DNA of 64,000 nucleotides from an uncultured Candidatus Saccharibacteria bacterium. Lineage in GTDB: Bacteria; Patescibacteriota; Minisyncoccia; Phycocordibacterales; CALRHW01. The notes below the pieces were generated by a model. The model had not been told where the DNA came from. It ran no database searches and saw only the letters and a list, made by a program, of their open reading frames with translations. Shown here piece by piece: positions 1 through 64,000 of the stretch. The DNA lies in assembly GCA_964407105.1 (NCBI GenBank), contig CAYOUG010000001.1:164273-228272 (forward strand). The letters are read 5' to 3'. A program made the translations under genes and the position numbers. Position 1 is the stretch's first letter, and every line of letters begins with the position of its first letter.

Positions 1-90
1 ACCAATTTTGGAAACATTGATGCTGGTGTAGAGGAGTTACAGTAAGGTAAGAGCGGTAAGAAAATCAAACAAAAAACATGTCTTTCGTAG

Positions 91-153
91 GGGGTCTCGA
101 GCGCGACGGCGCGAGAGCTTCAGGATTTTTTAAGCTTCAAAAAATCCGTACCC
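91..153 (+). repeat. family A GC-rich palindromic mini-element, copy A1 (63-bp core GGGGTCTCGAGCGCGACGGCGCGAGAGCTTCAGGATTTTTTAAGCTTCAAAAAATCCGTACCC)
   Basis: Near-identical 63-bp cores at 6125, 19496 and 25397 (reverse); lies in the loop of a local AT-rich inverted repeat (71-86 / 158-176); flanked by CGTAG direct repeats. Confidence 0.85.
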
Positions 154-217
154 GTAGAAAGACATGTTTTTTGTTTGGTTGAAAAGAGAAAATACCGAAA
201 ATGCATATTGAAAAATG

Positions 218-276
218 ACTCGCACAGGCACGACGGCGCCGAGCGGAGCAGAAAAACCAGCAGGCTTTTACGCATG
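218..276 (-). repeat. family B GC-rich element, copy B1 (reverse orientation)
   Basis: Core shares CGACGGCGCCGAGCGGAGCAG... with reverse complements of 16758-16831 and 61234-61306; sits between a 30-bp near-perfect inverted repeat (185-217 / 277-306). Confidence 0.7.
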
Positions 277-374
277 CATTTTTCAATATACATTTTCGGT
301 ATTTTCTATTTTATAAACCTTGCAAAATAGCCACATTTCCCCTACACTAAAAACCTATTTCATTTAAAAAACAT

Positions 375-1475
375 ATGGAAAAGGAAGATACAAAAAAGCA
401 TTATACAAACATAAAAATCTCTAAACTCGACAACTCAGAAATAGAAATTGAGGGAGAAATTCTTGCAGAGTATTTTGATGAACATCACAAAAACGCCCTA
501 AAAAAACTTCTAGCCAACGCAGAGGTGCCGGGTTTTCGAAAAGGCAATGCTCCAGAGAATGTTGTTCTTCAACACTACAGCGACGCCAAATTACTTGAGG
601 GCGCGGCGCAAGACGCACTCGACTCGCAATATTGGAATATTTTATCCGACAATTCCATTAAAGCTCTAGGAGAACCATCCGTAACAATCACCAAACTAGC
701 AAAAGGTAATCCTCTTGGATTTAAAATTAAAACGGCAGTGTTTCCAGAATTTACTTTGCCTGATTATAAAAAAATTGCGAAGAAAATTGCTGAAGAAAAA
801 GAAGAAGCGATAGAAGTCGAACAAAAAGAAGTCGACGAAATTTTAAAACAACTTCAACATTCAAAATTACACGAAAAAGAAGGTCGTGTTGAGCATAACC
901 ATTCATCAGACGATCATTTGGCCGACACAGAGCACAAGCATGATGAAAAGGACTTCCCTCCTCTAGATGACACTTTCGCACAATCTGTTGCTCCAGAATT
1001 TAAAACTCTCGCTGAACTTACAGAAAAAATCCGCGAAAACATGCTCGCTGAAAAAAAATATAAAGCAAAAGAAAAAAAACGTTTAAGTATTCTTGAAGCA
1101 CTTGTAGAAAAAACAGAAATTTCTGTTCCTGAAATTTTACTAGAAAGTGAACTTCAGAAAATGATCGCGCAATTTAAAGATGATGTTGCAAAAGCTGGCC
1201 TTACATACGAAACATACTTAGAACACGCCAAAAAAACTGAAGCGGATATTCGAAAAGAATGGCGAGAAAATGCAATGAAACGAGCAAAAACCCAACTCAT
1301 TTTAGGAAAAATTGGACGTGAAGAAAAAATTGAACTTGATGAAGCTGAAGTTACAAGAGAACTTGAACACATTATGTCTCATCACAAAGATGCAGATCGT
1401 TTTCGCGCACGAATGTTTATTGAAAACATGATGCAAAACGAAAAAGTACTAGAGTTTTTGGAAGGAGTAAAGTAA
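375..1475 (+). CDS. tig: trigger factor (ribosome-associated chaperone)
   Basis: N-terminal ribosome-binding motif PGFRKGNAP, typical TF length and domain order; has a His/Asp/Glu-rich low-complexity insertion. Confidence 0.85.
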   Translation: MEKEDTKKHYTNIKISKLDNSEIEIEGEILAEYFDEHHKNALKKLLANAEVPGFRKGNAPENVVLQHYSDAKLLEGAAQDALDSQYWNILSDNSIKALGEPSVTITKLAKGNPLGFKIKTAVFPEFTLPDYKKIAKKIAEEKEEAIEVEQKEVDEILKQLQHSKLHEKEGRVEHNHSSDDHLADTEHKHDEKDFPPLDDTFAQSVAPEFKTLAELTEKIRENMLAEKKYKAKEKKRLSILEALVEKTEISVPEILLESELQKMIAQFKDDVAKAGLTYETYLEHAKKTEADIRKEWRENAMKRAKTQLILGKIGREEKIELDEAEVTRELEHIMSHHKDADRFRARMFIENMMQNEKVLEFLEGVK

Positions 1476-1518
1476 GCAATACAAAAACATGCGTTTCTGA
1501 GCATCACCTAAATGAAAA

Positions 1519-1548
1519 GCCCCTAGTCGCGTGTGCGCGGCTAGGGGC
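1519..1548. terminator. GC-rich hairpin between convergent tig and the GC-rich ORF
   Basis: GCCCCTAGTCGCG-tgtg-CGCGGCTAGGGGC stem-loop; no clean U-tract. Confidence 0.4.
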
Positions 1549-1592
1549 TTGAGACCAAGTGATAGTGCTGTAGTGAAGCTAGAGCACGGAAC

Positions 1593-2297
1593 TCAGTCAG
1601 GATCGACTCGCGAGAGAAGGAATGCGAAGCTGTACAAACCGTGACCCGCTCGATTCCAATTATCCTCTGGCCAGACAACATCAAGTGTCTTTGCAGAATC
1701 TATAAAGCGTCTTTCAGAGACCGTTGGAGAATGATCGGCCTGGCGAATTCCGAGCCGAATCTGATTTTGATCCTCCACCTCGTGCATCATGGTCAGATTC
1801 CAAAGACCCATCTCCCTAACCTGGTTGTCCGTGAAAGCTTCACGAAGGAGGAAACATGCTTCTAAAGGAAGTGGCCGCAGACAACGTCTCGAAGCATCGG
1901 CGACGACCATATCGGTCGTCAAAAGCTGTCTGCTAGATGCAAGCCCACGCCCATCTATGATGGCGACAGTGTACTCCACACCGCTCGTCACTTCAAACTT
2001 GGACGATCGCACTGATTCAGACCACTGACTCCTCATGCCATTCCTCAACTCCATGCCCAGATGACGCTCCCAATCATTTTTCGTCATACCAGTCGAGGTG
2101 AGAGTAGTATAGACAACGTTACCGTTGCGACGCCACCTAACCTCCGGCTTCGTGATACGCCACTCGCTGGAGTTCACCAGCCGAATAGCTTCGTTGGGAT
2201 CTTCTGCGCCCGTCTGCCTCATAATGTTCTTCAACAAAGCATTGAGCTTCATGATCTCTGGGAGAACATTAACAATAACAAGTGGATTCTTTTCCAT
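1593..2297 (-). CDS. hypothetical protein, encoded in a GC-rich islet
   Basis: Longest ORF in a visibly GC-rich block (about 1560-2340) with GC-rich codon usage unlike its neighbours; no recognisable motif. Confidence 0.5.
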   Translation of the reverse strand: MEKNPLVIVNVLPEIMKLNALLKNIMRQTGAEDPNEAIRLVNSSEWRITKPEVRWRRNGNVVYTTLTSTGMTKNDWERHLGMELRNGMRSQWSESVRSSKFEVTSGVEYTVAIIDGRGLASSRQLLTTDMVVADASRRCLRPLPLEACFLLREAFTDNQVREMGLWNLTMMHEVEDQNQIRLGIRQADHSPTVSERRFIDSAKTLDVVWPEDNWNRAGHGLYSFAFLLSRVDPD

Positions 2298-2508
2298 GTC
2301 TGTCCTTCTGGGCTAAATCGCCCAAAGACTTTTTTCCTCTAATCCGAGGAAGGAGCACAGACCATTATGGTCATAGCCAGTAGGTGCCGATTCATTTCGG
2401 CCTCTTTTGGCTATGACCATCTCGCAATTTCTCAAAGAACGTTATGGAAATATTATACCTTTATTTATATATAACGTCAAGTACTTTGTACATCATATTA
2501 CACCCTTG

Positions 2509-3207
2509 TTAAGCCATCAAAAAGAGCGCACTAGACACAACAGCCGCCGTCTCTGCCCGTAAAATATATGTACCCAGCGTGCGAACCTCTGCGCTTCGTG
2601 TAGAAAAAAGTGCAAGTTCTGCATCACTCCACCCACCCTCAGGGCCAACAAAAAGACTCACGCTACCACTACCGTGTTTCTCTGTATCTTGTAGTGAAGT
2701 ACCAGACGGATCAAAAACAAAAACATGCGTTTCTGCGCATAGTGTAAGAGCATCTTCAGGCGACAAAGCCTTATGTATGTAAGGCAACGTTCCCCTTCCA
2801 GACTGTTCGCTTGCCTCAATTACAATTTTTTCTAAACGTTCAACATTTAAATCTTTTTTTTCTGAGCGCTCCGCGAGTATTGGAACAATGTGTGACACGC
2901 CAAGCTCGGTAGCTTTTTGCGCGACCCATTCAAAATTATCTTTTTTAATGAGCGCAACACACAGCCACACTTCGCGCGGTGGCGCTGGCACTTCTTTTGC
3001 ACCATCCACCGTCACCTCCGCTTTTTCTTTAGACAGCATTTCAATGATGCACTCATATTCTTTTCCTGATCCATCAAAAAGCACCACTTTGTTGCCCGCA
3101 CCAAGACGAAAAACTTTTTTCCATTGATGCAGTGTGTCGGGGTTGGTAATAGAAAGAGTAGAACGACTTCCTATTGTTTCATGTATAAAAAATCTATGTA
3201 ATCGCAT
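2509..3207 (-). CDS. rsmE: 16S rRNA (uracil1498-N3)-methyltransferase RsmE family
   Basis: C-terminal GPEGGWS and LRAETA motifs typical of RsmE; length 232 aa. Confidence 0.8.
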   Translation of the reverse strand: MRLHRFFIHETIGSRSTLSITNPDTLHQWKKVFRLGAGNKVVLFDGSGKEYECIIEMLSKEKAEVTVDGAKEVPAPPREVWLCVALIKKDNFEWVAQKATELGVSHIVPILAERSEKKDLNVERLEKIVIEASEQSGRGTLPYIHKALSPEDALTLCAETHVFVFDPSGTSLQDTEKHGSGSVSLFVGPEGGWSDAELALFSTRSAEVRTLGTYILRAETAAVVSSALFLMA

Positions 3208-3323
3208 GTCATTAGTGTAGACACGGCTGAGAAAAAAGCAATAGTTTCAGCGCGCAACATACCCGTTGCGTCGCGCGCCTCTTTGATATACTATTATTGA
3301 ACTTTATTATTAACCACAAAAAC

Positions 3324-3893
3324 ATGTTAATCCCAACAGTGATTGAAAAAACAAATTTTGGCGAGCGAGCATATGATATCTACTCTCGCCTACTTAAAGA
3401 GCGCATCATTTTTCTTGGTGGTCCAATTGATGATTACATGGCAAATATTGTGATTGCCCAACTTCTTTTTCTTGAATCAGAAGATCCAAAAAAGGATATT
3501 TCCTTGTATATCAATTCTCCAGGAGGATCTGTGACAGCAACTCTTGCAATGCTTGATACAATGAATCATGTAAAACCAGACGTTTCTACTGTGTGTGTTG
3601 GTATTGCAGCTTCGGGCGCAGCAATTCTTCTTGCTGGTGGAGCAAAAGGAAAACGACTTCTCCTTCCAAACGCTGAGGTGATGATTCATCAGCCGTGGGG
3701 TGGGGTGCAAGGACAAGCGACAGATATTGAAATCACCGCAAAACAAATTCTTAAAACCCGAGCAAAACTTAATAAAATTCTTGCGGACGCAACAGGTCAA
3801 TCACTTACACAAATAGAAAAAGATGTAGAACGTGATTATTTTATGGATGCCTCTGAAGCAAAAAAGTACGGGATTATTGATAAGGTGTTGTAA
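3324..3893 (+). CDS. clpP: ATP-dependent Clp protease proteolytic subunit
   Basis: [46 protein letters not shown]; start placed at the internal ATG 3324, the six-frame ORF begins at 3297. Confidence 0.9.
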
Positions 3894-3911
3894 AGATTAA
3901 AAAATCATATG

Positions 3912-3946
3912 AAAAAAGCGACCATCAAAAGATGGTCGCTTTTTTC
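3912..3946 (+). terminator. intrinsic terminator after clpP
   Basis: AGCGACCATC-aaaa-GATGGTCGCT hairpin followed by a T-run. Confidence 0.7.
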
Positions 3947-4183
3947 AATACTTTTTACAAACCTCGACAAAATGCCCTTTTTCTTATACTATGAAATTGT
4001 TCATTTTATTTGAAATTTTTTAATTTAGATATTGTCGCTTTAAATTTCTTGACCGTATGACTCTAGCCATTATTTCTCTACTTCCCTTCTTTCCGTTACA
4101 CAAGAAAACATAGTCGGATAAGCCTGCTATAGCGAGGCACTTCTATTCGTGCAGGAAGACAAAGCGTCGGTATTCGCACACAT

Positions 4184-5713
4184 ATGTCAATCAAAACAAT
4201 TCTGCTCTTTGCGGGGTTTATGACAATTTTGGGTGTTGCGTTCGGATATTTTTTACGTCTCATAATTTCTCTAGGTAGAAAAGGTTCCATGGAGCTTGAT
4301 ATCAAGCAAATGGAGCTTAAAAGCAGAGAACAAGCACAAAAAATAATTACTGAGGCAGAGGAAAAAGCCGAACACACCCTAAAAGAAGCCCGTATTGAAG
4401 TAAAAGAAAAAGAAGAAAAACTGAAAAAAGCTGAGGATCGCATCATTAAAAAAGAAGAGTTACTAGACAAACGACAAATAGATATCGATTCAGAAGTAGA
4501 ATATATAAAAAATCGAATTGAGGAAGTAAAATCTATAAAAGAGCGCGCTGATGGATTACTTTTGGAACGTGAACAAAATCTACAAAAAGTAGCTAATTTA
4601 AGCGTGGAAGCAGCAAAAGAAGAAGTTTTTGCGATTGTAGAAAAAAAACACGAGGAAGACATACTTGTACGTATGCAAAAACTTGAAATGCTCGGTGCAG
4701 AAAAGCTCGACCGTCGAGCAAAAGATATTTTAGCTACTTCTATTCAGCGTCTTGCTACGTCGGTGTCTTCTGAAATGCTTACTACTACAGTACAAATCCC
4801 AAGCGATGAAGTAAAAGGAAAAATTATTGGAAAAGAGGGTCGAAATATTAAGGCATTTGAGCGCGCGACCGGCGTAGAAATAATCGTCGACGACACGCCG
4901 GGGGCTATTACCATCTCGTCGTTTGATCCTGTGCGACGACAGGTCGCGCGCGTCGCACTCGAAGCACTCATTGCAGACGGCCGTATTCAGCCTGCAAAAA
5001 TCGAAGAAATGGTTGAGAAATCAAAAAACGATATCAATAAAATTATAAAAGATCAGGGTGAGGCGGCTGCATATGAGTGTGGGGTACTAAATCTAGATCC
5101 ACGCATCATCGCCATCCTTGGACGTCTACATTTTCGTACAAGTTACGGTCAAAATGTGCTTCAGCACTCTATAGAAATGACGCACATAGCAGGAATGCTT
5201 GCTGAAGAACTTGGCGCAAATGTGGCAGTAGCAAAAGCCGGCGCACTTCTTCACGACATCGGCAAAGCGCTCGATCACGAAGTAGCGGGTTCTCATGTAG
5301 AAATCGGACGCAGAATTTTGCAAAAATTTGGTGCTAGTGAAGAAATCGTTAAAGCAATGCAAGCACATCACGAAGAATACCCTTATGAAACAATCGAATC
5401 TATTATCGTACAGGTAGCTGATGCTATTTCAGGTGGTCGTCCGGGTGCACGACGTGACACAGTAGAAAATTATCTCAAACGTCTTGGTGATCTTGAAGCA
5501 ATCGCAACAGGTTTTAAGGGTGTAGAAAAATCATATGCCCTTCAAGCCGGAAGAGAAATTCGTGTGTTTGTTTTTCCTCAACAAGTGACAGAACTTGAAG
5601 CAAAAAATATGGCCCGAGATATCGCTCTAAAAATCGAAAATGATTTAAAATATCCAGGTGAAATTAAAGTAAATATTATTCGCGAATCTCGTTTCATAGA
5701 ATTCGCTAGATAA
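4184..5713 (+). CDS. rny: ribonuclease Y
   Basis: N-terminal TM helix, coiled coil, KH domain (GKEGRNIKAFERATGVEIIVDD) and HD domain (LLHDIGKA); contains a GC-rich codon patch at 4861-4951. Confidence 0.9.
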   Translation: MSIKTILLFAGFMTILGVAFGYFLRLIISLGRKGSMELDIKQMELKSREQAQKIITEAEEKAEHTLKEARIEVKEKEEKLKKAEDRIIKKEELLDKRQIDIDSEVEYIKNRIEEVKSIKERADGLLLEREQNLQKVANLSVEAAKEEVFAIVEKKHEEDILVRMQKLEMLGAEKLDRRAKDILATSIQRLATSVSSEMLTTTVQIPSDEVKGKIIGKEGRNIKAFERATGVEIIVDDTPGAITISSFDPVRRQVARVALEALIADGRIQPAKIEEMVEKSKNDINKIIKDQGEAAAYECGVLNLDPRIIAILGRLHFRTSYGQNVLQHSIEMTHIAGMLAEELGANVAVAKAGALLHDIGKALDHEVAGSHVEIGRRILQKFGASEEIVKAMQAHHEEYPYETIESIIVQVADAISGGRPGARRDTVENYLKRLGDLEAIATGFKGVEKSYALQAGREIRVFVFPQQVTELEAKNMARDIALKIENDLKYPGEIKVNIIRESRFIEFAR

Positions 5714-5817
5714 AAACACAAAAACAACTCTGTGTATAGTAGCTTGCGCTAAAAAAGCCTTATTATATAATGACAGAGTAATCAAAAAACGATTATTAAT
5801 AAGCCAATAGCAACACT

Positions 5818-6090
5818 ATGAACAAACAAGCAATTGCAGAAGCAGTGCATGTAAAATTGGGTGGAACAAAAGCTCAAGCAGAAGAATTGGTAGATATGAT
5901 AATTGATTCTATCGTTTCGACACTAAAAAAAGGAGACGAGGTTTCAATTGCTGGTCTTGGTATTTTTTCTACAAAAACACGAGCCGCACGACAAGCTCGA
6001 AATCCTCGCACAGGAGAATCTATTCAGGTTCCTGCGATGCGAGTTCCAAAGTTTCGCGCAGCTAAAGCACTCAAGGACGCGGTGAAATAG
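5818..6090 (+). CDS. hup: DNA-binding protein HU
   Basis: 90 aa; GxGxF..RxxRxGRNPxTGE..I HU signature. Confidence 0.9.
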   Translation: MNKQAIAEAVHVKLGGTKAQAEELVDMIIDSIVSTLKKGDEVSIAGLGIFSTKTRAARQARNPRTGESIQVPAMRVPKFRAAKALKDAVK

Positions 6091-6124
6091 TGTTTCGAGT
6101 CTAAAAAGAAAACAGCTTTCGTAG

Positions 6125-6187
6125 GGGGTCTCGAGCGCGACGGCGCGAGAGCTTCAGGAATTTTTAAGCTTCAAAAATTCCGTACCC
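6125..6187 (+). repeat. family A element copy A2, in the loop of the hup terminator hairpin
   Basis: 63-bp core flanked by CGTAG direct repeats and a 24-bp local inverted repeat (6097-6120 / 6188-6215); internal hairpin shows compensatory change GGAATTTTT/AAAAATTCC versus GGATTTTTT/AAAAAATCC in the other copies. Confidence 0.85.
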
Positions 6188-6344
6188 GTAGAAAGCTGTT
6201 TTCTTTTTTAGACTCTATTACTTTATACTAATCAACAAAAAACGGCCTCCTCGCTAACCCGCTCGAAGGCTGTTTTTTTATTGTTTTTTAATTGCTTTTA
6301 TTATTTAAATCATTAGTATAATCCTAGAGAAAGGAGTGTTTGCA

Positions 6345-6620
6345 ATGCCAAAAAACACTCAAGACACTGGCGTGAAATGTGTTATTCCAAATTGTGGTGG
6401 ATTTATTGTTGCAGAAATCGAACAAATAAAAACCGTGCCACTTGACCAAATACCATTTGGATCAAGTGGAATGAACTGCTTTGAAGTTGTAATTCACTTT
6501 CACTGCAGCAACCCACATTGCCAAGTAGCGTACCACTGCCCACCAGGAAAAGAAACACACGACAAAGATTGGTGGACTAAAGAAATAATGAAAAGGAGAC
6601 GAACACAAAACTTAGACTAG
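6345..6620 (+). CDS. small Cys/His-rich hypothetical protein (possible zinc-binding)
   Basis: AGGAG 8 nt upstream of the ATG at 6345; CxxxxC and HFHCSNPHC..HCPPG spacing. Confidence 0.5.
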   Translation: MPKNTQDTGVKCVIPNCGGFIVAEIEQIKTVPLDQIPFGSSGMNCFEVVIHFHCSNPHCQVAYHCPPGKETHDKDWWTKEIMKRRRTQNLD

Positions 6621-6663
6621 TGTTTTGTAAGTCATTGCAAAACACAATCCCCGCCCCGTAATA

Positions 6664-6695
6664 GGGGTGGTTTTTTATTCTAAAAAAACCACCCC
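6664..6695. terminator. bidirectional terminator hairpin
   Basis: GGGGTGGTTTTTT-attc-TAAAAAAACCACCCC between convergent genes. Confidence 0.5.
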
Positions 6696-6698
6696 ACC

Positions 6699-7403
6699 CT
6701 ACTCACTAAAAAATCCTGTTCCAATATTTTTTACAACAACAGAAGATGGTAAATCACCAGACTGATCAAGACGAAGTGTAAAAATATATGTACCCGGCTG
6801 AACAATATCAAACCCCATTATTTGTTTTTTAGATTCTGTTCCATAAAAACGTTCGTCCATATAACCCAAATCTTTTCCATCAAGAAATGCCGTAAATATT
6901 CCCTGCGCAACACTGTCACTCGTAAAATCCAAATCAAAATATAAATAATTGGAAGGTTTTGTGGTTGTTACGGCAAAAGAAACCCAGTTTGATCGTGCTT
7001 GAGAGGTAGATTTTATTGCAACAACACTACCAGACTGAACGGTTGCAAAAGAAAGATTATTTGATGTGTACTGAGAATTAAAAACATCCACCAATGGACC
7101 ATCAACCATTGTTTGTTGAATAGCTACAGCGGTAGCCTGAGTTTGATTTGAAACTGTAGCGGCAACATTTTTGGCAGAAGCAACGGCATTTGCTAGTGGA
7201 ATATTTTCATTTTGAGGTTTTTTTGTATTTAAATCATCCCAGCTAAGCTCATTTTTGTATGCCACAAATTCTTTACGCAAAAACAAAGATTTTATAAAAC
7301 TAATTAGTGTTTTGTCATTAATATAATTCCACCACGCTGCATGTGTTACGAGTGGAATAAAAAAAAGGCCACTCAATAAAATATAAAAAGTTATTTTCTT
7401 CAC
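6699..7403 (-). CDS. secreted or membrane-anchored hypothetical protein
   Basis: The six-frame ORF extends to 7568 but overlaps the tRNA-Gly; trimmed to a GTG at 7403 giving an N-terminal MKKITFYILLSGLFFIPLV signal/anchor; start uncertain. Confidence 0.5.
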   Translation of the reverse strand: MKKITFYILLSGLFFIPLVTHAAWWNYINDKTLISFIKSLFLRKEFVAYKNELSWDDLNTKKPQNENIPLANAVASAKNVAATVSNQTQATAVAIQQTMVDGPLVDVFNSQYTSNNLSFATVQSGSVVAIKSTSQARSNWVSFAVTTTKPSNYLYFDLDFTSDSVAQGIFTAFLDGKDLGYMDERFYGTESKKQIMGFDIVQPGTYIFTLRLDQSGDLPSSVVVKNIGTGFFSE

Positions 7404-7450
7404 AAATATATTATAGCGTAAACAAAACCAACCAGCGAGAAATATTTCTG

Positions 7451-7521
7451 TGCGGGATGGGAGAATCGAACTCCCAACCTCGGTTTGGAAAACCGATATT
7501 ATACCATTTAACCAATCCCGC
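7451..7521 (-). tRNA. tRNA-Gly (anticodon UCC)
   Basis: Cloverleaf folded by hand: acceptor GCGGGAT/ATCCCGC, anticodon loop TTTCCAA, T-loop GTTCGATTC. Confidence 0.85.
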
Positions 7522-7606
7522 TTGAGCGCCCGAGCACTATGTATTTCAAACGATCTCCAAACGAACAAGGGTTATACTAGCAAAAAAGTATATGCTAATC
7601 AATCTT

Positions 7607-7921
7607 TTACTGGTCGACTTTTTTCGTCTTCGCTATTTTAATAATCTCATCGAAATTATCTCTTGATGAAACCTTGTTTCTTTTGATCGCACCACATTTT
7701 TCACAAACAAAAACCAAATCATACTTCCCGACTATTCCCTCCACACCCACAGGCTTCATCATTCCCCCACAACCCGCTTCCCTGTCGCCAGGATGAATGT
7801 CCACATGCTTGCTCCACAAACATGTGGCGCAATGATTTGTAAAACCATTGCCGGCGTTTTCCGCATTACAGTGTTCGCATGTAAAATCTTCTTTACGTTT
7901 TTTAAATACTTCTGAGCTCAT
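7607..7921 (-). CDS. RNHCP-domain protein (zinc-ribbon-like)
   Basis: NHCATCLWSKHVD plus CEHC and CEKC pairs match the RNHCP domain signature. Confidence 0.65.
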   Translation of the reverse strand: MSSEVFKKRKEDFTCEHCNAENAGNGFTNHCATCLWSKHVDIHPGDREAGCGGMMKPVGVEGIVGKYDLVFVCEKCGAIKRNKVSSRDNFDEIIKIAKTKKVDQ

Positions 7922-7924
7922 ATG

Positions 7925-8548
7925 TTATCTCGGAGTTAAATTATACGTCCCTATCTGTACAGCAAACACAAGAAAAAGAAATACTACTGAAACATCGGTA
8001 AAAGACCACCACACTGCGCTTGTAGCCATTACACCAGCAAGATGAATATATTTCCACGGACATTTCATATGCAAAAGCACTGGAATAGTTTTCATTCCCT
8101 CTTCCCCGTCTTTTTTCACATCCCGCAGATCTCCAAGAAAATTTCTAATTAATGTAAGAGAAAACGCAAACAAAGAAAGCGGATTCAAATAACCAACAAT
8201 TCCAGCTGAAAGCACAAAATTTTGAGCTCCACGAAGAAAAGGACTAGCTACACCCCAATATGAATGTTTTTTCTTTGTATAAAGATAAGCCAAGAAAATA
8301 AAAAGAATTCCTTCTGTTTTTTTAAAGAGAAGCAAACCAGCCAAAAACAATACGTAATCAAGATATTTTGGTAATTTTGTCCTATAAGAATGCTTGTGTC
8401 CCAACTCCAAATGCGCCAAAAAACCAATCCATAAAAACAAAACACCCAAACCTTGAGCAAAAGTGGCTTGAGTAGCAAGCAAAAGCCACACAAGATCCAC
8501 AAGAGAATAAAGTCTTAATTGGCCTAAATAATTTAGAAAAACCTTCAT
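7925..8548 (-). CDS. UbiA-family prenyltransferase-like membrane protein, apparently lacking the N-terminal half
   Basis: Polytopic membrane protein carrying the second UbiA motif DLRDVKKDGEEGMKTIPV; start set at an internal Met because the longer ORF runs antisense through tRNA-Pro. Confidence 0.45.
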   Translation of the reverse strand: MKVFLNYLGQLRLYSLVDLVWLLLATQATFAQGLGVLFLWIGFLAHLELGHKHSYRTKLPKYLDYVLFLAGLLLFKKTEGILFIFLAYLYTKKKHSYWGVASPFLRGAQNFVLSAGIVGYLNPLSLFAFSLTLIRNFLGDLRDVKKDGEEGMKTIPVLLHMKCPWKYIHLAGVMATSAVWWSFTDVSVVFLFLVFAVQIGTYNLTPR

Positions 8549-8561
8549 ACCGTTAAAATAT

Positions 8562-8637
8562 TGGTCGGGGCGCCGGGATTCGAACCCGGAGTCACTTGTT
8601 CCCAAAACAAGCATGTTAGCCGTTACACCACGCCCCG
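8562..8637 (-). tRNA. tRNA-Pro (anticodon UGG), CCA encoded
   Basis: Hand fold: acceptor CGGGGCG, anticodon loop TTTGGGA, T-loop TTCGAAT, 3' CCA. Confidence 0.85.
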
Positions 8638-8729
8638 AAAATCGTTTTATAAAACAAAATCGCTAAAAACCAATGTAGGTTATACTAGCACACGAATTTA
8701 AAAATCGCTAACAAAAAATAATGAAAATA

Positions 8730-9209
8730 TTATACATTAATATTCTCTATAACAGACACTTTCGCTCGCCTAGTGGAAAAATCTAAAACAACTGTAATTC
8801 CGTCTATCTGAAGGGGTGTTTCATGTGGAACATGAAACTTAAGAAGATAGAGCTGAACTGTTTTTGAGAAACGTTCGAGTTTTCGAAAATGTATGTTTTC
8901 CTCTGCGCGATATGAGTTTTTCTTTGTTTGCTCATCGTCCCCCACCCTTTTTCTTTCACGTGAAACAGTTTTTACTTCAAAAAAGTGTAGGGTTTTGATA
9001 TTTTGACCATCTTTCGTGTGATTTTTTATAGCCATGATATCTATTTCTCCACATTTTTGCCTAAAATTTCTCCCAACAACCTGAAAACCTTGTTTCACAA
9101 GAAACTTACATGCGATTTCCTCTCCCAAGACACCAACCTTTAAATGATCTGGCTTTTTTGTTTCTATATCTGGTTTTTTTGTAATTTTTGCTCTTTTGTC
9201 ACGTTTCAT
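8730..9209 (-). CDS. yraN: YraN-family (UPF0102) endonuclease-like protein
   Basis: GEEIACKFLVKQGFQVVGRNFRQKCGEIDIMA matches the YraN N-terminal signature. Confidence 0.7.
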   Translation of the reverse strand: MKRDKRAKITKKPDIETKKPDHLKVGVLGEEIACKFLVKQGFQVVGRNFRQKCGEIDIMAIKNHTKDGQNIKTLHFFEVKTVSRERKRVGDDEQTKKNSYRAEENIHFRKLERFSKTVQLYLLKFHVPHETPLQIDGITVVLDFSTRRAKVSVIENINV

Positions 9210-9507
9210 GATTAACATTGTTTCACGTGAAACATATTTTGAGGTTATTTAATAAAAAATCCTTAATATAAGCCATATTTCAATGAAAGACAGTTTGTAA
9301 TAGACAGAAAAATACCTGTCTTTTATACACATGTCCCCAGAGTTATCCACAGTTTTAAGGGTTTTTACCCATCAATTGAGACAAAATAAAAGACTTAAAA
9401 CGTCACATCGAAAAAAGCGTCACGCGTATTTAGGACAAAACTAGGACAAAACATTATTTCAATAAAAAAACGTCGCTTAACCACCACACCAACACCGTCT
9501 ATAAAAA

Positions 9508-9581
9508 TGGTGCGGGCAGGGAGAATCGAACTCCCGTCTCGTCCTTGGCAAGGACGTGTTCTACCACTAAACCATGCCCGC
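9508..9581 (-). tRNA. tRNA-Gly (anticodon GCC), CCA encoded
   Basis: Hand fold: acceptor GCGGGCA, anticodon loop TTGCCAA, T-loop TTCGATTC. Confidence 0.85.
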
Positions 9582-9638
9582 AATGATGTAATTATAAAGA
9601 AAAGATAAAATATAATCTACCCATGTTAACAAATCTTG

Positions 9639-9710
9639 TGCTCTCGGAGGGATTCGAACCCCCAACAGCGGTTCCGAAGACCGACGTGATATCCATTTCA
9701 CCACGAGAGC
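9639..9710 (-). tRNA. tRNA-Arg (anticodon UCG)
   Basis: Hand fold: acceptor GCTCTCG, anticodon loop CTTCGGA (one mismatch in the anticodon stem), T-loop TTCGAAT. Confidence 0.8.
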
Positions 9711-9772
9711 AAGAACAAAAACCATCATACTCCACATTGGCTAAAAATCAAAGGATATAATACAATTTCTTT

Positions 9773-11275
9773 ATGAAAAAAAACTCCAAAGCCGTCGAAG
9801 GTTCAGTGGTTTTTGCCTTCGATATTCCAAAAGAGGTTTCACATGTAACAAAAACTCTCGAGAGTGGGGGATTTGAAGCATTTCTCGTAGGAGGTTGCGT
9901 TCGTGACCTTATTTTAGGCCTTATTCCTAAAGATTGGGACGTCACAACAAATGCTACACCAGAAGAAATTATTGCTCTTTTTCCAAAAACATTTTACGAA
10001 AATACTTATGGAACGGTTGGGGTAGTAAACGAAGAAACAGAAGAAGGATCATTAAAAGTTATCGAGGTCACTCCATATAGGCTTGAAACGTCTTATACGG
10101 ACCACAGACGTCCAGACAGCGTAACATTCAGTAAAACACTCACAGATGATTTAAAACGTCGTGATTTCACGATTAACGCGATTGCACTAAATTCAAAAGG
10201 GGAGATTGTCGATCCGCACGAAGGATTAAAAGACATTTTGTCTAAAACAATTCGTACCGTAGGAAATGCAAAAGAACGCTTCAATGAAGATGCTTTGAGA
10301 ATTATGCGTGCGGTGCGTCTTTTTGCAGAACTAGATTTTACTATCGAACAAAACACATATGAAGCAATTCAAAAACTTGCTTCTACATTAGAAAAAATTG
10401 CCAAAGAACGTATTCGTGATGAATTTATAAAAATAATAATATCATCACAACCAGCAAGGGGGATAGAAATGGCTCAAAAGCTTGGTATTTTACGTTACAT
10501 TGTACCAGAACTCGAAGAGGGACTTGGTGTTAAACAAAATCAGGCTCATGCTTTTGATGTTTGGACACACCTAATGAAGACGCTTCAACACTCCGCGGAT
10601 AAAGAGTGGCCTTTGTACATTCGTCTTGCCGCACTGTTTCACGACGTAGGAAAACCAGCTACTCGACGCTTTGATAAAGCAAAAAACGATCCGACCTTTT
10701 ATGGTCATGAGGTGGTTGGAGCAAGAATGACTGAAAAAATTATGCAAAATTTGCGTTTTTCAAAAGATCTAACAGAAAGAGTTGTGAAACTCGTACGTTG
10801 GCACATGTTTTTCTCTGATACAGAACAAATCACACTCTCTGCTGTCCGTCGACTCGTTGCAAAAGTAGGAAAGGATAATGTGTGGGATCTCATGAACGTC
10901 CGAGTTTGCGATCGTATAGGCACAGGACGACCAAAAGAAAATCCATATCGTCTACGAAAATATAAATCAATGATAGAAGAGGTAATGCGCGATCCTGTAT
11001 CTGTGGGCATGCTTGCTATAGATGGAAAAAGTGTAATGGAAGCTGCTAAAATACCAGCCGGACCCAAAATCGGACATATTTTACATGCTCTTTTGGAGGA
11101 AGTACTAGAAGATCCGACACTAAATACAAAAGAATACTTGGGTAAAAAAGCTAATGAACTAGCCAAACTTTCAGAAAAAGAACTCGAAGAAATAGGTAAA
11201 AAGGGAAAAGAAAAAAAAGAAGAAGAGGATGAAAAAGATTTAAAAGAGATACGAGACAAATATCACGTAGAGTAG
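9773..11275 (+). CDS. cca: CCA-adding tRNA nucleotidyltransferase with HD domain and a Lys/Glu-rich C-terminal tail
   Basis: GGCVRDLILG..DWDVTT polymerase-beta head motif; HD domain; ends in a KEKKEEEDEKDLKE tail. Confidence 0.85.
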   Translation: MKKNSKAVEGSVVFAFDIPKEVSHVTKTLESGGFEAFLVGGCVRDLILGLIPKDWDVTTNATPEEIIALFPKTFYENTYGTVGVVNEETEEGSLKVIEVTPYRLETSYTDHRRPDSVTFSKTLTDDLKRRDFTINAIALNSKGEIVDPHEGLKDILSKTIRTVGNAKERFNEDALRIMRAVRLFAELDFTIEQNTYEAIQKLASTLEKIAKERIRDEFIKIIISSQPARGIEMAQKLGILRYIVPELEEGLGVKQNQAHAFDVWTHLMKTLQHSADKEWPLYIRLAALFHDVGKPATRRFDKAKNDPTFYGHEVVGARMTEKIMQNLRFSKDLTERVVKLVRWHMFFSDTEQITLSAVRRLVAKVGKDNVWDLMNVRVCDRIGTGRPKENPYRLRKYKSMIEEVMRDPVSVGMLAIDGKSVMEAAKIPAGPKIGHILHALLEEVLEDPTLNTKEYLGKKANELAKLSEKELEEIGKKGKEKKEEEDEKDLKEIRDKYHVE

Positions 11276-11602
11276 AGTATAAAAAAACCGCCTGATGCAG
11301 TCCTCGTGAAAGCATAAGCGGTTTGAAGAATCCGCTCAGAATATCACAACAAGTAGAGGATCTATATCTCAAAATGTGGAGAAAAGTTGAAGATATATAT
11401 GTCCTATGTAACTCATGTGACCCAAGCGACCTTCGCGGGGTGGCCTACCCATTCTAGACAGAACGTGAGGGATTTGTCTTTTATTTTTTATGATTAGCAC
11501 AGATTCCTCCCCGATTCCTTCTAGAGTATATCATCACATAAAAGACATGCAAATATTTTGTGTGGATAACTTGTCTTTTATAAAAAAGTTGTCAAGTGTT
11601 TT

Positions 11603-12376
11603 TTATTTTTCTTTTAGATAAAGGACAATTGGACAATGATCTGAGCCGTATACTTGATCAAAGATATCCATTGATTGAACCTCAGAAATAATTTCTGAAG
11701 AAACAAAAAAATAATCTATACGCCAGCCCACATTGCGTTCACGCGCCGATGTTTTCATGTCCCAATACGTATAAGCATCTTTTTTTTCTGGATAAAAGTA
11801 TCTGAAAACATCTACAAATCCATTTTTTACAACGTCATCAATCCACGCACGTTCGATCGGTAAAAATCCTGTATTTTCTTCATTTTGCTTTGGTCGAGCA
11901 AGATCTATTTCTGTATGCGCAGTATTTATATCTCCGCAAAAAATAATATTGTGGCCTTTTTTGCGCAATTTATTGATGTATTTTAGAAATTCTTTATAAA
12001 ATTCAAGCTTATACTCAAGACGTACTGGCCCACCACCACCGTTGGGGAAGTATACGTTGATAAACACAAAATCTTTAAAATACACAGTCACAAGACGACC
12101 TTCGCGGTCGAGCACATCTACACCCATTTCGTATTCCACTTTCTCTGGCTTCACTTTTGAATAAATAGCGACACCACTGTATCCTTTTTTTTCCTTAGGA
12201 AAATCGAAAAATGAGTGGTATCCCGCTGGATTTCGTACTTCATCAGGTAGCTGATCTGGATTTGCCTTTGTCTCTTGTAAACAGAAAATGTCGGCCTTTT
12301 GCGTCAAAAGCCAATCCCATTGACCTTTTTTATGAAGCGCACGTATGCCGTTTACATTCCAAGAAATGAATTTCAT
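11603..12376 (-). CDS. xth: exodeoxyribonuclease III
   Basis: MKFISWNVNGIRA..LQETK..SDHCPI ExoIII/AP-endonuclease motifs. Confidence 0.9.
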   Translation of the reverse strand: MKFISWNVNGIRALHKKGQWDWLLTQKADIFCLQETKANPDQLPDEVRNPAGYHSFFDFPKEKKGYSGVAIYSKVKPEKVEYEMGVDVLDREGRLVTVYFKDFVFINVYFPNGGGGPVRLEYKLEFYKEFLKYINKLRKKGHNIIFCGDINTAHTEIDLARPKQNEENTGFLPIERAWIDDVVKNGFVDVFRYFYPEKKDAYTYWDMKTSARERNVGWRIDYFFVSSEIISEVQSMDIFDQVYGSDHCPIVLYLKEK

Positions 12377-12412
12377 GCACTTAATTGTAGACTACCAAGA
12401 AGCATTTTGCAC

Positions 12413-13402
12413 TTATTTCTTATTATGAAACTTTTTATGCACTTCGCGGAGGTGTTTGTCAGTAAGATGAGTATAAATCTGTGTCGTACCAATGTTTGCA
12501 TGACCCAAAAGCATCTGCACAGAACGAAGATCGGCTCCATTTTGAAGTAAATCCGTCGCAAATGAGTGACGAATGACGTGTGGCGTCACTTTTTTAGTAA
12601 TCCCAGCTTTTATAGCGTAATATTTTACCAAACGTTCCACCGAGCGGGGAGTAAGGCGTGTGTCGTCTTTGTTTCCAACGTTTTTACCAAATTGTACAAA
12701 AAGTGCATCGTCAACATCCGTCCTCTTTGCGAGATATTTTTTAAGAGAATTTTTGGCATTATCCGAAAGAAATACCACACGCACCTTTTCGCCCTTACCG
12801 CGCACAGAAAACTCTTCACTTTTTAAATCTAAATCGCGTGTGAGGGAACAAAGCTCTGAAACACGTAGTCCTGTAGAGAAAAGAAGCTCTAAGATAGCAG
12901 CATCACGTAGAGATTTTACATCCTCTCCCTTTGGAGCAGACATGAGGCGGTCGAGTTCATCACGAGAAATGAGATCTATAGAACGTTCGGCTACTTTTGC
13001 AAGCTCTATTTGGTCTGGGTGCAAAGAAACAACCCTTCGACGAGCTAAATATTTTAAAAATGAACGTAACGCAATAAGATAATAATTTTGAGTGCGTTTT
13101 TTAAGACTGTCTGCACCGCCCTGTACACCAGCTTCTTTTTTGCCGGATTTTTGACGATTGAGCCACAGGCGATACTCACGCAAGACAGAGTCGTTGATAT
13201 CAGATGGGTTTTTCACCTTTGAAAATTCGAAAAAACGATCCAAATAGTGTTCATAATTTTGCACCGTTTTTAAACTGCGACCTTTTTCAATCTCTATATA
13301 TTCGAGATATTGACGTTTAAGTTCGGTCAGTTCGCTTTTTTGCTGACTTTCAGTTTTTTCGACCGGTTTTTCATTTTTTTTTAAATTTTTCTCTTGAGGC
13401 AT
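12413..13402 (-). CDS. tyrosine site-specific recombinase, XerC/XerD-like
   Basis: C-terminal RHSFATDLL..LLGHANIGTTQIYTHL catalytic motifs (R..H..R..Y). Confidence 0.85.
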   Translation of the reverse strand: MPQEKNLKKNEKPVEKTESQQKSELTELKRQYLEYIEIEKGRSLKTVQNYEHYLDRFFEFSKVKNPSDINDSVLREYRLWLNRQKSGKKEAGVQGGADSLKKRTQNYYLIALRSFLKYLARRRVVSLHPDQIELAKVAERSIDLISRDELDRLMSAPKGEDVKSLRDAAILELLFSTGLRVSELCSLTRDLDLKSEEFSVRGKGEKVRVVFLSDNAKNSLKKYLAKRTDVDDALFVQFGKNVGNKDDTRLTPRSVERLVKYYAIKAGITKKVTPHVIRHSFATDLLQNGADLRSVQMLLGHANIGTTQIYTHLTDKHLREVHKKFHNKK

Positions 13403-13448
13403 AAAATATTTTGCGACACTACTTATAGTATCACCAATAACAATTAGT

Positions 13449-14831
13449 ATGCTAGAATATATTTTAATGATTTCTCAAGAGGTGATCGTTCTTATATTAT
13501 TTGTATTAAGCTGCGCACAACTTATCTTTCTCGTTCGAAAATTGAAGTGGTCAGTATTTAAACAAAATATGTCGTCATATTTAATGCCGACATTTTCGGT
13601 TGTAACTTTTTATCTCTCATTATTTGTGCTTTTTATCAGTATCATTGAAGGTGTTGTGTTTGTGTTGCTTCCATTGATTGGATATTCATTGTCAAGCCAT
13701 TTCTCTGTTATCCGTGGTAATGGTTGGGGTACTCTTCTATTTTTAATTTATATATTATACCCAACACTTATTCTGTACACTTTTTTTACAACACTTGGAT
13801 GTATAGGACTTTTTATACACAAAATCACATCAGGATCATGGAAACGTATGCCAATGTGGCTCGTTGCATTTCTTGTAAGTACAATTGCTCTTCTTTCGAT
13901 GTTTGGACTTGTGATTTTTGTTTCTGATTTTTTTGACAACGTCATACAACGTTGGATTTCAAAAACGCTTACCTTATTTTATCGTGAATACGATCATGCT
14001 CCGTCACCTTTCTCTATAGTTTTCATATATCTTATGTTTTTGATTCAGGCAATAATTTCAGTTGCATACGCTTTTCGTCTCCGGGGGAGAGCGTGGTTTT
14101 ATTGGTTTTTAGCATTAATACACTCCATCTCGTTTTTGATTAGTTTCGGTGTAAATTCTTTTTTTCCATATCTTTTTATCATTACTCCCGCTTCGATAAT
14201 TGCAGCAATCGTATACGCACTTCATGGTAGTATTCATCCAAAGAAAATTATTGTTACAGGACTTATTATGATTGGGGTGTGTGCAATTATTACAGGGACA
14301 ATGATTGGACCAAATATTGCATCGTTTATTCGATACGGTATTGCTGGAGAAATAACTCTGCATATTGATTGCCCAGAATGTGTTGGTGATTCTCAGGTGT
14401 ACAAAATGACTGAACTTATGTTGTGTTCAAAAAATACTCTTTCTCAGGTAATGGATGGTAAGTTATCTGATCCGACTGATTTTTACACGAGCACCAGACA
14501 AGAGTTTTCATTTCCTTTATGCAATGCTGGCGGTACATGCCTACCATTCACTTGTGCAGTAAACAAGCGAGGCAATACGGCGGTAATAGGACATGAATTT
14601 TATTCAAGACCAGAAGTATGCTCAACTATAAAAATCTTTGATTCGCGAACATGGACAGCAAAAAACTTTAATGAATTTAAAACTCCACAGAATTGCGAGC
14701 AAAAATGTAATTCTATTGTTACAGCAAATAATAACAATTTCTGTTTGGGGCGATCTTTTGAATCATACAGTTCTCCACACCCCTTTGTAGAAAAAGTGTA
14801 TACCTGCGGATGTGTTATTAATACTTTGTAA
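13449..14831 (+). CDS. polytopic membrane protein with a C-terminal Cys-rich extracytoplasmic domain
   Basis: About ten hydrophobic segments followed by a roughly 150-aa domain with more than ten Cys; no recognisable family. Confidence 0.5.
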   Translation: MLEYILMISQEVIVLILFVLSCAQLIFLVRKLKWSVFKQNMSSYLMPTFSVVTFYLSLFVLFISIIEGVVFVLLPLIGYSLSSHFSVIRGNGWGTLLFLIYILYPTLILYTFFTTLGCIGLFIHKITSGSWKRMPMWLVAFLVSTIALLSMFGLVIFVSDFFDNVIQRWISKTLTLFYREYDHAPSPFSIVFIYLMFLIQAIISVAYAFRLRGRAWFYWFLALIHSISFLISFGVNSFFPYLFIITPASIIAAIVYALHGSIHPKKIIVTGLIMIGVCAIITGTMIGPNIASFIRYGIAGEITLHIDCPECVGDSQVYKMTELMLCSKNTLSQVMDGKLSDPTDFYTSTRQEFSFPLCNAGGTCLPFTCAVNKRGNTAVIGHEFYSRPEVCSTIKIFDSRTWTAKNFNEFKTPQNCEQKCNSIVTANNNNFCLGRSFESYSSPHPFVEKVYTCGCVINTL

Positions 14832-14882
14832 TAACCAATAGATCTCCTAGACACAACACGAAATAAAGGCACTCACAAGAGG

Positions 14883-15821
14883 ATGCTTGTGCTAGAATAT
14901 AAACATATGAAAACAACAATCATTACGCTTGTCATTATTATTATCGCGGGTTTAGGTTTTTATTTCTTTAGCCAAAAAAATTCAAATCAACAAAATTTAG
15001 TAACAGAACAAAACACACCAGTTACAGTTGTACCGCCCGTAGCTACCACAACTGAAGTAAAAGAACTTGCAAACGGCGAAACATTCGTTCTTGGCACATC
15101 AGTAGAAAAACGAGACATCGTTGCATACAATTTTGGTAAAGGAGACAAAGAACTTATTTTCATTGGAGGCATTCATGGTGGATATGCATGGAACACAGCT
15201 CTCTTGGGATACGAAATGGTTGATTATTTAACCAAAAATCCAAACACGATACCAGAAGGCACAAAAATAACAGTCGTTCCAGTATTAAATCCAGACGGTC
15301 TTTTTAAAACAGTTGGTACCTCAACCCGTTTTTCAGCAAAAGATGTTCCATCTTCTACAAGTTTACAAACCGCTGGACGTTTTAACGCAAACACCGTTGA
15401 TCTCAACCGCAATTTTGATTGTGATTGGCAAGCTTCTAGTAAATGGCAAAACAAAACAGTAAGCGGTGGCACCAAAGCTTTCTCAGAACCAGAAACACTT
15501 GCTCTTAAAAATTATGTAGAAAAAAACAAACCCGCAGCAGTGGTAGCATACTATAGTGCTGCCGGAGGAGTATTTGCATCAAATTGTCACAATGGCGTAT
15601 CAACAGAAACACAAGCACTCACAAAAGCTTACTCTGATGCGTCTGAATACAAGGCATACCAAGATTTCGATTTCTACGAAACAACAGGCGACATGACCAA
15701 CTGGCTAGCAAAAATTAACATTCCTGCAATCAGCGTTCTTCTTACAAATCACACAGACACTGAGTGGACAAAAAACAAAGCGGGTATCGACGCATTGTTA
15801 AAATATTTCTCTAACAAATAG
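14883..15821 (+). CDS. M14-like zinc-carboxypeptidase superfamily protein, probable inactive paralog
   Basis: Signal anchor; NPDG and DLNRNFDC motifs of the M14/AstE-AspA fold; HGGYAWN replaces HGGYEWN and the second His is missing; alternative start 14907. Confidence 0.55.
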   Translation: MLVLEYKHMKTTIITLVIIIIAGLGFYFFSQKNSNQQNLVTEQNTPVTVVPPVATTTEVKELANGETFVLGTSVEKRDIVAYNFGKGDKELIFIGGIHGGYAWNTALLGYEMVDYLTKNPNTIPEGTKITVVPVLNPDGLFKTVGTSTRFSAKDVPSSTSLQTAGRFNANTVDLNRNFDCDWQASSKWQNKTVSGGTKAFSEPETLALKNYVEKNKPAAVVAYYSAAGGVFASNCHNGVSTETQALTKAYSDASEYKAYQDFDFYETTGDMTNWLAKINIPAISVLLTNHTDTEWTKNKAGIDALLKYFSNK

Positions 15822-15827
15822 CAAGTA

Positions 15828-16712
15828 ATGGGATCAATTTCAATCAAGAAGATTCTTATACTTCTTTGTGTTGTATTTGTATTAGGTATTGGTGCGGTTA
15901 CAACGTTAAACCGCAAAAACACACCCACAGTAATTCAGCCGACAGTTGAAAAAGTTTCTGTTACATATCCAATAGAAAAAGTGATCGGTAAGTCGGTGGA
16001 AGGAAGAAATATTTCTGCATATACTTACGGAAACGGACAAAAAAATCTCGTTTTTGTAGGCGGTATTCATGGTGGCTATGAGTGGAACAGTGTTTTGCTC
16101 GCTTATGAATTCATGGATTATTTAAAAGCAAACCCCGCAATAATTCCAGAAAAAATTAAGGTGACCGTCATTCCGTCCCTAAATCCTGATGCGGTTTTTA
16201 AGGTTGTGAACAAAGAAGGACATTTTGTTGCAACAGACGTATCAAAAAATGAAGAACTTCTCTCCTCTGCACGTTTTAACACTCACAACGTAGACCTCAA
16301 TCGCAATTTTGATTGCAATTGGGCATCAACGAGCATGTGGAAATCAAAAGTAGTAAGCGCGGGTACTGCGCCACATTCTGAACCAGAAGCAAAAGCTTTT
16401 GTGGATTTTGCTCTTGCAGAAAAACCAGCAATGGTTCTTTTCTGGCATAGTCAAGCTGGTGCAGTGTATGCCTCTTTCTGTGATGGGGAAATTTTGCCTG
16501 AAACAGACACACTGTATAAAGCATACTCAGCGACTTCTGGATACAAAGCCGAAAAAACATTCACAAATTATTCAATCTCTGGTGACGCGGGGGATTGGCT
16601 TGCAAAAATTGGTATTCCCGCTATTTCTGTAGAGCTCACCGACCACCAAAACACTGAGTTTGAGCGAAACTTAAAGGGAATATTGGCGTTATTTGAATAC
16701 TTTAAGAAATAG
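15828..16712 (+). CDS. M14-like zinc-carboxypeptidase superfamily protein (murein-peptide peptidase-like)
   Basis: GGIHGGYEW, NPDA, DLNRNFDCNW and WHSQ motifs consistent with His-Glu-His ligands; tandem paralog of the upstream gene. Confidence 0.6.
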   Translation: MGSISIKKILILLCVVFVLGIGAVTTLNRKNTPTVIQPTVEKVSVTYPIEKVIGKSVEGRNISAYTYGNGQKNLVFVGGIHGGYEWNSVLLAYEFMDYLKANPAIIPEKIKVTVIPSLNPDAVFKVVNKEGHFVATDVSKNEELLSSARFNTHNVDLNRNFDCNWASTSMWKSKVVSAGTAPHSEPEAKAFVDFALAEKPAMVLFWHSQAGAVYASFCDGEILPETDTLYKAYSATSGYKAEKTFTNYSISGDAGDWLAKIGIPAISVELTDHQNTEFERNLKGILALFEYFKK

Positions 16713-16757
16713 AGGCTGGCGTTTGAACATCGTAAGAAAAACCCCCTAAAATGTGTT

Positions 16758-16831
16758 TCGAAAACCACGCATAAATCGCTGCTGCGATTTTGCTACGCTC
16801 GGCGCCGTTGCGCCTGCGCGATGCTTTTCTC
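16758..16831 (+). repeat. family B GC-rich element, copy B2
   Basis: Core ATCGCTGCTGCGATTTTGCT..CGCTCGGCGCCGTTGCGCCTGCGCGA shared with 61234-61306; embedded between a 20-bp inverted repeat (16737-16757 / 16832-16851). Confidence 0.75.
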
Positions 16832-16890
16832 AACATATTTTAGGGGGTTTTCTTGCATTTATATGGCATTTATGCTATTCTCATCACACA

Positions 16891-17163
16891 ATGCTTACGA
16901 AAACAAAGAAACAAAAGGTTATTGCGGTGGCAAAAATCCACGATGTGGATACGGGCTCACCGGAAGTTCAAATCGCCCTCCTTTCTAAAAGAATCGAGGA
17001 TTTAGCGGCTCATTTAAAGAAAAACACCAAAGATACTCATTCTCGACGTGGACTTCTTCAAATGGTGGCAGATCGCCAAAAGCACATGAAATATTTGCAG
17101 AAAAAGAGCACTAAACGCTTCAATGCAATCATGAAAAAGCTTGAACTCAAGAAAAAAGCCTAA
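16891..17163 (+). CDS. rpsO: 30S ribosomal protein S15
   Basis: 90-aa S15 (..HSRRGLLQMV..RQKHMKYL); the six-frame ORF starting at 16753 is an artefactual extension through element B2. Confidence 0.9.
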   Translation: MLTKTKKQKVIAVAKIHDVDTGSPEVQIALLSKRIEDLAAHLKKNTKDTHSRRGLLQMVADRQKHMKYLQKKSTKRFNAIMKKLELKKKA

Positions 17164-17181
17164 GTCAACTAATCAGTTTTC

Positions 17182-17208
17182 AAAAAAGCAACCACGAGGT
17201 GCTTTTTT
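17182..17208 (+). terminator. terminator-like hairpin after rpsO
   Basis: AAAAAGCAACC-acgag-GTGCTTTTTT. Confidence 0.5.
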
Positions 17209-17361
17209 GTTTGATATACTAAAGTAGCGCGGGTCGATATTTCGCGCCGATCTTTGAAAAATTATTTTCATACGTATTTCATAAGCATTCGCCGACAACG
17301 GCACATTTTAAAACTTAAAACCTTTTAAAATATTTAAAAAAATAAAACACCATTTAAAAAA

Positions 17362-17979
17362 ATGACAGTTATAAAACACAAAAATCAACGAGTAGGAATT
17401 TTTATCGATACTCAAAATCTTTATCATAGTGCAAAAAATTTATACAAAGCACGCGTCAACTTTGGACAAGTAGTAAAAGATGCATTGGCAGGCAGATCAC
17501 TCATCCGCGCAGTAGCGTATGTGATTACCACAGAATCAGGAGAAGAAAAAAACTTTTTTGAAGCTCTTGGAAAAGTGGGAATTGAAACAAAAACAAAAAA
17601 TCTTCAAATATTTGCTGGTGGAGCAAAAAAAGCAGACTGGGATGTAGGCCTTGCTGTAGACGCAATTTCACTTGCGCCAAAACTCGACACAGTTATTATC
17701 GTATCGGGCGACGGAGACTTTGTGCCACTTGTAGAATATTTAAAAATTAACGAGGGGTGCCAGGTAGAAGCGGTTGCGTTTGGAAAATCTTCATCAGCAA
17801 AACTTATTGAAGCGGCAGACGACTTTATTGATCTCGACAACAATCCAAGAAAATATTTAATGAATTTTGGACGCACACCAATACAACACGACACACGTCG
17901 AAGACAGGGAAGAGGAGACGCAACACAAGACGAAACGTATAACGAAACGTTTGAAGAATCCGCAACAGAAACCCAATAA
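17362..17979 (+). CDS. NYN (LabA-like) domain protein, putative RNase, with a disordered acidic C-terminal tail
   Basis: VGIFIDTQNLY and IIVSGDGDF PIN-like NYN motifs. Confidence 0.65.
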   Translation: MTVIKHKNQRVGIFIDTQNLYHSAKNLYKARVNFGQVVKDALAGRSLIRAVAYVITTESGEEKNFFEALGKVGIETKTKNLQIFAGGAKKADWDVGLAVDAISLAPKLDTVIIVSGDGDFVPLVEYLKINEGCQVEAVAFGKSSSAKLIEAADDFIDLDNNPRKYLMNFGRTPIQHDTRRRQGRGDATQDETYNETFEESATETQ

Positions 17980-17990
17980 AAAATATATCA

Positions 17991-18021
17991 AAAACACACC
18001 CAAGACATCAGGTGTGTTTTT
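17991..18021 (+). terminator. intrinsic terminator
   Basis: AAAAACACACC-caagacatca-GGTGTGTTTTT. Confidence 0.6.
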
Positions 18022-18029
18022 GATATATA

Positions 18030-19025
18030 ATGGAAAAAACAATATATCGTATGGAACCAGATTTACTCAAACCAATAGATACAAAAACAACCACCAACGC
18101 TTCTACACCTGTACAAAAAAGTGATATTCTAAAACCTTTGCGCACATACGAACGCGACATTGCTGATTTGGTACGAGCACATCAAGTGTCAACAGTACAA
18201 ATAAATATTGCCGAACAAAAAAAAGTAGAAAAACTTCCTGAACCAGAAAAAAAACAAATACAAAAAGAGCGACAAGAAGAACGTAAAGAGTTACTTCAAA
18301 AAACAGAAGTGGTGACACGCAATTCCATTTTTTCTATACTCAGCATAATACTCATCATTATTGGCGCGTCAGTTTTTGTTTTATTTTTCATCAACAAACC
18401 AAACAGCATCACAACGAATACAACAAACCCAGAATTAATAACATCTATTCCGAGTGATTTGGAATACGGCATTGTACTTGATATTTCAACACAACCACAA
18501 CTCGCAAAACAATTTTCAGATTTAGTACAATCAACAAAAGATAATTCTTTAACTCATGTAAAATTTTTGGTGGGCACTATTAATAATGTAAAAGAGGCGA
18601 GCCCAGAAACATTTTTTAGAGCAACAGCACCAAATATTCCAGCCTCACTTACACGCGCACTTAACACAACAATGTTTGCTGGAATTTATGCAAACAATGA
18701 TAAACATCCGTTTTTTATTATAAGTGTTGATACTTTTGATAAAGCTTTTGAGGGAATGCTGGAGTGGGAAAAAAACATGTATCAAGATTTTGGAATATTT
18801 GTGCGCACAAACAAAACAAATTCTTCTGTCGCTTTTGGCACACCACCTTTTGTATTTGAAGATGAAATTATACAAAACAAAGATACTCGCATATTAAAAA
18901 ATAATCAGGGTGAAGTGGTAATGATTTACTCATTCATTGATGAACAAACGCTTTTTATTGTTGACAATGAAGAAACTTTTAAAGAAATTCTAAATCGATT
19001 TTCTTCAGCAAAATTTGTGCGATAA
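18030..19025 (+). CDS. single-pass membrane hypothetical protein
   Basis: Charged N-terminal region, one TM helix (IFSILSIILIIIGASVFVLFFI), roughly 200-aa extracytoplasmic domain. Confidence 0.5.
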   Translation: MEKTIYRMEPDLLKPIDTKTTTNASTPVQKSDILKPLRTYERDIADLVRAHQVSTVQINIAEQKKVEKLPEPEKKQIQKERQEERKELLQKTEVVTRNSIFSILSIILIIIGASVFVLFFINKPNSITTNTTNPELITSIPSDLEYGIVLDISTQPQLAKQFSDLVQSTKDNSLTHVKFLVGTINNVKEASPETFFRATAPNIPASLTRALNTTMFAGIYANNDKHPFFIISVDTFDKAFEGMLEWEKNMYQDFGIFVRTNKTNSSVAFGTPPFVFEDEIIQNKDTRILKNNQGEVVMIYSFIDEQTLFIVDNEETFKEILNRFSSAKFVR

Positions 19026-19081
19026 TTTTTTCTCTAGCGTATTTGTGTGTGGGTTGCGAGGGTTATGTATTCTGCTATGAT

Positions 19082-19453
19082 ATGGAACATATGACAGAAA
19101 TAAATACAACACATTTCAAAGAAAAACTTGAAACAGAATTAGCAAAAGTGAAAGCTGAACTTAAAACGGTTGGTATAGAAGATCCAGCAAGTCATGATTG
19201 GCAAGCATCACCACCAAGCACAGATGACACTTCTTCAGCAGATGAAAATGAGATGGCTGATCGAATAGAAGAGTATGAAGATAACGCTGGAATTTTAAAA
19301 GAACTAGAAATTCAATATAACGAAATTGTAGTAGCACTTAAAAAAATTGAAGCTGGTACTTATGGTATTTGTGAAATAGACGGTGGACAAATAGAGCACG
19401 AAAGACTTGAGGCAAATCCAGGAGCAACAACGTGCATGAAACACATGAAGTAG
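19082..19453 (+). CDS. DksA/TraR-family protein with a degenerate (C-D-C-H) zinc finger
   Basis: Coiled-coil N-terminus; C-terminal ICEIDGGQIEHERLEANPGATTCMKH aligns to DksA CxxC..RLEAxP..CxxC with Cys-to-Asp and Cys-to-His replacements. Confidence 0.55.
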   Translation: MEHMTEINTTHFKEKLETELAKVKAELKTVGIEDPASHDWQASPPSTDDTSSADENEMADRIEEYEDNAGILKELEIQYNEIVVALKKIEAGTYGICEIDGGQIEHERLEANPGATTCMKHMK

Positions 19454-19495
19454 GTTGCTGGTGTTTTGAAACAAAAAGAAAAAGTGGTGTTTAGG

Positions 19496-19558
19496 GGGGT
19501 CTCGAGCGCGACGGCGCGAGAGCTTCAGGATTTTTTAAGCTTCAAAAAATCCGTACCC
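19496..19558 (+). repeat. family A element copy A3
   Basis: 63-bp core identical to A1; in the loop of a local inverted repeat (GTGGTGTTTAGG / CCTAAACACCAC) just after the DksA-like gene. Confidence 0.85.
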
Positions 19559-19690
19559 CTAAACACCACTTTTTCTTTTTGTTTCACACTCACGTTATCC
19601 ACAGTGATATCGTTTTCTTTAACATTTCTTTAGGGAAACTTTATCTCCGCTTTGATGTAATACAGACATTAGCAACAGTTTCACTGTTAT

Positions 19691-21238
19691 ATGGGTTTTT
19701 CAAAAATTCACAGCGCACAAGTTTCATTACTTCAACCACACATCATAGATATAGAGGTCGATATATCAAACGGATTACATTCATTTACTATCGTTGGTTT
19801 GCCAAGCAAAGCTGTAGAAGAATCCAAAGATCGTGTTTCCGCTGCTATTAAAAATTCAGGGCTCACATCGCCCAAACAAAAAAATCAAAAAGTTGTTATA
19901 TCACTTGCACCAGCAGATTTAAAAAAGGACGGGCCGGTTTTTGATCTGCCTATAGCACTCGCTTATCTTTTGGCATCTGGAGATGTGTCTTTTGATCCTG
20001 CGCAAAAAATATTTTTAGGTGAACTTTCACTCGACGGGGAACTGCGTTCGATGCGCGGTGTTTTACCACTTGTGCAAGAAGCAGAACGTTGTGGATTTAC
20101 AAAAATTTATGTACCGAAAGAAAACGCAAAAGAAGCGGCGATTATAAACAACGTCACAGTATTTGGTGTAAATTCTTTTTCTGATTTACTCGCACACCTT
20201 GATCCTAAATATGTGTGTGAGAAAAAAATAACAACATTAACACCGCAACCCAAAACACAAATTCAACATACACAAAAAATAAATTCTCAAACATTTGCAG
20301 ATATACGTGGACAAGATGGAGCGAAGCGCGGACTTGAAATTGCGGCGGCAGGAGGACACAGTATTGCAATGAGTGGACCACCTGGTACCGGCAAAACAAT
20401 GTTGGCCAACGCATTTTGCGAACTTCTACCACCACTTTCATTTGATGAAATTCTTGAAGTTACTTCTATACATTCGGTGGCTGGTAAACTCGAAAATACA
20501 CTCATAACACACCCACCTTTTCGAGCGCCACATCACAGTGCTTCTCATAGCGCACTTGTGGGTGGAGGAGGAATTCCAAAACCCGGAGAAATAACTCTCG
20601 CACACCGTGGTGTTTTATTTCTTGATGAATTTCCAGAATTCGATCGACAAGTTATAGATTCGTTACGTCAACCACTTGAAAATAAAAAAATTAATATCTC
20701 CAGAGCAAAAGGTTCAGCCCTTTTTCCTGCAGATTTTATTTTGATTGCTGCAATGAATCCGTGCCCATGTGGATTTCGTGGTGTGAAAGGCCGAGAATGT
20801 GTATGCTCGGCTGTAAATATAAATTCATATCGTCGCAAAATTTCTGGACCAATTATTGATCGTATTGATTTGTGGGTAAATGTAGAAAAAATTGAATATA
20901 AAAACTTCGGTGAAAAAAACACACAAGAAAACACAAATATTATTAAAGAAAAAATTGAAAATGCGCGAAAAATACAGAAAAAAAGATTCGAAAAACATCA
21001 AATTAATATCAAAACAAATGCAGAACTCGGGAGTGAGAAATTAATAAGTATCACGCCACTATCTTCTGACGTACAACAGCTTTTAAACACATCAGCAAAA
21101 AAACTTGATCTTTCTGCGCGCGCATATCATCGAGTTTGGAAAGTAGCGCGCACCATTGCCGATCTCGCAAACCACGAAAATATAGAAACACCCGACATGC
21201 TCGAAGCCTTGCAATATAGATCGAAAAATATTTTCTAA
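19691..21238 (+). CDS. comM: YifB/ComM Mg-chelatase-family AAA+ ATPase
   Basis: N-terminal Lon-like domain; Walker A GPPGTGKTM; Walker B/arginine-finger region FLDEFPEF; C-terminal helical domain. Confidence 0.85.
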   Translation: MGFSKIHSAQVSLLQPHIIDIEVDISNGLHSFTIVGLPSKAVEESKDRVSAAIKNSGLTSPKQKNQKVVISLAPADLKKDGPVFDLPIALAYLLASGDVSFDPAQKIFLGELSLDGELRSMRGVLPLVQEAERCGFTKIYVPKENAKEAAIINNVTVFGVNSFSDLLAHLDPKYVCEKKITTLTPQPKTQIQHTQKINSQTFADIRGQDGAKRGLEIAAAGGHSIAMSGPPGTGKTMLANAFCELLPPLSFDEILEVTSIHSVAGKLENTLITHPPFRAPHHSASHSALVGGGGIPKPGEITLAHRGVLFLDEFPEFDRQVIDSLRQPLENKKINISRAKGSALFPADFILIAAMNPCPCGFRGVKGRECVCSAVNINSYRRKISGPIIDRIDLWVNVEKIEYKNFGEKNTQENTNIIKEKIENARKIQKKRFEKHQINIKTNAELGSEKLISITPLSSDVQQLLNTSAKKLDLSARAYHRVWKVARTIADLANHENIETPDMLEALQYRSKNIF

Positions 21239-22314
21239 AATGGATTCTTTGCTCCTCTAATTTCAAAATGTACGTGTGGACCAGTAGATTTTCCGCTTGA
21301 TCCAACATTTCCAATAACCTGACCCTGAACAACTCTTGTGCCCACAGAAACAATAATATTAGACATGTGCGCATAAAGTGTTTGTGTGCCATTATCATGA
21401 GCGATTACAACATACATTCCATAACCTCCATTCCATCCAGAACTCTTACTGATAATCACGGTGCCTCCAGCAGAAGCTAGAAGTGGTGTACCTATTGGAG
21501 CGCCAATATCAATTCCGTTGTATCCATGAATTCCTTGTGTTTTTGTTCCACCAACAACGGGTCGAATATAATATCCTGCTGGTACAGCACGTATTGGGAG
21601 GGGATTTTTGGGTGCACCAAAAGATTTTGATGGTACGGTTCTTGAATAAACACTGTCTTTCGAAGAGGGTTGTGTGGAAACTGGAGTCAATTCTCCGTCC
21701 GGTACAATAACAACATCTCCCACAGCAAGTTTTGCGCCAATAGATAAGTCATTAAATTGACGAATTTCTTCTGCATTACTTTTATACTTTTTTGCAATAG
21801 TCTCAACGGTATCTCCAGATTTTACTATGTGTTGTACGCCAGTAATAGGGAGAATAACAAGGGTTTGACCCTCTGAAATTGTTCCTCCAGAAAGATTGTT
21901 ACCCCAAAGAATGGTGTTTACAGAAACATTAAACATTTTAGCGATCTGTGAAAGAGAATCGCCTTTTCGCACAACATACAAACTAATTTGTCCAGCAGAA
22001 AGACTTGTGTCTTCACCAATACTTCCAACAGCATTAAGTTCTGGCATAATAGCGTTTTCATCCACGATGGTAACCTCGCCACCACCCACAGACATACTGA
22101 TATTTAGTGGTGCTTGAAGCAGGGGAATGTTCTGAGAATTGTGATCATTGACAGAAAATTCTTCTGTTGTCCCTCCAAACATCGCTGAAACAACATTAAA
22201 AAAACCAGCGTGAGCTACTGGAACATTGAGAAAAGAGAAAAAAGCTAAAAAAAGCGTTGTCATCGACAAACCCCTAATAACTGTTTTTATGGCTCCAAAT
22301 CTAGCTTTTTTCAC
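21235..22314 (-). CDS. LysM-domain M23 peptidoglycan endopeptidase
   Basis: Signal peptide; two LysM repeats; C-terminal HxxxD..HxH M23 motifs (GIDIGAPIGTP..HVHFEIR). Confidence 0.85.
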   Translation of the reverse strand: MKKARFGAIKTVIRGLSMTTLFLAFFSFLNVPVAHAGFFNVVSAMFGGTTEEFSVNDHNSQNIPLLQAPLNISMSVGGGEVTIVDENAIMPELNAVGSIGEDTSLSAGQISLYVVRKGDSLSQIAKMFNVSVNTILWGNNLSGGTISEGQTLVILPITGVQHIVKSGDTVETIAKKYKSNAEEIRQFNDLSIGAKLAVGDVVIVPDGELTPVSTQPSSKDSVYSRTVPSKSFGAPKNPLPIRAVPAGYYIRPVVGGTKTQGIHGYNGIDIGAPIGTPLLASAGGTVIISKSSGWNGGYGMYVVIAHDNGTQTLYAHMSNIIVSVGTRVVQGQVIGNVGSSGKSTGPHVHFEIRGAKNPF

Positions 22315-22537
22315 AGCGCCCCCAACACAGCAAGATGTGGATTTATTGAACTGAGTTAAAATAAGCCTAAGATTAATGATAATTTCGTCCTGAATCGGTA
22401 AATGTGGCTTTGTTGAGCCACATTATAATATCGGGCGATCTTTCTGGGTATCTTTTTATTATACAAAGTGAACATCTCTCGTCAATCATTTCACGCACCT
22501 CTGTGGATATTGTGCTCTGTGATATAGTTTATTTCTA

Positions 22538-24511
22538 ATGTCACAAAATACGGAAAAAAATTATCTTGACGCACTAAATCCAGCACAAAAAGAAGCGGTG
22601 ATCGCAACAGAAGGTCCACTACTCATTGTAGCGGGGGCAGGGGCGGGAAAAACAAAAACGATTACACATCGAATTCTTCATCTCATTAAAAAAGGTGTGC
22701 CTCCACAAGAAATTTTGGCAATTACTTTTACAAACAAAGCGGCCAGAGAAATGAAAGATCGTGTTCTACATTTTGTAACCAACGATAAAGAAACACGCGA
22801 CACAATCACTCGTTTTGGAATGCCTTTTGTTAGCACATTTCATTCACTTGGCGTGTTTATTTTAAAAGAACACGGTCATCACCTTGGACTTTCAAAATAT
22901 TTCACGATTTGCGACAAAAATGATAGTAAAAGAATTATTAAAGAAGCAATGACTGAATCTGGTTATGATCCAAAACAATTTGATCCAGCAAAAGTAATGG
23001 GGGCTATTTCTAGAGCAAAAGGAGAGGGAATGACTGTAAGTGTTTATCAAGAAAAAGTTTCAAATCAGTATTTTGAAAGTGTTGTGCTTGCTATTTGGAA
23101 ACGTTACGAAACAATTCTTTCAAAAGAGAGCGCCCTTGATTTTGATGATCTTCTTTTAAAAACCTTGGTGCTTTTAGAAAAATTTGAAAGTGTACGCACC
23201 GTATGTCAAAATCGATGGAAATATATCCATATTGATGAATACCAAGACACGAACAAAGTACAAGACAGAATAGCAGAAATTATTTCTTCAACACATCGCA
23301 ATATTTGTGTAGTAGGAGACACAGACCAAAACATCTATAGCTGGCGTGGAGCAAATATTCAAAACATGCTCACTTTTGAAAAAAAATATCCTGATGTAAA
23401 AATTGTTCGTCTAGAAGAAAATTATCGATCAAGCAAAACCATTTTGGGTGTTGCAAACAACGTTATCATAAAAAACAAATATCGCATTGAGAAAAATCTT
23501 TTTACCAACAACCCAGTAGGAGAAAAAATAGGTCTTATTGATAATTATGATGAAAACCAAGAAGCATATACTGTGGCGGGAAAAATTCGAGATCTCATTA
23601 CTAGTGGTGTGTCTCCAGAAGAAATTGCAGTACTTTATCGTGCCAACTTTCAATCGCGCATTCTAGAAGAAGCCTGCGTGTCACTTTCAGTACCTTACCA
23701 AATGATTGGTGTGCGTTTTTTTGAAAGAAAAGAAATAAAAGATACTCTTTCATATATTCGTGCATCACTAAACCCAAACAGTGTTTCAGACATTAAACGG
23801 ATCATAAACGTACCAGCGAGAGGAATTGGAAAAGTAACTATCGACAAAGTATTAGAGAAAAAAGAAAACGAGCTATCTGCTGGAGCACAAATAAAAGTAA
23901 CCAATTTCCGAAATATTTTGTCACACATAAAAGAAGAATCAAAAAAATTAACACCATCCTTACTCATTAAATATACAATCAAAATTTCCGGCATCGAAGC
24001 TGAGTTAGAAAAAGGTAAAAGTGAAGAAGATACCGAACGGCTTGAAAATATAAAAGAACTTGTAACACTAGCACTTTCTTATGACGGATACGGCGCAGAA
24101 GAGGGAATAGACAGACTTCTCACTGACGTAGCGCTTGCAACAGATGAAGAGGGTGATGAAAAAAAAGAGCCCGCAATAAGACTTATGACAGTACACGCCG
24201 CAAAGGGTCTTGAATTTGATTATGTGTTTATCACCGGACTTGAAGAAAATCTTTTTCCACACCAACGTAGAGAAGCTGGCGGAAAAGCAGAAGACAATGA
24301 AGAAGAGCGTAGGCTTTTTTATGTAGCTGTCACTCGTGCACGTAAAAAACTTTTTCTTTCGTATGCACAAACGCGCACTATTTTCGGCTCCAGACAAGTC
24401 AACGTCCCCTCAGAATTTCTTTTTGATGTAGAAGAAGATCAGGTCGACAGAGAATCTGGTACTACCGCAGACATGCCTAGCCGAAAACCACTCTTTAAGA
24501 TAGATTTCTAG
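22538..24511 (+). CDS. pcrA: UvrD/PcrA-family DNA helicase
   Basis: GAGAGKT Walker A, TFTNKAAREM motif Ia, DEYQDTN motif II and the remaining SF1 helicase motifs. Confidence 0.9.
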   Translation: MSQNTEKNYLDALNPAQKEAVIATEGPLLIVAGAGAGKTKTITHRILHLIKKGVPPQEILAITFTNKAAREMKDRVLHFVTNDKETRDTITRFGMPFVSTFHSLGVFILKEHGHHLGLSKYFTICDKNDSKRIIKEAMTESGYDPKQFDPAKVMGAISRAKGEGMTVSVYQEKVSNQYFESVVLAIWKRYETILSKESALDFDDLLLKTLVLLEKFESVRTVCQNRWKYIHIDEYQDTNKVQDRIAEIISSTHRNICVVGDTDQNIYSWRGANIQNMLTFEKKYPDVKIVRLEENYRSSKTILGVANNVIIKNKYRIEKNLFTNNPVGEKIGLIDNYDENQEAYTVAGKIRDLITSGVSPEEIAVLYRANFQSRILEEACVSLSVPYQMIGVRFFERKEIKDTLSYIRASLNPNSVSDIKRIINVPARGIGKVTIDKVLEKKENELSAGAQIKVTNFRNILSHIKEESKKLTPSLLIKYTIKISGIEAELEKGKSEEDTERLENIKELVTLALSYDGYGAEEGIDRLLTDVALATDEEGDEKKEPAIRLMTVHAAKGLEFDYVFITGLEENLFPHQRREAGGKAEDNEEERRLFYVAVTRARKKLFLSYAQTRTIFGSRQVNVPSEFLFDVEEDQVDRESGTTADMPSRKPLFKIDF

Positions 24512-24512
24512 T

Positions 24513-25370
24513 ATGAAAGCTAAAAAATCACTCGGACAAAATTTTTTAAAATCAAAACACGCACTACGTGTGATTGTTGAATCTGCAAATATTGCGCCCA
24601 CTGATACCGTGCTTGAAATAGGGCCGGGAAAGGGGGCGCTTACCGCCGGACTTTTAGAAAAAGCGGGACACGTCATAGCGATAGAAAAAGACGATGAACT
24701 TGTGCCTTTTTTGCAAGAAATGTTTGCCGCAGATATTGCGACAAAAAAACTTACACTTATTCATGGAGATATTATGGAAATGACGATTGAGGAAATTTTT
24801 GCACAAGCACGAAATGCTGGCGCAAGCGATGTAACGGCAGAATCATACAAACTCGTTGCAAATATTCCATACTATATTACAGGTGCACTCATTCGAATGT
24901 TTTTGGAGACGGCGCGCCAGCCACGCCTCATGGTGCTCATGCTCCAAAAAGAGGTGGCGCGCCGCATCACCGCAACCGACAAAAAAGAAAGCTTACTCTC
25001 ACTTTCAGTAAAAGCATACGGCACACCTAAATATATAGAGACCGTCAAAGCAATGTTTTTTTCACCACGCCCAAACGTAGACTCCGCAATTTTACTTATT
25101 AAAGATATTTCAAAAGCATTTTTCAAACGGGACACAGATACAAAAGAAACATCTGGCATCCAACCAACCACACACGCCGAAGAAACTTTTTTCAAAATTA
25201 TCAAAGCCGGCTTTGCACACAAAAGAAAACTTTTGGTGCGCAATCTTGAAAGCGATTTTTCAAAAGAAAAAATTTCTACAACTTTTGCTTCGTGCAACCT
25301 TTCTCTAAAGGCGCGTCCAGAAGATCTTTCTCTTGATCAGTGGAAGTGTGTAACAACACAAATAAAATAA
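24513..25370 (+). CDS. rsmA: 16S rRNA (adenine1518/1519-N6)-dimethyltransferase
   Basis: SLGQNFL start and GPGKGALT SAM motif. Confidence 0.9.
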   Translation: MKAKKSLGQNFLKSKHALRVIVESANIAPTDTVLEIGPGKGALTAGLLEKAGHVIAIEKDDELVPFLQEMFAADIATKKLTLIHGDIMEMTIEEIFAQARNAGASDVTAESYKLVANIPYYITGALIRMFLETARQPRLMVLMLQKEVARRITATDKKESLLSLSVKAYGTPKYIETVKAMFFSPRPNVDSAILLIKDISKAFFKRDTDTKETSGIQPTTHAEETFFKIIKAGFAHKRKLLVRNLESDFSKEKISTTFASCNLSLKARPEDLSLDQWKCVTTQIK

Positions 25371-25396
25371 AACAAAAAACTTTTATATCTTTCTTC

Positions 25397-25459
25397 GGGT
25401 ACGGATTTTTTGAAGCTTAAAAAATCCTGAAGCTCTCGCACCGTCGCGCTCGAGACCCC
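25397..25459 (-). repeat. family A element copy A4 (reverse orientation)
   Basis: Reverse complement is a 63-bp core with one mismatch to A1; within a local inverted repeat (AAAACTTTTATATCTTTC / GAAAGATATAAAAGTTTT) between convergent rsmA and the 25506 gene. Confidence 0.85.
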
Positions 25460-25505
25460 CTACGAAAGATATAAAAGTTTTTTATTTTATTTTTTTGTTT
25501 AAACT

Positions 25506-25859
25506 CTATGACGTACCCACTATTGTCATAATACCTTGTGCTGGCCACTGATCTAAACATTCACCCTCATCCCACGTACCGCAAGATGTTGGTACTCCAG
25601 AATGAAGCCCCAAAACCCAATTTCCGGGAGTAAAAATATTTCCATTCGCAAAAAGTGTAGATAATCCTGGAAAAAACAAAAATGCACCACCAACCGGAGG
25701 AGAAACCTGAATCCACAACGCACCAGGACACGTGCATACTCGCACATAAGTAATCATTCCACCAAATGGCAAAAAAGCTTCCGCTTTTTTATACACAAAC
25801 ATACTACTACTCAAAATAACCAAAACGAAAACCATAAAAGCTAAAATTTTTCTCTTCAT
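25506..25859 (-). CDS. small secreted hypothetical protein
   Basis: Signal anchor MKRKILAFMVFVLVIL; Cys-containing mature part. Confidence 0.4.
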   Translation of the reverse strand: MKRKILAFMVFVLVILSSSMFVYKKAEAFLPFGGMITYVRVCTCPGALWIQVSPPVGGAFLFFPGLSTLFANGNIFTPGNWVLGLHSGVPTSCGTWDEGECLDQWPAQGIMTIVGTS

Positions 25860-25860
25860 A

Positions 25861-26949
25861 TTAGATGACGTTAAGTATAGCAGGTGAATTTTTATCACTC
25901 ACACCATTGATGTTAACAACATAAATAAAGATTTTTAATCCACTCACACCATTACCACCATTATCTTTAAAAATATCACCCAGATTTGGAAGGTTCGATG
26001 GGGCTTCTAAAGTAAAAGTGAGGGTTTTTCCATCAGAAGAAGAAAGATTTGAAAAATTACCAAAAGAAGTATGAACACTATTTCCTGTTGGTGTAAAATT
26101 TTCACCTAAAATAGTAATTTGAGAACCGATAGACGCAGAGATAGGGGAGATAGAAATAATCTTTGGAACAAAACCGCTATTGGCCGTAACTACAAAATAT
26201 GAGTTACTTTCACTTTTTCCTTTTGAATTACTTACCTCAATATCATAAATACCAACCGGAATTGTTTGTGGAATTGTAAAAACAATGTTGTTTGCATTTA
26301 CTGAAGAAACGTTGCTCACAATATGTGGTCCAAAATGGATACTATTGCCTGTCGACAAAAATCCCGTACCAGTAAGAGAAAGGGTACTGCCATAACCTCC
26401 ACTGTTTGCAGACATAAATGCAAGCTGAACTTTTGAATTATCTGCTTCTGTAAACAAACTAAATAAATCAAATTGATTTAAGCTTTGTGTGGGTTGTGTT
26501 GGTTGTGTAGATTCCTGAACCGGCAAAACATTTTCGTAAGCTGTTCCGGATTGTGCTGGTGCAGTTTTTGGAAAACCATCATTTGTGCTTATTGAAGAGG
26601 GTGAATTAAGCACTGCGCGAGTCGATGGTCCAACAAAACCGGTACCAACACCCAAACCAAGGGGGGTTAAAATTTGATCTGCATGTTCATTTTGAAAAGC
26701 AATTACAGCCTGTTTTGTGGCTGGACCAAAATACATTGTTTCATTACCCAAAGAACCCGAACCGCTTTGCGCTACAACAGTTTTTTCATTTGTGTTTAAT
26801 GTTTTTTGAAGCTCCAAAACATCAGGGCCCACATCTCCAAAAGATAAATTACGAACAAAAGTATAAGCAAAAGATGTTTTTGGTAAAAACGAAAACACAG
26901 AAAAAATAAAAATGAGTGTGTAAACAGAAATACAAAAATATCGATACAT
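25861..26949 (-). CDS. secreted protein with a peptidoglycan-binding (PG_binding_1-like) domain and IPT/TIG-like repeats
   Basis: Signal peptide; FGDVGPDVLELQKTLN..YFGPATKQAVIAFQ matches the PG-binding pattern; two Ig-like repeats with GTGF..GNS.HFG. Confidence 0.55.
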   Translation of the reverse strand: MYRYFCISVYTLIFIFSVFSFLPKTSFAYTFVRNLSFGDVGPDVLELQKTLNTNEKTVVAQSGSGSLGNETMYFGPATKQAVIAFQNEHADQILTPLGLGVGTGFVGPSTRAVLNSPSSISTNDGFPKTAPAQSGTAYENVLPVQESTQPTQPTQSLNQFDLFSLFTEADNSKVQLAFMSANSGGYGSTLSLTGTGFLSTGNSIHFGPHIVSNVSSVNANNIVFTIPQTIPVGIYDIEVSNSKGKSESNSYFVVTANSGFVPKIISISPISASIGSQITILGENFTPTGNSVHTSFGNFSNLSSSDGKTLTFTLEAPSNLPNLGDIFKDNGGNGVSGLKIFIYVVNINGVSDKNSPAILNVI

Positions 26950-27039
26950 ACAGACATTGTACGGCAAAAAATACGCCTTCACAATCAATACATTTCGGTC
27001 ACACAATCTGATATACTAAAGAAAATTTCCATTAAAATC

Positions 27040-28035
27040 ATGAAATTACCAAGCATTAAAATAATACTCGTTGCGATCACATGTGTTGCGGTAGTAAGTG
27101 CCATTTATGTTTTAATACAAAAAAATAATAAAACAGAAATAAATAGTGTAACCACAAACACACTTTCTCCAGAATTAGTAAGTTCAAGCGTAAAGGGTTC
27201 AGCTTACATCGACAGCGACAAAGACGGTTTGTACGATTGGGAAGAAATAATCTGGAAAACCGACCCGCTGAACCCAGATACAGATCAAGATGGCATTCTC
27301 GATGGGGAAGATGTAAAAAAAACACCATCATTTGATACCGCGACACAAAAACTTACAAAAACAGATGGTGTAAATGATATAAACACACAAACAGACTCAC
27401 CACAAAACCTAACCCTCACAGACAAAATCGCCCAAGCAGCATTTACACAGTACGCACTTTTAAAACAAAGTGGTAAAAAAATTACTGCAGATCAAGCGCA
27501 AGAAATTGCACACAACATTATTGCAAATCAACCGTTGGTGGAGGGCTTGAAAAAATTTACTGAATTAAATATTCCAAACAAAGTAGAAAATTCTTCGGAC
27601 AATATTTATACATACGGCAACGAGGTGTGGGATATTATGGTAAAAGACACGCCAAAAAATGTAAAACTTGAAAATGAATACACTATTCTACTTACCGCAC
27701 TTCAAAAAGAAGATGAGAAATATCTTGAAAAACTTGATCCAATTATTTTGGGTTATCAAAACACAATAAAAGATTTGCTTTCAATGAAGGTGCCCGCAGG
27801 CGCAGTTTCTGCTCATTTAAATTTTGTAAACAATATGAATGGCGTTCTTGCTTTCATTGAAGACATGCGCGCGTATTATAAAGATACTGCACGTGGTTTG
27901 GGTGCTGTAACGTACTATGGTGGGCAGGTGATAGAACTTCGTGCATCGCTTACACAATTAGTAGAATACTTTTCATCACAGGGTGTAGAATATGTGGAGG
28001 GCGAGAGTGGCTACCTACTAACGCATAGTATATAA
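27040..28035 (+). CDS. membrane-anchored protein with DxDxDG calcium-binding-like repeats
   Basis: N-terminal TM helix; DSDKDGLYDWEE and DPLNPDTDQDGILDGED thrombospondin-type-3-like motifs; first gene of a tight operon. Confidence 0.5.
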   Translation: MKLPSIKIILVAITCVAVVSAIYVLIQKNNKTEINSVTTNTLSPELVSSSVKGSAYIDSDKDGLYDWEEIIWKTDPLNPDTDQDGILDGEDVKKTPSFDTATQKLTKTDGVNDINTQTDSPQNLTLTDKIAQAAFTQYALLKQSGKKITADQAQEIAHNIIANQPLVEGLKKFTELNIPNKVENSSDNIYTYGNEVWDIMVKDTPKNVKLENEYTILLTALQKEDEKYLEKLDPIILGYQNTIKDLLSMKVPAGAVSAHLNFVNNMNGVLAFIEDMRAYYKDTARGLGAVTYYGGQVIELRASLTQLVEYFSSQGVEYVEGESGYLLTHSI

Positions 28036-28038
28036 TTA

Positions 28039-29013
28039 ATGGCAAAAGACATTACTGTGTCATCAATTTATTCTAAAAAATTATTTTTTACTGTTTTCTC
28101 TCTCGCTCTGTCTATCGGCTTTTTCATTCCTTTACATGTAAAGGCGCAAGTTGCTGTGCCTGTTGTTGAGCTTGTAGGATCTCCACTCCTAACCAATACG
28201 ATATTTATAATGGCAAGCACCGACGATATCGCTTGGAACACAGCGTATCTTGCTGCAAAAGAAACAGGAGTTGCAAAATATAAAAATATACCAATTACCG
28301 GAGTGCAAGTCGCTGCCGGAAGTACACTGAGCGCTGATTCAATTGCGACTACATTCCTCAAGCCACTCATCCGCAACATGACCAACTCGCTTGTACAATG
28401 GATAAACAGCGGTTTTCAAGGATCACCACTTTTTGTAAGCGATCCAGCAAAGTTTTTTATTGGTGTTGCAGATAGAATAGCGGGAAGTTTTATAGAGGGT
28501 TCAGATCTCGCATTTCTCTGTTCGCCTTTTTCTTTAAAAATAAGACTCGCGCTCAATTTAAATTATTCAGCACGTTTTCGTGATGAAATTGGTTGTACAC
28601 TTACAGATGTAGTAGAAAATATAGATAATTTTCAAAAAGATTTTACTCAGGGTGGATGGGATGCGTGGTTTAGCATGACACAAAATCCACAAAACAACGC
28701 ACAAGGTGCATATCTTTCTTCTCAAAGTCAGCTTGATATCCGTCTTGCAAGTGCGCTTGGTATAGAAGTGGCTCAGCTTGACTGGGGTCAAGGTTTTCTA
28801 TCTTTCAGAGACTGTGAAATTTATGATCAGACTGGAAAATGTATAAAATACGGCCCCACAAAAACACCCGGAACTGTTATCAATGGTCAGTTACAAGACG
28901 CACTAGGTACAGATCTTTCACAGCTCGAGCTTGCCGATGAATTTGATGAAATTGTAGCGGCGCTAGTAGGTCAGCTATTTAGCAAAATCCAACAGGGTTT
29001 GATCAACTCATAA
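28039..29013 (+). CDS. secreted hypothetical protein (operon member)
   Basis: Signal peptide ..IPLHVKAQVAV; start is 4 nt after the previous stop. Confidence 0.5.
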   Translation: MAKDITVSSIYSKKLFFTVFSLALSIGFFIPLHVKAQVAVPVVELVGSPLLTNTIFIMASTDDIAWNTAYLAAKETGVAKYKNIPITGVQVAAGSTLSADSIATTFLKPLIRNMTNSLVQWINSGFQGSPLFVSDPAKFFIGVADRIAGSFIEGSDLAFLCSPFSLKIRLALNLNYSARFRDEIGCTLTDVVENIDNFQKDFTQGGWDAWFSMTQNPQNNAQGAYLSSQSQLDIRLASALGIEVAQLDWGQGFLSFRDCEIYDQTGKCIKYGPTKTPGTVINGQLQDALGTDLSQLELADEFDEIVAALVGQLFSKIQQGLINS

Positions 29014-29014
29014 T

Positions 29015-31114
29015 ATGAAACGATTTTTTAGAAACAAAAAAACACGCTTCATCTTTGCAACACTTGTTGTGGCATTTTTCATATGTATTCCTCTAGTTAC
29101 TTTCGCAGAGGTCACTTCACCTTCATCACCAGCACCGGGGTGGTTTGGAACCGAAATTCTTGCTGCAGTAACTGGAGTTTTTAATAGACTCCTAGCCCTT
29201 GCTGGCGCATTTGCCATGATGCTCACAAGTTGGATTTTGTGGGCTTCCGGATCACTTCTTACTGAAGTATTGAAATACACCGTTCTGAACATGTCACAAA
29301 ATATTAATTCTATTAGCGCTATAAATGTTGCGTGGACAGTATTCAGAGATCTCGCAAACATGTTTTTCATTTTTATACTTCTTTATGCGGCCATCGGCAC
29401 CATTTTAGGTTTAAGCGGCGTCAATGCAAAAAAAATGGTCGTCAATATAGTTATTATTGCGCTTCTTATAAATTTCAGCTTATTTTTCACAAAAATAATT
29501 ATCGACGCATCAAACATCGTTACTATTGGTTTTTACAATAGAATAACCTCATCTATAGGAGAAAATGGTGGTCTTGCCACACCTTTTATGAACAAAATGG
29601 GGATAGTGGGTATGTTTAGTATTGATGGAATAATGTCTGATAGTGGTGCCTTATCATCAAACAAAACCCTCACAGAAATAGCGCTCACTGGAATAATGGG
29701 CTCCATATTTATTCTTGTAACCGCTTTCGTCTTTTTTGCTGCCAACATTATGTTTATTGGCCGATTTGTGATTTTGATATTTTTAATGATACTTTCTCCG
29801 CTTGCTTTTGCTGCAATGGCATTACCGAAAGATAAATATTCATCTGATTGGTGGAAGTCCTTACTTGATCAAGCGCTTTTTGCACCAGCCTTTTTAGCGA
29901 TGATGTATGCCACCTTACTCATTGTAGAGGGCTTAAATATACCAAATGCTGGTTTTGCAAAAGTATTTGTCCCTGGAGAAGATGGTAAGGCACCAGATCT
30001 TGCTATGGTACAGGTTCTTATGAATTACATAATTATCATAGTAATGATAATAGCCTGTCTTATTATTGCTAAAAAATTTGGCGCACACGGATCAGGTGAA
30101 ATGATCAAGCGTGGCCAAAAACTCCGTGGTTGGGCACAAGGTAAGGTAGGGAGGGGGGCTTTGCGAGGAACGGGTCTTGCTGCCCTTGATAGAAAATTTG
30201 CAGATTCAGATTTTGCAAAAACACGAACAGGTAACATTTTTCGCAGTATGACAACCGGCGCAATTACCAATGCAAAATTTGGCTCTGATACTTCAATACA
30301 AAAAGTAGATAAGGCAAACAAAGATCTTGATAAAAAATACAATGAGGGTGTAATGAAAGGTGTGGAGAAAAAATTTGAAAAAAGTTTGCCAGAACAACGA
30401 AAAAACTATATTGGCGATTTAAACAAAAAAATTGATGAATCTGGTACAAAAAAGTTTGAGACCGAAGCACAACTTATGACAAAACGAGAAGAGCTCGAAG
30501 ATGCTATCGCAAATGGAAAAGCAGTACGACCAGAAAGAGAACTACCTAAACTAGAACGAGAAATAACCGAAAGAGAAGGGCAGTTGCGTCGAGCTTCATC
30601 GGGCGGGCTAGCCATTCCTAAGAGTGAAATTGATCGTGTCAATACAGAAATTGCAGAAAGAAGAGAGAAGGTAAGAGTTACAAAAGAAATACAAAAACAA
30701 ATTGAAAATTTAAAAAAAGAGTCAGACACCACACAAAAAGAAATTAGTAGTTTTGAACAAGAAAAGAAAACTACTCAATCTAATATGGATGGTGGCTTTG
30801 TCGCTACAAAAAGCGAAAAGGGTCGTTGGTTAAATCAGGCATACGAAGAAAAAGCTAAAAGTCTCGAATCCTTGGGACCAACACTAGAAGCTGGTAAGAA
30901 AATGTTCCCCGGAACATCAAGAGTTATCGGTGCTCTTGGTAAACTTCGTCCAACATATCTAGATTTTGAAATGGGTCTAACAGCAAAAAAAGATGTCGTA
31001 AAAGAGTTGCGCAAAAAAACACAAGGTGGCGGTAAAGAAAAGGATATAATAAATCAACTTAAAGAATCTCTAAAAAATGCAGGTGAATTGGAAGATGGGG
31101 GAGAAAAAAAATAA
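29015..31114 (+). CDS. VirB6/TrbL-like polytopic membrane protein with a long charged coiled-coil C-terminus
   Basis: About 360-aa N-terminal region with six to eight TM helices then a roughly 340-aa K/E-rich coiled coil; topology and position upstream of PrgI-like/VirB4 genes. Confidence 0.5.
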   Translation: MKRFFRNKKTRFIFATLVVAFFICIPLVTFAEVTSPSSPAPGWFGTEILAAVTGVFNRLLALAGAFAMMLTSWILWASGSLLTEVLKYTVLNMSQNINSISAINVAWTVFRDLANMFFIFILLYAAIGTILGLSGVNAKKMVVNIVIIALLINFSLFFTKIIIDASNIVTIGFYNRITSSIGENGGLATPFMNKMGIVGMFSIDGIMSDSGALSSNKTLTEIALTGIMGSIFILVTAFVFFAANIMFIGRFVILIFLMILSPLAFAAMALPKDKYSSDWWKSLLDQALFAPAFLAMMYATLLIVEGLNIPNAGFAKVFVPGEDGKAPDLAMVQVLMNYIIIIVMIIACLIIAKKFGAHGSGEMIKRGQKLRGWAQGKVGRGALRGTGLAALDRKFADSDFAKTRTGNIFRSMTTGAITNAKFGSDTSIQKVDKANKDLDKKYNEGVMKGVEKKFEKSLPEQRKNYIGDLNKKIDESGTKKFETEAQLMTKREELEDAIANGKAVRPERELPKLEREITEREGQLRRASSGGLAIPKSEIDRVNTEIAERREKVRVTKEIQKQIENLKKESDTTQKEISSFEQEKKTTQSNMDGGFVATKSEKGRWLNQAYEEKAKSLESLGPTLEAGKKMFPGTSRVIGALGKLRPTYLDFEMGLTAKKDVVKELRKKTQGGGKEKDIINQLKESLKNAGELEDGGEKK

Positions 31115-31120
31115 AAAACA

Positions 31121-31870
31121 ATGGATGACTTTCAAATAAAAAAAATAATACAAGAACAGTGGGGTATACTTCCTGAAAACATTCAAAAACTTATTCTGTC
31201 CTCGGAATTTGATTCAAAAATCGAACAAATTTCTAGAAAATACAATCTTCTTGGAAATCAAACTGTTAACCTAAAAAATGAGATTGTTTTTGTGCTTCTT
31301 GGTCTTGTTCATCTTATGGATTTTACCCAAAATCTAGAGCATGAACTTGCAATTCCAAAAGAACAGGCACGCTTACTAGCTCAAGAGGTTGGCGCACAGA
31401 TATTTGCCAATGTAAAAGAATCTCTCAGGGAACTTGGCAAAACACTCGAATTGGAAAATGCTCAAGATTCTCAGAATTCATTGGGTACAGACCAGCAAAA
31501 ACCAACAAATCAAAACGTTCCACCCCCAATCGCAACGGTACAAGGAGTACACATGCAAAAAGAATCGCTCACCCCAGAAACACAAGACAGTATAATTACT
31601 GCTAGCGCGAATGTAGAAAAGGAAGAGGGGAACGTGCAAACAGGTATTGTAGAAGACGTTGCATCATTAAACAAAGAAACCTTACTTAAAGAAATAGAAT
31701 CTCCAGCTCTCATTACCGCCCACGCATCAACCCCAGAATACGAACCAACAATAATAGATAAAAAACTTAGTGGCATAATGAAAGTGCCACGCGAAGAGGT
31801 GCGTGTAAATGTAGATGCAAACACACCAAGCTATAAAGGTACCGATCCATACCGTGAACCTTTAGAATAA
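31121..31870 (+). CDS. soluble acidic hypothetical protein (operon member)
   Basis: No TM helix; lies between the VirB6-like and PrgI-like genes. Confidence 0.45.
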   Translation: MDDFQIKKIIQEQWGILPENIQKLILSSEFDSKIEQISRKYNLLGNQTVNLKNEIVFVLLGLVHLMDFTQNLEHELAIPKEQARLLAQEVGAQIFANVKESLRELGKTLELENAQDSQNSLGTDQQKPTNQNVPPPIATVQGVHMQKESLTPETQDSIITASANVEKEEGNVQTGIVEDVASLNKETLLKEIESPALITAHASTPEYEPTIIDKKLSGIMKVPREEVRVNVDANTPSYKGTDPYREPLE

Positions 31871-31874
31871 AATT

Positions 31875-32300
31875 ATGAGATTTCAAGTCCCACAATTTAC
31901 TGACGTTGAAGATAAAATTTTTGGCGCACTCACTTTTAAGCAGTTTATATATCTTGCTGGAAGCGCTGGAGCATGCGTCATTTTGTACTACATCATTCCG
32001 TTCAAAATTATTTCTTTCATGTTTATGTTTCCGATAATCGCTTTCGGCCTTGCTTTAGCATTTTACAAAGTAAACAATAAACCTTTTATTCGTGTAGTAG
32101 AAGCATTTTTTAAATATTCAGTCACAAGCAAACTATATATTTGGAAACATGAACCCAAAAAAATAACGGCAATGTCTACTCCAAAAGAATTTTCGTCATC
32201 TTTTTTACCAAAACTTTCAGAAAGTAAGCTAAAAGATCTCACCTGGACACTTGACGTTACAGAAAATATAAACAAAAAGGTTCCTTCTGATTTTAAATAA
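31875..32300 (+). CDS. PrgI/VirB3-like small membrane protein
   Basis: 141 aa with two central TM helices; immediately precedes VirB4 as in Gram-positive-type T4SS. Confidence 0.5.
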   Translation: MRFQVPQFTDVEDKIFGALTFKQFIYLAGSAGACVILYYIIPFKIISFMFMFPIIAFGLALAFYKVNNKPFIRVVEAFFKYSVTSKLYIWKHEPKKITAMSTPKEFSSSFLPKLSESKLKDLTWTLDVTENINKKVPSDFK

Positions 32301-32327
32301 AAGGAATATAGGATATAATTTCTAAAT

Positions 32328-32972
32328 ATGGCAACCAATGCACGAGCTTCTCAAGAATTTGTGCCGATTAATGACATTCAAAATGGCATTGTCACTTTAA
32401 AAGACGGCTCATTACGTGCTGTACTTATGGCATCTTCTGTAAATTTTTCTCTTAAATCAGAAGAAGAGCGTGCAGCCATCATGTTTCAATTTCAAGATTT
32501 TTTAAACTCTCTTGATTTCACTGTACAAATTTTTATTCAATCACGACGTCTAGACATTCGTCCATACATTAATCTTCTTGAAGAACGCAAGAAAGCGCAA
32601 GTAAACGATCTCATGAAAATTCAGGTGGAAGAATATATTGGTTTTATCAAAAACTTTACCGACAACACCAATATTATGACTAAACATTTTTTCATAATCG
32701 TGCCGTATTCTCCTGCAATTCTTCAAAAGGGTGGCAATAATCCCGTCACTGGTTTATTTAAAAATAAAAAAAATGATGAAGAGATAAAAATTAATACACA
32801 AGAGGCATTCGAGGAACGACGCACTCAGCTAGAACAACGTTTGGCGGTGGTGGAGCAGGGGCTTGTCCGCTCAGGAGTACGTGTAGTACAGCTTGGAACA
32901 GAAGAAATCGTCGAACTTTTTTACAAAATTTTCAATCCCGGCGAAGCAGAGAAACCAATTCACATTCAATAA
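32328..32972 (+). CDS. VirB4-family N-terminal domain (separate ORF)
   Basis: EFVPINDIQNGIVTLKDGSLRAVLMASSVNFSLKSEEER resembles the VirB4/TrsE/TcpF N-terminus; its stop is 1 nt before the ATG of the ATPase ORF, which is in a different frame. Confidence 0.6.
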   Translation: MATNARASQEFVPINDIQNGIVTLKDGSLRAVLMASSVNFSLKSEEERAAIMFQFQDFLNSLDFTVQIFIQSRRLDIRPYINLLEERKKAQVNDLMKIQVEEYIGFIKNFTDNTNIMTKHFFIIVPYSPAILQKGGNNPVTGLFKNKKNDEEIKINTQEAFEERRTQLEQRLAVVEQGLVRSGVRVVQLGTEEIVELFYKIFNPGEAEKPIHIQ

Positions 32973-32973
32973 T

Positions 32974-34788
32974 ATGAGCTTTTTAGAAAATATATTTGGT
33001 GGTAAAAAGAAAGAGGAAACAGTAGGAATGCTTCCTCAGGAAATTTATCAAGCGCAAACACTTGAATTAAAAGATATTATCGCACCAAGCGCCCTAAAAA
33101 TTGCTCCAAAAGAACTAAATTTAGGAGATAAAATTGTACGAACATTTTTTGTTATTTCATACCCGCGTTTTCTTGGTGAAAGTTGGTTTGCGCCAATTAT
33201 TAATCTTGACCGTGTTTTTGATGTCTCTATTTTTATACATCCAGTAGACACAGTGAAAGTTTTGAGACAATTTCAAAAAAAGGTGGCTGAGGTGCAAAGT
33301 CAGATTCATGAACGAGAAGACAAGGGAATGGTGCGTGACCCAATGCTTGATACCGCATATCAAGATCTCGAAAATCTTCGTGATAGTTTACAGCAAGCAC
33401 AAGAAAAACTTTTTGATGTTGGTTTGTACATTTCCATTTATGCAGAAAGTGATGCTGAACTCGATAAAATCGAATCAGAAATACGATCCATTCTTGAATC
33501 AAAGCTTGTTTACGTAAAACCCGCACTTTTCCAACAAGAACAAGGCTATAAAAGCGTGCTTCCTATTGGTACGGACATTCTTGAGGTGCATTCAAAGCTC
33601 AATTCTTCACCGCTTTCAAGTCTTTTTCCTTTTATTTCTTTTGATCTTACGTCTGATAAAGGAATTTTGTATGGTATCAATCGCCACAATTCAAGTCTTG
33701 TACTTTTTGATCGTTTCTCACTTGAAAATTACAACTCTATTACTTTCGCAAAGTCTGGTTCTGGAAAATCTTACGCAACAAAGCTAGAAATTTTGCGTAC
33801 CCTTATGTTTGATACCGAAGTTATAGTTATTGACCCTGAACGAGAATATGAATATATGGCTGAGGCTGTTGGTGGAAGATACTTTAAAATTTCCCTCAAC
33901 TCCGAACACCACATTAATCCATTTGATCTACCCCTTCCAGGAGAGGGTGAGTCTGGAGAAAGCGTGCTTAGAAGTAATATTATCAATCTTGTGGGTCTTT
34001 TTAGGCTTATGCTTGGTGGTATTAGTGCAGAAGAAGACGCAATTATCGACAGAGCAATTACAGAAACATACGCATTAAAAGACATCACGGCCCAGTCTAA
34101 TTTTGCAAATATAGATCCACCACTAATGTCTGATTTCGAGCTTGTGTTGGGGGGAATGGAGGGTGGGGAATCACTAGCGCAACGTCTTACTAAATACACG
34201 AGAGGTACGTGGGCTGGGTTTATCAATCGTCCTACAAATATTGATATTAATAAAAAGTTTATTGTGTTTTCGTTGCGCGACATGGAAGACGAGCTCAAAC
34301 CTATCGCCATGTACATTGTGATGCACTATATTTGGAGTGCAATTCGCAAAGAACTTAAAAAACGCCTCTTGGTAATAGACGAGGCGTGGTGGATGATGAA
34401 ATCCGAAGACACGGCCTCGTTTCTCCTCTCACTCGCTAAACGCGGCCGAAAATATTACCTCGGCCTAGCCACCATCACCCAAGACGTTGACGATTTCCTC
34501 AAGTCTCCATACGGAATGCCGATTATCACCAACTCCTCAATTCAAATTTTACTCAAACAATCTCCAACATCTATAGACAAGCTCCAACAAACATTCAACC
34601 TCACCGACGAAGAAAAATATTTACTCCTTGAAAGCTCGGTAGGAGAGGGAATTTTCTTTGCTGGCCTAAAACACGTCGCAATAAAAATTATTGCATCGTA
34701 TACCGAAGATCAAATCATTACATCCGACCCATCTCAAGTGCTTTCTATTCAACAAGCAAAACGCGATCTGGAACAGTCTCAACAATAA
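32974..34788 (+). CDS. VirB4/TrbE-family T4SS ATPase (ATPase domain)
   Basis: Walker A GSGKSYAT, Walker B LLVIDEAWWMM and the conserved C-terminal region. Confidence 0.8.
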   Translation: MSFLENIFGGKKKEETVGMLPQEIYQAQTLELKDIIAPSALKIAPKELNLGDKIVRTFFVISYPRFLGESWFAPIINLDRVFDVSIFIHPVDTVKVLRQFQKKVAEVQSQIHEREDKGMVRDPMLDTAYQDLENLRDSLQQAQEKLFDVGLYISIYAESDAELDKIESEIRSILESKLVYVKPALFQQEQGYKSVLPIGTDILEVHSKLNSSPLSSLFPFISFDLTSDKGILYGINRHNSSLVLFDRFSLENYNSITFAKSGSGKSYATKLEILRTLMFDTEVIVIDPEREYEYMAEAVGGRYFKISLNSEHHINPFDLPLPGEGESGESVLRSNIINLVGLFRLMLGGISAEEDAIIDRAITETYALKDITAQSNFANIDPPLMSDFELVLGGMEGGESLAQRLTKYTRGTWAGFINRPTNIDINKKFIVFSLRDMEDELKPIAMYIVMHYIWSAIRKELKKRLLVIDEAWWMMKSEDTASFLLSLAKRGRKYYLGLATITQDVDDFLKSPYGMPIITNSSIQILLKQSPTSIDKLQQTFNLTDEEKYLLLESSVGEGIFFAGLKHVAIKIIASYTEDQIITSDPSQVLSIQQAKRDLEQSQQ

Positions 34789-34795
34789 AAACTTT

Positions 34796-35224
34796 ATGGA
34801 ATCAAAACTCACCACCCTAACAGCCGGACTAATGATCACAGTAGCTGTGATTTTTGATATTATTCAAGCACTTCTTGATTTGCTTCACTTTATACCGCTT
34901 GTGGGAAACATATTTGCAATTATTTCCACCTCACTGCTTTCTGTTTTCGCGTGGCTCACATTCTATTTGTGGATGAAAATAAAAGGAATAGATTTTGCAA
35001 GCCCAAAACGCTCGCTTAGTCTTGGTGGTGGTTTTATTTTTGAACTTATTCCAATATTAAATGCTCTTCCGGGATGGACACTTGCTGTAATACTTATTAT
35101 TGGAAGTATGCGTGCTGAAGAATTGATTGCAAAAACCACAGGTATAAACGTAAATATTTCTTCTGGAGTATCGCCGATACCAAATCCAACACAAGCTATT
35201 AAAAACACACCATTGAACAAATAG
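34796..35224 (+). CDS. small polytopic membrane protein (operon member)
   Basis: Three to four TM helices; 8 nt after the VirB4 stop. Confidence 0.45.
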   Translation: MESKLTTLTAGLMITVAVIFDIIQALLDLLHFIPLVGNIFAIISTSLLSVFAWLTFYLWMKIKGIDFASPKRSLSLGGGFIFELIPILNALPGWTLAVILIIGSMRAEELIAKTTGINVNISSGVSPIPNPTQAIKNTPLNK

Positions 35225-35241
35225 TGTATCGTGCTAAAATT

Positions 35242-36264
35242 ATGAAGTACTCTTTGTATATGCTCCATTCTTCTATAAAAATAATATGTGTGACACTTGT
35301 TTTGTTTTTTGCATGCACACTAAGTGCGTCCGCTCAATTGGGCAATCCATCAGCAGAAAGCGTGCAGTTTTTTATTACACCAGAAAATCCTGGATCAAAT
35401 GAACTTGTAAAAATCAGGGTGGAAAGTTTTACATCAGACCTAAATTCAAAAGAAATTACTTGGTCACTAAATGATAAAATCCAAAAAAAAGCGGTGGGCG
35501 ACAAAAATTTTGAGTTTACTACCGGCCCACTTGGAAGTGTCTCTAAAATAACCTTTTCTACAAACACAATAACTAAAAGTGTAACCCTACGCCCAGTAGA
35601 TCTTTTTATAACTTGGCAAACCAACACCTACACACCACCTTTTTATAAAGGAAAAGCAGTGTACACCAACCAAAGCTCAATACAGTTTGTGGCACTTCCT
35701 ATGTTTGTTGGATCAAATGGAAAAACAATAGATCCAAAAAATTTAATATATAAATGGACAAGAGACGACTCCGTACTCAACAACGAATCTGGCTATGGAA
35801 AACAGGTCCTTTCTACTAGCGGTGGAACACTCGCAAAACCAATATTAATTAATCTTGAGGTTACGAGTGCCGACGGACTACTTAAAGCGAAAAGAGAAAT
35901 CGAGGTTGAAGGAAATCTTCCAAGAATTATATTTTACGAAAATCATCCACTCTACGGAATCACGTATCGCAATGCATTACCAGACATCTTTACACTCACA
36001 AGTAAAGAAATAAGTCTTGTCGCCGCACCTTATTTTTTTGATATAAGTGGAAAATTAGACTCAAATCTTTCATATGTATGGAAAATGAATGGGGAAGTCA
36101 TAGAAAATCAAGAAAATCCATCAACACTTACACTTCGAAGACCTGAGGGTTCTGCTGGTGGCAAAGCAAATATATCTCTTATGACTTCTCACCTTGCAAA
36201 AATTATTCAATTTACAAACAAATCTTTAGATATTAATTTTGAAGCTCTAAATATTTCCGATTAA
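35242..36264 (+). CDS. secreted protein with three Ig-like beta-rich repeats
   Basis: Signal peptide; three roughly 100-aa repeats. Confidence 0.5.
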   Translation: MKYSLYMLHSSIKIICVTLVLFFACTLSASAQLGNPSAESVQFFITPENPGSNELVKIRVESFTSDLNSKEITWSLNDKIQKKAVGDKNFEFTTGPLGSVSKITFSTNTITKSVTLRPVDLFITWQTNTYTPPFYKGKAVYTNQSSIQFVALPMFVGSNGKTIDPKNLIYKWTRDDSVLNNESGYGKQVLSTSGGTLAKPILINLEVTSADGLLKAKREIEVEGNLPRIIFYENHPLYGITYRNALPDIFTLTSKEISLVAAPYFFDISGKLDSNLSYVWKMNGEVIENQENPSTLTLRRPEGSAGGKANISLMTSHLAKIIQFTNKSLDINFEALNISD

Positions 36265-36269
36265 AATAT

Positions 36270-37115
36270 ATGATAAAAAACGCAAAAAAATATCTTGGTT
36301 TTATAATAATTTTGATAACTATTTTAAGTATACATGGTGCTTTTTTAACAAAAACGACTTTTGCAGAGCTTGAATCTGGTGGCACCACAGGAGGTTTTAC
36401 AAATTACAAACCCCTTATTCCACTTCCAATTGGACCAAACGGTAGCAACGAAACACCTACAGAACTTTCAAAATACCTACCTGCAATGTTTCAATTTTTT
36501 ATAGGTATTGCTGGAGTACTTGCTGTGGTAATGATCGTAATTGGTGGAATACAATATATGTCTACTGATGCGGTCTATGGTAAAAGTGCTGGAAAAGAAA
36601 AAATCGCTCAAGCACTTGGTGGACTTTTGCTCGCTATTGTTGCTTGGCTTATTCTTTATTCCATCAACCCAAATCTTTTAAATACAGTTCTTGGTGGGCC
36701 AAATACACAAATGGCCAGTTCAACACCAACAAACCCAATACCACACACAGCAAGAGTAACGTATCACGTACAAAACACATATGGACCACCAACAACCGAG
36801 TGTAAAAGTACATATCCATCACCACAAGCATGTGCACAATCACTTACACAACTAGAAGCATCATATCCAACGCCACCATATGCCAACGTATCTGTTGGTT
36901 GTGATGTTGAGTGCAATCCAACACCTCCACCCCCACCATATTCACTTATGGTTACCTATCATGTACAGGGCATACCAGGACCACCAAAAGTAGCCTGTTA
37001 CCCTTATACTGGTCCCGTAGAATGTCAAACAGCATCTGAAAACTTTGATCAATCAGACCAACCAACATGGATTATTCACAACGAAATTTGTACTCAAGAG
37101 TGTACAGAACAATAA
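36270..37115 (+). CDS. VirB2/TrbC-like pilin candidate with a C-terminal tandem Cys-containing repeat
   Basis: Long signal peptide then two hydrophobic helices separated by a short loop (LPAMFQFFIGIAGVLAVVMIVIGG / KIAQALGGLLLAIVAWLILY); C-terminal repeats RVTYHVQNTYGPPTTEC and MVTYHVQGIPGPPKVAC. Confidence 0.5.
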   Translation: MIKNAKKYLGFIIILITILSIHGAFLTKTTFAELESGGTTGGFTNYKPLIPLPIGPNGSNETPTELSKYLPAMFQFFIGIAGVLAVVMIVIGGIQYMSTDAVYGKSAGKEKIAQALGGLLLAIVAWLILYSINPNLLNTVLGGPNTQMASSTPTNPIPHTARVTYHVQNTYGPPTTECKSTYPSPQACAQSLTQLEASYPTPPYANVSVGCDVECNPTPPPPPYSLMVTYHVQGIPGPPKVACYPYTGPVECQTASENFDQSDQPTWIIHNEICTQECTEQ

Positions 37116-37118
37116 ACC

Positions 37119-38357
37119 ATGCTTAAAAAAATTATTATCGTCATAGCTATTATTATCTTACTCGCTTTAGGCGCATTTACTTATCTTTATTTCACATCAC
37201 CAGAAAGCCTTAACTCAATCACAAGCAATGTGGGAATAAACGTGTCAGACTTTTTTCCTTTTGGACAAGAGCCCACAACACCAACAAACACCACAAACAA
37301 TTCTTCGGGAGACACCCCTCCAAACACAACGCCGGCCCAATTACGACAAATATATTCTTCTCCTGTATCTGGTGGGCAGTTTTTCAATATAAACAACAAC
37401 ACCGCTGTGCGTTTTGTGGAACAGTCAACAGGCAACGTATATGAAGCGAATACAGAAAATACGGCCATAGAACGCATCACCAACACCACAATTCCAAAAG
37501 TAACAGAAGCTACTTTTGTAACAAAAGATAGTGTGCTTTTGCGATTTTTACGAGACGATAGTGATCTTATTGAAACTGTATACGGCACAATAAGCACAAC
37601 AACATCTACAAGCACGGTGCAAAGTGAGTTTGCAGACCTTCAAACAACATTTCTCTTTCCAAACATCAAAGACCTTGTTGTTTCTCCTAAAAAAGATAAG
37701 GTTTTTTACATAAATCAATTTTCGATTGGCGCTCTAGGTACCATTGCAAGTCCTAATGGTTCAAATAAGACTGTGGCGTTTGAATCTCCAATTCGTGAGT
37801 GGAACACGCAGTGGCCGACCACCACCACACTAGCACTCACCACAGCGCCAAGTGCACAGGTATCAGGATATTTATATTTCGTAAACACCACCACAGGCAC
37901 GCAACAAAAAATATTAGCAAATATTCCAGGACTAACCACTCTCACAAACACAAACACTTCGAGCGTGCTCTACACAAAAAATAATCTCAAAGGAAGTTTT
38001 TCCCTAAATTTACTTAACACAAAAACAGGAACATCAACCCTTCTTTCTTTTGGTCAAACATTACCAGAAAAATGTGTGTGGAGTAAAAAAAATGTAAACG
38101 TAATGTATTGTGCGGTGCCAAAAGTTATACCAAAAGGGGAATATCCTGATATTTGGTATATGGGTCTTGTTTCTTTTAGTGACAAACTCTGGCGTATCAA
38201 CACAGAAACCAACGAAACAGATATGCTTGTCGATCTTGAAAGTGTGTCTGGACGAACACTCGATGCTATAAAACTTTCTTTGGATACAAATGAAAACTAT
38301 ATTCTGTTTACAAACAAAGCTGACTCAACCTTGTGGAGTTTCGCACTAAATAAATAA
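37119..38357 (+). CDS. membrane-anchored Thr/Asn-rich extracytoplasmic protein (last gene of the operon)
   Basis: N-terminal TM helix, low-complexity TPTNTTNNSSGDTPPNTTP linker, beta-rich C-terminal domain. Confidence 0.5.
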   Translation: MLKKIIIVIAIIILLALGAFTYLYFTSPESLNSITSNVGINVSDFFPFGQEPTTPTNTTNNSSGDTPPNTTPAQLRQIYSSPVSGGQFFNINNNTAVRFVEQSTGNVYEANTENTAIERITNTTIPKVTEATFVTKDSVLLRFLRDDSDLIETVYGTISTTTSTSTVQSEFADLQTTFLFPNIKDLVVSPKKDKVFYINQFSIGALGTIASPNGSNKTVAFESPIREWNTQWPTTTTLALTTAPSAQVSGYLYFVNTTTGTQQKILANIPGLTTLTNTNTSSVLYTKNNLKGSFSLNLLNTKTGTSTLLSFGQTLPEKCVWSKKNVNVMYCAVPKVIPKGEYPDIWYMGLVSFSDKLWRINTETNETDMLVDLESVSGRTLDAIKLSLDTNENYILFTNKADSTLWSFALNK

Positions 38358-38401
38358 AACAAAAAGATTTTCTCCGCTTTATATTTTATTTTTGAGGTTT
38401 A

Positions 38402-39181
38402 TTATTTCTTAATGTTTCTTTTGAGTACCAATTCTTGTCCGATAGTAAATAAATTACTCGTAATCCAATAAAGTGCGATTGCTGCGGATATTCCATAAGA
38501 GATGAATCCGGCGATAATCGGGAATACATAGATCATTTGTACGCGCATACTACGTGCAAGATCGTGTTTAAATGAATCTGTATTGGTTTTGCCCTGTGTC
38601 TCAGTTTTTTGCTGTGTTTTTGGAGCCATTAATTTTGCTTGAAAAAACGTAGAAATAGCCACAAGCACAGCAAGCACAATACTTTTTGAAGAAATATCTA
38701 TAAGTCCCAAAAACATCATATTAATATAATTGGGAATACCCACAAAACCATATAAAAGTTCTTTGTTTACTGTTGGTAAACCTGAATGCCAAAATATTCT
38801 ATAAAGGGCAAAAATTATTGGTAATTGAATAAATATAAGCAAAATACTCATAAAAGGCCGCACACCTCTTTCTTTGTAAAGTTGCATCGTCTTTCGAGCT
38901 TGTTCTTGTTTATCATCCTTAAACTGTTCACGAATTATTTGAAGCTCTGGTTCTATTTGCTTCATCTGAATCTGTGTTGTGACGGCTTTTTTGGAAAGAG
39001 GGAATAGAATAAGTTTGATTATGATTGTAAACAAAATTACCGCAATTCCAGCATCCACCCAAGGAATTAGATTAATCAACAAAATAAGTCCGTTATAAAG
39101 AGGCTGGTAAACAATTGTGTGGTATATATTTGATATCATCAGGTTATTGTAACTTACGGTGGAAGCATTTTCAAACCACAC
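38402..39181 (-). CDS. yidC: membrane protein insertase YidC/Oxa1 family (short form)
   Basis: Five TM helices and the conserved ..KQIEPELQIIREQFKDDKQE..MQLYKERGVRPF.. region. Confidence 0.85.
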   Translation of the reverse strand: MWFENASTVSYNNLMISNIYHTIVYQPLYNGLILLINLIPWVDAGIAVILFTIIIKLILFPLSKKAVTTQIQMKQIEPELQIIREQFKDDKQEQARKTMQLYKERGVRPFMSILLIFIQLPIIFALYRIFWHSGLPTVNKELLYGFVGIPNYINMMFLGLIDISSKSIVLAVLVAISTFFQAKLMAPKTQQKTETQGKTNTDSFKHDLARSMRVQMIYVFPIIAGFISYGISAAIALYWITSNLFTIGQELVLKRNIKK

Positions 39182-39510
39182 TACATAAGACGAGCTTTGT
39201 GAAAAAGTTCCTCTATTTCAGACTGTAAAACAGCGAAGGTTATTTTATTAGCTCCTTGTTTTGCAGAAATAACAGTATGTGATGTTTTTTTTATTTGTGG
39301 CAATAGCACACGTATTACCGCATACACACGTCTACGCACTCTGTTTCTGTCTACAGCGCTCTGTGCAACCTTTTTTGAAACAAGAGCGGCATAACCCTCT
39401 TTGGAGGCCGAGATTGTTCGTAATAAGAAGTGGGGGGAATTTTGCAATAAACCCAAAGAAAGAATGCGTCCAAAAGAATCTCTAGGGATCCTTTTTTGTT
39501 TAGGTAGCAT
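39181..39510 (-). CDS. rnpA: ribonuclease P protein component
   Basis: 109 aa, basic; RNR motif region AVDRNRVRRRVYAV; located between rpmH and yidC. Confidence 0.8.
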   Translation of the reverse strand: MLPKQKRIPRDSFGRILSLGLLQNSPHFLLRTISASKEGYAALVSKKVAQSAVDRNRVRRRVYAVIRVLLPQIKKTSHTVISAKQGANKITFAVLQSEIEELFHKARLM

Positions 39511-39538
39511 ATATAAAAGGAGATTATGCTCTCAGGCC

Positions 39539-39673
39539 TTAAACCGTGAGTCTAGCTCGACCTTTTGCTCGTCTTCGATTGACGGTTTTTTTACCACCAG
39601 CCGTTCGTTTTCGCTTAAGAAAACCGTGTGATTTAGCGCGTTTTCGTTTTTTAGGATTATATGTAAAAGACAT
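39539..39673 (-). CDS. rpmH: 50S ribosomal protein L34
   Basis: Hand translation MSFTYNPKKRKRAKSHGFLKRKRTAGGKKTVNRRRAKGRARLTV (44 aa); not in the ORF table because it is shorter than 60 aa. Confidence 0.9.
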   Translation of the reverse strand: MSFTYNPKKRKRAKSHGFLKRKRTAGGKKTVNRRRAKGRARLTV

Positions 39674-39817
39674 ATGACAGGAGTATATAGGAGAAATTAT
39701 ATTTATTCAAGTAAAAGTCTATTTTTTTGTTATACACAAGATATGCACAGTGTATCAACATATTTGTACCTTAAATACAAGTACGAAGTGTTTACCTATC
39801 ATATATAATAGTTCGAT

Positions 39818-41173
39818 ATGGATAGTAAAAAAATCTGGGAGAGTGTACTTGTGGATATAGAAATTAATGTTTCTAAGGCAAATTTCAATACTTGGTTCAA
39901 AGATACTTATATATATAAATTTGAAGATGGGGTGGTGTATTTGAGTGTGCCAAATAATTTTGTAAAGGAGTGGCTTCTTAAAAAATTTCACTCATATATA
40001 TTAAAGGCTTTGCGCGGACTATCAGAAAACGTTCGGTCGCTTGACTATATAGTAAGTAGGGGAGATATAAAGAAAAAAGAACCTGATCACATAAAAGGAT
40101 TAAACACTTTAGCTGAAAGCACAAACGAACTACCTTTAAATGAATTTTATATCAACAAAGACGATAATTTGAATCCAAAATACACCTTTGATTCTTTTAT
40201 TATCGGCCCATTCAACGAACTTGCTCACGCAGCAGCGCAAGCGATTATTAAAAAACCAGGAATTGTTTATAATCCACTTTTTGTTTACGGCAACACCGGA
40301 CACGGAAAAACCCACCTTATACAAGCAATAGGTAACCACATGAAACATACTTATCCTGAACGTAAGATACATTACCTTACATCAGAAAAATTTGCTGTTG
40401 ATTATATAAATTCAGTTCAAAATCAAAAAGTAAACAATTTCAAAGAAAAATATAGAAAATATGACGTTCTTATAATGGACGATATTCAATTTCTTTCAAA
40501 TAAAGAGAGGACTCAGGAAGAATTATTCCATTTGTTTAATTTTCTCTACGACAACAATAAGCAAATTATTTTTTCTTCAGACAAACATCCAAACTATATT
40601 CCACAACTCGAGGAACGTCTTAAATCGCGCTTTGGTGCTGGTATGATAGTAGACATTCCTCCTCCAGACGAAGAATCACGCGCAGCTATTTTGACTGCAA
40701 AACTAAAACAACACAACCTAGAACTACCAAAAGAGGTGCTTGCTTATCTTGCACAAACACTTTCTACAAACATTAGAGAGCTTGAGGGTGCTTTAAATGG
40801 GGTAATGATGCAAATGCAACTAAAACAAAAAGAAGTTACTCTTAATGATGTAAAAAACCTTCTTAAAAACAACACAAAACCAAAGAAAAATCTTTCACCA
40901 AAAGAAATAATAAAAATAATCGCTGATTTTTATAATATCAATGAAGAAAGTATTTATGAAAAAACAAGAAAAAAGGAAATAATAAAACCACGCCAAATTA
41001 CTATGTATATTTTACGAGAAGATTTTAATATCTCTTACCCATCAATAGGGGAGAAAATGGGAGGGCGAGACCACACTACAGTTATTCATTCGTGTGAAAA
41101 AATAAAAAACGACCTTAAATTAAATACTGACTTGGCGCAGGAGATAAATCAGATTAGATCAATGTTTGTTTGA
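39818..41173 (+). CDS. dnaA: chromosomal replication initiator protein DnaA
   Basis: AAA+ Walker A GNTGHGKTHL, Walker B LIMDDIQF, sensor motifs and C-terminal DNA-binding domain. Confidence 0.95.
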   Translation: MDSKKIWESVLVDIEINVSKANFNTWFKDTYIYKFEDGVVYLSVPNNFVKEWLLKKFHSYILKALRGLSENVRSLDYIVSRGDIKKKEPDHIKGLNTLAESTNELPLNEFYINKDDNLNPKYTFDSFIIGPFNELAHAAAQAIIKKPGIVYNPLFVYGNTGHGKTHLIQAIGNHMKHTYPERKIHYLTSEKFAVDYINSVQNQKVNNFKEKYRKYDVLIMDDIQFLSNKERTQEELFHLFNFLYDNNKQIIFSSDKHPNYIPQLEERLKSRFGAGMIVDIPPPDEESRAAILTAKLKQHNLELPKEVLAYLAQTLSTNIRELEGALNGVMMQMQLKQKEVTLNDVKNLLKNNTKPKKNLSPKEIIKIIADFYNINEESIYEKTRKKEIIKPRQITMYILREDFNISYPSIGEKMGGRDHTTVIHSCEKIKNDLKLNTDLAQEINQIRSMFV

Positions 41174-41402
41174 TGTGTAAAACCTTGTGTATATAGTGTG
41201 GATAGGGATGAATAAGTGTGGATAAAAAAACAAATTATTTTTCAAAAACTACTTTATGAACAACCTATTAAAAACAATCCACAGTTCAATAATTGAAAAT
41301 AAAAAAAATACGGCTAATTATCGAGGTTTAAAAAGTTATCCAGATATCCACATCCCGTATAATAGTAATAGTATTTATATATAATATATACATACAACAT
41401 AT
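41174..41402. promoter_or_regulatory. candidate oriC: DnaA-box cluster plus an AT-rich unwinding element between dnaA and dnaN
   Basis: TGTGGATAG (41197), TGTGGATAA (41217), CAATCCACA (41275), TTATCCAGA (41336), ATATCCACA (41345), then a pure A/T tract at 41366-41400. Confidence 0.7.
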
Positions 41403-42503
41403 ATGAAAATAGAATGTCTTATCGAAAAATTAAATAAACATATAATGCAGGCTGAGCGTATTGCAGGTAAAAATCATTCACTACCAATTATTAATTGTAT
41501 TTTATTGGAAGCAACAAAAAACTCACTTCGTATTAGATCTACAAATCTTGATTTAGGTATAGAAATTACTGTGCCAGTAAAAGTATTAGAAGAGGGAAGT
41601 GTTGCTGTACCCGCTGGTATATTAGGTATGTTTTTATCGAGTTTACATACAGATAAAGCAGTAACACTAGAAACAAAAGATAATACTTTATTTGTTTTTT
41701 CTCAAAAAAATTCAACACAAATAAAAACCCAGTCAGTAGAAGATTTTCCAACATTACCAATGGTTTCAAATGAAAAACTATTTAAAATTAATCCACAAGA
41801 TTTTATAAATGGTTTAAAGTCGGTATGGTACAGCTCTTCAGTTTCAAGTATGAAATCTGAACTCTCAAGTGTTTATATTTACAGTGATGATGATAGTCTT
41901 GTTTTTGTTGCCACTGACTCATTTAGGCTTGCTGAGAAAAAAATAAAAAACCAGAAAATAAAAGAATTTAATCATCTTCTTATTCCTTTTAAAAACATTC
42001 CAGAAATAATTCGAGTACTTGAAAATACTTCAAATGAAGTGGAAATTTGTGTAGAAAAAAACCAAATATCTTTTACATACGAATACATATACCTTACTTC
42101 ACGTGTTATTGATGGTGTTTTTCCTGATTACAAACAAATTATCCCTAAAAATTTTACTACCGAAGTGGTAATGTTAAAACAAGATTTTGTAAATTCTCTT
42201 AAGACAGCAAATATTTTCTCAAACAAACTTAATCAGATAAACATAAAAGCATTACCGTCTAAAAAGATATTTGAACTTCAAACAAAAAATTCAGATATTG
42301 GAGAAAACACAAATAGTATTGATGCTGTTTTTATAGGTGAAGATATAGATATTAATTTTAATTATAAATATGTTGTTGATTGTCTCCAATCCATTGATTC
42401 AGAAAGTATTTCTTTAAATTTTACAGGAATGAATAAACCAATGGTGATATTTGGTGTTTCAGATAAATCATTTCTTTATCTTGTGATGCCTATGAATAGG
42501 TAG
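41403..42503 (+). CDS. dnaN: DNA polymerase III beta sliding clamp
   Basis: 366 aa with three-domain clamp architecture; conserved N-terminus MKIECLIEKL.. Confidence 0.9.
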   Translation: MKIECLIEKLNKHIMQAERIAGKNHSLPIINCILLEATKNSLRIRSTNLDLGIEITVPVKVLEEGSVAVPAGILGMFLSSLHTDKAVTLETKDNTLFVFSQKNSTQIKTQSVEDFPTLPMVSNEKLFKINPQDFINGLKSVWYSSSVSSMKSELSSVYIYSDDDSLVFVATDSFRLAEKKIKNQKIKEFNHLLIPFKNIPEIIRVLENTSNEVEICVEKNQISFTYEYIYLTSRVIDGVFPDYKQIIPKNFTTEVVMLKQDFVNSLKTANIFSNKLNQINIKALPSKKIFELQTKNSDIGENTNSIDAVFIGEDIDINFNYKYVVDCLQSIDSESISLNFTGMNKPMVIFGVSDKSFLYLVMPMNR

Positions 42504-42508
42504 ATTTT

Positions 42509-42763
42509 ATGGAAAATATCACTTCTTTTTTACAAAAATTCAAAAAAATACTTTCTTCTCAAGGTGCTCACGCGTATGTATTTATTGAAATTGTAAAAGA
42601 CGAGCTTGGTATTAAGTTACAAAAAAAAGATGTGAGTGTTCGAGGTAATGTGATTTATGTTCGTGTTTCTCCAGCATCAAAAAATACAATATTTTTAAAA
42701 AAGAAGAAAATACTCGATCTACTCACAGAACAGGCTGGTCGCCACGTCACCGATATTCGCTAA
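42509..42763 (+). CDS. small conserved protein after dnaN, possibly DciA/DUF721-like
   Basis: 84 aa; context only (genes of this size after dnaN are often DUF721). Confidence 0.3.
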   Translation: MENITSFLQKFKKILSSQGAHAYVFIEIVKDELGIKLQKKDVSVRGNVIYVRVSPASKNTIFLKKKKILDLLTEQAGRHVTDIR

Positions 42764-42765
42764 GG

Positions 42766-45255
42766 CTACTTGTTTATTTCAAATACGACAAAATCTTCAT
42801 CTTTATTAAACACTTCGTCGTACACCACTATTTTGAGCTCATTGTTTCCGTTTTTAATAAAATCAAGATCGTTGGGAACAAAAGAAATAGTAAAAGGAGA
42901 TTTTGTGTTTACACCAACCACGTTTCCGTTTATATAATATTCTATTTTTTGAATAGGGAATTCTCCGGAATATTCTATTGATGTGTTTATTTTTTTATCA
43001 CTATCATATTTTTTGTTTTTTTGAGGAGTTTCAATTGAAATGTTCGGCATATTTTCTGGAGTGTGCACATCGTCATATTTTGTTGGTTTTGATACGTCTG
43101 ATTCATTGATATTGTTTTCTTCAACCCATTTACGAACACCATACTCCCAGTTTTTAAATTGAGGATCGTCGTCCGGGTTGCTTGGTATTGGTCCGCGAGG
43201 ATTATTTTTGTCTACCCAATAAAGAATAGAGTGAACAGTACCAGTAACCACCTCTTTTTGTGTTTCTGGTGGAGTGTATTCTGTTGCGAGTTTTCCAGAT
43301 ACGGTATCAATCGAATATGTTTCGCCACCCTGCCATTTGTCACGAAGAATTGGTTTTTGATCACTTAAATCCTCAACAAAAGGCGCTTCAAATTTTTCAT
43401 TCGGATAATTCTCAAGAGCTTTACTCATTATTTTGTTCCAATATGGAGCAATAATGTAACCAGCCACCTTTTTGTCCATCGGAGTGTTATTGTTGTTACC
43501 AACCCACCCGCCAATAACCAAACTTGGTGTGTAACCAACAATCCAAGCATCTTTGTAGTCATTGGTAGTACCTGTTTTTACAGCCACATCACGATTTGGA
43601 ATATACAGAGATGAGTGTGCTCCAAAAATTGGTGCACGCGCTTCATCGTCTGAAAGAATATTAGAAATTTGTAACGCTACATTTTTGTCTAATACATTTG
43701 TTGGGGTTTGTTCAGTTTTTGTGATAACACCAGTGTCTTTGTCTGTAATTTCAAGAATTGTTTTATATGGATAACGCACCCCATTGTTTGCAAAAACACC
43801 ATAAGCGCTTGTCATATCTACAAGCGACACCTCACCACCTCCAAGCACAAGAGTGAGCCCGTATTGATCTATGTTTCCAAGAGTGCTGATACCCATATCT
43901 TTTGCAAAACGAAGAGTATCGCGCATACCAGCAAGATAAAGTGTTTTTATGGCTGGAATGTTTATCGATTGGGCAAGAGCGTTGCGCATTGTCATTGGTC
44001 CGCGAAAATTACCAGTATAATTTATTGGCGCATAACATCCGTCACCGTTTTTCATATCATCTGGTTTGCAGGTTGTTGAAAATTGAGTTTTAACATCAAA
44101 AAGCACAGTGCTTGGAGTGAATCCTTTTGTAAATGCTGTTGCGTATGCAAATGGTTTGAAGGCAGATCCAGGTTGTCTTTTAGCTAGTGCAATATTAAAA
44201 TTACCGTCTATTGTGGTGTCAAAGTAGTCTCTAGAGCCTACCATTGCTAAGACATCTCCATTTTTAGGGTCGATTGCTACAGTCGCAATATTTTCAGCTT
44301 GGTGTGTTTTTGCGTTTGCAAGCGCATACTCTTTTGCCTCTTTTTCTATCATTTCTTGAAGTTTGTAGTCGAGTGTGGTGATTACTTTAAGTCCACCTTG
44401 TTCTAAAACCTCTTTCCCGTATTGTTTTTCAAGTAAATCTTTTACAAACATCACAAAATGCGGTGCTTTTATTCCCGACTCCTCTTGAGTTTTAAAAACA
44501 ACAACTTCGTTTTTTGCTTGATTAAATTCTGTTTCGTTTATATAACCCTGATTTTTCATTTCTTCAAGGACAACATTTTTTCTTTCATCTAAGGCGGTGC
44601 GATTTTTGTATGGAGAATAGTATGATGGAGCTTTTGGAAGGGAAGCGAGGTATGCCGCTTCTGCTATGGTTATATCTTTTGATTTTTTGCCAAAAAACGC
44701 ACTACTTGCTTCTTCGACACCATAAATACTACCGCCGTAAGGAATTTCATTTAGATACATTGCCAGTATTTCGTCTTTTGTGAGAATTTTTTCAAGTTTA
44801 ATAGCAAGCACCCACTCTTTTATTTTTCGTGAAATACTTTTTTCACCAGTGAGTAAGGAATTTTTTACTACTTGTTGTGTAATGGTTGATCCACCCTGAC
44901 TAAATTGAAGTGTTTTTAGGTTTGCAAATATTGCACGAATAAAAGAAGAAGGTTTTACACCATGATGTGTATAAAATTCTTTATCTTCAATTGCAATTGA
45001 AGCGTGTTTTATGTGGTCTGAAATTTGGTCAAGAGGCACCACCGTGCGACGAATATTTTGATATACATCATAAAGAAGTACTTCGCCTGTGCGATCATAA
45101 ATTTTTGTTGATTGAGAAACTTTACGCTCTTGAAAAGAGTCTAGGGTGGGTAGTTTGAATGTTGAAATCCAAAGTAAAAAAATGGAGATGAAAATGATAA
45201 ATGCGCCAGATCCTAAAAATACAATATTTTTAATTAGACGAGTTTTCTTTTTCAT
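42766..45255 (-). CDS. class A penicillin-binding protein (transglycosylase/transpeptidase) with a C-terminal extension
   Basis: N-terminal TM helix; GT51 motifs (EDKEFYTHHG, GGSTITQQ) and transpeptidase SxxK/SxN/KTG (KTGTT) motifs. Confidence 0.85.
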   Translation of the reverse strand: MKKKTRLIKNIVFLGSGAFIIFISIFLLWISTFKLPTLDSFQERKVSQSTKIYDRTGEVLLYDVYQNIRRTVVPLDQISDHIKHASIAIEDKEFYTHHGVKPSSFIRAIFANLKTLQFSQGGSTITQQVVKNSLLTGEKSISRKIKEWVLAIKLEKILTKDEILAMYLNEIPYGGSIYGVEEASSAFFGKKSKDITIAEAAYLASLPKAPSYYSPYKNRTALDERKNVVLEEMKNQGYINETEFNQAKNEVVVFKTQEESGIKAPHFVMFVKDLLEKQYGKEVLEQGGLKVITTLDYKLQEMIEKEAKEYALANAKTHQAENIATVAIDPKNGDVLAMVGSRDYFDTTIDGNFNIALAKRQPGSAFKPFAYATAFTKGFTPSTVLFDVKTQFSTTCKPDDMKNGDGCYAPINYTGNFRGPMTMRNALAQSINIPAIKTLYLAGMRDTLRFAKDMGISTLGNIDQYGLTLVLGGGEVSLVDMTSAYGVFANNGVRYPYKTILEITDKDTGVITKTEQTPTNVLDKNVALQISNILSDDEARAPIFGAHSSLYIPNRDVAVKTGTTNDYKDAWIVGYTPSLVIGGWVGNNNNTPMDKKVAGYIIAPYWNKIMSKALENYPNEKFEAPFVEDLSDQKPILRDKWQGGETYSIDTVSGKLATEYTPPETQKEVVTGTVHSILYWVDKNNPRGPIPSNPDDDPQFKNWEYGVRKWVEENNINESDVSKPTKYDDVHTPENMPNISIETPQKNKKYDSDKKINTSIEYSGEFPIQKIEYYINGNVVGVNTKSPFTISFVPNDLDFIKNGNNELKIVVYDEVFNKDEDFVVFEINK

Positions 45256-45331
45256 TTGTTTATTTTATCATAACGGACACAAGAGTATATGGATTCCAAA
45301 AACAACGCAAATATGATACATTTACGTCATT

Positions 45332-46549
45332 ATGAAACTGTTTGGTGCTAGAAAAGTTAATACAGACAAAGACGCTATTCGTGAGCTACTTACTCGTGGT
45401 GTAGAAGAGATTTTTGTAAAAGAAAGTTTGGAAAAAAAGCTTTTTTCAGGCAAACCCCTTAGAATAAAACTCGGCTTTGATCCTACTGGCTCGAATATTC
45501 ATATCGGTCGTGCTGTGGTGCTTCGAAAACTTCGTGAGTTTCAAAATCTTGGACACACCATCGTTTTTATTATTGGTGATTTTACCGCGCAAATAGGCGA
45601 CCCATCAGACAAACTTTCAAAACGTCCGATGCTTTCTAGTGCTGAGATTAAAAAAAATCTAAATCAATATAAAGCACAGGTTGGTAAAATTATCGATCTT
45701 TCTCGAGTGGAGTTTCATTACAACAGTAAATGGCTTTCAAAACTTACTTTTCAGGAGATAAGTAGTTTGGCAGAAAGTTTTTCTGTACAACAGATGTCGA
45801 ATCGTAGAAATTTTAAAGAGCGTCTTGATCGTGGAGAAGAGGTTTCTTTGCGAGAGTTTTTATACCCACTTATGCAGGGTTATGATTCGGTGATGGTAAA
45901 AGCAGATGTTGAAATAGGTGGTTTTGACCAACTTTTTAATCTTAAAGCTGGAAGAACTATTCAAAAACACTACAACATGCCTGAGCAGGATGTGCTCATT
46001 ACCAAAATGCTTGAGGGCACTGATGGGAGAAAAATGTCTACAAGCTGGGGTAATGTAATTAATGTTGTTGATGACGCCAAAAATATGTTTGGAAAAATTA
46101 TGTCGATACGCGACAATCTTATTACGCAATATTTTCTACTTTGTACAGATGTACCAGAAGGTGAAATTGGAGCGATAGAAAAAAGTTTTGAATTTGGAGC
46201 AAATCCACGCGATATAAAAATGAAGCTCGCCACACAAATTGTAACCATTTATCATGGTTCGGCCTCAGCCCAAAAAGCAAAAGAAGATTTTATCAATACA
46301 TTTCAGAAAGGTGCAATTCCTGACGATATTCAGGAACTGTCTTTAGCACCAAATACACCTTTGGTAGATGCGCTACTTGTTGCTGGGGTAGTAAAATCAA
46401 AATCAGATTGGCGACGACTTGTAAAAGAAGGTGCAGTGCAAACAATGGACGATAAAACGATTATTTTAGACCCGGCTTTTACTGTATGGAAAGATGTTGT
46501 AATAAAAATAGGGAAGTTGCGTTTCGTTAAAATAAAAATTATTTCATAA
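45332..46549 (+). CDS. tyrS: tyrosine--tRNA ligase
   Basis: HIGH-type motif GSNIHIGR, KMSKS-type motif KMSTS, C-terminal S4 domain. Confidence 0.85.
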   Translation: MKLFGARKVNTDKDAIRELLTRGVEEIFVKESLEKKLFSGKPLRIKLGFDPTGSNIHIGRAVVLRKLREFQNLGHTIVFIIGDFTAQIGDPSDKLSKRPMLSSAEIKKNLNQYKAQVGKIIDLSRVEFHYNSKWLSKLTFQEISSLAESFSVQQMSNRRNFKERLDRGEEVSLREFLYPLMQGYDSVMVKADVEIGGFDQLFNLKAGRTIQKHYNMPEQDVLITKMLEGTDGRKMSTSWGNVINVVDDAKNMFGKIMSIRDNLITQYFLLCTDVPEGEIGAIEKSFEFGANPRDIKMKLATQIVTIYHGSASAQKAKEDFINTFQKGAIPDDIQELSLAPNTPLVDALLVAGVVKSKSDWRRLVKEGAVQTMDDKTIILDPAFTVWKDVVIKIGKLRFVKIKIIS

Positions 46550-46560
46550 TTTTTGGGTTA

Positions 46561-46597
46561 CAAACAAAAAAGAGCCGAAAGGCCCTTTTTTGTTTGT
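46561..46597. terminator. bidirectional intrinsic terminator after tyrS
   Basis: CAAACAAAAAAGAGCC-gaaa-GGCCCTTTTTTTGTTTG. Confidence 0.75.
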
Positions 46598-46843
46598 TTA
46601 TATTGCTTCATCAATTCCCAAACCACCCACTTCTTCTTCCTCTTCTTCCAAATCGACTTCTTCTTCCACTTCCTCATCATCAACTTCCATAGGGTCTTTT
46701 TCGTCTTCCATATTTTAAAAAATTATTTATAAAAACCCACGTTGTTTCTATTTATTTCTCGTGGACCCCCTATTTGTATCAAATCTCGAATTTTTTGCAA
46801 ATTTTTTCTTTAGAATATGTGGATAATAATTAGAAAATATAAT

Positions 46844-47350
46844 TTATCTTGATAAAAATTGTTTGGATGCTATGTGTGTAAGCCCCACCGCAATAGCGTC
46901 GAATTCATCATCAACTGTTTTTTTCTGTTTTATTTCTATAAGCTTTTTTACCATAAGAGTCACCTGATCTTTTGTGCTTCTTCCGTAGCCAGTTACTGCC
47001 ACTTTTATTTCCAGTGGAGTGTATTCATATATTTCAAGATCAGCTTGCGCCGCTTCATAAATTATTACACCGCGAGCCTCCGCTACTTTTATTACTGTTG
47101 TTTGGTTTGAATTAAAAAAAAGCTGTTCTATTGCCATGTCGGTGGGGGAATATTTGTTTATAACACGTCGAATTTCTTTACCAAGAAGAGCGAGGCGTTT
47201 GTCGTGACTGAGTTTTGCTGATGTATTAAAACATTCAGAAAAAATTAAACAATCTTTTGATTGTAAATTTTTTTCTAGAACAGCAATACCTGTGCGTTCA
47301 TAACCCGGATCTATTGAAATGACACAATATTTTTTTTGTTTACTCGGCAT
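46844..47350 (-). CDS. ruvC: crossover junction endodeoxyribonuclease RuvC
   Basis: ISIDPGYERTGIAV start and RNase-H-like fold motifs. Confidence 0.85.
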   Translation of the reverse strand: MPSKQKKYCVISIDPGYERTGIAVLEKNLQSKDCLIFSECFNTSAKLSHDKRLALLGKEIRRVINKYSPTDMAIEQLFFNSNQTTVIKVAEARGVIIYEAAQADLEIYEYTPLEIKVAVTGYGRSTKDQVTLMVKKLIEIKQKKTVDDEFDAIAVGLTHIASKQFLSR

Positions 47351-47867
47351 TTGTATATACAGCCTGCACCTCGTCGTTGTCTTCGAGTTCGGTAATCAAT
47401 GTATCAAGTGTTTTCGCTTCTTCTTCTGAAATCGGTGTGGTGTTTTTTGGAATCCAAACACCCGCTGTTTTTTCAAAAGCCCACGTGGCCGAACCTATAC
47501 CTGCGAGTGTACAACCATGATTTGAAAGAATGTGTTTTATTTCCTGTGTTGCTTTGTTGTGGTTGTCAGTAAGGGCTTCAATAACAAGCGCACAACCTCC
47601 CGGGCCATAACTTTCATATACAACATGATCTAAATCTACAGCTTGGCTTGTTGCTTTTTTAATAGCGCGTTCGATATTTTCACTTGGCATGTTTTCGGCA
47701 CGAGCGCGTTCGATAATGGTTTTTAGTGTTGGTGAATTAATATTGCCATTACTTTTTTTTGCTTCCTGAGTAATGAGTTTTGCAAATTTAGCAAAAACTT
47801 TACTTTTCTGTCCGTCAGTTTTCTCTTTCTGTCTTTTTATTTGTGACCATTTATTATGTCCTGACAT
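47340..47867 (-). CDS. yebC: YebC/PmpR-family transcriptional regulator (short form)
   Basis: MSGHNKWSQIKRQK YebC N-terminal signature; sits between ruvC and ruvB. Confidence 0.8.
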   Translation of the reverse strand: MSGHNKWSQIKRQKEKTDGQKSKVFAKFAKLITQEAKKSNGNINSPTLKTIIERARAENMPSENIERAIKKATSQAVDLDHVVYESYGPGGCALVIEALTDNHNKATQEIKHILSNHGCTLAGIGSATWAFEKTAGVWIPKNTTPISEEEAKTLDTLITELEDNDEVQAVYTNAE

Positions 47868-47876
47868 GGTATTTTT

Positions 47877-48953
47877 TTATAATAATTTTTTAGTTTTTCC
47901 ATCTTTTGGTAATACACCAATGTGTTCATATCCAGCATCTGTCACCACTCTACCACGCGGTGTGCGCTCTAGAAAACCCACCTGAAGAAGGTATGGCTCA
48001 TTAAATTCTTCTATCGTAGCCTGCTCTTCGGAGAGAGAGGCGGCGAGAGTATTTAAACCCACAGGACCCCCTTTAAATTTTTCGGCAATTGTTTGAAGAA
48101 TCGTGCGATCAGATGGTGAAAGACCTACGTGGTCGATACCAAGAAGCACAAGAGCCTGATCAACAATATCTTTTGTAAGTGACCGTTTGTGGACTTGTGC
48201 AAAATCTCGACAGCGTTTCAAAAAATAATTGGCGGTGCGTGGTGTAAAACGACTTCGTTTTGCGATCTCCGTAACCGCTGTTTTTTCTGCTTCTATGCCA
48301 AGAATTTTTGCTGAACGCTGTATAATTTCTTCAATTTCACTTTGGGTGTAATATTCAAGTCTAAAAATACCACCAGAAAAACGTGAGCGAAGAGGAGAGG
48401 AAATGAGAGCTACGCGAGTGGTTGCGGCAATAAGTGTGAAAAGTGGAAGTTCTAGCTGAACGGTGCGTGCTGAAGGACCTTTACCGATAATAATGTCGAG
48501 TACACCGGATTCCATCGCTGGATAAAGCACTTCTTCAATAGCTTTGTTGAGTCGATGAATTTCATCGATAAATAATATGTCGCCAACAGAAAGATTTGTG
48601 AGAATTGAAGCAAGATCACCCACTTTTTCAATGGCAGGACCAGACGTGATTTTTATTTGCGCACCAGTTTCTTTTGCAATGAGATGGGCGAGGGTTGTTT
48701 TGCCGAGTCCAGGTGGACCGTAAAAAAGAATATGTTCCGGTGGATGGTTTCGTTCACGAGCTGCGGTAAGAAGGATGTGGAGATTATCTTTTATGTTTTT
48801 CTGTCCAATATATTCATGCCATTTTGACGGTCGGAGAGTATGATCTAGAGAGGAGGCATCTTTTTCTGTATCCATTAATCCGGTGTCATCGAGCGGTTTT
48901 GCTGTTTTTGATGATAGCTTCTTCATGAAATCATTATATACAAAAACCCCCAC
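47877..48953 (-). CDS. ruvB: Holliday junction branch migration helicase RuvB
   Basis: LRPSKWHEYIGQ.., GPPGLGKTTLA Walker A, sensor motifs; alternative start at 48926. Confidence 0.9.
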   Translation of the reverse strand: MGVFVYNDFMKKLSSKTAKPLDDTGLMDTEKDASSLDHTLRPSKWHEYIGQKNIKDNLHILLTAARERNHPPEHILFYGPPGLGKTTLAHLIAKETGAQIKITSGPAIEKVGDLASILTNLSVGDILFIDEIHRLNKAIEEVLYPAMESGVLDIIIGKGPSARTVQLELPLFTLIAATTRVALISSPLRSRFSGGIFRLEYYTQSEIEEIIQRSAKILGIEAEKTAVTEIAKRSRFTPRTANYFLKRCRDFAQVHKRSLTKDIVDQALVLLGIDHVGLSPSDRTILQTIAEKFKGGPVGLNTLAASLSEEQATIEEFNEPYLLQVGFLERTPRGRVVTDAGYEHIGVLPKDGKTKKLL

Positions 48954-49058
48954 GCTAGACAGCTGTTATGCATTACGCTAATGATGTATTGACAAATACA
49001 TCAAATTATGCTATACTCTACGTTAGAAATACCTTGAAATTAAATGTGTGTTGAGATG

Positions 49059-49110
49059 TTTGCCACAACGGAAAATGGCTTGAAAATAAGCTATTTTCCG
49101 TTGTGGCAAA
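49059..49110. promoter_or_regulatory. 52-bp palindrome (perfect 18-bp arms) upstream of the GC-rich ORF; candidate operator
   Basis: TTTGCCACAACGGAAAAT-ggcttgaaaataagct-ATTTTCCGTTGTGGCAAA, about 50 nt upstream of the ATG at 49158. Confidence 0.4.
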
Positions 49111-49157
49111 CCAATGTGGTTAAGCCAACAAACAGCACTTCAGAAAGGAAAAGTCAC

Positions 49158-49718
49158 ATGGCACGTTCAAAGTCTGAAAAACTCATGAACCCGGCGACAG
49201 AATTGGAAATCGGAGAGGTGGAAGCAGTGGACACTTTTGTTTTGAAAGGAGACTCTTTCATTACGATCAGAGAGGGAAAACAGACCTCGACGATGGTGGC
49301 TTCCATCGACCCCTTTTTTATGAGTCGATTTTTTACGAAGACCCCAAATGCGGATCATGCCATGGTGGTTGTCAAACCACCAACATTGAAACGAAGGTTT
49401 CAGTGCACCGGCTTGAAGCGATACGACCATGGAAGGTACGTGGTTGCGAGCGAGGTGATTCGCGAGTTGGGTGGGGAAGCAAAGGTCGCAATAACTCCAG
49501 CGGAGTTTTGTCACTTTCTGGCGTCCCAATCCGATGATTTTAGGTTCAAGAATCGCGTTTGTTTTATGAGGGACACAAGTGGTGTTCTTCAGGAGGTTTA
49601 TGTGAGTTACTACCAACATGGTTCTCTAGCTGGTCTTCATATCAGCGCCAACCTCATCAATTGCGGTCGATGGTCTGAGGGAACACGTTTGGTTTTCCCT
49701 CGTGCCAAAGGAAAGTGA
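49158..49718 (+). CDS. hypothetical protein in a GC-rich islet
   Basis: GAAAGGAAAAG ribosome-binding site; GC-rich codon usage unlike the flanking ruvB and pilB; no recognisable motif. Confidence 0.5.
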   Translation: MARSKSEKLMNPATELEIGEVEAVDTFVLKGDSFITIREGKQTSTMVASIDPFFMSRFFTKTPNADHAMVVVKPPTLKRRFQCTGLKRYDHGRYVVASEVIRELGGEAKVAITPAEFCHFLASQSDDFRFKNRVCFMRDTSGVLQEVYVSYYQHGSLAGLHISANLINCGRWSEGTRLVFPRAKGK

Positions 49719-49750
49719 TTCAATACACGAGATCCCTGATCGTTCTCTAT

Positions 49751-49790
49751 GGTCCTCGTTTGCTTAGGCAGACCGAGGACCATTTTTTTT
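49751..49790 (+). terminator. GC-rich intrinsic terminator
   Basis: GGTCCTCG-tttgcttaggcagac-CGAGGACC followed by TTTTTTTT. Confidence 0.75.
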
Positions 49791-50204
49791 ATTTAATTAT
49801 TTCACTTGACATTTTAGACAATGTATGATACATTTATGGGGAACTTGAAATATGGCGGTGTCAAACGATCAAAGACAGACAGTCCTTGATTTTTTTCTCG
49901 CCTTGGGTAATATATGAGACTCCCACTTTATGGGGTACTCCTTTGTCAATCCAAGATATAAATCTCTAAGCAACGAGGCCTTACGGCCTAGTAAGATTTC
50001 TTCAGAGGACATTCTGGTTACCACCTTGTGTGGTTTGCTGGGGTTATCCTATGTGAAATGTTTAACTTTTGGTACGAATATTAAAAGTGTTGCTTAGAGA
50101 TTTATGTCTTTGATTGTTTTAAAAACAATTCATCTCTACTAGTCTAATTATTCATAGGAAAAGAGTTTCTGCAATCTTGTAAAACAAAAAATCTGTTTCT
50201 TAAT

Positions 50205-50236
50205 ACAAAAAACACTCGAGCTTGAGTGTTTTTTGT
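50205..50236. terminator. terminator hairpin downstream of pilB
   Basis: AAAAAACACTCGAG-ct-TGAGTGTTTTTTG. Confidence 0.6.
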
Positions 50237-50237
50237 A

Positions 50238-51914
50238 TTATTTATCTTCTTCTAGATCTACAACACGCTGTAATTCTTCAATAGAAGTGATTCCCTGTAA
50301 TACTTTTATAATTCCATCTTGTTGCATGTCTAAAAGGTGCTGTGGAGCGGCTGCTTTTTTGATTTCTCTTTCACTTGGATTGTATTGCACCACTTTTTCT
50401 ATTTCCTCATCTGTTTTTATTGCCTCATAAACACCAATACGTCCACGATAACCAGTAAAATTACATTTATTGCATCCTTTTGCTTCCCAAATCATACTCA
50501 AATCAATACCATCAAGATACGTTTTGTCTTCTATACCTCCAATAATTTTTTCTAATATTTCTTTTTCTTTACCCTCGAGTTTTTTTTGCGCTTTGCAATC
50601 AACGCAAAGTTTTCTTACTAAGCGTTGAGCCATACAGATACTAATTGCTGATGTAATCACTTTTGGATTTACACCAAGATCGATGAGGCGAGGGAATGCT
50701 CCAGCTGCGTTGTTGGTGTGAAGTGTGGAAAACACCAAATGTCCGGTAAGCGCCGCGTTTACTGCTATTTCTGCGGTTTCGTTGTCGCGAATTTCTCCCA
50801 CCATTATGACGTCTGGGTCTTGGCGAAGCGCTGAACGCAGGCCCTCGAGAAATGTGTAGTCTTCGGTGGTTTGTGTTTGCACAATTCCCGGCAAATGATA
50901 TTCAATCGGATTTTCAATTGTAATAATTTTAATATCTGATGAATGAATTTTTTTCAGAAATGCGTAGAGTGTGGTGGTTTTTCCGGAGCCGGTTGGACCT
51001 GTGTTTAAAATCATACCGTTTGGTTTGCTGATTTCATTTTGTAATACAGAAAGAAGTCGTGGATGAATACCAAGCTCTTCTAGGGGAACAGAAATTGCTT
51101 TTGGATTAAGCACGCGCAAAACAATTGAGTCGTTATATGCGCCCGGTAAAAGGGAAGTACGAATTTCAATTTCATCTCCTTCGAGTTTGATACTAAAACG
51201 TCCATCTTGTGCTTTTCCTTTTATATTTAGTTTTAAGTTTGAAAGCAGTTTTATACGAGACAAAATGAGATTGTAGGTGTCTGTATCAAATCGAATAATA
51301 TCGGTAAGCACACCGTCGAGACGATAACGCAAACGCACATATGCTTCTTCTGGCTCAACGTGTATGTCTGAGGCTTTTTGGGCCAGTGCTCCAGCAAGAA
51401 TTGTTTCAAGAATGCGAGAAATACGGTATGCTTTTTTTTCTGCAAGACCCTCCTCTAAAAGTTTTTGAAGTTCGTCGAGCGTTGTTACTTTTTCAAGTAA
51501 GGCAATAATACCTTCGTTTGAAAGATCAAGTGCTCCACCTTTTGTTTCCATTGACATTGAAAGATCTTTGTAACGATCCCACACTTTTTTTAGACTTTCT
51601 GGTGACACAAGATAGATTATTGGGATGTATCCTTTTTCTGTGAGTGCGGCGATAGCGTTTTTTGTTTGTTCTGTACTTGGAGAAAGTACACCAACGTGAA
51701 GTTTTTTGTCTACAATATTAAAAACTGCTATTTGTGCGGCGATAGCATCTTCTTCTTTTAGAACACGAAGAGCGTCTATGTTTACTGGCACAAGCGCAAG
51801 ATCAAGATAAGGGAGTTCATATTTTTCTGAAAGTACTTCGGTGAGATTTTCTGCTTCGTGACGCTTAAGTTCTTCTAGTCGTTCGTTTTGTTTTTCTTCA
51901 TTAAATTGAACCAT
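50238..51914 (-). CDS. pilB: type IV pilus assembly / type II secretion ATPase PilB/GspE family
   Basis: N-terminal GSPII domain, Walker A GPTGSGKTTT, Asp/His boxes, C-terminal CxxC..CxxC zinc site (CVDC..CNKC). Confidence 0.85.
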   Translation of the reverse strand: MVQFNEEKQNERLEELKRHEAENLTEVLSEKYELPYLDLALVPVNIDALRVLKEEDAIAAQIAVFNIVDKKLHVGVLSPSTEQTKNAIAALTEKGYIPIIYLVSPESLKKVWDRYKDLSMSMETKGGALDLSNEGIIALLEKVTTLDELQKLLEEGLAEKKAYRISRILETILAGALAQKASDIHVEPEEAYVRLRYRLDGVLTDIIRFDTDTYNLILSRIKLLSNLKLNIKGKAQDGRFSIKLEGDEIEIRTSLLPGAYNDSIVLRVLNPKAISVPLEELGIHPRLLSVLQNEISKPNGMILNTGPTGSGKTTTLYAFLKKIHSSDIKIITIENPIEYHLPGIVQTQTTEDYTFLEGLRSALRQDPDVIMVGEIRDNETAEIAVNAALTGHLVFSTLHTNNAAGAFPRLIDLGVNPKVITSAISICMAQRLVRKLCVDCKAQKKLEGKEKEILEKIIGGIEDKTYLDGIDLSMIWEAKGCNKCNFTGYRGRIGVYEAIKTDEEIEKVVQYNPSEREIKKAAAPQHLLDMQQDGIIKVLQGITSIEELQRVVDLEEDK

Positions 51915-52002
51915 GGTGTATTTATACTAACATTTTCGGTGAGTGTTACACACGTGTGGTGTGGAAAGGTTTTGCTTTTAAGGTAGTATTTATTAGCTAG
52001 TA

Positions 52003-52031
52003 TTGACTTTTATTCTTCATTGTGCTATAAT
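52003..52031 (+). promoter_or_regulatory. sigma70-like promoter for the GC-rich lipoprotein gene
   Basis: TTGACT, 17-nt spacer, TATAAT, about 65 nt upstream of the ATG; AAAGGAGGG ribosome-binding site. Confidence 0.55.
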
Positions 52032-52097
52032 AGAAAAGGATGAAGTGAGGAATGTTTCCTGCTTCAAATACAGAAATTCCGCCCAAAGGAGGGCATC

Positions 52098-52430
52098 ATG
52101 ACAACTCGATCGAACATTATCAAACTCGCAGTTCTCACCTTCGTCGCGATGCTCCTCGGTGGAGCGTTTGGCGGATGTGGTCCTCAACGGACCACGTCGA
52201 TTGAGACTGTGGTTAACCCCGACGGTTCAACCACGGTCCACAAGTACAAGACGGTTGTCGAGGGAGGGAGCGGAATGTTCGCCCCCGTCCACATCAACCG
52301 ATACTCGTCCCCCGGATATGTTCGGGGGCGATACGTGGAATGGGGTACGGAGAATCGCGGGGTTGCTTATCACAGCTTCGGGCTCAACGAGCCCCACAAG
52401 CACGTGTATGGCAACAACTGCAACAAGTGA
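52098..52430 (+). CDS. small putative lipoprotein in a GC-rich islet
   Basis: Signal peptide ending ..LLGGAFGGC (lipobox-like); GC-rich codons; own promoter and terminator. Confidence 0.55.
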   Translation: MTTRSNIIKLAVLTFVAMLLGGAFGGCGPQRTTSIETVVNPDGSTTVHKYKTVVEGGSGMFAPVHINRYSSPGYVRGRYVEWGTENRGVAYHSFGLNEPHKHVYGNNCNK

Positions 52431-52627
52431 ATGATGAAGTGTATACCACAACATCATCACAACGCGCGCTTAACCTTTCGAGGTTTGGCGCGTTTTTTCT
52501 TGTGTGTATACGTATTTTTTTTAATAATTTAAATATTGACTGTCGATATAATTTATGTTAGTATTGTGGAAGATTAAACAGCAGAAATTTTTTCAGCTGT
52601 TTCCGCAAAGCCAACAGAAAGGAAGTT

Positions 52628-53020
52628 ATGAAGCTCTTTGGAATTGTTGCTGCGGCGATGGTTGCAGCTGTGTCATGTGGTGCGTTGGCTGAGACGATTA
52701 CGCGTACCGAGTACGCTGGTGGGCCGGTCATGACGTACACCAACGGTGTGCTCACGCATGTCAACGGTATGAGTGTGCCACCACCCGCACCTCCGCCAGC
52801 CCCCGTTGTGCAGACGCAGGTTGTGGTGGTGCAACAGTATGCCCCGCCTCCGCAGGTGGTGTGTGTCGAACGGCCACGCGTGGTCTTTCGGTACTACCAC
52901 CAGCCGACGTACTGCGCACCGGTGGTGCATGTGCGTTCGTGTGAATCACGGGTGAATGTTGGCCTTTCAGTCGGCATTCGTTTCGGTGGTGGACACGATC
53001 ACTTTCACCCTTGCCGCTAG
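52628..53020 (+). CDS. small secreted Pro-rich, Cys/His-containing protein in a GC-rich islet
   Basis: Signal peptide (..CGALA/ETI), PPPAPPPAP linker, four Cys and GGGHDHFHPC at the C-terminus; own promoter-like TTGACT..TAGTAT and AAAGGAAG ribosome-binding site. Confidence 0.55.
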   Translation: MKLFGIVAAAMVAAVSCGALAETITRTEYAGGPVMTYTNGVLTHVNGMSVPPPAPPPAPVVQTQVVVVQQYAPPPQVVCVERPRVVFRYYHQPTYCAPVVHVRSCESRVNVGLSVGIRFGGGHDHFHPCR

Positions 53021-53085
53021 ACGTTTGCATCTCTCTTGGGGTGCGCACGCGTCAGATCTTTATGGTCTGACGCGTTTTCTTTTAC

Positions 53086-53158
53086 AAAATTTGTTGTAAC
53101 CCCCCACCCAACACTCTCTCACTAAAGCGCTTCGCTAACCCGTTCGAGAGTGTTGGGT
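53086..53158. repeat. exceptionally long perfect hairpin (23-bp GC-rich stem, 27-nt loop) upstream of tsaE
   Basis: GTAACCCCCCACCCAACACTCTC ... GAGAGTGTTGGGTGGGGGGTTAC; loop contains TCGCTAACCCGTTCGAG, similar to the loop at 6251-6268. Confidence 0.7.
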
Positions 53159-53172
53159 GGGGGGTTACACCC

Positions 53173-53703
53173 TTGATGAAAGATTGTTTTGTGTGGGTTT
53201 TAGGCGACCAGCTGTGCTACTATAGTCGCATGATTACTACCACAAGTCTGACAGAAACATACGTGGTTGCGGCGGATTTTGTACAAAAAATTATCAAAAT
53301 TCCCCAACAAATTTCTGATAATAATTCTTTATCTAATGCTATTGTTGTTGGTTTTTATGGAGATTTAGGTGCAGGAAAAACAGCTTTCATACAAGGTATA
53401 GCAAAAGCGTTGGGTGTAGAATCTCAGGTGGTGAGTCCTACGTTTGTGTTAGAAAAAATATATAAACTTAATGCGAGTATGCAGGAAAGATTTACACACC
53501 TTGTGCACATTGATGCGTATCGTATGGATGATCCAAAAGAACTTGTGCATATTGGCTGGCACGATCTTCTTAAAGATTCGCGAAACCTTATTTGTATTGA
53601 ATGGCCAGAACGTGTTGCATCAGAAATGCCACAAAATCATATTCACATCACTTGTGGTTTCGTTGACGACACAACTCATACTTACGATATTCAATTATCA
53701 TGA
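53173..53703 (+). CDS. tsaE: tRNA threonylcarbamoyladenosine biosynthesis protein TsaE
   Basis: P-loop GDLGAGKTAF and TsaE-like length; alternative start 53230. Confidence 0.8.
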   Translation: MMKDCFVWVLGDQLCYYSRMITTTSLTETYVVAADFVQKIIKIPQQISDNNSLSNAIVVGFYGDLGAGKTAFIQGIAKALGVESQVVSPTFVLEKIYKLNASMQERFTHLVHIDAYRMDDPKELVHIGWHDLLKDSRNLICIEWPERVASEMPQNHIHITCGFVDDTTHTYDIQLS

Positions 53704-56240
53704 CTTCTGCTATACAAAAAGAAAAAACGAAAACCCGCATCAGTGGTGAACAAAAAAAAGTTGTACTACTCGATGTGCATGCAATAATTCATCGCGCTTA
53801 TCATGCGTTGCCTGATTTTTCATCTGCGAAAGGTGAGCCCACTGGTGCGCTTTATGGTTTGTGCACAATGCTTCTAAAAATCGCAGGTGAACTTTCTCCA
53901 GATTATGTAGTGGCGTGTTATGATCTTCCAGAAAAAACACATCGACACGAAGTGTACGAAGCGTACAAAGGTACACGTAAGAAAATTGACGATGCGCTTA
54001 TTGCGCAGATTATACGTTCTCGAGATATTTTTACAGCGTTTAATATTCCTATCTATGCATGTCCGGGTTTTGAAGCAGATGATGTGCTTGGTACTATTGC
54101 AGAACATTTAAAAAAGGGGGACGCAACGGTGGGTGATGATAAAAAAGTTGATGTTAATGTAAGTGTGATTATTGCTTCTGGTGATATGGATACGCTTCAG
54201 CTTGTTGATGATAAAAAAGTGCAAGTTTACACTTTGCGAAAAGGAATTAAAGACACGGTGCTTTATGACGAAGAGGCGGTGTGTGAGCGTTTTGGTTTTG
54301 CGCCAATACTTTTGCCAGATTTTAAAGGACTTCGTGGAGACCCCTCAGATAATATTATTGGCATCAAAGGTATTGGAGAAAAAACCGCGACAACACTTAT
54401 TACAACATTTGGCTCGATAGAAAAAATGTATGAGGCGCTTGCTAAAGGTGATGCGTCATTTAAAGAAGCTGGAATTACTCCGAGAATTATTGATTTGTTG
54501 CGAGCAGGAAAAGAAGAGGCGATGTTTTCAAAAACACTTGCAACGATTCGTCGTGATGCACCGATAGATTTTTCTTTGCCAGAACAAACATGGAAAGAAT
54601 CGCTCTCGCAAAATGGCTCACATATTGCGATACTCAGTGCTCTTTTTGCAGAACTAGATTTTCGTTCAATGATGGGTCGTGTGGAAGAAGTGTTGCTTGG
54701 GAAAAAGCCTCTCAAGCAGAGCAGTTTGCTTGGTGTGGACAATGAGAGTGGATTGGGTGCGGCGGGAGCGGCAGAGGGCGTGGGCGTAAGCGCGGGCACG
54801 GTAGCGCTCCCGCCGCATGAACAAAAGCTTCTTTCTCTTGCCCTGTGGATTATTGATTCAAATATTTCAAATCCCACAACAGAAGATATTTTGCGCTTTG
54901 CACACACCGACTCACTCGTTGTCGCACAAAAAATGATTTTCTCCGAACTTGAAAAACGCGGTCTTTTGAAAGTATTTAAAGAAATTGAAGAGCCGCTCAT
55001 TGCCGTGATAGATGGAATGCAAACTCGAGGGATAAAAGTAGATACGAAATATTTAAAAACACTTTCGCAGGAGTATCATGCACGTCTCAAAGATCTTGAG
55101 AAAAATATTTACAAAGAAGCGGGAGGGGAGTTTAATATCAACTCACCAAAACAAATGGGCGAGATTCTTTTCGATAAACTCGGCCTCTCTGTGAAAGGAC
55201 AAAAGAAAACTGCGGGCGGTGCAAAATCTACGCGCGAAAGTGAGCTTGAAAAAATGATTGATATTCATCCAATCATCAAACACATTCTCACATATCGGAT
55301 GCTTCAAAAACTCGTTTCTACATACATCGACACGTTACCCACAATGCTTGCGGAAGACGGACGCCTACACACCACCTTTGAACAAACAGGCACCACCACC
55401 GGCCGTATGTCTTCCAACAATCCCAACCTTCAAAATATTCCTATCAAAACAGAAGAAGGTCGTCGCATCCGAAATGCTTTTGTAAGCGAGCGAGGTTTCA
55501 AACTCGTCACCTTCGACTATTCTCAAATCGAACTTCGCATCGCAGCATTTCTTTCTGGCGATCAAAAACTAATTGAAATTTTTACATCCGGCGGAGACAT
55601 TCATGAAGCGGTGGCGTCGCAAGTGTTTGGTGTACCGCGCGAAAAAGTGGATAGGGAAATGCGCCGCAGGGCGAAAGTTATCAACTTCGGCATTCTTTAT
55701 GGTATGGGAGTAAATGCTTTGCGTGCAAATTTAAGTGAAGGCGTAGCAAAGGGTTCTGAAGTTTCCCGCGAAGAAGCGCAGCGTTTTTTTGACGAATATT
55801 TTAATACATTCACCGGTCTCGCACAGTATTTAGAAAATGTAAAAGCGAGCGCAAAAAAGACCGGCTACACAGAAACATTTTTCGGTCGTCGTAGATATTT
55901 TCCGCAGATAAAATCTAAGCTTCCATACATTGTGGCGGCAAATGAGCGCATGGCTATCAACGCTCCGATACAAGGCACAGCAGCGGATGTGATCAAGCTT
56001 TCTATGATTCACATTCACGACTACATTAAAAAAGAAGGTTTGGAGAACGATGTGTTTCTCTTGCTTCAGGTGCACGATGAACTTGTGTTTGAAATTCGTG
56101 AAGATGCTGTGAAAAAAGTGTTGCCGGAGCTTGAGCGTATTATGCAAAGCGTGCTTACTCCTACGCAAATGCGTGGCGTGCCTTTAAAAGTAAATGGTAA
56201 ATTGGGGGACAATTGGGGCGAGACTGAAGAGATCAAATAA
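53700..56240 (+). CDS. polA: DNA polymerase I (5'-3' exonuclease plus polymerase domains)
   Basis: FEN motifs in the N-terminal domain; motif A DYSQIELR, motif B RRAKVINFGILYG, motif C LLQVHDELVFE; contains an in-frame GC-rich palindromic insertion in the inter-domain linker. Confidence 0.9.
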   Translation: MTSAIQKEKTKTRISGEQKKVVLLDVHAIIHRAYHALPDFSSAKGEPTGALYGLCTMLLKIAGELSPDYVVACYDLPEKTHRHEVYEAYKGTRKKIDDALIAQIIRSRDIFTAFNIPIYACPGFEADDVLGTIAEHLKKGDATVGDDKKVDVNVSVIIASGDMDTLQLVDDKKVQVYTLRKGIKDTVLYDEEAVCERFGFAPILLPDFKGLRGDPSDNIIGIKGIGEKTATTLITTFGSIEKMYEALAKGDASFKEAGITPRIIDLLRAGKEEAMFSKTLATIRRDAPIDFSLPEQTWKESLSQNGSHIAILSALFAELDFRSMMGRVEEVLLGKKPLKQSSLLGVDNESGLGAAGAAEGVGVSAGTVALPPHEQKLLSLALWIIDSNISNPTTEDILRFAHTDSLVVAQKMIFSELEKRGLLKVFKEIEEPLIAVIDGMQTRGIKVDTKYLKTLSQEYHARLKDLEKNIYKEAGGEFNINSPKQMGEILFDKLGLSVKGQKKTAGGAKSTRESELEKMIDIHPIIKHILTYRMLQKLVSTYIDTLPTMLAEDGRLHTTFEQTGTTTGRMSSNNPNLQNIPIKTEEGRRIRNAFVSERGFKLVTFDYSQIELRIAAFLSGDQKLIEIFTSGGDIHEAVASQVFGVPREKVDREMRRRAKVINFGILYGMGVNALRANLSEGVAKGSEVSREEAQRFFDEYFNTFTGLAQYLENVKASAKKTGYTETFFGRRRYFPQIKSKLPYIVAANERMAINAPIQGTAADVIKLSMIHIHDYIKKEGLENDVFLLLQVHDELVFEIREDAVKKVLPELERIMQSVLTPTQMRGVPLKVNGKLGDNWGETEEIK
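54759..54815 (+). repeat. in-frame GC-rich palindromic insertion within polA (57 bp, 19 codons; encodes AAGAAEGVGVSAGTVALPP)
   Basis: 11-bp terminal inverted repeat GCGGCGGGAGC / GCTCCCGCCGC; codon usage foreign to the rest of polA. Confidence 0.6.
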
Positions 56241-56256
56241 TTTTTACACAATATTT

Positions 56257-56976
56257 ATGCTCTACTTTCTCTACGGCACAGATTCAAAAAAAGCTCGCAA
56301 CAAACTTCACGAGCTGCTCGAAACGCTTCAAAAGAAAAAACCGGATGCGAGCGTTTTTCGTATAGAAGCAGAGCAGTGGAACGCGGCACAATTTGAAGAA
56401 TTGCTCAGCGGACAAGGACTTTTTTCAAACAAATATATTGTGGTACTTGATCGCGTGTTTGAAAATACGGAAGCAAAAGAATATATTGTAGACTCTCTAA
56501 AAAAAGTTGCGGAGTCTGACAATGTTTTTATTTTTATTGAAGGTAAGATAGACGTCGCGACGCTCAAGAAGATCGAAAAGCATGCACAGAAAACGCAGGA
56601 ATTTGAAGAGAAAAAAAATGCGCCAGCCGCGCAAGCATTTAATATGTTTTCTCTCACCGATGCGTTTGGTACGCGCGATAAAAAAAAGTTGTGGGTGCTT
56701 TATCAGCAGGCAATTGCTTCGGGTGCACAGCCAGAAGAAATTCACGGCATTTTATTTTGGCAACTCAAAAGTATGATCGTGGCATCGGAAGCGGGGAGTG
56801 CTGAAGCTGCGGGCCTGAAGCCCTTTGTGTATCAAAAGTCGCGCGGGTTTGCTGCAAAATTTTCTCCTGCCGAACTACGCTCTATGTCCAGTGCTTTCAT
56901 CGACATCTACCACAACGCTCGCCGCGGAATATGTGACATGGACATTGCGCTTGAGAAGTTTGTGTTGGGGTTATAG
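56257..56976 (+). CDS. holA: DNA polymerase III delta subunit-like protein
   Basis: N-terminal LYFLYGTD and overall HolA-like pattern; the longer ORF from 56194 overlaps polA. Confidence 0.6.
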   Translation: MLYFLYGTDSKKARNKLHELLETLQKKKPDASVFRIEAEQWNAAQFEELLSGQGLFSNKYIVVLDRVFENTEAKEYIVDSLKKVAESDNVFIFIEGKIDVATLKKIEKHAQKTQEFEEKKNAPAAQAFNMFSLTDAFGTRDKKKLWVLYQQAIASGAQPEEIHGILFWQLKSMIVASEAGSAEAAGLKPFVYQKSRGFAAKFSPAELRSMSSAFIDIYHNARRGICDMDIALEKFVLGL

Positions 56977-57082
56977 GACAATTTGAAATTACGTATTGTT
57001 GACTTATTTCTACCTCATGTTACCATCTTTGCTTGACGTGTTTTTGTGTTCGGGGGTTCATTTAACATCTTGGGAGTCTAGA

Positions 57083-57400
57083 ATGCTTAGCTTGGTGATC
57101 GAAGTGAGTCATGAATTGTTTCTTCGCGTCGAGGAACTGACGAATGCTGTGGTGAGGGCGGTCGTTGAGGCAACCGGAATCAACGCCGCCGATCTGTGGT
57201 TTTTTGTGAAGGGACCACCTGAACAAGATCTGGCTCCAAATGGGGTCATGATCAAGACGAGCGGTTGGTCGCAACAAACAGATTGGCTACAACAGCTTGA
57301 AAGAGCTGTCACGAACGCAATCAGCGGGATGGGCTTTCAACCGCAAAGGGTTGCGATGTGTCATTCGGTGGCATTGCGAAGCACGCTTTTTTCCCACTGA
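57083..57400 (+). CDS. small hypothetical protein in a GC-rich islet
   Basis: GGAG ribosome-binding site; GC-rich codons; followed by the GC-rich terminator CCGCCCG..CGGGCGG at 57432-57470. Confidence 0.45.
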   Translation: MLSLVIEVSHELFLRVEELTNAVVRAVVEATGINAADLWFFVKGPPEQDLAPNGVMIKTSGWSQQTDWLQQLERAVTNAISGMGFQPQRVAMCHSVALRSTLFSH

Positions 57401-57511
57401 ATCGATCCGATGATCAAAAAACAAAAAACGTCCCGCCCGCAGAAGTCGCACGACTCTCGGGCGGCTTTTGTTTTGTAAATTAAAAAACTGCTAAAAGCAG
57501 TTTTTTTCTAG

Positions 57512-57584
57512 TCCGCCCACCAGGACTCGAACCTGGGACCAAGTGCTTAAAAGGCACCTGCTCTACCAACTGAGCTATAGGCGG
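57512..57584 (-). tRNA. tRNA-Lys (anticodon UUU)
   Basis: Hand fold: D-arm GCTCAGTTGGTAGAGC, anticodon loop CTTTTAA, T-loop GGTTCGAGTCC; unusual 5' C1 paired to G72. Confidence 0.85.
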
Positions 57585-57626
57585 ATATCAAGAAAATATA
57601 CCAGAATTGGGTTAAAAGTCTATATC

Positions 57627-57992
57627 TTACAGAGGAATATCCATTGCAAAACCACCAGCGCCAGAAAAAAGAAGAGAGCAAGCAATAATTATTGTAAAAA
57701 TCGCAAGCCATTTTTCGTCGACACTGAGCGTGTCTTTGTGTGTTATTTTTTGCCACAACATGAATACCGTTAATACCATAACAACAAGCGACGCTATTTG
57801 TGTGTAAAATCCAACAATTATCATTATTCCGACAATTACAAAAATCCCAGCAATTGCGCGTTGTTTTTTGTTGTCTGTTTTTTTATATACAAACTGATAT
57901 GTGTTTATTAAAAAAATACCAAGTATTACGCGCAACAAAAGAGGGGACAAAAAGGCGCCGAGAAAAAATAGGTCTGGAAATGGATTAAGCAT
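57627..57992 (-). CDS. DoxX-like small membrane protein
   Basis: Four TM helices; LLLRVILGIFLI pattern. Confidence 0.45.
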   Translation of the reverse strand: MLNPFPDLFFLGAFLSPLLLRVILGIFLINTYQFVYKKTDNKKQRAIAGIFVIVGIMIIVGFYTQIASLVVMVLTVFMLWQKITHKDTLSVDEKWLAIFTIIIACSLLFSGAGGFAMDIPL

Positions 57993-58545
57993 GCACGTAG
58001 TATATCAGCCTGTGAAAATTATGAAAATAGTGTATGGTGTGAGCATGAAAAAAACAGTGAAAAATAAAACGCCAGTATATGTAATTCTCCACAATATTCG
58101 CAGTATCCATAATGTCGGTTCTGTTTTTCGCACAGCTGATGCGGCAGGAGTTTTAAAAATATTTCTTACAGGATATACACCTACACCACATGATCGTTTT
58201 GGTCGTATCAGAAAAGATCTTGCAAAAGTGGCTCTTGGTGCAGAAAATTCTGTGGAATGGGAATATGTGAAAAATCCAACAACACTTTTAAAGCGACTTA
58301 AGAAAGAAAAAATTCAGATTATTGCCGTGGAACAAAGTTCGCATGCAATAAATTACAAAAAAGTAAAAATAGATAATGGCGCCGGCGCGACCGCGTTTTT
58401 GTATGGAAACGAGGTCTCCGGTGTCGTGCCGGCGCTCCTCTCTCTGTGTGACACAATTGCCGAAATTCCAATGTTGGGCAAAAAAGAATCGCTTAATGTT
58501 TCTGTTGCAGTTGGTGTTACACTTTTTGGAATACTAGATCTTTAG
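57991..58545 (+). CDS. SpoU/TrmH-family RNA 2'-O-methyltransferase
   Basis: Motifs VILHNIRSIHNVGSVFRTADAAG, YGNEVSGV and IPMLGKKESLNVSVAVGV; start uncertain (57991 or 58045). Confidence 0.75.
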   Translation: MHVVYQPVKIMKIVYGVSMKKTVKNKTPVYVILHNIRSIHNVGSVFRTADAAGVLKIFLTGYTPTPHDRFGRIRKDLAKVALGAENSVEWEYVKNPTTLLKRLKKEKIQIIAVEQSSHAINYKKVKIDNGAGATAFLYGNEVSGVVPALLSLCDTIAEIPMLGKKESLNVSVAVGVTLFGILDL

Positions 58546-58547
58546 TT

Positions 58548-59378
58548 TTAAAAATCGTAACTATACACATCTACAAGTCGGCCTTGAGCATCCCAAAGAC
58601 GAAGTGTGTCTTTTTCTTTATACCAATACGGGAATTTACTATTTAGAAACAAACGCCACTCTGGTTTATAAAAATCTTTATCTTCAACATGCAGTCCGAC
58701 ACAAGCTCCGTACGACATTGTTTTTTCAATATATGCTTTGCAGTATGATGGCAAATTCGGTAATTTTTTTGGTGGAAGTTCACATCTAGAAAATGAATGA
58801 AGGTAGTCCATGCACTCATCGTTATCCTCTACTTTTTTTGGTAAAAAATCTTCATTTTCTGGAAGTGGACACTGAAGCGGAAGAGTGGGTGTAAAAAGAT
58901 ATTTTTCCTCATAATAACCCGTGCATAGATTTGTTCGAAAAGAAAAACTCATCGGTGATTTTCCTGATGAAAGAATAACTTTGTCACCCTTTTTTAAAAT
59001 CATTGTTTGTACTGGTAAAATTTCAGGAAAAGGGGATGCAGTACCAATAACTGCTTTATTTCCGGTTGTATCACTTGTAATAGTCCAACCCGTAAACACA
59101 ATCGGATCTCTAAAAGATGATTTGATTGTTATGTATTCTGATCCGGCAAACGTTCCGGGGTTTTTTATTCCAATAATTCCTACATAATTTTTATATGGTG
59201 AGACAGCGCCAAAATTTGTTGTTTGTGCACCCAACACTTCTCCTTTTGTGCTTTGTGAACTGGATGTTTTTGAGTTAGTTTTTTTTGTAGACGTAAAGAG
59301 CTTACCGTCTTGATAGAGTGTCATGATTATTGCAATAGCAATAATTGTTGTGAGTATAAATGGTCCACCGTTTTTCAT
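58548..59378 (-). CDS. membrane-anchored protein with a lamin-tail-domain-like region and a Cys-rich C-terminal domain
   Basis: N-terminal TM helix; SEYITIKSS..IVFTGWTITSD..KGDKVIL matches the lamin-tail-domain pattern. Confidence 0.4.
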   Translation of the reverse strand: MKNGGPFILTTIIAIAIIMTLYQDGKLFTSTKKTNSKTSSSQSTKGEVLGAQTTNFGAVSPYKNYVGIIGIKNPGTFAGSEYITIKSSFRDPIVFTGWTITSDTTGNKAVIGTASPFPEILPVQTMILKKGDKVILSSGKSPMSFSFRTNLCTGYYEEKYLFTPTLPLQCPLPENEDFLPKKVEDNDECMDYLHSFSRCELPPKKLPNLPSYCKAYIEKTMSYGACVGLHVEDKDFYKPEWRLFLNSKFPYWYKEKDTLRLWDAQGRLVDVYSYDF

Positions 59379-60292
59379 ATTGTATATTTTTTTTGATGTG
59401 TATCGCAGAAATGTGCACTTCGACCGCCAACTATTTTGCGCTCTATTTTGCCTGTACAACCACGCTTACGACACAGTTCGTTTTTCCGTCGATATACGTT
59501 GTGTTCATTTTGAAATTTTCCCATTTCTCCATGAATATTTCGATAATCAGACATTGAGTCGCCACCGAAATCGATGCCTTTGGCGAGCACTTTTTGAGTA
59601 AAACGATGCATTATCCTAAGAGCCTGGTCGGGAATAGCCTTGACGAATGTTTCTGGATGAACACCACTATACCACAATATTTCATCTGAGTAAATATTAC
59701 CAATACCAGAAATTAGTGTTTGGTCCATAAGAACTGTCTTTATTTTTCCTTTAGGTTTTTTGTATAAACGATTTTTGAAAATGGAAAATGTAAATTTTTT
59801 GTCGGTAGGTTCGGGTCCAAGTTCACGAAGGTCAACAGACTGCGCAAGCGTGTCGGTGGAAAGTAGTGTTACCTTTGCAAATTTACGTGTGTCAGAAAGA
59901 GCAACGTGTTTTTTGTTTGAGAGAATAATTACAAAATGTACTCGTGCATTAAATGGGTCGTCGCGCAGTGGCCCAGCGTGTTTAGCAATCCAAGTTTTTT
60001 CATTTTTTTCATACTGTCCAAAAAGTAGGTGGCCGGTCATTTTCATATGCACTAAAATGGTGTGATTTCCTTCCAGATGTATGAGTACGTTTTTACCACG
60101 TCTTCCAACAGATAAGATTTTTTTACCACACACCGCTTTTCGAAAACTTTTAAAAAAAGTTGGATTTTTTATATTTTTTTTACCAATATAAAAACTACTA
60201 TTGTAGTCTGTCCAAACATCTACAATTTTTAGATTGGGCAAGACATTTTGCAAGCCTGTGGCAGTGGTGTGTACTTCTGGTAGTTCTGGCAT
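59375..60292 (-). CDS. mutM: formamidopyrimidine-DNA glycosylase
   Basis: MPELPEV N-terminus and C-terminal zinc finger CxxC..CxxC. Confidence 0.9.
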   Translation of the reverse strand: MPELPEVHTTATGLQNVLPNLKIVDVWTDYNSSFYIGKKNIKNPTFFKSFRKAVCGKKILSVGRRGKNVLIHLEGNHTILVHMKMTGHLLFGQYEKNEKTWIAKHAGPLRDDPFNARVHFVIILSNKKHVALSDTRKFAKVTLLSTDTLAQSVDLRELGPEPTDKKFTFSIFKNRLYKKPKGKIKTVLMDQTLISGIGNIYSDEILWYSGVHPETFVKAIPDQALRIMHRFTQKVLAKGIDFGGDSMSDYRNIHGEMGKFQNEHNVYRRKNELCRKRGCTGKIERKIVGGRSAHFCDTHQKKYTI

Positions 60293-60331
60293 AGTGAGGA
60301 TTATATCCTACCGCATGTTATACTTTTTGCC

Positions 60332-61180
60332 ATGAAACGTACCATTTTTCTGATTATCGCTCTTTCTTTGTTTGGTTTTATGATATACACCGGCAAAGCT
60401 GATGCTCCAGTGCTCGACGCAAAAATACAACAAACACAACAAGAAAAAATTAAAGTTCTTATTGTGGTGGGACATGACAATGTGGTGTGGGGTGCGAAGT
60501 TTGGAGCGCTTAAAGAGGTTGTCCTCAATAGAATTTTAGGGCAATATCTTTTTGAACTTCTTTCTTCAGATCCTCTTTTTGAACCCACAATTACTCAGCG
60601 TGATGGTAAATATATTCCGGAGCTTGCAGATTTCTTTGATACACAAGAAGAAAAAATACATAAATATCGTGCAGAGCTTAAGCAAACATTTATTAAAAAA
60701 GAAGAGCCGGGCGACGTTGATGATATCAAACACAACAAAGTGACTGAGGGTGTGGCTCAGGTACTTTACGGTACCAATATGTGGGCACAAGAAAAAAATT
60801 TTGATCTCATCTTGCACGTACATTTTAATGATTATCCTGGTCGACCACGTACAAGTGCAGGAAAATATTTTGGCTTCGCTGTGTATGTACCAGATCACAC
60901 GTTGCAAAATGCGCAGAAAAGTATTGAGCTTGGAAAAGTACTTCACAAAACTCTTGCAGAATATCAACCAGAAAGTAATTTATTTATTGAAAAAGTGGGT
61001 GTGATAGAAAGTGAAGATTTGATCGCACTCGGCGCAAAAAATAGTTTGAGTATTCCAGCGGTACTTATTGAGTATGCGTATATTGCTGAATCACGACTTA
61101 ATGATGAGCGACGAGAAGGGGAGTTGCGCGCGATGGCAAAGCAAACTTATGATGGGCTGAAGGAGTTTTATCAGAAGTAG
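60332..61180 (+). CDS. secreted N-acetylmuramoyl-L-alanine amidase-like (Amidase_3-like) protein
   Basis: Signal peptide; candidate metal-binding pattern IVVGHDN, LHVHFND, LIEYAYI. Confidence 0.45.
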   Translation: MKRTIFLIIALSLFGFMIYTGKADAPVLDAKIQQTQQEKIKVLIVVGHDNVVWGAKFGALKEVVLNRILGQYLFELLSSDPLFEPTITQRDGKYIPELADFFDTQEEKIHKYRAELKQTFIKKEEPGDVDDIKHNKVTEGVAQVLYGTNMWAQEKNFDLILHVHFNDYPGRPRTSAGKYFGFAVYVPDHTLQNAQKSIELGKVLHKTLAEYQPESNLFIEKVGVIESEDLIALGAKNSLSIPAVLIEYAYIAESRLNDERREGELRAMAKQTYDGLKEFYQK

Positions 61181-61233
61181 GACAAAAAACCAAAACATGT
61201 GTTGAGAAGAGAAAAATAAAAACAGTGGTGTGT

Positions 61234-61306
61234 CTCGCGATACGCGTCAATCGCTGCTGCGATTGCTGCTCCGCTCGGCGCCGTCGCGCCTGCGCGAGTT
61301 CGCTTA
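61234..61306 (+). repeat. family B GC-rich element, copy B3
   Basis: Core ..ATCGCTGCTGCGATTGCTGCTCCGCTCGGCGCCGTCGCGCCTGCGCGAG.. within a 20-bp perfect inverted repeat (61214-61233 / 61307-61326) between convergent genes. Confidence 0.75.
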
Positions 61307-61320
61307 ACACACCACTGTTT

Positions 61321-62589
61321 TTATTTTTCTAACATCTTTCGCAACTCCTCTTCTGCTACTGCGCGATCACTCCACGGTTCTTTTGTTCCACCTGCGCGCA
61401 TGATATATGGATCAGTTCCTTTTCCAGTAATAAGTATAGCGTCACCGGCGCGCGCTTTGGAAATAGCTTTTGCAATAGCTTGTCTGCGATCCATAATGAT
61501 TTCACAGGGTTTTTCAACAATTGCCTTTTTCATTTCCTCCACAATGCTTAAAGGATCATCATCGTAAGGATCTTCGTCGGTAAGAATAATTTCATCACAA
61601 TATGAGTCGGCGATTTGTGCCATTTCTGGTCTTTTCCAAGTATCACGTCCACCACCGGTATTACCAAGTACACATATTTTTCGTTGAGTAGGAAATGCTT
61701 GGTAAAGCTTTTCAAGAGAGTCTGCGGTGTGTGCATAGTCGACAATAACATCAAAATTTTGTCCCATCTCGACACGTTCAACACGCCCTTTGATTGGCGC
61801 AATATGTGAAAGTGCACGGGCGATTGTTTCAACAGGAATTCCCATTGCGTGTGTTACTGTTGCTGCAGCAAGAGCATTGTATATATTAAAAAGTCCCGTG
61901 AGCGGCATGAAAATTTTTGTACCATGAAATGTGAATGTAACAGAATGTTGATTTTCTTTGTTATCAAGCGTATACGGTTTTGCGTCATTAATTGAAAATG
62001 GAACAGTGTGTTTTATTTTTGGTAAAGAAAGATAAAATGTGGATTCGCTATCGTCAAGATTTGCTACCATCCACGTTTCTTTATGCGAACGAGTAAGTGC
62101 TAAAGCGATAGACCTTTTTGCGTCACGGTATTTTTCAAACGAACCATGTGACTCAATATGTTCTGGCGAAAGATTATTGAATATAAGTGCATTAAGTTCT
62201 ATGCCGTGATGACGATATTGTCTCGCACCCTCAGAGGTTATTTCTATTACTGCATGAGTACACTGAGCATTTACTGCTTCCCGTAAAAAATTTTGCATAA
62301 AAAAGCGTCCCGGCATCGACATTTTATACATATTCGGACGACTTTTTTCGGCAATTTTAAAACGAATAGTATTTGAAAGCGCAGTTTTTTTGCCCGCTTC
62401 TTCTAGTATTGCGTTGATAAGTTCTGTCGTACTAGATTTTCCTTTTGTGCCCGTAACACCTATTACTATAAGTTTTTTTGAAGGAAAGCCGTTGAGTATT
62501 GTGCCTGTGTATGCAAGAAGTATGTGATATGCAGGTTGAAAAAAATTAAACATTGGTTTAGGAATAATTTTTTTAAGAAATGAAAACAT
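61321..62589 (-). CDS. Mur ligase family protein (MurE/MurF-like central and C-terminal domains, short N-terminus)
   Basis: GVTGTKGKSST P-loop; C-terminal DYAHTADSLEKL, GGGRD..KRP and TDEDP motifs. Confidence 0.7.
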   Translation of the reverse strand: MFSFLKKIIPKPMFNFFQPAYHILLAYTGTILNGFPSKKLIVIGVTGTKGKSSTTELINAILEEAGKKTALSNTIRFKIAEKSRPNMYKMSMPGRFFMQNFLREAVNAQCTHAVIEITSEGARQYRHHGIELNALIFNNLSPEHIESHGSFEKYRDAKRSIALALTRSHKETWMVANLDDSESTFYLSLPKIKHTVPFSINDAKPYTLDNKENQHSVTFTFHGTKIFMPLTGLFNIYNALAAATVTHAMGIPVETIARALSHIAPIKGRVERVEMGQNFDVIVDYAHTADSLEKLYQAFPTQRKICVLGNTGGGRDTWKRPEMAQIADSYCDEIILTDEDPYDDDPLSIVEEMKKAIVEKPCEIIMDRRQAIAKAISKARAGDAILITGKGTDPYIMRAGGTKEPWSDRAVAEEELRKMLEK

Positions 62590-62600
62590 TGTGGTTTTTA

Positions 62601-63182
62601 TTACATTTTTGAACCCAAAATTTTTAATGCCTCTTTTACTCGTGCGCCAGTATTTTTAATTTCTTTAGAAACTTTTTGCAAAGTTTCCCTCGCTTCATTT
62701 TGTGAATACCCAAGAGATTTAAGTGCTTCTATTACGTCTGAATCTTTTTTAAAATTTTCTGCACCGGCACCGGTTGCATCCATTCCCTCAAATTTTCCTC
62801 TAAGTTCACGCACAATTTTTTCAGCTATTTTTTTACCGACACCGGAAACTTTTGTAAGGTAGGCGGTTTCTCCTGAAGATATTGCCATACGCACAGTTTC
62901 AGGAAGCACCACCGCAAGTACACCGATAGCTGTTTTTGGTCCAATACCAGAGACAGTAATTAGCATCTCAAAAAGATCGAGATCTTCTTTGCTCTCAAAA
63001 CCATATAAATCAAGGGCGTTTTCTCTTACAGCAAGATGAGTCCAAAGAGTAATTTTATTACCTTCCCGCGCATTATCGAGTATCGACGGGGTGGTGGCTA
63101 CTTTATATCCCACACCAGCCACATTTACCACAATATGACGTATATCTTTGTATAACACCACCCCTCGAATTTGAGAAATCAT
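62601..63182 (-). CDS. ruvA: Holliday junction DNA helicase RuvA
   Basis: MISQIRGVV..GVGYKV OB-fold start and HhH motifs GIGPKTA / GVGKKIAEKI. Confidence 0.85.
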   Translation of the reverse strand: MISQIRGVVLYKDIRHIVVNVAGVGYKVATTPSILDNAREGNKITLWTHLAVRENALDLYGFESKEDLDLFEMLITVSGIGPKTAIGVLAVVLPETVRMAISSGETAYLTKVSGVGKKIAEKIVRELRGKFEGMDATGAGAENFKKDSDVIEALKSLGYSQNEARETLQKVSKEIKNTGARVKEALKILGSKM

Positions 63183-63253
63183 GGCTGTATGATAACAGAA
63201 TTTGCCTTTTTGAGCGATATTTGCTACGATGCTTTGACATACAAAATACATTT

Positions 63254-63517
63254 ATGCCAATTACATCATCAGCAAAAAAGGCACTTCGAAATTCTGCGCG
63301 TAAGCGAGTTTTTAATACACGCAAAAAAGACTCTCTTCAGAGTGCTCTTAAAAAACTTCGCAAGCTTGTTTTAGAAAAAAACAAAACAGAAGCGCAGAAA
63401 CAAATGATTTTAATTCAAAAAACCTTAGATAAATCTGCAAAAACAGGTTTAATCAAAAAGAATACCGCCTCAAGAAAAAAATCTCGTTTGGTTGCGATGA
63501 TCAAGAAAATAGCATAG
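63254..63517 (+). CDS. rpsT: 30S ribosomal protein S20
   Basis: MPITSSAKKALRNSARKRVFN.. basic helical S20. Confidence 0.85.
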   Translation: MPITSSAKKALRNSARKRVFNTRKKDSLQSALKKLRKLVLEKNKTEAQKQMILIQKTLDKSAKTGLIKKNTASRKKSRLVAMIKKIA

Positions 63518-63524
63518 ATTGTCA

Positions 63525-63558
63525 CAAAAAATCCCACACTGTTGTGTGGGATTTTTTG
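63525..63558. terminator. bidirectional intrinsic terminator after rpsT
   Basis: AAAAAATCCCACAC-tgttg-TGTGGGATTTTTT. Confidence 0.7.
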
Positions 63559-63789
63559 TTATAGTTTTTGGATTTCTTTTAGATCGTGATCTGGGGCGTA
63601 GAGAATTACCAATCCTATAATTATTCCACCAAGTCCTGTTAAAAAATGTGAACCTCCGAAAAACCAAATATCGATAGAATCAAGAACGTGCCACACACCT
63701 CTCCAAATGAGCACAAGACCCAAAATAATACTTAAATTTTTTGCTAAATACACCAACGTCAACTTTTTTTGATACCCCATATTATTCAT
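63559..63789 (-). CDS. small two-TM membrane hypothetical protein
   Basis: 76 aa with two hydrophobic helices. Confidence 0.4.
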   Translation of the reverse strand: MNNMGYQKKLTLVYLAKNLSIILGLVLIWRGVWHVLDSIDIWFFGGSHFLTGLGGIIIGLVILYAPDHDLKEIQKL

Positions 63790-63840
63790 ATGTTTAAAAT
63801 CCTATCATAATACAAAAACCTAAGCCACCACCCCAAAAAG

Positions 63841-63911
63841 TGCTCTCAGTAGGAATCGGACCTACATCGCAAGCTCCGCAAGCTCGCATTCTATCCATTG
63901 AACTATGAGAG
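63841..63911 (-). tRNA. tRNA-Arg (anticodon read as GCG; atypical T-loop)
   Basis: Hand fold: acceptor GCTCTCA, anticodon stem CGAGC/GCTTG with a G-U pair, loop TTGCGGA, T-loop TCCGATT (C at position 55). Confidence 0.65.
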
Positions 63912-64000
63912 CAAAAATATGTTCACGTTTTATCTATAGGAACACAAGCAGGGTATCACGAAAAAGTTAAAAACCCAAATACTCCATGAGTTTTTGTAGG

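What the first reader, a model, noticed from the sequence alone, without database searches (positions are those of the whole stretch)
36270..37115. VirB2-like pilin fused to a C-terminal duplicated Cys-containing module
After a classic T4SS-pilin topology (long signal peptide, two hydrophobic helices), the protein continues for about 130 aa. This extension holds two repeats (ARVTYHVQNTYGPPTTEC... and LMVTYHVQGIPGPPKVAC...) with conserved Cys spacing and a polyproline linker. That is an unusual decoration for a pilin and could be a tip or adhesin module.
Basis: seen in the sequence. Interest (0 to 1): 0.55.

Follow-up and report, generated by a model that had tools for sequence, protein, structure and literature searches.

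The report
Secretion-system pilin with swappable outer head
This gene encodes the only pilin-like protein of a type IV secretion operon in an ultra-small (Patescibacteria) bacterium, and it carries an extra cysteine-locked double domain outside the cell. Related species carry unrelated modules, often cell-wall-cutting enzymes, at the same position, which gives a clue to what this essential but unexplained machine does.

Summary
ORF 36270-37115 (+) encodes 281 aa: a signal peptide, two hydrophobic helices matching Pfam T4SS_pilin (PF18895, above its cut-off), a Pro/Thr linker and two ~57-aa repeats, each with C-x8/9-C...C-x3-C, joined by a polyproline stretch (repeat z = 6.7).

It is the only pilin gene in the window. 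It sits in a PrgI/VirB4 operon next to yidC-rnpA-rpmH and dnaA. That gene order recurs in nearly all of 80 related Patescibacteria loci.

The C-terminal module folds with high confidence (pLDDT 90.8) into two beta-beta-alpha-beta units. It has no Pfam match, no PDB sequence match and no specific fold match. A profile search of 1.84 billion representative proteins found it only in a handful of pilin fusions with the same layout.

The decoration is not unusual in this clade. In 62 of 85 pilin ORFs at these loci, at least 100 aa follow the core. These modules are unrelated to each other and include M15/VanY, SLT, NlpC/P60, YkuD, Ig-like and dockerin domains.

Best reading: a non-enzymatic head exposed on every pilin subunit. 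It is not a tip protein. Adhesion is plausible but untested.

It is a new variant of a known kind.

The parts
36270..37115 (+). Whole gene: pilin core plus C-terminal double module (281 aa plus stop)
   Evidence: The exact protein is in public data as P0001.
36270..36365 (+). Sec-type signal peptide, residues 1-32 (MIKNAKK, hydrophobic stretch, TFA|E); no lipobox
   Evidence: Hydropathy and charge. Homologues have A-x-A-like sites at the aligned position. The cleavage site is inferred, not predicted by a dedicated tool.
36405..36428 (+). Conserved mature N-terminal motif YKPLIPLP (residues 46-53)
   Evidence: Y46, P48, L49 and P51 are invariant in 18 family members.
36477..36569 (+). Pilin helix 1 (residues 70-100), including the GGIQYMSTDA motif
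   Evidence: Hydropathy, PF18895 match over residues 72-130, AF2 helix 66-98.
36570..36599 (+). Short basic loop AVYGKSAGKE (residues 101-110), predicted cytoplasmic
   Evidence: K+R 2 against D+E 1 here; the flanking exposed parts are net acidic. Positive-inside rule (inference).
36600..36671 (+). Pilin helix 2 (residues 111-134), ending in the conserved INP motif
36672..36743 (+). Pro/Thr-rich flexible linker (residues 135-158)
   Evidence: pLDDT below 50 for residues 141-153 in the full-length model; composition.
36744..36914 (+). Repeat 1 (residues 159-215): beta-beta-alpha-beta unit, Cys 178/188/211/215
36915..36938 (+). Polyproline connector NPTPPPPP (residues 216-223)
36939..37103 (+). 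Repeat 2 (residues 224-278): beta-beta-alpha-beta unit, Cys 243/252/274/278
29015..31114 (+). 699-aa polytopic membrane protein of the operon; candidate VirB6/PrgH-like component (not verified by any profile)
   Evidence: Several hydrophobic segments in residues 1-360. Only weak DUF hits. Conserved in the related loci.
31875..32300 (+). PrgI (VirB3-like) protein
   Evidence: PF12666, E 4.3e-10, 40.4 bits against a cut-off of 27.
32328..32972 (+). Separate VirB4 N-terminal (TraC/TrsD-like) domain protein
   Evidence: NCBIfam VirB4_plasma, CD1110 and TrsD hits below their cut-offs. PF26593 TraC-like in orthologues.
32974..34788 (+). VirB4 ATPase, P-loop part (604 aa)
   Evidence: PF19044 P-loop_TraG, E 3.9e-28. 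ATG at 32974 checked.
34796..35224 (+). 142-aa membrane protein, conserved operon member, function unknown
35242..36264 (+). 340-aa secreted or anchored protein directly upstream of the pilin; conserved partner, function unknown
   Evidence: no Pfam or NCBIfam family.
37119..38357 (+). 412-aa N-terminally anchored protein directly downstream (3-nt gap); present in almost all related loci whatever the pilin's C-terminal module
38402..39181 (-). yidC, followed by rnpA and rpmH; marks the replication-origin region together with dnaA (39818-41173, +)

Best explanation
The gene encodes the single VirB2-like pilin of a chromosomal, origin-adjacent type IV secretion (T4SS-like) operon of a Patescibacterium; the named relatives are mostly Paceibacteria/Parcubacteria-group genomes.

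Shown:
- The protein has a signal peptide, a two-helix pilin core that matches PF18895, a flexible Pro/Thr linker, and a confidently folded C-terminal module of two tandem beta-beta-alpha-beta units with four invariant cysteines each.
- Related genomes keep the same operon slot and a conserved core but carry unrelated C-terminal modules there, many of them peptidoglycan-cutting enzymes.

Inferred:
- After Sec/YidC insertion and signal-peptidase cleavage near residue 32, the hairpin sits in the membrane with its basic loop inside.
- The acidic C-terminal 125 aa is then outside, where the cysteines form two disulfides per unit.
- When VirB4 and its partners assemble the cores, whether as a fibre or a short conduit, every subunit displays this module on the outer face.
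- No catalytic-type residue is conserved (invariant columns are the cysteines, one Ser and one Tyr), and the module evolves about twice as fast as the core. It most likely acts as a non-enzymatic recognition or attachment head for the envelope of the host cell. It would be one allele of a hypervariable head position that recombination exchanges.
For: - Pilin identity: PF18895 at 28.9 bits against a cut-off of 26.6. All 18 of 18 relatives match PF18895, and 5 of 18 also match TrbC/VirB2 weakly. NCBIfam gives a 'pilin-like conjugal transfer protein' of Mycoplasma ICEs at E 2e-6, below its cut-off.
- Context: PrgI, a split VirB4 and a polytopic protein lie upstream; yidC and dnaA lie next to the operon.
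- It is the only pilin in the window.
- Topology: hydropathy and charge distribution.
- Fold: the C-terminal model has pLDDT 90.8 and pTM 0.73, with two b-b-a-b units.
- All 8 Cys are invariant in 8 homologues, and there is no conserved His/Asp/Glu.
- The core is 54-85% identical while the extension is 21-64% identical.
- The slot is orthologous in nearly all of 80 loci, with extensions of 1 to 1163 aa.
- The extensions include Peptidase_M15_4, VanY, SLT, NlpC/P60, YkuD, Big and dockerin domains.
- 17 of 24 pilin pairs with at least 80% core identity have BLAST-unrelated extensions.
- In L051, two pilin genes share a 313-nt stretch that is 100% identical and covers just the core, with different modules on either side.
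- Literature: T4SS pilins are essential in S. epibionticum and are highly expressed in Paceibacteria co-cultures (PMC10633639, PMC10936435).
Against: - No pilus has been seen for any Patescibacterial T4SS, and polymerisation of a 249-aa mature subunit is untested.
- Binding is inferred from the lack of catalytic residues and from position only; no ligand is known.
- Four cysteines per unit could also form a metal site. I could not read the model coordinates to measure S-S distances.
- Classical VirB2/TrbC pilins are trimmed at the C-terminus, so the module might be cut off.
- Only 64 kb of the genome was examined; other pilin genes may exist elsewhere.
Confidence: 0.5

Rival explanations
1. 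Carrier-and-release. The pilin core serves as a membrane-anchored export handle. The C-terminal module is cleaved off in the linker and released, or handed to the host, as a free effector or ligand, much as the C-termini of classical TrbC/VirB2 pilins are removed during maturation.
For: A roughly 24-aa disordered Pro/Thr linker separates core and module (pLDDT below 50). In relatives the same position holds soluble enzymes such as SLT, M15/VanY, NlpC/P60 and YkuD, which could act at a distance. C-terminal processing of RP4 TrbC and Ti VirB2 is established knowledge (from memory, not tested here).
Against: No conserved cleavage motif is evident after the INP motif (alignment). No homologue of a pilin-processing peptidase was looked for or seen. 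A Sec signal alone would be enough to export a soluble protein, so the conserved core (100% identical DNA in L051) suggests the core itself matters to the module's function.
Confidence: 0.2
2. Static anchor. The protein never polymerises. The pilin-like hairpin only anchors it in the membrane at or near the T4SS channel, as VirB2 is needed in systems that make no pilus. The module is then a cell-surface domain with a structural or self-envelope role, such as spacing or wall contact.
For: Gram-positive-type (MPF-FATA) T4SSs generally lack pili (PMC12102498, PMC12857230). A 14-kDa head on every subunit may hinder helical packing. Weak similarity to the Mycoplasma ICE membrane protein family Mbov_0396, in which a similar hairpin sits at model positions 50-107 of 306.
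Against: The core is far more conserved than a simple anchor needs to be: GGIQYMSTDA and other columns are invariant. It is also kept identical between paralogues with different heads, which suggests core-core or core-machine contacts.
Confidence: 0.2
3. Metal-binding module. The four cysteines of each repeat coordinate a metal ion (Cys4 site) instead of forming disulfides, giving a metal-dependent fold or sensor.
For: Each repeat has two closely spaced Cys pairs, including C-x3-C.
Confidence: 0.07
4. Unrelated membrane protein or lipoprotein whose hydrophobic helices merely resemble a pilin, or a non-coding artefact.
For: Two-helix hairpins are generic. Foldseek on the full model and a PDB profile search found no pilin structure.
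Against: No lipobox. PF18895 is above its cut-off in this protein and is matched in 18 of 18 relatives. There is fixed synteny with PrgI and VirB4 in nearly all of 80 loci. The ORF and its cysteines are conserved across homologues.
Confidence: 0.03

Closest known systems
VirB2-like pilins of Patescibacteria (Pfam PF18895 T4SS_pilin; the essential pilin array of Southlakia epibionticum; surveyed by Quinonero-Coronel et al. 2025, PMC12102498)
   Same: Same profile family. Same operon partners (PrgI/VirB3, VirB4, polytopic protein). No relaxase or coupling protein was seen among the operon genes scanned. Same position next to dnaA, rnpA and ksgA as that paper reports for Paceibacteria.
   Different: Those papers describe pilins as small subunits, often in arrays of 2-11 divergent copies. 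They do not mention C-terminal domains. Here there is one pilin gene per operon, and its variability lies in a fused C-terminal module.
Classical conjugative pilins VirB2 / TrbC / TraA (Pfam PF04956)
   Same: Signal peptide, two hydrophobic helices, a short basic loop, and dependence on a VirB4-type ATPase operon. Recurrent weak profile similarity: E 0.03 here, best 7.7e-4 among relatives.
   Different: Below the curated cut-off. The mature protein is about 249 aa rather than about 70-80. The 125-aa folded C-terminal module rules out head-to-tail cyclisation unless it is removed. The organism belongs to a group the literature describes as monoderm.
Mycoplasma ICE proteins Mbov_0395 ('pilin-like conjugal transfer protein') and Mbov_0396 (ICE transmembrane protein), NCBIfam NF045849 / NF045889
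   Same: Best NCBIfam matches to the core: E 2.2e-6 and 9.6e-4. In NF045889 the hairpin sits at model positions 50-107 of 306, so that family also has a long region after the hairpin. This fits the MPF-FATA ancestry proposed for the Patescibacterial T4SS.
   Different: Both scores are below the curated cut-offs (27.2 against 40; 18.7 against 70). There is no similarity in the C-terminal module. Those proteins sit on mobile elements, whereas this operon is chromosomal and next to the origin.
Type IV pilus (T4P) major pilins, as an analogy of design only
   Same: A conserved hydrophobic assembly element plus a variable, disulfide-stabilised globular head exposed on the fibre surface, with fast evolution and recombination of the exposed part (established knowledge of T4P pilins).
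   Different: Unrelated sequence and fold. An ordinary Sec signal peptide instead of the prepilin-peptidase signal. A two-helix hairpin instead of one long N-terminal helix. T4SS context, not T4P.
Polymorphic toxin / contact-dependent effector families (CdiA-CT, Rhs, MafB type): conserved N-terminal delivery part with swappable C-terminal modules
   Same: Near-identical cores carry unrelated C-terminal modules. Many of the modules in relatives are cell-wall hydrolases.
   Different: There is no variable immunity gene. The pilin is followed after 3 nt by a 412-aa gene that is present in almost all related loci whatever the head. The module in this window has no enzyme signature.

Membership tests
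Pfam PF18895 T4SS_pilin (Patescibacterial VirB2-like pilins) | Profile match at or above the curated gathering score | tested here: met
   28.9 bits against a cut-off of 26.6, residues 72-130. 18 of 18 relatives match at E up to 0.1.
Pfam PF18895 T4SS_pilin (Patescibacterial VirB2-like pilins) | Signal peptide followed by two hydrophobic helices joined by a short basic loop | tested here: met
   Hydropathy segments at residues 7-30, 69-102 and 110-137; loop AVYGKSAGKE. AF2 helices at 66-98 and 105-132.
Pfam PF18895 T4SS_pilin (Patescibacterial VirB2-like pilins) | Encoded next to VirB4 and PrgI/VirB3 in a T4SS cluster | tested here: met
   PrgI at 31875-32300 and VirB4 at 32974-34788. The same order is seen in nearly all of 80 loci.
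Pfam PF18895 T4SS_pilin (Patescibacterial VirB2-like pilins) | Assembles into an extracellular fibre or conduit | not testable with these tools
   No multimer prediction or imaging was available. No such structure is reported in the papers read.
Classical TrbC/VirB2 pilins (Pfam PF04956) | Profile match at or above the curated gathering score | tested here: not met
   15 bits against a cut-off of 27.9, E 0.03. 5 of 18 relatives match weakly, best E 7.7e-4.
Classical TrbC/VirB2 pilins (Pfam PF04956) | Small mature subunit (about 70-80 aa) ending shortly after helix 2 | tested here: not met
   About 147 aa follow helix 2, of which 125 are confidently folded. Whether they are removed could not be tested.
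Classical TrbC/VirB2 pilins (Pfam PF04956) | Similarity to solved pilin structures | tested here: inconclusive
   Foldseek on the full model: best E 1.0, generic helical hairpins only. PDB profile search: no hit. Hairpins are too simple for these methods.
   There is no Cys before residue 178. The c-region reads TKTTFA|E.
Any described domain family for the C-terminal module (Pfam, NCBIfam, PDB) | Significant sequence-profile or fold match | tested here: not met
Polymorphic toxin-type systems | Conserved N-terminal part with unrelated C-terminal modules among close relatives | tested here: met
   17 of 24 pairs with at least 80% core identity differ in extension class. The L051 paralogues share 313 nt at 100% identity, limited to the core.
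Polymorphic toxin-type systems | Cognate, co-varying immunity gene directly downstream | tested here: not met
   The next gene starts 3 nt after the stop. It is the 412-aa protein that is present in almost all related loci whatever the head.
Polymorphic toxin-type systems | Toxic or enzymatic C-terminal domain | tested here: not met
   The only invariant residues in this module are Cys, one Ser and one Tyr, and it has no enzyme family hit. Relatives do carry hydrolase domains.

The most novel reading that the evidence does not exclude
The single pilin slot of the origin-adjacent T4SS operon in this Patescibacterial clade is a polymorphic display or delivery locus. A strongly conserved VirB2-like core, kept identical by recombination, serves as the assembly scaffold. 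Its C-terminus carries exchangeable heads that are matched to the host envelope: binding modules such as this orphan double-disulfide domain, or peptidoglycan hydrolases. That would make the Patescibacterial T4SS fibre an organelle for attaching to and breaching the host cell wall. It would also be a kind of modular pilin not described for any T4SS.
Probability: 0.35. Interest if true: 0.8.

Novelty: new variant of a known kind. Interest (0 to 1): 0.6.

Why it matters
Patescibacteria are a large share of bacterial diversity and live attached to other cells. In the one species tested genetically, their T4SS and its pilins are essential, yet a 2024 perspective states that the role of the system is 'completely unknown' (PMC11665869; PMC10633639).

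Three results here turn that open question into concrete experiments. The one pilin of a conserved operon carries an exposed, fast-evolving, swappable head. In many related species that head is a cell-wall-cutting enzyme. In this genome it is an orphan disulfide-locked double domain.

The experiments that follow are to ask what the heads bind or cut, whether head type tracks host type, and whether the fibre displays them.

The module itself is a small, confidently predicted fold without described relatives.

Tried and rejected
- Word-index homologue search with the C-terminal 137 aa alone: no hit, not even the protein itself. I take this as a limit of the index on a Pro/Thr-rich query. The exhaustive profile search replaced it.
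- The afdb50 fold library was not available.
- Foldseek with the full-length model and PDB profile searches did not find solved pilins. This is uninformative for a helical hairpin.
- The FimA fimbrial subunit hit (E 0.09) is rejected as chance.
- P0073, a 675-aa repeat protein, was the seventh hit of the profile search. I rejected it as spurious: 9 short matches to one Cys motif.
- A single-repeat HMM found no further members among 70 family proteins and all ORFs of 85 loci. Single-module relatives such as P0013, P0020 and P0052 cannot be claimed as homologous.
- Promoter and terminator scans were at chance level.
- Rfam found only tRNAs.
- The lipoprotein and 'tip subunit' readings were rejected (see membership tests).
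- dN/dS was not attempted. The nearest homologue is 62% identical, so synonymous sites would be saturated. The cluster at 90% identity or more differs by only three substitutions.

Full report
**Observation**

The window has an ATG-initiated ORF at 36270-37115 on the + strand that encodes 281 aa. It starts 5 nt after the preceding gene and ends 3 nt before the next, so it lies inside an operon.

Hydropathy gives three hydrophobic segments: residues 7-30, 69-102 and 110-137. The first follows a basic N-terminus (MIKNAKK) and ends in TKTTFA|E. Homologues have A-x-A-type sites at the aligned position. I therefore read it as an ordinary Sec signal peptide of about 32 aa. There is no lipobox; the first cysteine is residue 178.

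After the third segment come about 147 further residues, rich in Pro, Thr and Gln and holding 8 cysteines. Two repeats are present:
- Both contain VTYHVQ (residues 163-168 and 228-233), then GPP.
- Repeat 1 then has C-x9-C, 22 residues and C-x3-C. Repeat 2 has C-x8-C, 21 residues and C-x3-C.
- NPTPPPPP lies between the repeats.

Their local alignment scores 65, against 28.3 +/- 5.5 for shuffles (z = 6.7).

**The N-terminal half**

Pfam T4SS_pilin (PF18895) matches residues 72-130 at 28.9 bits, above its cut-off of 26.6. TrbC/VirB2 (PF04956) is the second hit at E 0.03, below its cut-off.

All 18 aligned relatives match PF18895, and 5 of them also match TrbC weakly, best E 7.7e-4. NCBIfam's best hits are the 'pilin-like conjugal transfer protein' and a transmembrane protein of Mycoplasma ICEs. 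Both are below their cut-offs.

Charges fit a pilin topology. The loop between the helices is basic (AVYGKSAGKE). The mature N-terminus and the C-terminal extension are acidic; the extension has K+R 3 against D+E 11. The extension is therefore predicted to lie outside the membrane.

**Context**

The genes upstream on the same strand are:
- a 699-aa polytopic protein (29015-31114), a candidate VirB6/PrgH analogue that no profile verified;
- a 249-aa protein (31121-31870);
- PrgI/VirB3 (31875-32300);
- a separate VirB4 N-terminal domain protein (32328-32972);
- the VirB4 P-loop protein (32974-34788);
- a 142-aa membrane protein (34796-35224);
- a 340-aa secreted or anchored protein (35242-36264).

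These assignments rest. Downstream lies a 412-aa anchored protein. After it come yidC-rnpA-rpmH on the other strand, then dnaA and dnaN.

This is the origin-adjacent, Gram-positive-like T4SS described for Patescibacteria (PMC12102498). I saw no relaxase or coupling protein among the operon genes I scanned. A profile of the pilin core finds no second pilin in the 64-kb window.

The exact protein is in public data. All named relatives are labelled as Patescibacteria: Paceibacterota, Zambryskibacteria or the Parcubacteria group.

**The C-terminal module**

Predicted on its own with 8 homologues, residues 156-281 fold with pLDDT 90.8 and pTM 0.73. The model has two beta-beta-alpha-beta units. The full-length model shows the same units behind a disordered linker.

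All 8 cysteines are invariant. The only other invariant residues are one Ser and one Tyr, so there is no sign of a catalytic site.

No described family matches the module:
- Pfam: nothing at E up to 0.1.
- NCBIfam: nothing on the extension.
- PDB sequence profile: only a chance-level FimA hit, E 0.09.
- Foldseek: best E 1.1.

An exhaustive profile search of 1.84 billion representative proteins returned 7 hits. Six are real, and all are 279-363-aa pilin fusions with the module in the same place. One of them, P0072, has three repeats. A single-repeat HMM adds no further members.

Repeat 1 is closest to repeat 1 of the other proteins, and repeat 2 to repeat 2 (69/59% in P0002, 41/50% in P0003). 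The duplication is therefore old. In P0007 the two repeats are 51% identical to each other.

The module evolves about twice as fast as the core: 21-64% identity against 54-85%.

**The wider pattern**

A scan of one genome per species found 80 loci that encode related pilins. In nearly all of them the gene order is the same as here: polytopic protein, 249-aa protein, PrgI, VirB4 N-domain, VirB4, 142-aa protein, 340-aa protein, PILIN, 412-aa protein, yidC, dnaA. There is usually one pilin in the slot.

What follows the pilin core ranges from 1 to 1163 aa. Of 85 pilin ORFs, 62 have at least 100 aa after the core and 17 have at most 30; the median is 175.

The extensions fall into many unrelated classes. 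Recognisable domains are Peptidase_M15_4 (4), SLT (4), VanY (3), NlpC/P60 (3), dockerin/EF-hand (2), Extensin-like_C (2), Big_13, Big_6 and YkuD. The largest class (14 members) ends in an H-x-H motif typical of LAS-type peptidases.

Close cores often carry different heads. Of 24 pairs with at least 80% core identity, 17 have BLAST-unrelated extensions. BLAST can miss distant relatedness, so this figure is an upper estimate.

In locus L051, two pilin genes share a 313-nt stretch that is 100% identical and covers exactly the core. Their C-terminal parts are unrelated: one has a YkuD-like motif and the other an SLT-like motif.

**Mechanism**

Shown:
- pilin-family core;
- T4SS operon membership;
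- single pilin in the window;
- confidently folded, Cys-invariant tandem module without described relatives;
- hypervariable heads at an orthologous slot.

Inferred:
- signal-peptidase cleavage near residue 32;
- loop-in, termini-out topology;
- two disulfides per unit;
- display of the module on every assembled subunit;
- a binding rather than catalytic role, directed at the host envelope.

I put this at 0.5. The rivals are release of the module after cleavage in the linker (0.2), a non-polymerising anchor at the T4SS (0.2), a Cys4 metal site instead of disulfides (0.07), and an unrelated membrane protein (0.03, contradicted).

The 'tip' idea is unlikely, because no other pilin is present to form the shaft.

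From general knowledge, not tested here: peptides fused to the C-terminus of F-pilin can be displayed on F pili, so an exposed C-terminus is compatible with assembly in at least one classical system.

**Comparison with what is known, and novelty**

The papers I could search describe Patescibacterial VirB2-like pilins, their arrays, their essentiality and their high expression. None mentions C-terminal domains on them.

One preprint notes that PF18895 dominates freshwater-specific structure clusters. That fits many different heads on one core.

The protein is a member of PF18895. It is not a member of PF04956 at the curated threshold. It resembles polymorphic toxin systems in modular exchange but lacks a co-varying immunity gene, and in this window it lacks an enzyme head.

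I rate it a new variant of a known kind, interest 0.6. The most novel reading not excluded is that the pilin slot is a polymorphic display or delivery locus for attaching to or breaching the host wall (probability about 0.35).

Noticed in passing
L051:7554-8912 and L051:10297-11346: Two pilin genes in one Paceibacterota genome share a 313-nt stretch that is 100% identical and covers exactly the pilin core. The parts before and after are unrelated: one ends in a YkuD-like domain and the other in an SLT-like domain. This suggests recent recombination or gene conversion confined to the core.
   Followed up: partly
L006-L085 (pilin slot of 80 related loci): The C-terminal extension of the pilin at this slot is hypervariable, from 1 to 1163 aa. 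It often holds peptidoglycan-active domains: M15_4, VanY, SLT, NlpC/P60, YkuD. [quoted passage not shown]
   Followed up: partly
window 32328-32972 and 32974-34788: VirB4 is encoded as two adjacent genes: a 214-aa TraC/TrsD-like N-terminal domain protein and a 604-aa P-loop protein. The same split is seen in nearly all related loci.
   Followed up: partly
window 27040-41173: The whole T4SS-like operon abuts yidC-rnpA-rpmH and dnaA-dnaN, with ksgA and a UvrD-type helicase upstream. It is therefore chromosomal and next to the replication origin, as reported for Paceibacteria.
   Followed up: yes
P0044, P0047, P0050; L019, L020, L029, L034, L061: Some family members have the pilin core at the very C-terminus and an N-terminal extension of about 100-300 aa instead. 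P0044, P0047 and P0050 have a precomputed annexin (PF00191) hit. So both ends of the core accept extra modules.
   Followed up: no
L018 (DATGWK010000074.1): This record is titled 'Candidatus Nanoarchaeia archaeon' but carries the same bacterial pilin locus, including yidC and dnaA. It is probably a mis-binned or mislabelled contig.
   Followed up: no
window 27040-28035: The first gene of the operon (331 aa, signal anchor) has weak hits to bacterial TSP3 calcium-binding repeats and to the gliding-motility lipoprotein CglD. Both are below their cut-offs. Its orthologues show the same weak TSP3 hit.
   Followed up: no
window 36744-37112 (as a protein query): The word-index homologue search with the C-terminal 137 aa returned nothing, not even the identical public protein. 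The exhaustive profile search did find the homologues. This is a sensitivity gap of the tool for Pro/Thr-rich queries.
   Followed up: yes
P0072 (363 aa): One homologue appears to carry a third copy of the Cys module, visible by eye in the sequence. The repeat HMM scores that third copy only at chance level (domain E 66). Repeat number therefore seems to vary within the small family.
   Followed up: partly

Follow-up and report, generated by a model that had tools for sequence, protein, structure and literature searches.

Organization of the orfA/orfB islet

A 64-kb stretch of DNA (hereafter the window, by which we mean the whole of the sequence analysed) from a Paceibacteria (Parcubacteria, CPR) bacterium carries two small genes, designated orfA and orfB, that together form an islet of unusual composition. 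The conserved left border of the slot that they occupy is pilB (50238-51914, minus strand), the gene for a type IV pilus / T2SS-E ATPase whose product is readily recognized as a PilB/GspE-type ATPase (PF00437, E 6e-116), and the conserved right border is tsaE (53230-53703, plus strand; start taken as the ATG at 53230). The neighbours of the islet are ruvB, pilB, tsaE, polA and holA.

Each gene of the pair is furnished with its own expression signals, all on the plus strand. The orfA promoter (52003-52031) is composed of the -35 box TTGACT (52003-52008), a 17-nt spacer, a TG dinucleotide (52023-52024) and the -10 box TATAAT (52026-52031), and is among just four matches of at least 11/12 found on both strands of the window. 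About 3 nt past the transcription start, as placed from the -10 box, begins a 5'-proximal stem-loop predicted by folding of the orfA transcript (52041-52066); the ribosome-binding site AAAGGAGGG (52085-52093) lies 4 nt upstream of the ATG of orfA (52098-52430), which encodes a 110-aa putative lipoprotein and is followed by an intrinsic terminator (52463-52498) consisting of a GC-rich, interrupted hairpin and then TTTTTT. The orfB unit comprises a promoter (52536-52564) of the form TTGACT-17-TAGTAT with TG upstream of the -10 box, a 5'-proximal stem-loop again predicted by folding (AAACAGCAGAAATTTTTTCAGCTGTTT, 52576-52602), orfB itself (52628-53020), which encodes a 130-aa exported paralog of orfA, and an intrinsic terminator (53047-53082) with a 12-bp stem, a 5-nt loop and then a T-run. 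An earlier, sequence-only reading of this DNA had proposed that each gene possesses a promoter and terminator of its own with near-consensus signals, and these are borne out at the coordinates given here; TTGACT-17-TATAAT, the AAAGGAGGG ribosome-binding site and the GC-rich terminators that it described are all present. Its description of the products as two small exported proteins also stands, in that orfA conforms to the lipobox rule and a signal peptide is present in orfB (see below).

Between the orfB terminator and the tsaE promoter lies a perfect 24-bp inverted repeat with a 27-nt loop (53095-53169, unstranded). This element is lineage-specific and present as a single copy in the window, and was not found in the closest relative (L118), in L002, or in any of the 117 loci compared except L001. 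Its identification as a repeated element, of either MITE or attC-like type, was rejected in view of this distribution, and it may fall outside the orfA/orfB unit. Scans against Rfam 15 (the window at gathering thresholds, and 51800-53300 at E values up to 10) detected no family at the islet; elsewhere in the window the Rfam matches are to tRNAs only, and weak matches to miRNA models merely reflect the 53095-53169 hairpin. No integrase, tRNA or flanking direct repeats were found at the islet borders.

Chimeric assembly, a concern raised with the sequence-only reading, is addressed by independent data. In the Logan assembly of run SRR12487045, a 6542-bp contig spans both islet junctions with 100% identity, and a contig from a second sample displays the matching islet architecture. 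As far as sequence can show, assembly chimerism is excluded.

Features of the encoded proteins

The lipobox rule (PROSITE PS51257 type) calls for a basic residue within the first 7 residues, an uncharged hydrophobic stretch and then the motif [LIVMFWSTAG]2-[LIVMFYSTAGCQ]-[AGS]-C, with the Cys at position 15-35. As applied by hand to the translations, orfA presents R4 and K9 and then ...MLLGGAFGG-C27 (signal peptide with lipobox AFGG|C27), and orfB presents K2 and then ...VAAAMVAAVS-C17. The orfB signal peptide can be read as ending at a possible lipobox (AVS|C17) or at a signal peptidase I site (ALA|E23); Cys17 is missing from the orfB ortholog P0003, in which a signal peptidase I-type site, VDA|E, stands in place of ALA|E. 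The contig of L118 lacks the N-terminus of the orfA ortholog, and comparison of the lipobox Cys is limited to orfB and P0003. The orfA product is probably lipid-anchored, and that of orfB either lipid-anchored or else cleaved by signal peptidase I; both presumably reside in the envelope.

Beyond its signal peptide, orfA ends in a C-terminal module of the form RYSSPGY..RYVEWGT.N.GVAYH..GL..PHKH...C. In the orfB product, a Pro/Val-rich linker joins a conserved N-terminal module (ETxxRTExAGGPVMxYTxGVLTH) to a C-terminus of the form HxHxH..CR, the last residues being GGGHDHFHPCR. The conserved HxH...C pattern at the C-terminus hints at metal binding or a disulfide, and a surface or effector role is possible for the two putative products. 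Neither protein matched a Pfam or NCBIfam family, and AlphaFold2 models of the mature orfA and orfB proteins are of low confidence (pLDDT 41 and 52), such that they lend no structural support to any function. Both proteins are under purifying selection: dN/dS is 0.10 for orfA, measured against the L118 ortholog fragment, and 0.38 for orfB.

Judged by sequence similarity, orfA and orfB are tandem paralogs that share their C-terminal module and constitute a tiny, lineage-restricted family. P0003 is 44% identical to full-length orfB, and its C-terminus is 53-59% identical to that of orfA; the module common to orfA and orfB was detected with E values of 1e-19 to 1e-27 solely in the window, L001 and L118. 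Outside this lineage no relative was recovered, either when 1.84 billion representative proteins were scanned exhaustively with HMMER or when 5.8 billion clusters were searched by profile and by word. The word-indexed search returned nothing for orfA and only orfB itself for orfB, a family profile search added no further members, and four scans of viral contigs were negative. The sole relatives to emerge were P0001, which is this locus itself, and P0003, from a Paceibacteria contig of groundwater origin. The top match of the exhaustive search (P0002), a 5817-aa YadA-like adhesin, was rejected because a single 27-residue motif had been scored 14 times; one repeat of this motif (V..DG.T..YKTV.E) gives just E 2e-4 in a single pairwise comparison. 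These searches yielded no homologue in any plausible donor lineage.

Composition and codon usage

The two highest-GC stretches of the 64-kb window are orfA (52098-52430; GC 0.562, GC3 0.68) and orfB (52628-53020; GC 0.593, GC3 0.60), as compared with a window GC of 0.382 (sd 0.049 over 333-nt windows) and a resident GC3 of about 0.27; GC3 is 0.27 in pilB, 0.28 in tsaE and 0.36 in polA. The 197-nt spacer between orfA and orfB is AT-rich (GC 0.34). On the scale of mean log relative codon frequency, orfA scores -1.51 and orfB -1.36 as against -0.97 +/- 0.056 for 42 reference genes of the window, placing the pair 7-10 sd from the residents, and the codons that they favour are the rarest in this genome. 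The sequence-only reading was correct that the islet is much richer in GC than its flanks (0.56 and 0.59 vs 0.38), and its suggested check of GC and codon usage, carried out against resident genes of the window, confirmed a strongly atypical composition.

Only part of this excess is imposed by the proteins. Amino-acid composition accounts for roughly one quarter (orfA) to one half (orfB) of the GC excess, and the remainder is synonymous, with an observed GC3 of 0.60-0.68 vs a protein-expected value of 0.30. Within orfA and orfB, GC3 is 0.50 for codons 1-30, a segment that takes in the signal peptide, and 0.63-0.75 for the rest; among the other slot genes tested (see below), the direction of this difference is mixed. 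Among the resident genes, the presumably highly expressed HU gene is unremarkable at a GC3 of 0.24, and so are the genes of the many further exported proteins in the window, at 0.20-0.33.

Probable inheritance of the pair

The closest relative found, a contig from Hainich groundwater (L118; sample H51, ERZ1292623), displays the same order of an orfA-like gene, spacer, orfB-like gene and tsaE. The N-terminus of its TsaE is 68% identical to that of the window, as compared with 55-56% for the next relatives, L002 and L038. Conservation extends to the regulatory DNA, which can be aligned with that of the window at 74% identity: the -35 box (TATTGAC) and -10 region of the orfB promoter align, an equivalent of the orfB 5' hairpin is present with TTTTCAG common to both, and the terminator hairpins of orfA and orfB are both kept through compensatory changes. 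Synonymous sites between the window and L118 orthologs are saturated (pS 0.57-0.73), and yet GC3 is 0.60-0.81 in both lineages (0.63-0.81 in L118), as against 0.28 and 0.43 for tsaE in the window and L118, respectively. By this test of amelioration, a foreign signature is not decaying.

These results run counter to the central proposal of the sequence-only reading, namely that the islet was recently acquired by horizontal transfer with a high-GC host as plausible donor. The comparison of related loci that it had called for shows the closest relative to have the same pair, equally GC-rich and with saturated synonymous sites, which argues against recent import; as to the donor, there is no homologue outside the lineage, and the same anomaly recurs in dozens of Paceibacteria. 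Inheritance of the orfA/orfB pair from an ancestor common to the window and L118 is part of the explanation that we favour, to which as a whole we assign about an even chance.

In the two next-closest genomes, L002 and L038, the slot encodes proteins without significant similarity to orfA or orfB. The orfA/orfB C-terminal module scores 4.4 bits against the L002 slot protein (95th-99th percentile of shuffles), and its score against the L038 slot protein is not significant against shuffles. Gene replacement at these loci is a conceivable alternative to divergence.

The pilB-tsaE slot across the Paceibacteria

Among 84 Paceibacteria loci with divergent pilB and tsaE, the gap contains an exported-protein or lipoprotein ORF in 62. 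The genes in this slot share the compositional anomaly: mean GC3 is 0.576 vs 0.409 for the flanks, an excess of 0.17, slot GC3 exceeds flank GC3 in 93% of cases (Wilcoxon p 5e-12), and the regression of slot on flank GC3 has a slope of merely 0.34. The slot gene ranks first in GC3 at 36 of 46 loci (median z 4.1). Near-consensus sigma-70 promoters matching at 10/12 or better precede 74% of 72 slot genes, 20 of them perfect, vs 7% for random windows, and terminators lie within 90 nt of the stop codon in 50%, again vs 7% for random windows. No GC3 gradient into pilB or tsaE was found, on which grounds a regional recombination or gene-conversion hot spot was rejected.

A single family comprises 41 slot proteins (alignment A3), and similarity among these proteins tracks that of the respective pilB (Mantel r 0.49, p 0.001). 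In location, orfA and orfB fit the A3 slot, as they lie in the divergent pilB-tsaE gap, are co-oriented with tsaE and encode exported products. Like the orfA/orfB pair, the members of the A3 family occupy this position in this orientation, carry a signal peptide or lipobox, are flanked by consensus promoters and by terminators, and show elevated GC3 together with excess RNA structure, and the sizes of orfA (110 aa) and orfB (130 aa) are within their range of 100-270 aa. The likeness does not extend to sequence or profile similarity: neither orfA nor orfB matched the profile of the main family (HMM E 0.26-0.35; hhalign probability 3%) or its motif (VxVxNNT ... L.PG ... G.YLG ... W.V). The A3 family itself has no Pfam or PDB relative.

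RNA structure of the coding sequences

As a class, the slot genes have more RNA structure than their synonymous shuffles. For 18 slot genes the mean fold z is -3.0, vs -0.56 for the tsaE genes of the same loci (paired p 0.001), and for ten ordinary genes of the window it is about -0.1. Within the islet, orfA has a z of -5.4 against global synonymous shuffles and -3.7 against shuffles within 25-codon blocks; the excess is weak for orfB (-1.7 global, -1.45 with 25-codon blocks) and for its ortholog P0003 (-1.1). Control z-scores have an sd of about 1.5 and an ordinary gene, ruvC, reaches -3.0, so the signal is convincing for the class and less so for any single gene. A consensus fold of three orthologs has 22 compensatory pairs vs 12.4 +/- 2.5 in shuffles, a comparison that is circular in that the structure was derived from the same alignment.

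Interpretation and alternative explanations

The explanation that we favour, at roughly even probability, is that orfA and orfB are monocistronic, inherited envelope-protein genes whose GC-richness is maintained, with selection on the mRNA as its most likely cause. The slot is in this clade usually occupied by one or two such genes for small lipoproteins or secreted proteins, and GC-richness would be a maintained property of the genes themselves. The 5' hairpin, the strong Shine-Dalgarno sequence, synonymous codons that favour pairing and the strong 3' hairpin would together produce a heavily base-paired message, presumably long-lived, supporting a high output of a small envelope protein in the manner of E. 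coli lpp. Both high expression and the stability of the mRNA as the selected trait are here inferred from the architecture of the genes. The ordinary GC3 of HU (0.24) counts against this reading, in that high expression, presumed for HU, does not by itself demand GC-rich codons here. A bolder extension, which we advance only tentatively, is that the slot throughout the Paceibacteria holds a lipoprotein gene kept GC-rich and self-paired for a very long time against an AT-directed bias, through a selection-maintained hyper-structure of the mRNA that possibly serves as a dual coding and structural RNA; the product would be maybe the most strongly expressed surface protein in these ultrasmall organisms, and orfA/orfB a divergent, duplicated version of it.

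Two alternatives invoke DNA from elsewhere. Recent import from a GC-rich source, which might be the host of an episymbiont, with the composition still unameliorated, would account for codon usage 7-10 sd from the resident genes and for the absence of orfA and orfB from L002 and L038, and Paceibacteria are indeed thought to be episymbionts or parasites (PMC10936435). It is nonetheless largely refuted and very improbable, given that no homologue exists outside the lineage among 1.84 billion representatives and 5.8 billion clusters, the L118 orthologs are synonymously saturated with GC3 still high, the promoters, spacer and terminators consist of conserved, AT-rich DNA of resident style, the borders lack an integrase, tRNA or direct repeats, and the same anomaly occupies the same slot clade-wide. 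A more serious competitor, although still unlikely, is cassette turnover within the Paceibacteria, whereby the slot is a permissive or hot site at which promoter-ORF-terminator units, much like phage morons, are swapped by recombination by way of the conserved pilB and tsaE/polA flanks and owe their GC either to the donor pool or to GC-biased gene conversion. Consistent with such exchange, the slot proteins of the window and L118, of L002 and of L038 lack detectable mutual similarity, DNA homology with L002 ends 20 nt upstream of pilB and returns inside tsaE, and slot GC3 is only weakly tied to that of the host (slope 0.34). Comparison of the window with L002 reveals other GC-elevated insertions without homologues, two of which, orf224 (49044-49718) and orf234 (1593-2297), follow two of the window's four best promoter matches. 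Additionally, CPR bacteria of the Saccharibacteria are naturally competent (PMC10187176), and recombining bacterial genes tend toward higher GC3 (PMC4450053). Against turnover, the closest relative retains the same pair with alignable regulatory DNA, similarity within the main slot family follows pilB (Mantel r 0.49), and the flanks that would serve as recombination arms lack a GC3 gradient. Mean slot GC3 (0.58) lies above nearly all host backgrounds, such that a common donor pool alone cannot explain the direction of the bias; biased gene conversion, in turn, predicts no pairing-favouring arrangement of synonymous codons, and the AT-rich spacers within the islet have been spared. Viral contigs, as noted, yielded no relative.

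If rare GC-rich codons were retained as a brake on the translation of exported proteins, for instance so that Sec or Lgt processing is paced or a very strong promoter is offset, RNA structure would be a by-product; orfA and orfB do use the rarest codons of the genome, and they are genes for exported proteins behind very strong promoters. This explanation we consider improbable: other exported proteins of the window have ordinary GC3 (0.20-0.33), GC3 in orfA and orfB is lower in the first 30 codons (0.50) than in the rest (0.63-0.75), and the excess of structure survives shuffles at constant codon usage, both global and local, from which it follows that codon rarity alone is no explanation. Least credible of all is that the islet represents structured non-coding RNAs with accidental ORFs, or an assembly chimera. 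In its favour, islands of high GC in AT-rich genomes frequently turn out to be structured RNAs, strongly negative fold z-scores are seen here, and overlapping ORFs occur on both strands; the dN/dS values of 0.10-0.38, the correctly placed signal peptides and ribosome-binding sites, the protein motifs conserved in L118, the conservation of the slot family at the protein level and the lack of an Rfam match at gathering or permissive thresholds all speak for protein-coding genes, and the identical independent assembly and the same layout in a second sample speak against a chimera.

Comparison with known systems and implications

In design, the closest counterpart is lpp of E. coli, the gene for Braun lipoprotein: a very small lipoprotein gene, monocistronic, with a strong promoter and an intrinsic terminator, whose highly base-paired mRNA is long-lived and whose product is abundant in the envelope. 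The small size, monocistronic layout, strong promoter and terminator of orfA and orfB are alike. There is, however, no sequence similarity to lpp, neither the paralog nor the orthologs of orfA conserve its C-terminal Lys, the organism belongs to the CPR, which are not known to have an outer membrane, and the design is reached here by a gene-specific, synonymous rise in GC within an AT-rich genome.

Phage morons, which are autonomous promoter-ORF-terminator units of deviant composition, also bear comparison, as orfA and orfB each have their own sigma-70 promoter, a factor-independent terminator and a composition unlike that of their neighbours. Unlike morons, they lie outside any prophage, have no phage genes nearby and no viral relatives, and form a unit inherited together with its chromosomal flanks. 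Like horizontally acquired islets, they deviate in GC and codon usage and are missing from some close relatives, but they differ in having no mobility genes, tRNA borders, direct repeats or donor homologues, in being present in the closest relative, and in keeping their composition despite synonymous turnover.

Atypical GC is routinely taken as a mark of horizontal transfer. Here the anomaly is inherited, limited to the genes and maintained, so for this class of genes in this clade, composition-based calls of alien genes would be wrong. If the reading in terms of mRNA structure is true, the slot would furnish a concrete case, in uncultivated bacteria, of synonymous-site selection for mRNA architecture. 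Most of the highly expressed secreted proteins of Paceibacteria have no known function (PMC10936435). An envelope protein that is small, probably abundant and fast-evolving, encoded beside the gene for a pilus ATPase, would be a leading candidate for a part in surface biology, in contact with the host or in phage recognition among these organisms. Gene callers at present mis-annotate the islet, which contains several overlapping ORFs on both strands: public gene calls omit orfA, and on the Logan contig an antisense ORF is called in its place.

The islet between pilB and tsaE

The GC-rich islet between pilB and tsaE is best read, from sequence comparison, as two paralogous genes for exported proteins that were inherited as a pair and occupy a slot conserved across Paceibacteria (the gap between divergent pilB and tsaE) whose resident genes have in common a maintained GC-rich, structure-rich and strongly promoted design. 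The value of the locus rests more on this clade-wide pattern than on the pair that exposed it. The sequence-only reading had placed a GC-rich islet at 52000-53080, and orfA (52098-52430, + strand, 110 aa; GC 0.562, GC3 0.68) and orfB (52628-53020, + strand, 130 aa; GC 0.593, GC3 0.60) are indeed the top two GC stretches of the 64 kb, whose overall GC is 0.382 (sd 0.049 across 333-nt windows). The anomaly is restricted to the two coding sequences: GC is 0.34 in the 197-nt spacer between them and 0.37 in the 183 nt 5' of orfA, and the GC3 of the flanking pilB and tsaE is 0.27 and 0.28, respectively. Codon usage, compared with a table built from 42 ordinary window genes, confirms that both ORFs are strongly atypical among the residents, with mean log relative codon frequencies of -1.51 (orfA) and -1.36 (orfB) vs -0.97 +/- 0.056 for the reference genes. 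As the GC3 expected from the two proteins alone is 0.30, amino-acid composition (Gly, Val, Pro, Ala, Arg and Thr) accounts for roughly a quarter of the GC excess in orfA and half of it in orfB, and the remainder is synonymous.

The earlier proposals that the islet encodes two small exported proteins, and that each gene has its own promoter and terminator with near-consensus signals, also stand. Typical signal peptides begin both products, and all of the named signals are present. Upstream of orfA lie TTGACT-17-TATAAT with an extended -10 TG (52003-52031, + strand) and the ribosome-binding site AAAGGAGGG (+ strand), which ends 4 bases before the ATG; orfB has TTGACT-17-TAGTAT (52536-52564, + strand), and one hairpin with a T-run lies 3' of each stop codon. 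Promoter matches of at least 11/12 number only four in the whole window, and each predicted transcript opens with a stem-loop a few nt from its inferred start.

At the level of sequence, assembly artefact is ruled out by a 6542-bp contig in the Logan assembly of run SRR12487045 that is identical to window 50219-56760 and spans both islet junctions. The islet can likewise be rejected as an RNA gene, given the absence of any Rfam match at curated and permissive thresholds, the signal peptides, and purifying selection measured against the only ortholog available for each gene (dN/dS 0.10 for orfA, from 43 codons, and 0.38 for orfB, from 92). Public gene calls omit orfA, and an antisense 76-aa ORF is called in its place on the Logan contig, presumably because of its odd codon usage.

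The orfA/orfB family and its inheritance

The organism is a Parcubacteria/Paceibacteria (CPR) bacterium whose PolA finds its best match among GTDB species representatives in 'Parcubacteria group bacterium SLM_LV1_02b-J04' (75% identity). Neither islet protein has a match in Pfam or NCBIfam, and a word-indexed search of 5.8 billion clusters returned nothing for orfA and, for orfB, just the identical sequence. When 1.84 billion representatives were scanned exhaustively with orfA in HMMER, two matches emerged: a 5817-aa YadA-type adhesin, rejected as a relative because the match consists of a 27-residue motif counted in 14 repeats, and P0003, which comes from Hainich groundwater and has 130 aa. 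Identity between P0003 and orfB is 44% over the full length, and the last 47 residues of P0003 match the orfA C-terminus at 53-59% identity; because P0003 resembles both proteins, orfA and orfB are evidently paralogs. A C-terminal module of approximate sequence RYSSPGY..RYVEWGT.N.GVAYH..GL..PHKH...C is common to the two paralogs, with greater divergence in orfB, and orfB and P0003 have in common the N-terminal module ETxxRTExAGGPVMxYTxGVLTH. By sequence pattern, orfA has a lipobox at Cys27 and orfB has one at Cys17; however, P0003 lacks an equivalent of Cys17 and has VDA|E at the position of orfB ALA|E, so orfB may instead be cleaved by signal peptidase I. AlphaFold2 models of orfA and orfB are of low confidence (pLDDT 41 and 52) and give no fold assignment.

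The P0003 gene is carried on a 1083-bp contig, L118. A truncated orfA-like gene (3' end only; GC 0.625, GC3 0.81) comes first on this contig; next are an AT-richer spacer, which contains a TTGACC promoter as well as a terminator, the orfB-like gene (GC 0.60), a second terminator and tsaE. Over the same 96 residues, L118 tsaE is 68% identical to that of the window, vs 56% and 55% for the next relatives, L002 and L038, which makes L118, a bearer of the same unit, the closest relative found. The spacer aligns at 74% identity between the window and L118, retaining the -35 box and the 5' hairpin, and also the stems of both terminators, these via compensatory substitutions. Synonymous sites between the orthologs are saturated (pS 0.57-0.73), and yet both lineages retain the very high GC3 of these genes beside an ordinary tsaE. 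Since a foreign signature would have decayed under such turnover, the GC-rich composition is evidently being maintained. The proposal of recent horizontal acquisition is therefore not supported, and donation by a high-GC host in particular finds no support. Among the relatives, L118 carries the same GC-rich pair, and L002 and L038 carry other slot proteins.

The slot across Paceibacteria

The gene order ruvB<-pilB<- | ->tsaE->polA->holA is conserved in Paceibacteria. Among the 36 genome and 80 metagenome loci fetched, pilB and tsaE are divergent in 84, and in 62 of these 84 the gap contains one or more ORFs that run in the direction of tsaE and encode a signal peptide or lipobox; in the other divergent loci the gap is mostly below about 150 bp. 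Mean GC3 is 0.576 for slot genes vs 0.409 for their flanks, the slot being higher in 93% (Wilcoxon p 5e-12), and slot GC3 regressed on flank GC3 has a slope of just 0.34. At 36 of 46 evaluable loci the slot gene ranks first in GC3 (median z 4.1). The adjoining ends of pilB and tsaE show no rise in GC3, and the effect is thus gene-limited, not regional.

One family, with the motifs VxVxNNT, L.PG, G.YLG and W.V and no relative in Pfam or the PDB, unites 41 slot proteins. Pairwise similarity within it tracks that of pilB (Mantel r 0.49, p 0.001), which points to largely vertical inheritance. Neither orfA and orfB nor the slot proteins of L002 and L038 match this family. In the L002 protein (103 aa), GP follows the lipobox LVG|C, a feature also seen in orfA, and the C-terminus reads ...DRHCR; the L038 protein has 114 aa. 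When tested specifically for relatedness against composition-matched shuffles, L002 scored between the 95th and 99th percentiles and L038 was not significant. The two proteins may be orthologs diverged beyond recognition or replacements. The main-family lipoproteins aligned from the gaps of L003-L117, from at least 41 Paceibacteria loci, range from 130 to 310 aa with an invariant lipobox Cys, and some longer members have an extra coiled-coil N-terminal region.

mRNA structure and the possible basis of the GC-rich design

Each native coding sequence was compared with permutations of its own synonymous codons that hold protein and codon counts constant. The permutation was either global or within 25-codon blocks, the latter altering just 10-14% of bases and preserving local composition. 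Structure z-scores are -5.4 (global) and -3.7 (block) for orfA, -1.7 and -1.45 for orfB, and -1.1 (global) for P0003; ten ordinary window genes average about -0.1 (sd about 1.5) in block shuffles. For 18 slot genes at other loci, the global mean is -3.0 vs -0.56 for tsaE of the same loci (paired p 0.001), and the excess holds in most of nine slot genes retested with block shuffles. A main-family consensus fold, derived from the same alignment of three orthologs on which it was scored, has 22 compensatory pairs vs 12.4 +/- 2.5 for shuffled and 4-7 for slid controls, a result that is only suggestive. In one main-family alignment (L096 3334-3807, - strand; A8 columns 130-158), the VVLTNNT codons GTTGTGTTG..CAACAACAC self-pair as a hairpin. 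At one pair of this hairpin, each of three orthologs has a Watson-Crick combination of its own, and there may be mutual constraint between RNA stem and protein motif.

Expression signals are similarly enriched. Upstream of 74% of 72 slot genes lies a sequence that agrees with TTGACA-17-TATAAT at 10/12 positions or more, vs 7% of random windows; the agreement is perfect for 20 of the 72. A terminator occurs within 90 nt past the stop for 50% of slot genes vs 7% of random windows. Classical long-lived, high-output bacterial mRNAs include those of the lpp and ompA genes and of the cry genes of B. thuringiensis. Slot units would resemble these in architecture, combining a consensus promoter, a 5'-proximal hairpin and a strong Shine-Dalgarno sequence with extensive pairing of the coding region and a strong hairpin at the 3' end. 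Given the structure excess and this architecture, we favour selection on mRNA structure or stability as what would maintain the GC-richness, with high output of a small envelope protein as the likely purpose.

A serious alternative is that cassettes are swapped among Paceibacteria via the conserved flanks, possibly with biased gene conversion. Swapping fits the turnover between the window, L002 and L038. It fits as well the further insertions of elevated GC in the window that lack homologues, two of them with near-consensus promoters. It predicts neither the pairing signal nor the sharp gene-limited boundaries, nor the common orfA/orfB unit in L118. Throttling of translation by rare codons might account for GC-rich codons, but the structure excess remains at constant codon usage and the window's many other exported proteins have ordinary GC3. 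The orfA/orfB unit would be alike in working to lpp-type abundant-lipoprotein genes and is alike in form to phage morons, but has no homology to either and no phage context, and belongs to neither group. A literature search returned no description of the orfA/orfB family, the main slot family or a clade-wide signature of GC3 and structure. Reports that Paceibacteria express secreted proteins of unknown function at high levels (PMC10936435), that Saccharibacteria (CPR) are naturally competent (PMC10187176) and that higher GC3 tends to mark recombining bacterial genes (PMC4450053) are consistent with the slot picture but do not cover it.

Other features of the window

Relative to the collinear L002, the window has an extra stretch of about 900 bp between ruvB and pilB (48882-49949) with a 224-aa ORF (49044-49718, + strand; GC 0.47, GC3 0.50) that lacks homologues and has no Pfam, NCBIfam or viral match. 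Its promoter, TTGACA-17-TATACT (48989-49017), is among the window's four best matches, and a 24-bp hairpin lies at 49058-49111; given these positions, the real start may be the Met at 49158. Block shuffling gives a structure z of -2.7, and the gene is built like orfA. A 234-aa ORF (1593-2297, - strand; GC 0.50, GC3 0.54), with the promoter TTGACG-17-TATAAT (2480-2452), a structure z of -2.9 and no homologue, family or viral match, gives this genome a third GC-rich gene that has a strong promoter and lacks homologues. Between holA and tRNA-Lys (57511-57584), a stretch (56957-57508) of about 550 bp, in place of 66 bp in L002, has a 134-aa ORF (56996-57400, + strand; GC 0.49, GC3 0.54) without a family match.

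Between the orfB terminator and the tsaE promoter lies a perfect inverted repeat of 24 bp, TGTAACCCCCCACCCAACACTCTC, whose loop has 27 nt (53095-53169); the repeat has no other copy in the window, is absent from L118, L002 and all other fetched loci, and looks like an insertion in the window's lineage. A conserved extended -10 box, TGTGCTACTAT, stands about 7 nt 5' of the tsaE ATG at 53230 (window 53210-53232; L118 808-824), and no Shine-Dalgarno sequence is evident before this start; tsaE-polA may be transcribed as a leaderless mRNA, and the longer TTG-start tsaE ORF from 53173 is probably wrong. Just downstream of pilB is a 28-nt inverted repeat (49947-50116; 93% complementary, 114 nt between arms) in a region still alignable with L002, and a 20-bp palindrome (50201-50240) spans the pilB stop. 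The dnaA and dnaN genes (39818-42503) precede the islet by about 10 kb, which places it close to the probable replication origin; at 0.28, dnaN is lowest in GC across the window.

Follow-up and report, generated by a model that had tools for sequence, protein, structure and literature searches.

Structured cores at the tips of long perfect hairpins: a small repeat family in CPR genomes and its copy upstream of tsaE

In a 64-kb window (the whole stretch of DNA that was analysed, 64,000 nucleotides) from an uncultured Candidatus Saccharibacteria bacterium, the perfect hairpin upstream of tsaE, here named C1, carries at its tip a core that we also observed in another hairpin of the window and in other genomes. 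These comparisons support a real, small repeat family not described before, family C, found in a clade of ultra-small Paceibacterota (CPR bacteria), whose conserved core caps long perfect hairpins, for the most part gene-end terminators. Such a third element family had been supposed in the original prediction, and we have now seen five copies of it in three genomes, with the architecture of families A and B of the window: in all three, the arms are long and perfect and the core that they hold at the tip is conserved. We consider it rather probable that family C is selfish DNA of the REP or MITE kind, whose cores colonise the tips of hairpins and whose arms owe their perfect pairing and their extension to template switching.

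Structure of C1 and the core of family C

C1 was initially placed at 53086-53158, which is 10 nt too low; the hairpin spans 53095-53169 (Table 1). The 23-bp perfect GC-rich stem noticed at that time corresponds to 53096-53118 and 53146-53168 and lies inside a 24-bp inverted repeat, 100% complementary, with 58% G+C in its arms; the arms are 27 nt apart, as had been stated for the loop. The hairpin had been expected to be extremely stable. Indeed, its RNA fold reaches -53.2 kcal/mol on the + strand and -57.0 kcal/mol on the - strand (z = -10.9 and -9.9), an energy matched by none of 200 shuffled sequences, and its DNA fold reaches -31.6 kcal/mol (z = -10.4). No copy of the C1 arms was found elsewhere in the 64-kb window. 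They are C/G-rich, unlike the arms of all other family C copies, and their resemblance to strings in two relatives, L045 and L046 (GGGTGGGGGG/CCCCACCC), is suggestive and not above chance.

Table 1. Position of the elements and of the neighbouring features, in the window and in related sequences
Feature	Sequence	Position	Strand	Description or evidence
Family A element	window	63-180	+	repeat/inverted-repeat search
Family B element	window	182-312	+	
Family A element	window	6103-6208	+	three-way-junction core in long arms, immediately upstream of C2
Copy C2	window	6237-6279	+	arms AAAAAACGGCCT / AGGCTGTTTTTT (one G-T pair); motif search, fold, covariance model
Family B element	window	16738-16851	-	
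Family A element	window	19467-19586	+	
Family A element	window	25361-25496	-	
Upstream ORFan	window	52628-53020	+	GC-rich, 130 aa, lipoprotein-like signal peptide; terminator and then hairpin follow
Intrinsic terminator of upstream ORF	window	53047-53083	+	12-bp stem, 5-nt loop, TTTCTTTT; consensus scan, joint fold
C1 left arm	window	53095-53118	+	TGTAACCCCCCACCCAACACTCTC; inverted-repeat search, fold
C1 apical core	window	53119-53145	+	TCACTAAAGCGCTTCGCTAACCCGTTC, 27 nt; fold, alignment, covariance model
C1 right arm	window	53146-53169	+	GAGAGTGTTGGGTGGGGGGTTACA, no T-run 3' of arm; inverted-repeat search, terminator scan
Putative extended -10 promoter	window	53213-53232	+	TGTGCTACTAT, tsaE ATG 6 nt on; by-eye conservation
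tsaE	window	53230-53703	+	TIGR00150, 91.7 bits
Family B element	window	61210-61330	-	between convergent amidase and Mur-ligase genes
Family B element	L047	17765-17867		
Family B elements	L052-L060			
rplL terminator	L064 (window genome)	10286-10330		AAAACAAAACAAAAACACC, then reverse-complement start of A core (GGGTACGGA); contig ends there
rplL terminator	L030, L071-74	3872-3968 (L030)		CATAAAAACAAAAACAG, then C core
rplL terminator (family B locus)	L076	3408-3528		outer flank as in L030/L071-74 plus CATAA...TTATG, then B core
rplL terminator	L065-70	8324-8434 (L065)		...GCAAAACACC / GGTGTTTTGC..., then B-like core
rplL terminator	L075, L079			A variant, then orphan right arm GGTGTTTTTGTTTTGTTT

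The loop of C1 had been related to that of a hairpin at 6236-6280. We observed that the motif TCGCTAACCCGYTCGA occurs without mismatch at only two places of the window, 6251-6266 and 53132-53147, each time on the + strand and in a hairpin loop; when up to three mismatches were allowed, three matches were found for 0.37 expected. As had been suggested, the search was extended genome-wide. A scan of 596 Gb of sequence, with one genome per species, gave 40 matches to the 18-mer CYTCGCTAACCCGYTCGA. Thirty-eight of them fall in unrelated, mostly GC-rich genomes and without a hairpin, which is about the number expected by chance. The two others belong to L009 and L030, two low-GC CPR MAGs in which the motif lies within a 27-nt loop, TCGCTAAAGCGCTTCGCTAACCCGCTC, closed by CTCTC/GAGAG.

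These two genomes hold three more copies. The L009 copy is located 3' of rplB and one of the L030 copies (L030b) 3' of rplL; both have long perfect arms, different in sequence from those of C1. The second L030 copy (L030a) has no arms (fold z = -0.02), which implies that the core is separable from the arms. L030, a MAG labelled 'Saccharibacteria', is a fairly close relative, since its RplL is 88% identical to that of the window genome (P0130); the PolA homologues of the window genome are found in Paceibacterota/Parcubacteria. In L009, the S10-operon genes rplB and rpsS, usually direct neighbours, are separated by an insertion (337-1925) made up of the C hairpin, a PemK/MazF-type toxin gene and a 264-aa ORF.

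The family C core, of about 37 nt, is composed of CTCTC, two tandem 13-nt units of the form TCGCTAAnnCGCT and GAGAG. In C1, the CTCTC that forms the base of the core is made by the last 5 nt of the left arm, and all the elements by which we recognise the family (CTCTC, TCGCTAAAGCGCT, TCGCTAACCCGCT and C/GAGAG, at a hairpin tip) are present. Its loop is identical at 25 of 27 positions to the loops of L009 and L030b. In comparison to the L009/L030 consensus, the C1 core has only two substitutions, G>A at loop position 3 and C>T at loop position 25. The two bases are partners in the predicted fold, so that the change is compensatory; we estimate that such an arrangement would arise by chance in about 1% of cases.

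A covariance model was built from four full copies, including C1 and leaving out C2. It scores 72-86 bits for the L009 and L030 copies and 83.5 bits for C1, itself part of the seed, and it finds C2, aligned with a clean gap of 13 nt, at 32.7 bits (E = 2.8e-6); plain terminators of the clade also match this model, via their arms alone. The gap corresponds to a tandem unit missing at the tip of C2, where one 13-nt unit, TCGCTAACCCGCT (6251-6263), is present. The proposed relation between the two loops of the window therefore holds: they carry the same core, less one unit in C2. C2 is terminator-like and lies 3' of the HU gene and of a family A element. Like L009 and L030b, it has A-tract/T-tract arms, it occupies the expected terminator position and it is the sole terminator-like structure after its gene. 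All four orientable C copies are co-directional with the upstream gene.

Only two copies are present in the window, and one-mismatch 16-mer pairs are expected somewhere in 64 kb, so that a chance palindrome with a coincidental likeness of loops had to be considered; only marginal significance had been feared from the start. The fold z-scores of about -10, the identical loops within hairpins of other genomes and the covariance E-value of C2 dispel this concern and leave chance with a negligible probability. The independent copies in other genomes show that the likeness of the C1 and C2 loops exceeds chance.

Outside these genomes, the 21-mer CTAAAGCGCTTCGCTAACCCG had no match in JGI metagenomes, and the patterns of C, A and B had none in viral contigs, so that there is no phage link. 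In an Rfam gathering scan of the whole window only six tRNAs passed, around C1 only generic miRNA-precursor matches were obtained (at most 30 bits for thresholds of 66-100), and E-value scans at C1, at A1/B1 and at 49.7-50.2 kb returned no family. A full-text literature search, raw sequences included, found no description of A, B or C elements. Two proposals, on the source and on a common target of the elements, were rejected. C does not appear to be a deletion derivative of B, the best alignment (21/28; all B variants, both strands) being equalled by 79 of 1000 shuffles, and a CTCGAG (XhoI) site as common target is not supported by the 13 sites observed for 8 expected. TCTCGAGCG...GCGAGAG is common to the reverse complement of C and to the P2 base of family A, though only with p about 0.02-0.03 and for blocks that are not independent.

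The tsaE locus in the window and in its relatives

The NCBIfam model TIGR00150 identifies the downstream gene as tsaE, in agreement with the original prediction. The pattern TGnTAnTAT-N6/7-ATG is, by eye, retained in four relatives, and tsaE would start leaderless from an extended -10 promoter. C1 is upstream of this promoter and would thus be outside the tsaE transcript.

It had been suggested to compare the locus with related genomes. We observed that C1 is absent from L063, L045, L046 and L047, four relatives with a PolA identity of 72-84%, of which L063 and L045 cover the locus only from the upstream ORF onward; in all four, the upstream terminator or the end of the ORF abuts the tsaE promoter. 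As judged from these alignments, C1 is therefore a lineage-specific insertion in the lineage of the window.

C1 had also been read as a terminator. Its GC-rich stem is of the kind found in intrinsic terminators (about 5-12 bp or more). However, its loop of 27 nt exceeds the 3-8 nt of such terminators, and no T-run is present directly 3' of the stem on either strand (CCCTTGATGAAAG on the + strand, ACAACAAATTTTG on the - strand). Moreover, a consensus terminator scan flags only 53047-53075 with TTTCTTTT, a complete terminator 20 nt upstream of C1, which ends 12 nt before C1 when its T-tract is included. C1 is not a terminator because it has no U-tract and because the true terminator is located 20 nt upstream.

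The position of C1 between this terminator and the tsaE promoter, and its extreme stability as RNA and as DNA, would suit a transcriptional insulator or roadblock that stops or pauses a polymerase reading through, or a cruciform that shields the promoter. We regard such a role as improbable. The stem is not followed by a U-tract, four relatives, in which the terminator or ORF end abuts the promoter, do without C1, and the core is common to copies at ordinary terminator sites, so that the placement of C1 need not be adaptive. C1 would probably have no dedicated function for tsaE, and be at most a pause or roadblock for read-through transcription.

C1 is located at the right edge of a GC-rich stretch. 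Two ORFan genes of this stretch (52003-53020), with 56-59% GC, encode lipoprotein-type signal peptides, and an AT-rich sigma-70-like promoter precedes each of them. For the ORFan next to C1, a search of 5.8 billion proteins gave no homologue besides itself. The promoter and leader of the first ORF of this 'islet' align with the same position in L046 and L047, and the order T2SSE (- strand), small secreted ORFs, tsaE and polA is kept in L045, L046 and L047. The stretch is thus an orthologous, fast-evolving small-lipoprotein locus rather than an acquired island; it is orthologous in the relatives, with proteins diverged beyond recognition, and C1 is the sole extra piece at the tsaE locus.

An integration scar at the border of the islet had been proposed as well. 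The position at the right edge stands and the foreign islet does not. An att or attC-like site at the right border of acquired DNA is thereby largely refuted, and we judge it very unlikely. In L009 the C copy does flank a PemK-toxin cassette between rplB and rpsS, and a G-rich 15-mer at the other end of this cassette (1788-1802, GTGTTGGGGGGGGTG) resembles the C1 right arm, with p about 0.02, a likeness that we take as suggestive and not as above chance. However, the stem of C1 is perfect, without the extrahelical bases of integron attC sites, and its arm ends are unlike the R''/R' consensus: for the attC boxes (RYYYAAC...GTTRRRY), TTGTAAC/GTTACAC fit only at AAC/GTT. The sole tyrosine recombinase of the window, 40 kb away, scores as XerD/XerC/XerA and reaches 122 bits with the integron integrase model for a cutoff of 265 bits. 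In addition, the copies 3' of rplL and HU are not at cassette borders.

Other parts of the window deserve mention. Between the ORF 49044-49718 (after ruvB) and the T2SSE gene, a non-coding stretch of about 170 nt (49945-50118), closed by 28-nt arms, is 88% identical to L046 7015-7180 and L047 6458-6626, where PolA identity is only 72-75%; it has no Rfam match at E<1 and is a candidate conserved structured ncRNA. At 39181-43000, rnpA and yidC on the - strand are followed by dnaA and dnaN on the + strand; the cumulative GC-skew minimum (about 38-41 kb) and the lowest GC content of the window (29%) are found here, and the replication origin is probably near 39.5 kb. The region 27040-38357 resembles a type IV secretion or conjugation-like block, with PrgI, TraG/VirB4-like ATPase and T4SS-pilin domains among unannotated ORFs.

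Families A and B and the rplL terminator

The core of family A, of about 70 nt (GTAGGGGGTCTCGAGCGCGACGGCGCGAGAGCTTCAGGATTTTTTAAGCTTCAAAAAATCCGTACCC), folds as a three-way junction at the tip of 18-39-nt perfect arms, 3' of gene ends; that of family B contains CGACGGCGCCGAGCGGAGCAG and a covarying P3 hairpin. In both families the cores are near-identical among copies and fold as three-way junctions, with P1 formed by the arms, P2 by a GC hairpin and P3 by the covarying hairpin. The perfect arms, 18-39 nt long, differ in each copy; the left one is rich in A and the right one in T. All A and B copies of the window are located just 3' of gene ends or between convergent genes. A variant of A with a covarying P2 was found in L075 and L079, and family B, with P3 covariation, in other Paceibacterota genomes as well as in seven JGI metagenome contigs of low GC. 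Since A and B share GCGCGACGGCGC and their architecture, they probably form one superfamily. Neither core had a match in Rfam, and no hammerhead or twister motif was seen by eye or with Rfam.

These modules are frequent: about 9 of the roughly 19 strong gene-end hairpins in the 64 kb carry A, B or C at their tip. Logan short-read contigs from several samples end inside A or B at gene ends (L042-L044, L048, L049, L064, L077, L078, L080 and L081), as expected for dispersed repeats, and in a comparison of the regions downstream of HU all three contigs stop inside an A element. In L060, the left flank of L058 and the right flank of L057 are joined across the B core, which is likely the result of a chimeric metagenome assembly, or of recombination, across the B repeat.

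The junction between the amidase and Mur-ligase genes carries an orthologous B element in the window and in L047, which is absent, arms included, from L045 and L046. In L047 (GCA_046350795.1), the two convergent genes both end in the arm-encoded AAACAAAAGTAG (KQK*). From these identical ends it follows that one gene end was overwritten by an inverted copy of the other, and that a palindrome can spread outward; on this reading of the alignment, the hairpin arms rewrote a gene C-terminus. In a hand-compiled list, the arms of element-bearing hairpins are longer than those of plain terminators (mean 27.6 versus 16.9 nt, Mann-Whitney p = 1.5e-4).

The orthologous rplL terminator, always followed by the ATGGATAT gene, holds different cores in related genomes (Table 1), and in none of the six lineages examined is it empty. 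Among 70 loci, the 18-mer arm AAACAAAACAAAAACACC is found exactly only in the C arms of L009, 3' of rplB, and in L064. Since the same arms hold different cores and the same core is held by different arms, the pattern is not that of one structure evolving vertically; the A, B and C cores are probably mobile, interchangeable occupants of hairpin tips. With respect to the upstream gene, A and B may have either orientation (L064 versus L075/L079; window B2 versus L076), which favours for their cores an origin at the DNA level over a strand-specific RNA role.

The constant occupation of the rplL terminator could also mean that the cores are useful and not merely tolerated. According to the main rival explanation, the cores would serve as RNA modules in terminators or 3' UTRs, and C1 would be a copy that has strayed or is decaying. 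In this case, the structured tip would shield highly expressed mRNAs (rplL, rplB, HU) from 3' exonucleases, or would bind a protein, and A, B and C would be exchangeable. We find this possible, yet clearly less likely than a selfish origin. Beside the occupation in six of six lineages, it fits the covariation of P2 and P3 between A and B variants and the fact that the genes followed by L009, L030b and C2 have no other terminator-like structure; the co-directional C copies and the compensatory changes of C1 hint at selection on transcript or single-stranded DNA structure.

Several observations are difficult to reconcile with such a module. At unidirectional gene ends, A and B are seen either way round, and the evidence of U-G versus C-A on the folded strand conflicts, by eye, among P3 copies. 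C1 follows a complete terminator and precedes a leaderless promoter, so that it would be transcribed only by read-through. No Rfam family matches, and identical cores at non-homologous loci of different genomes would still need copy-and-paste. A selfish origin and a useful RNA are not exclusive and may be compatible, as for REP elements.

Proposed origin and relation to known elements

In the scheme that we favour, A, B and C cores, sometimes with their arms, would be copied into the tips of hairpins, mainly of gene-end terminators, where the insertions would be tolerated because the arms still pair. Intra-strand template switching (palindrome correction) would hold the arms perfect and possibly lengthen them, and whole hairpins would occasionally be copied to new sites, as for the rplB copy of L009. 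C1 would be a recent copy in the short interval that separates the upstream terminator from the leaderless tsaE promoter, its odd C/G-rich arms having been brought from another donor or built from the local flank.

The comparisons show that C1 belongs to family C, how the elements are built, that copies are absent in relatives, that one orthologous terminator holds different cores and that arms overwrite gene ends. We infer the enzymatic step and the exact insertion chemistry of this scheme, as well as the mobility of the cores, their targeting to hairpin tips, the growth of the arms and the lack of function. Among the about 50 ORFs of the window, a Pfam search gave no IS200/IS605/RAYT-type enzyme and no DDE transposase, and only an Xer-type recombinase. 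No direct repeat indicative of a target-site duplication was found in the flanks of the five C copies, and no empty hairpin with the same arms as an occupied copy was recovered; insertion into a pre-existing loop is thus presumed. The empty amidase/Mur-ligase site lacks the arms too, which counts against this scheme.

Several known systems share features with these elements. REP, BIME and REPIN sequences, mobilised by RAYT in Proteobacteria, are also short, dispersed extragenic palindromes found 3' of genes and forming stable hairpins; they are thought to be selfish, sometimes stabilise mRNA or aid termination, and several families may be present per genome. However, their conserved part is the stem with a 5' GTAG-type head, whereas in family C the tip is conserved and the stem varies; GTAG is absent from the C core and present in the A core. 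In addition, no RAYT was seen in the 64 kb inspected, the host belongs to CPR and the copy number of family C appears low. MITEs (Correia/NEMIS, RUP, BOX and Rickettsia palindromic elements) are likewise small intergenic elements, structured and non-autonomous, that may provide a terminator or a promoter. Unlike family C, which has only a 5-bp CTCTC/GAGAG closure, no duplication and long copy-specific arms, they have conserved terminal inverted repeats of at least 10 nt and target-site duplications.

The IS3-family elements IS1397 and ISKpn1 insert into the loop of REP palindromic units, a precedent for mobile DNA that targets the apical loop of extragenic palindromes. They are autonomous 1.4-kb IS with a transposase and target duplications, whereas the cores described here are non-coding, 37-70 nt long and without visible duplication. 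The AT-rich mitochondrial genomes of yeast contain mobile GC clusters, GC-rich palindromic elements that form hairpins in intergenic regions and are polymorphic for presence or absence. These too are GC-rich hairpin repeats scattered in an AT-rich genome, with an unrelated host and unrelated sequences, and we know of no terminator-tip context for them.

Rho-independent terminators resemble L009, L030b and C2 by their A-tract, GC-closed stem and T-tract at the terminator position; they differ from C1, which lacks a U-tract, has a structured 27-nt loop and follows a complete terminator. Integron attC sites are also hairpin-forming repeats beside small cassette-like ORFs, but no integron integrase was found, and the conserved loops between variable segments of TIGR arrays, like CRISPR, belong to tandem arrays with Tas or Cas genes, whereas the C copies are single and dispersed, with no such array or gene.

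More speculatively, and in our opinion with a rather low probability, A, B and C may be mobile modules of a type not recognised before, with the apical loop of hairpins, in extruded terminators or in single-stranded DNA, as their specific homing target; at a given terminator one family would compete with another and take its place, with arms rebuilt and extended by template switching, even over last codons. Such homing may have a target defined by structure and not by sequence, and may be driven by an enzyme or by RNA or single-stranded DNA intermediates in genome-reduced CPR hosts.

At the tsaE locus itself, C1 is most likely a neutral passenger and not a regulator of tsaE. More generally, CPR/Patescibacteria genomes are regarded as streamlined and repeat-poor. 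At gene ends, the A and B elements interrupt short-read assemblies and so fragment CPR MAGs, and the A, B and C elements might be used as lineage markers. Should they be functional, they would constitute 3'-end RNA structures of a class so far unannotated, in a phylum whose RNA biology has hardly been studied by experiment. If they are mobile, these modules would define a structural insertion target, the tip of hairpins, and a mechanism that reshapes terminators and gene C-termini.
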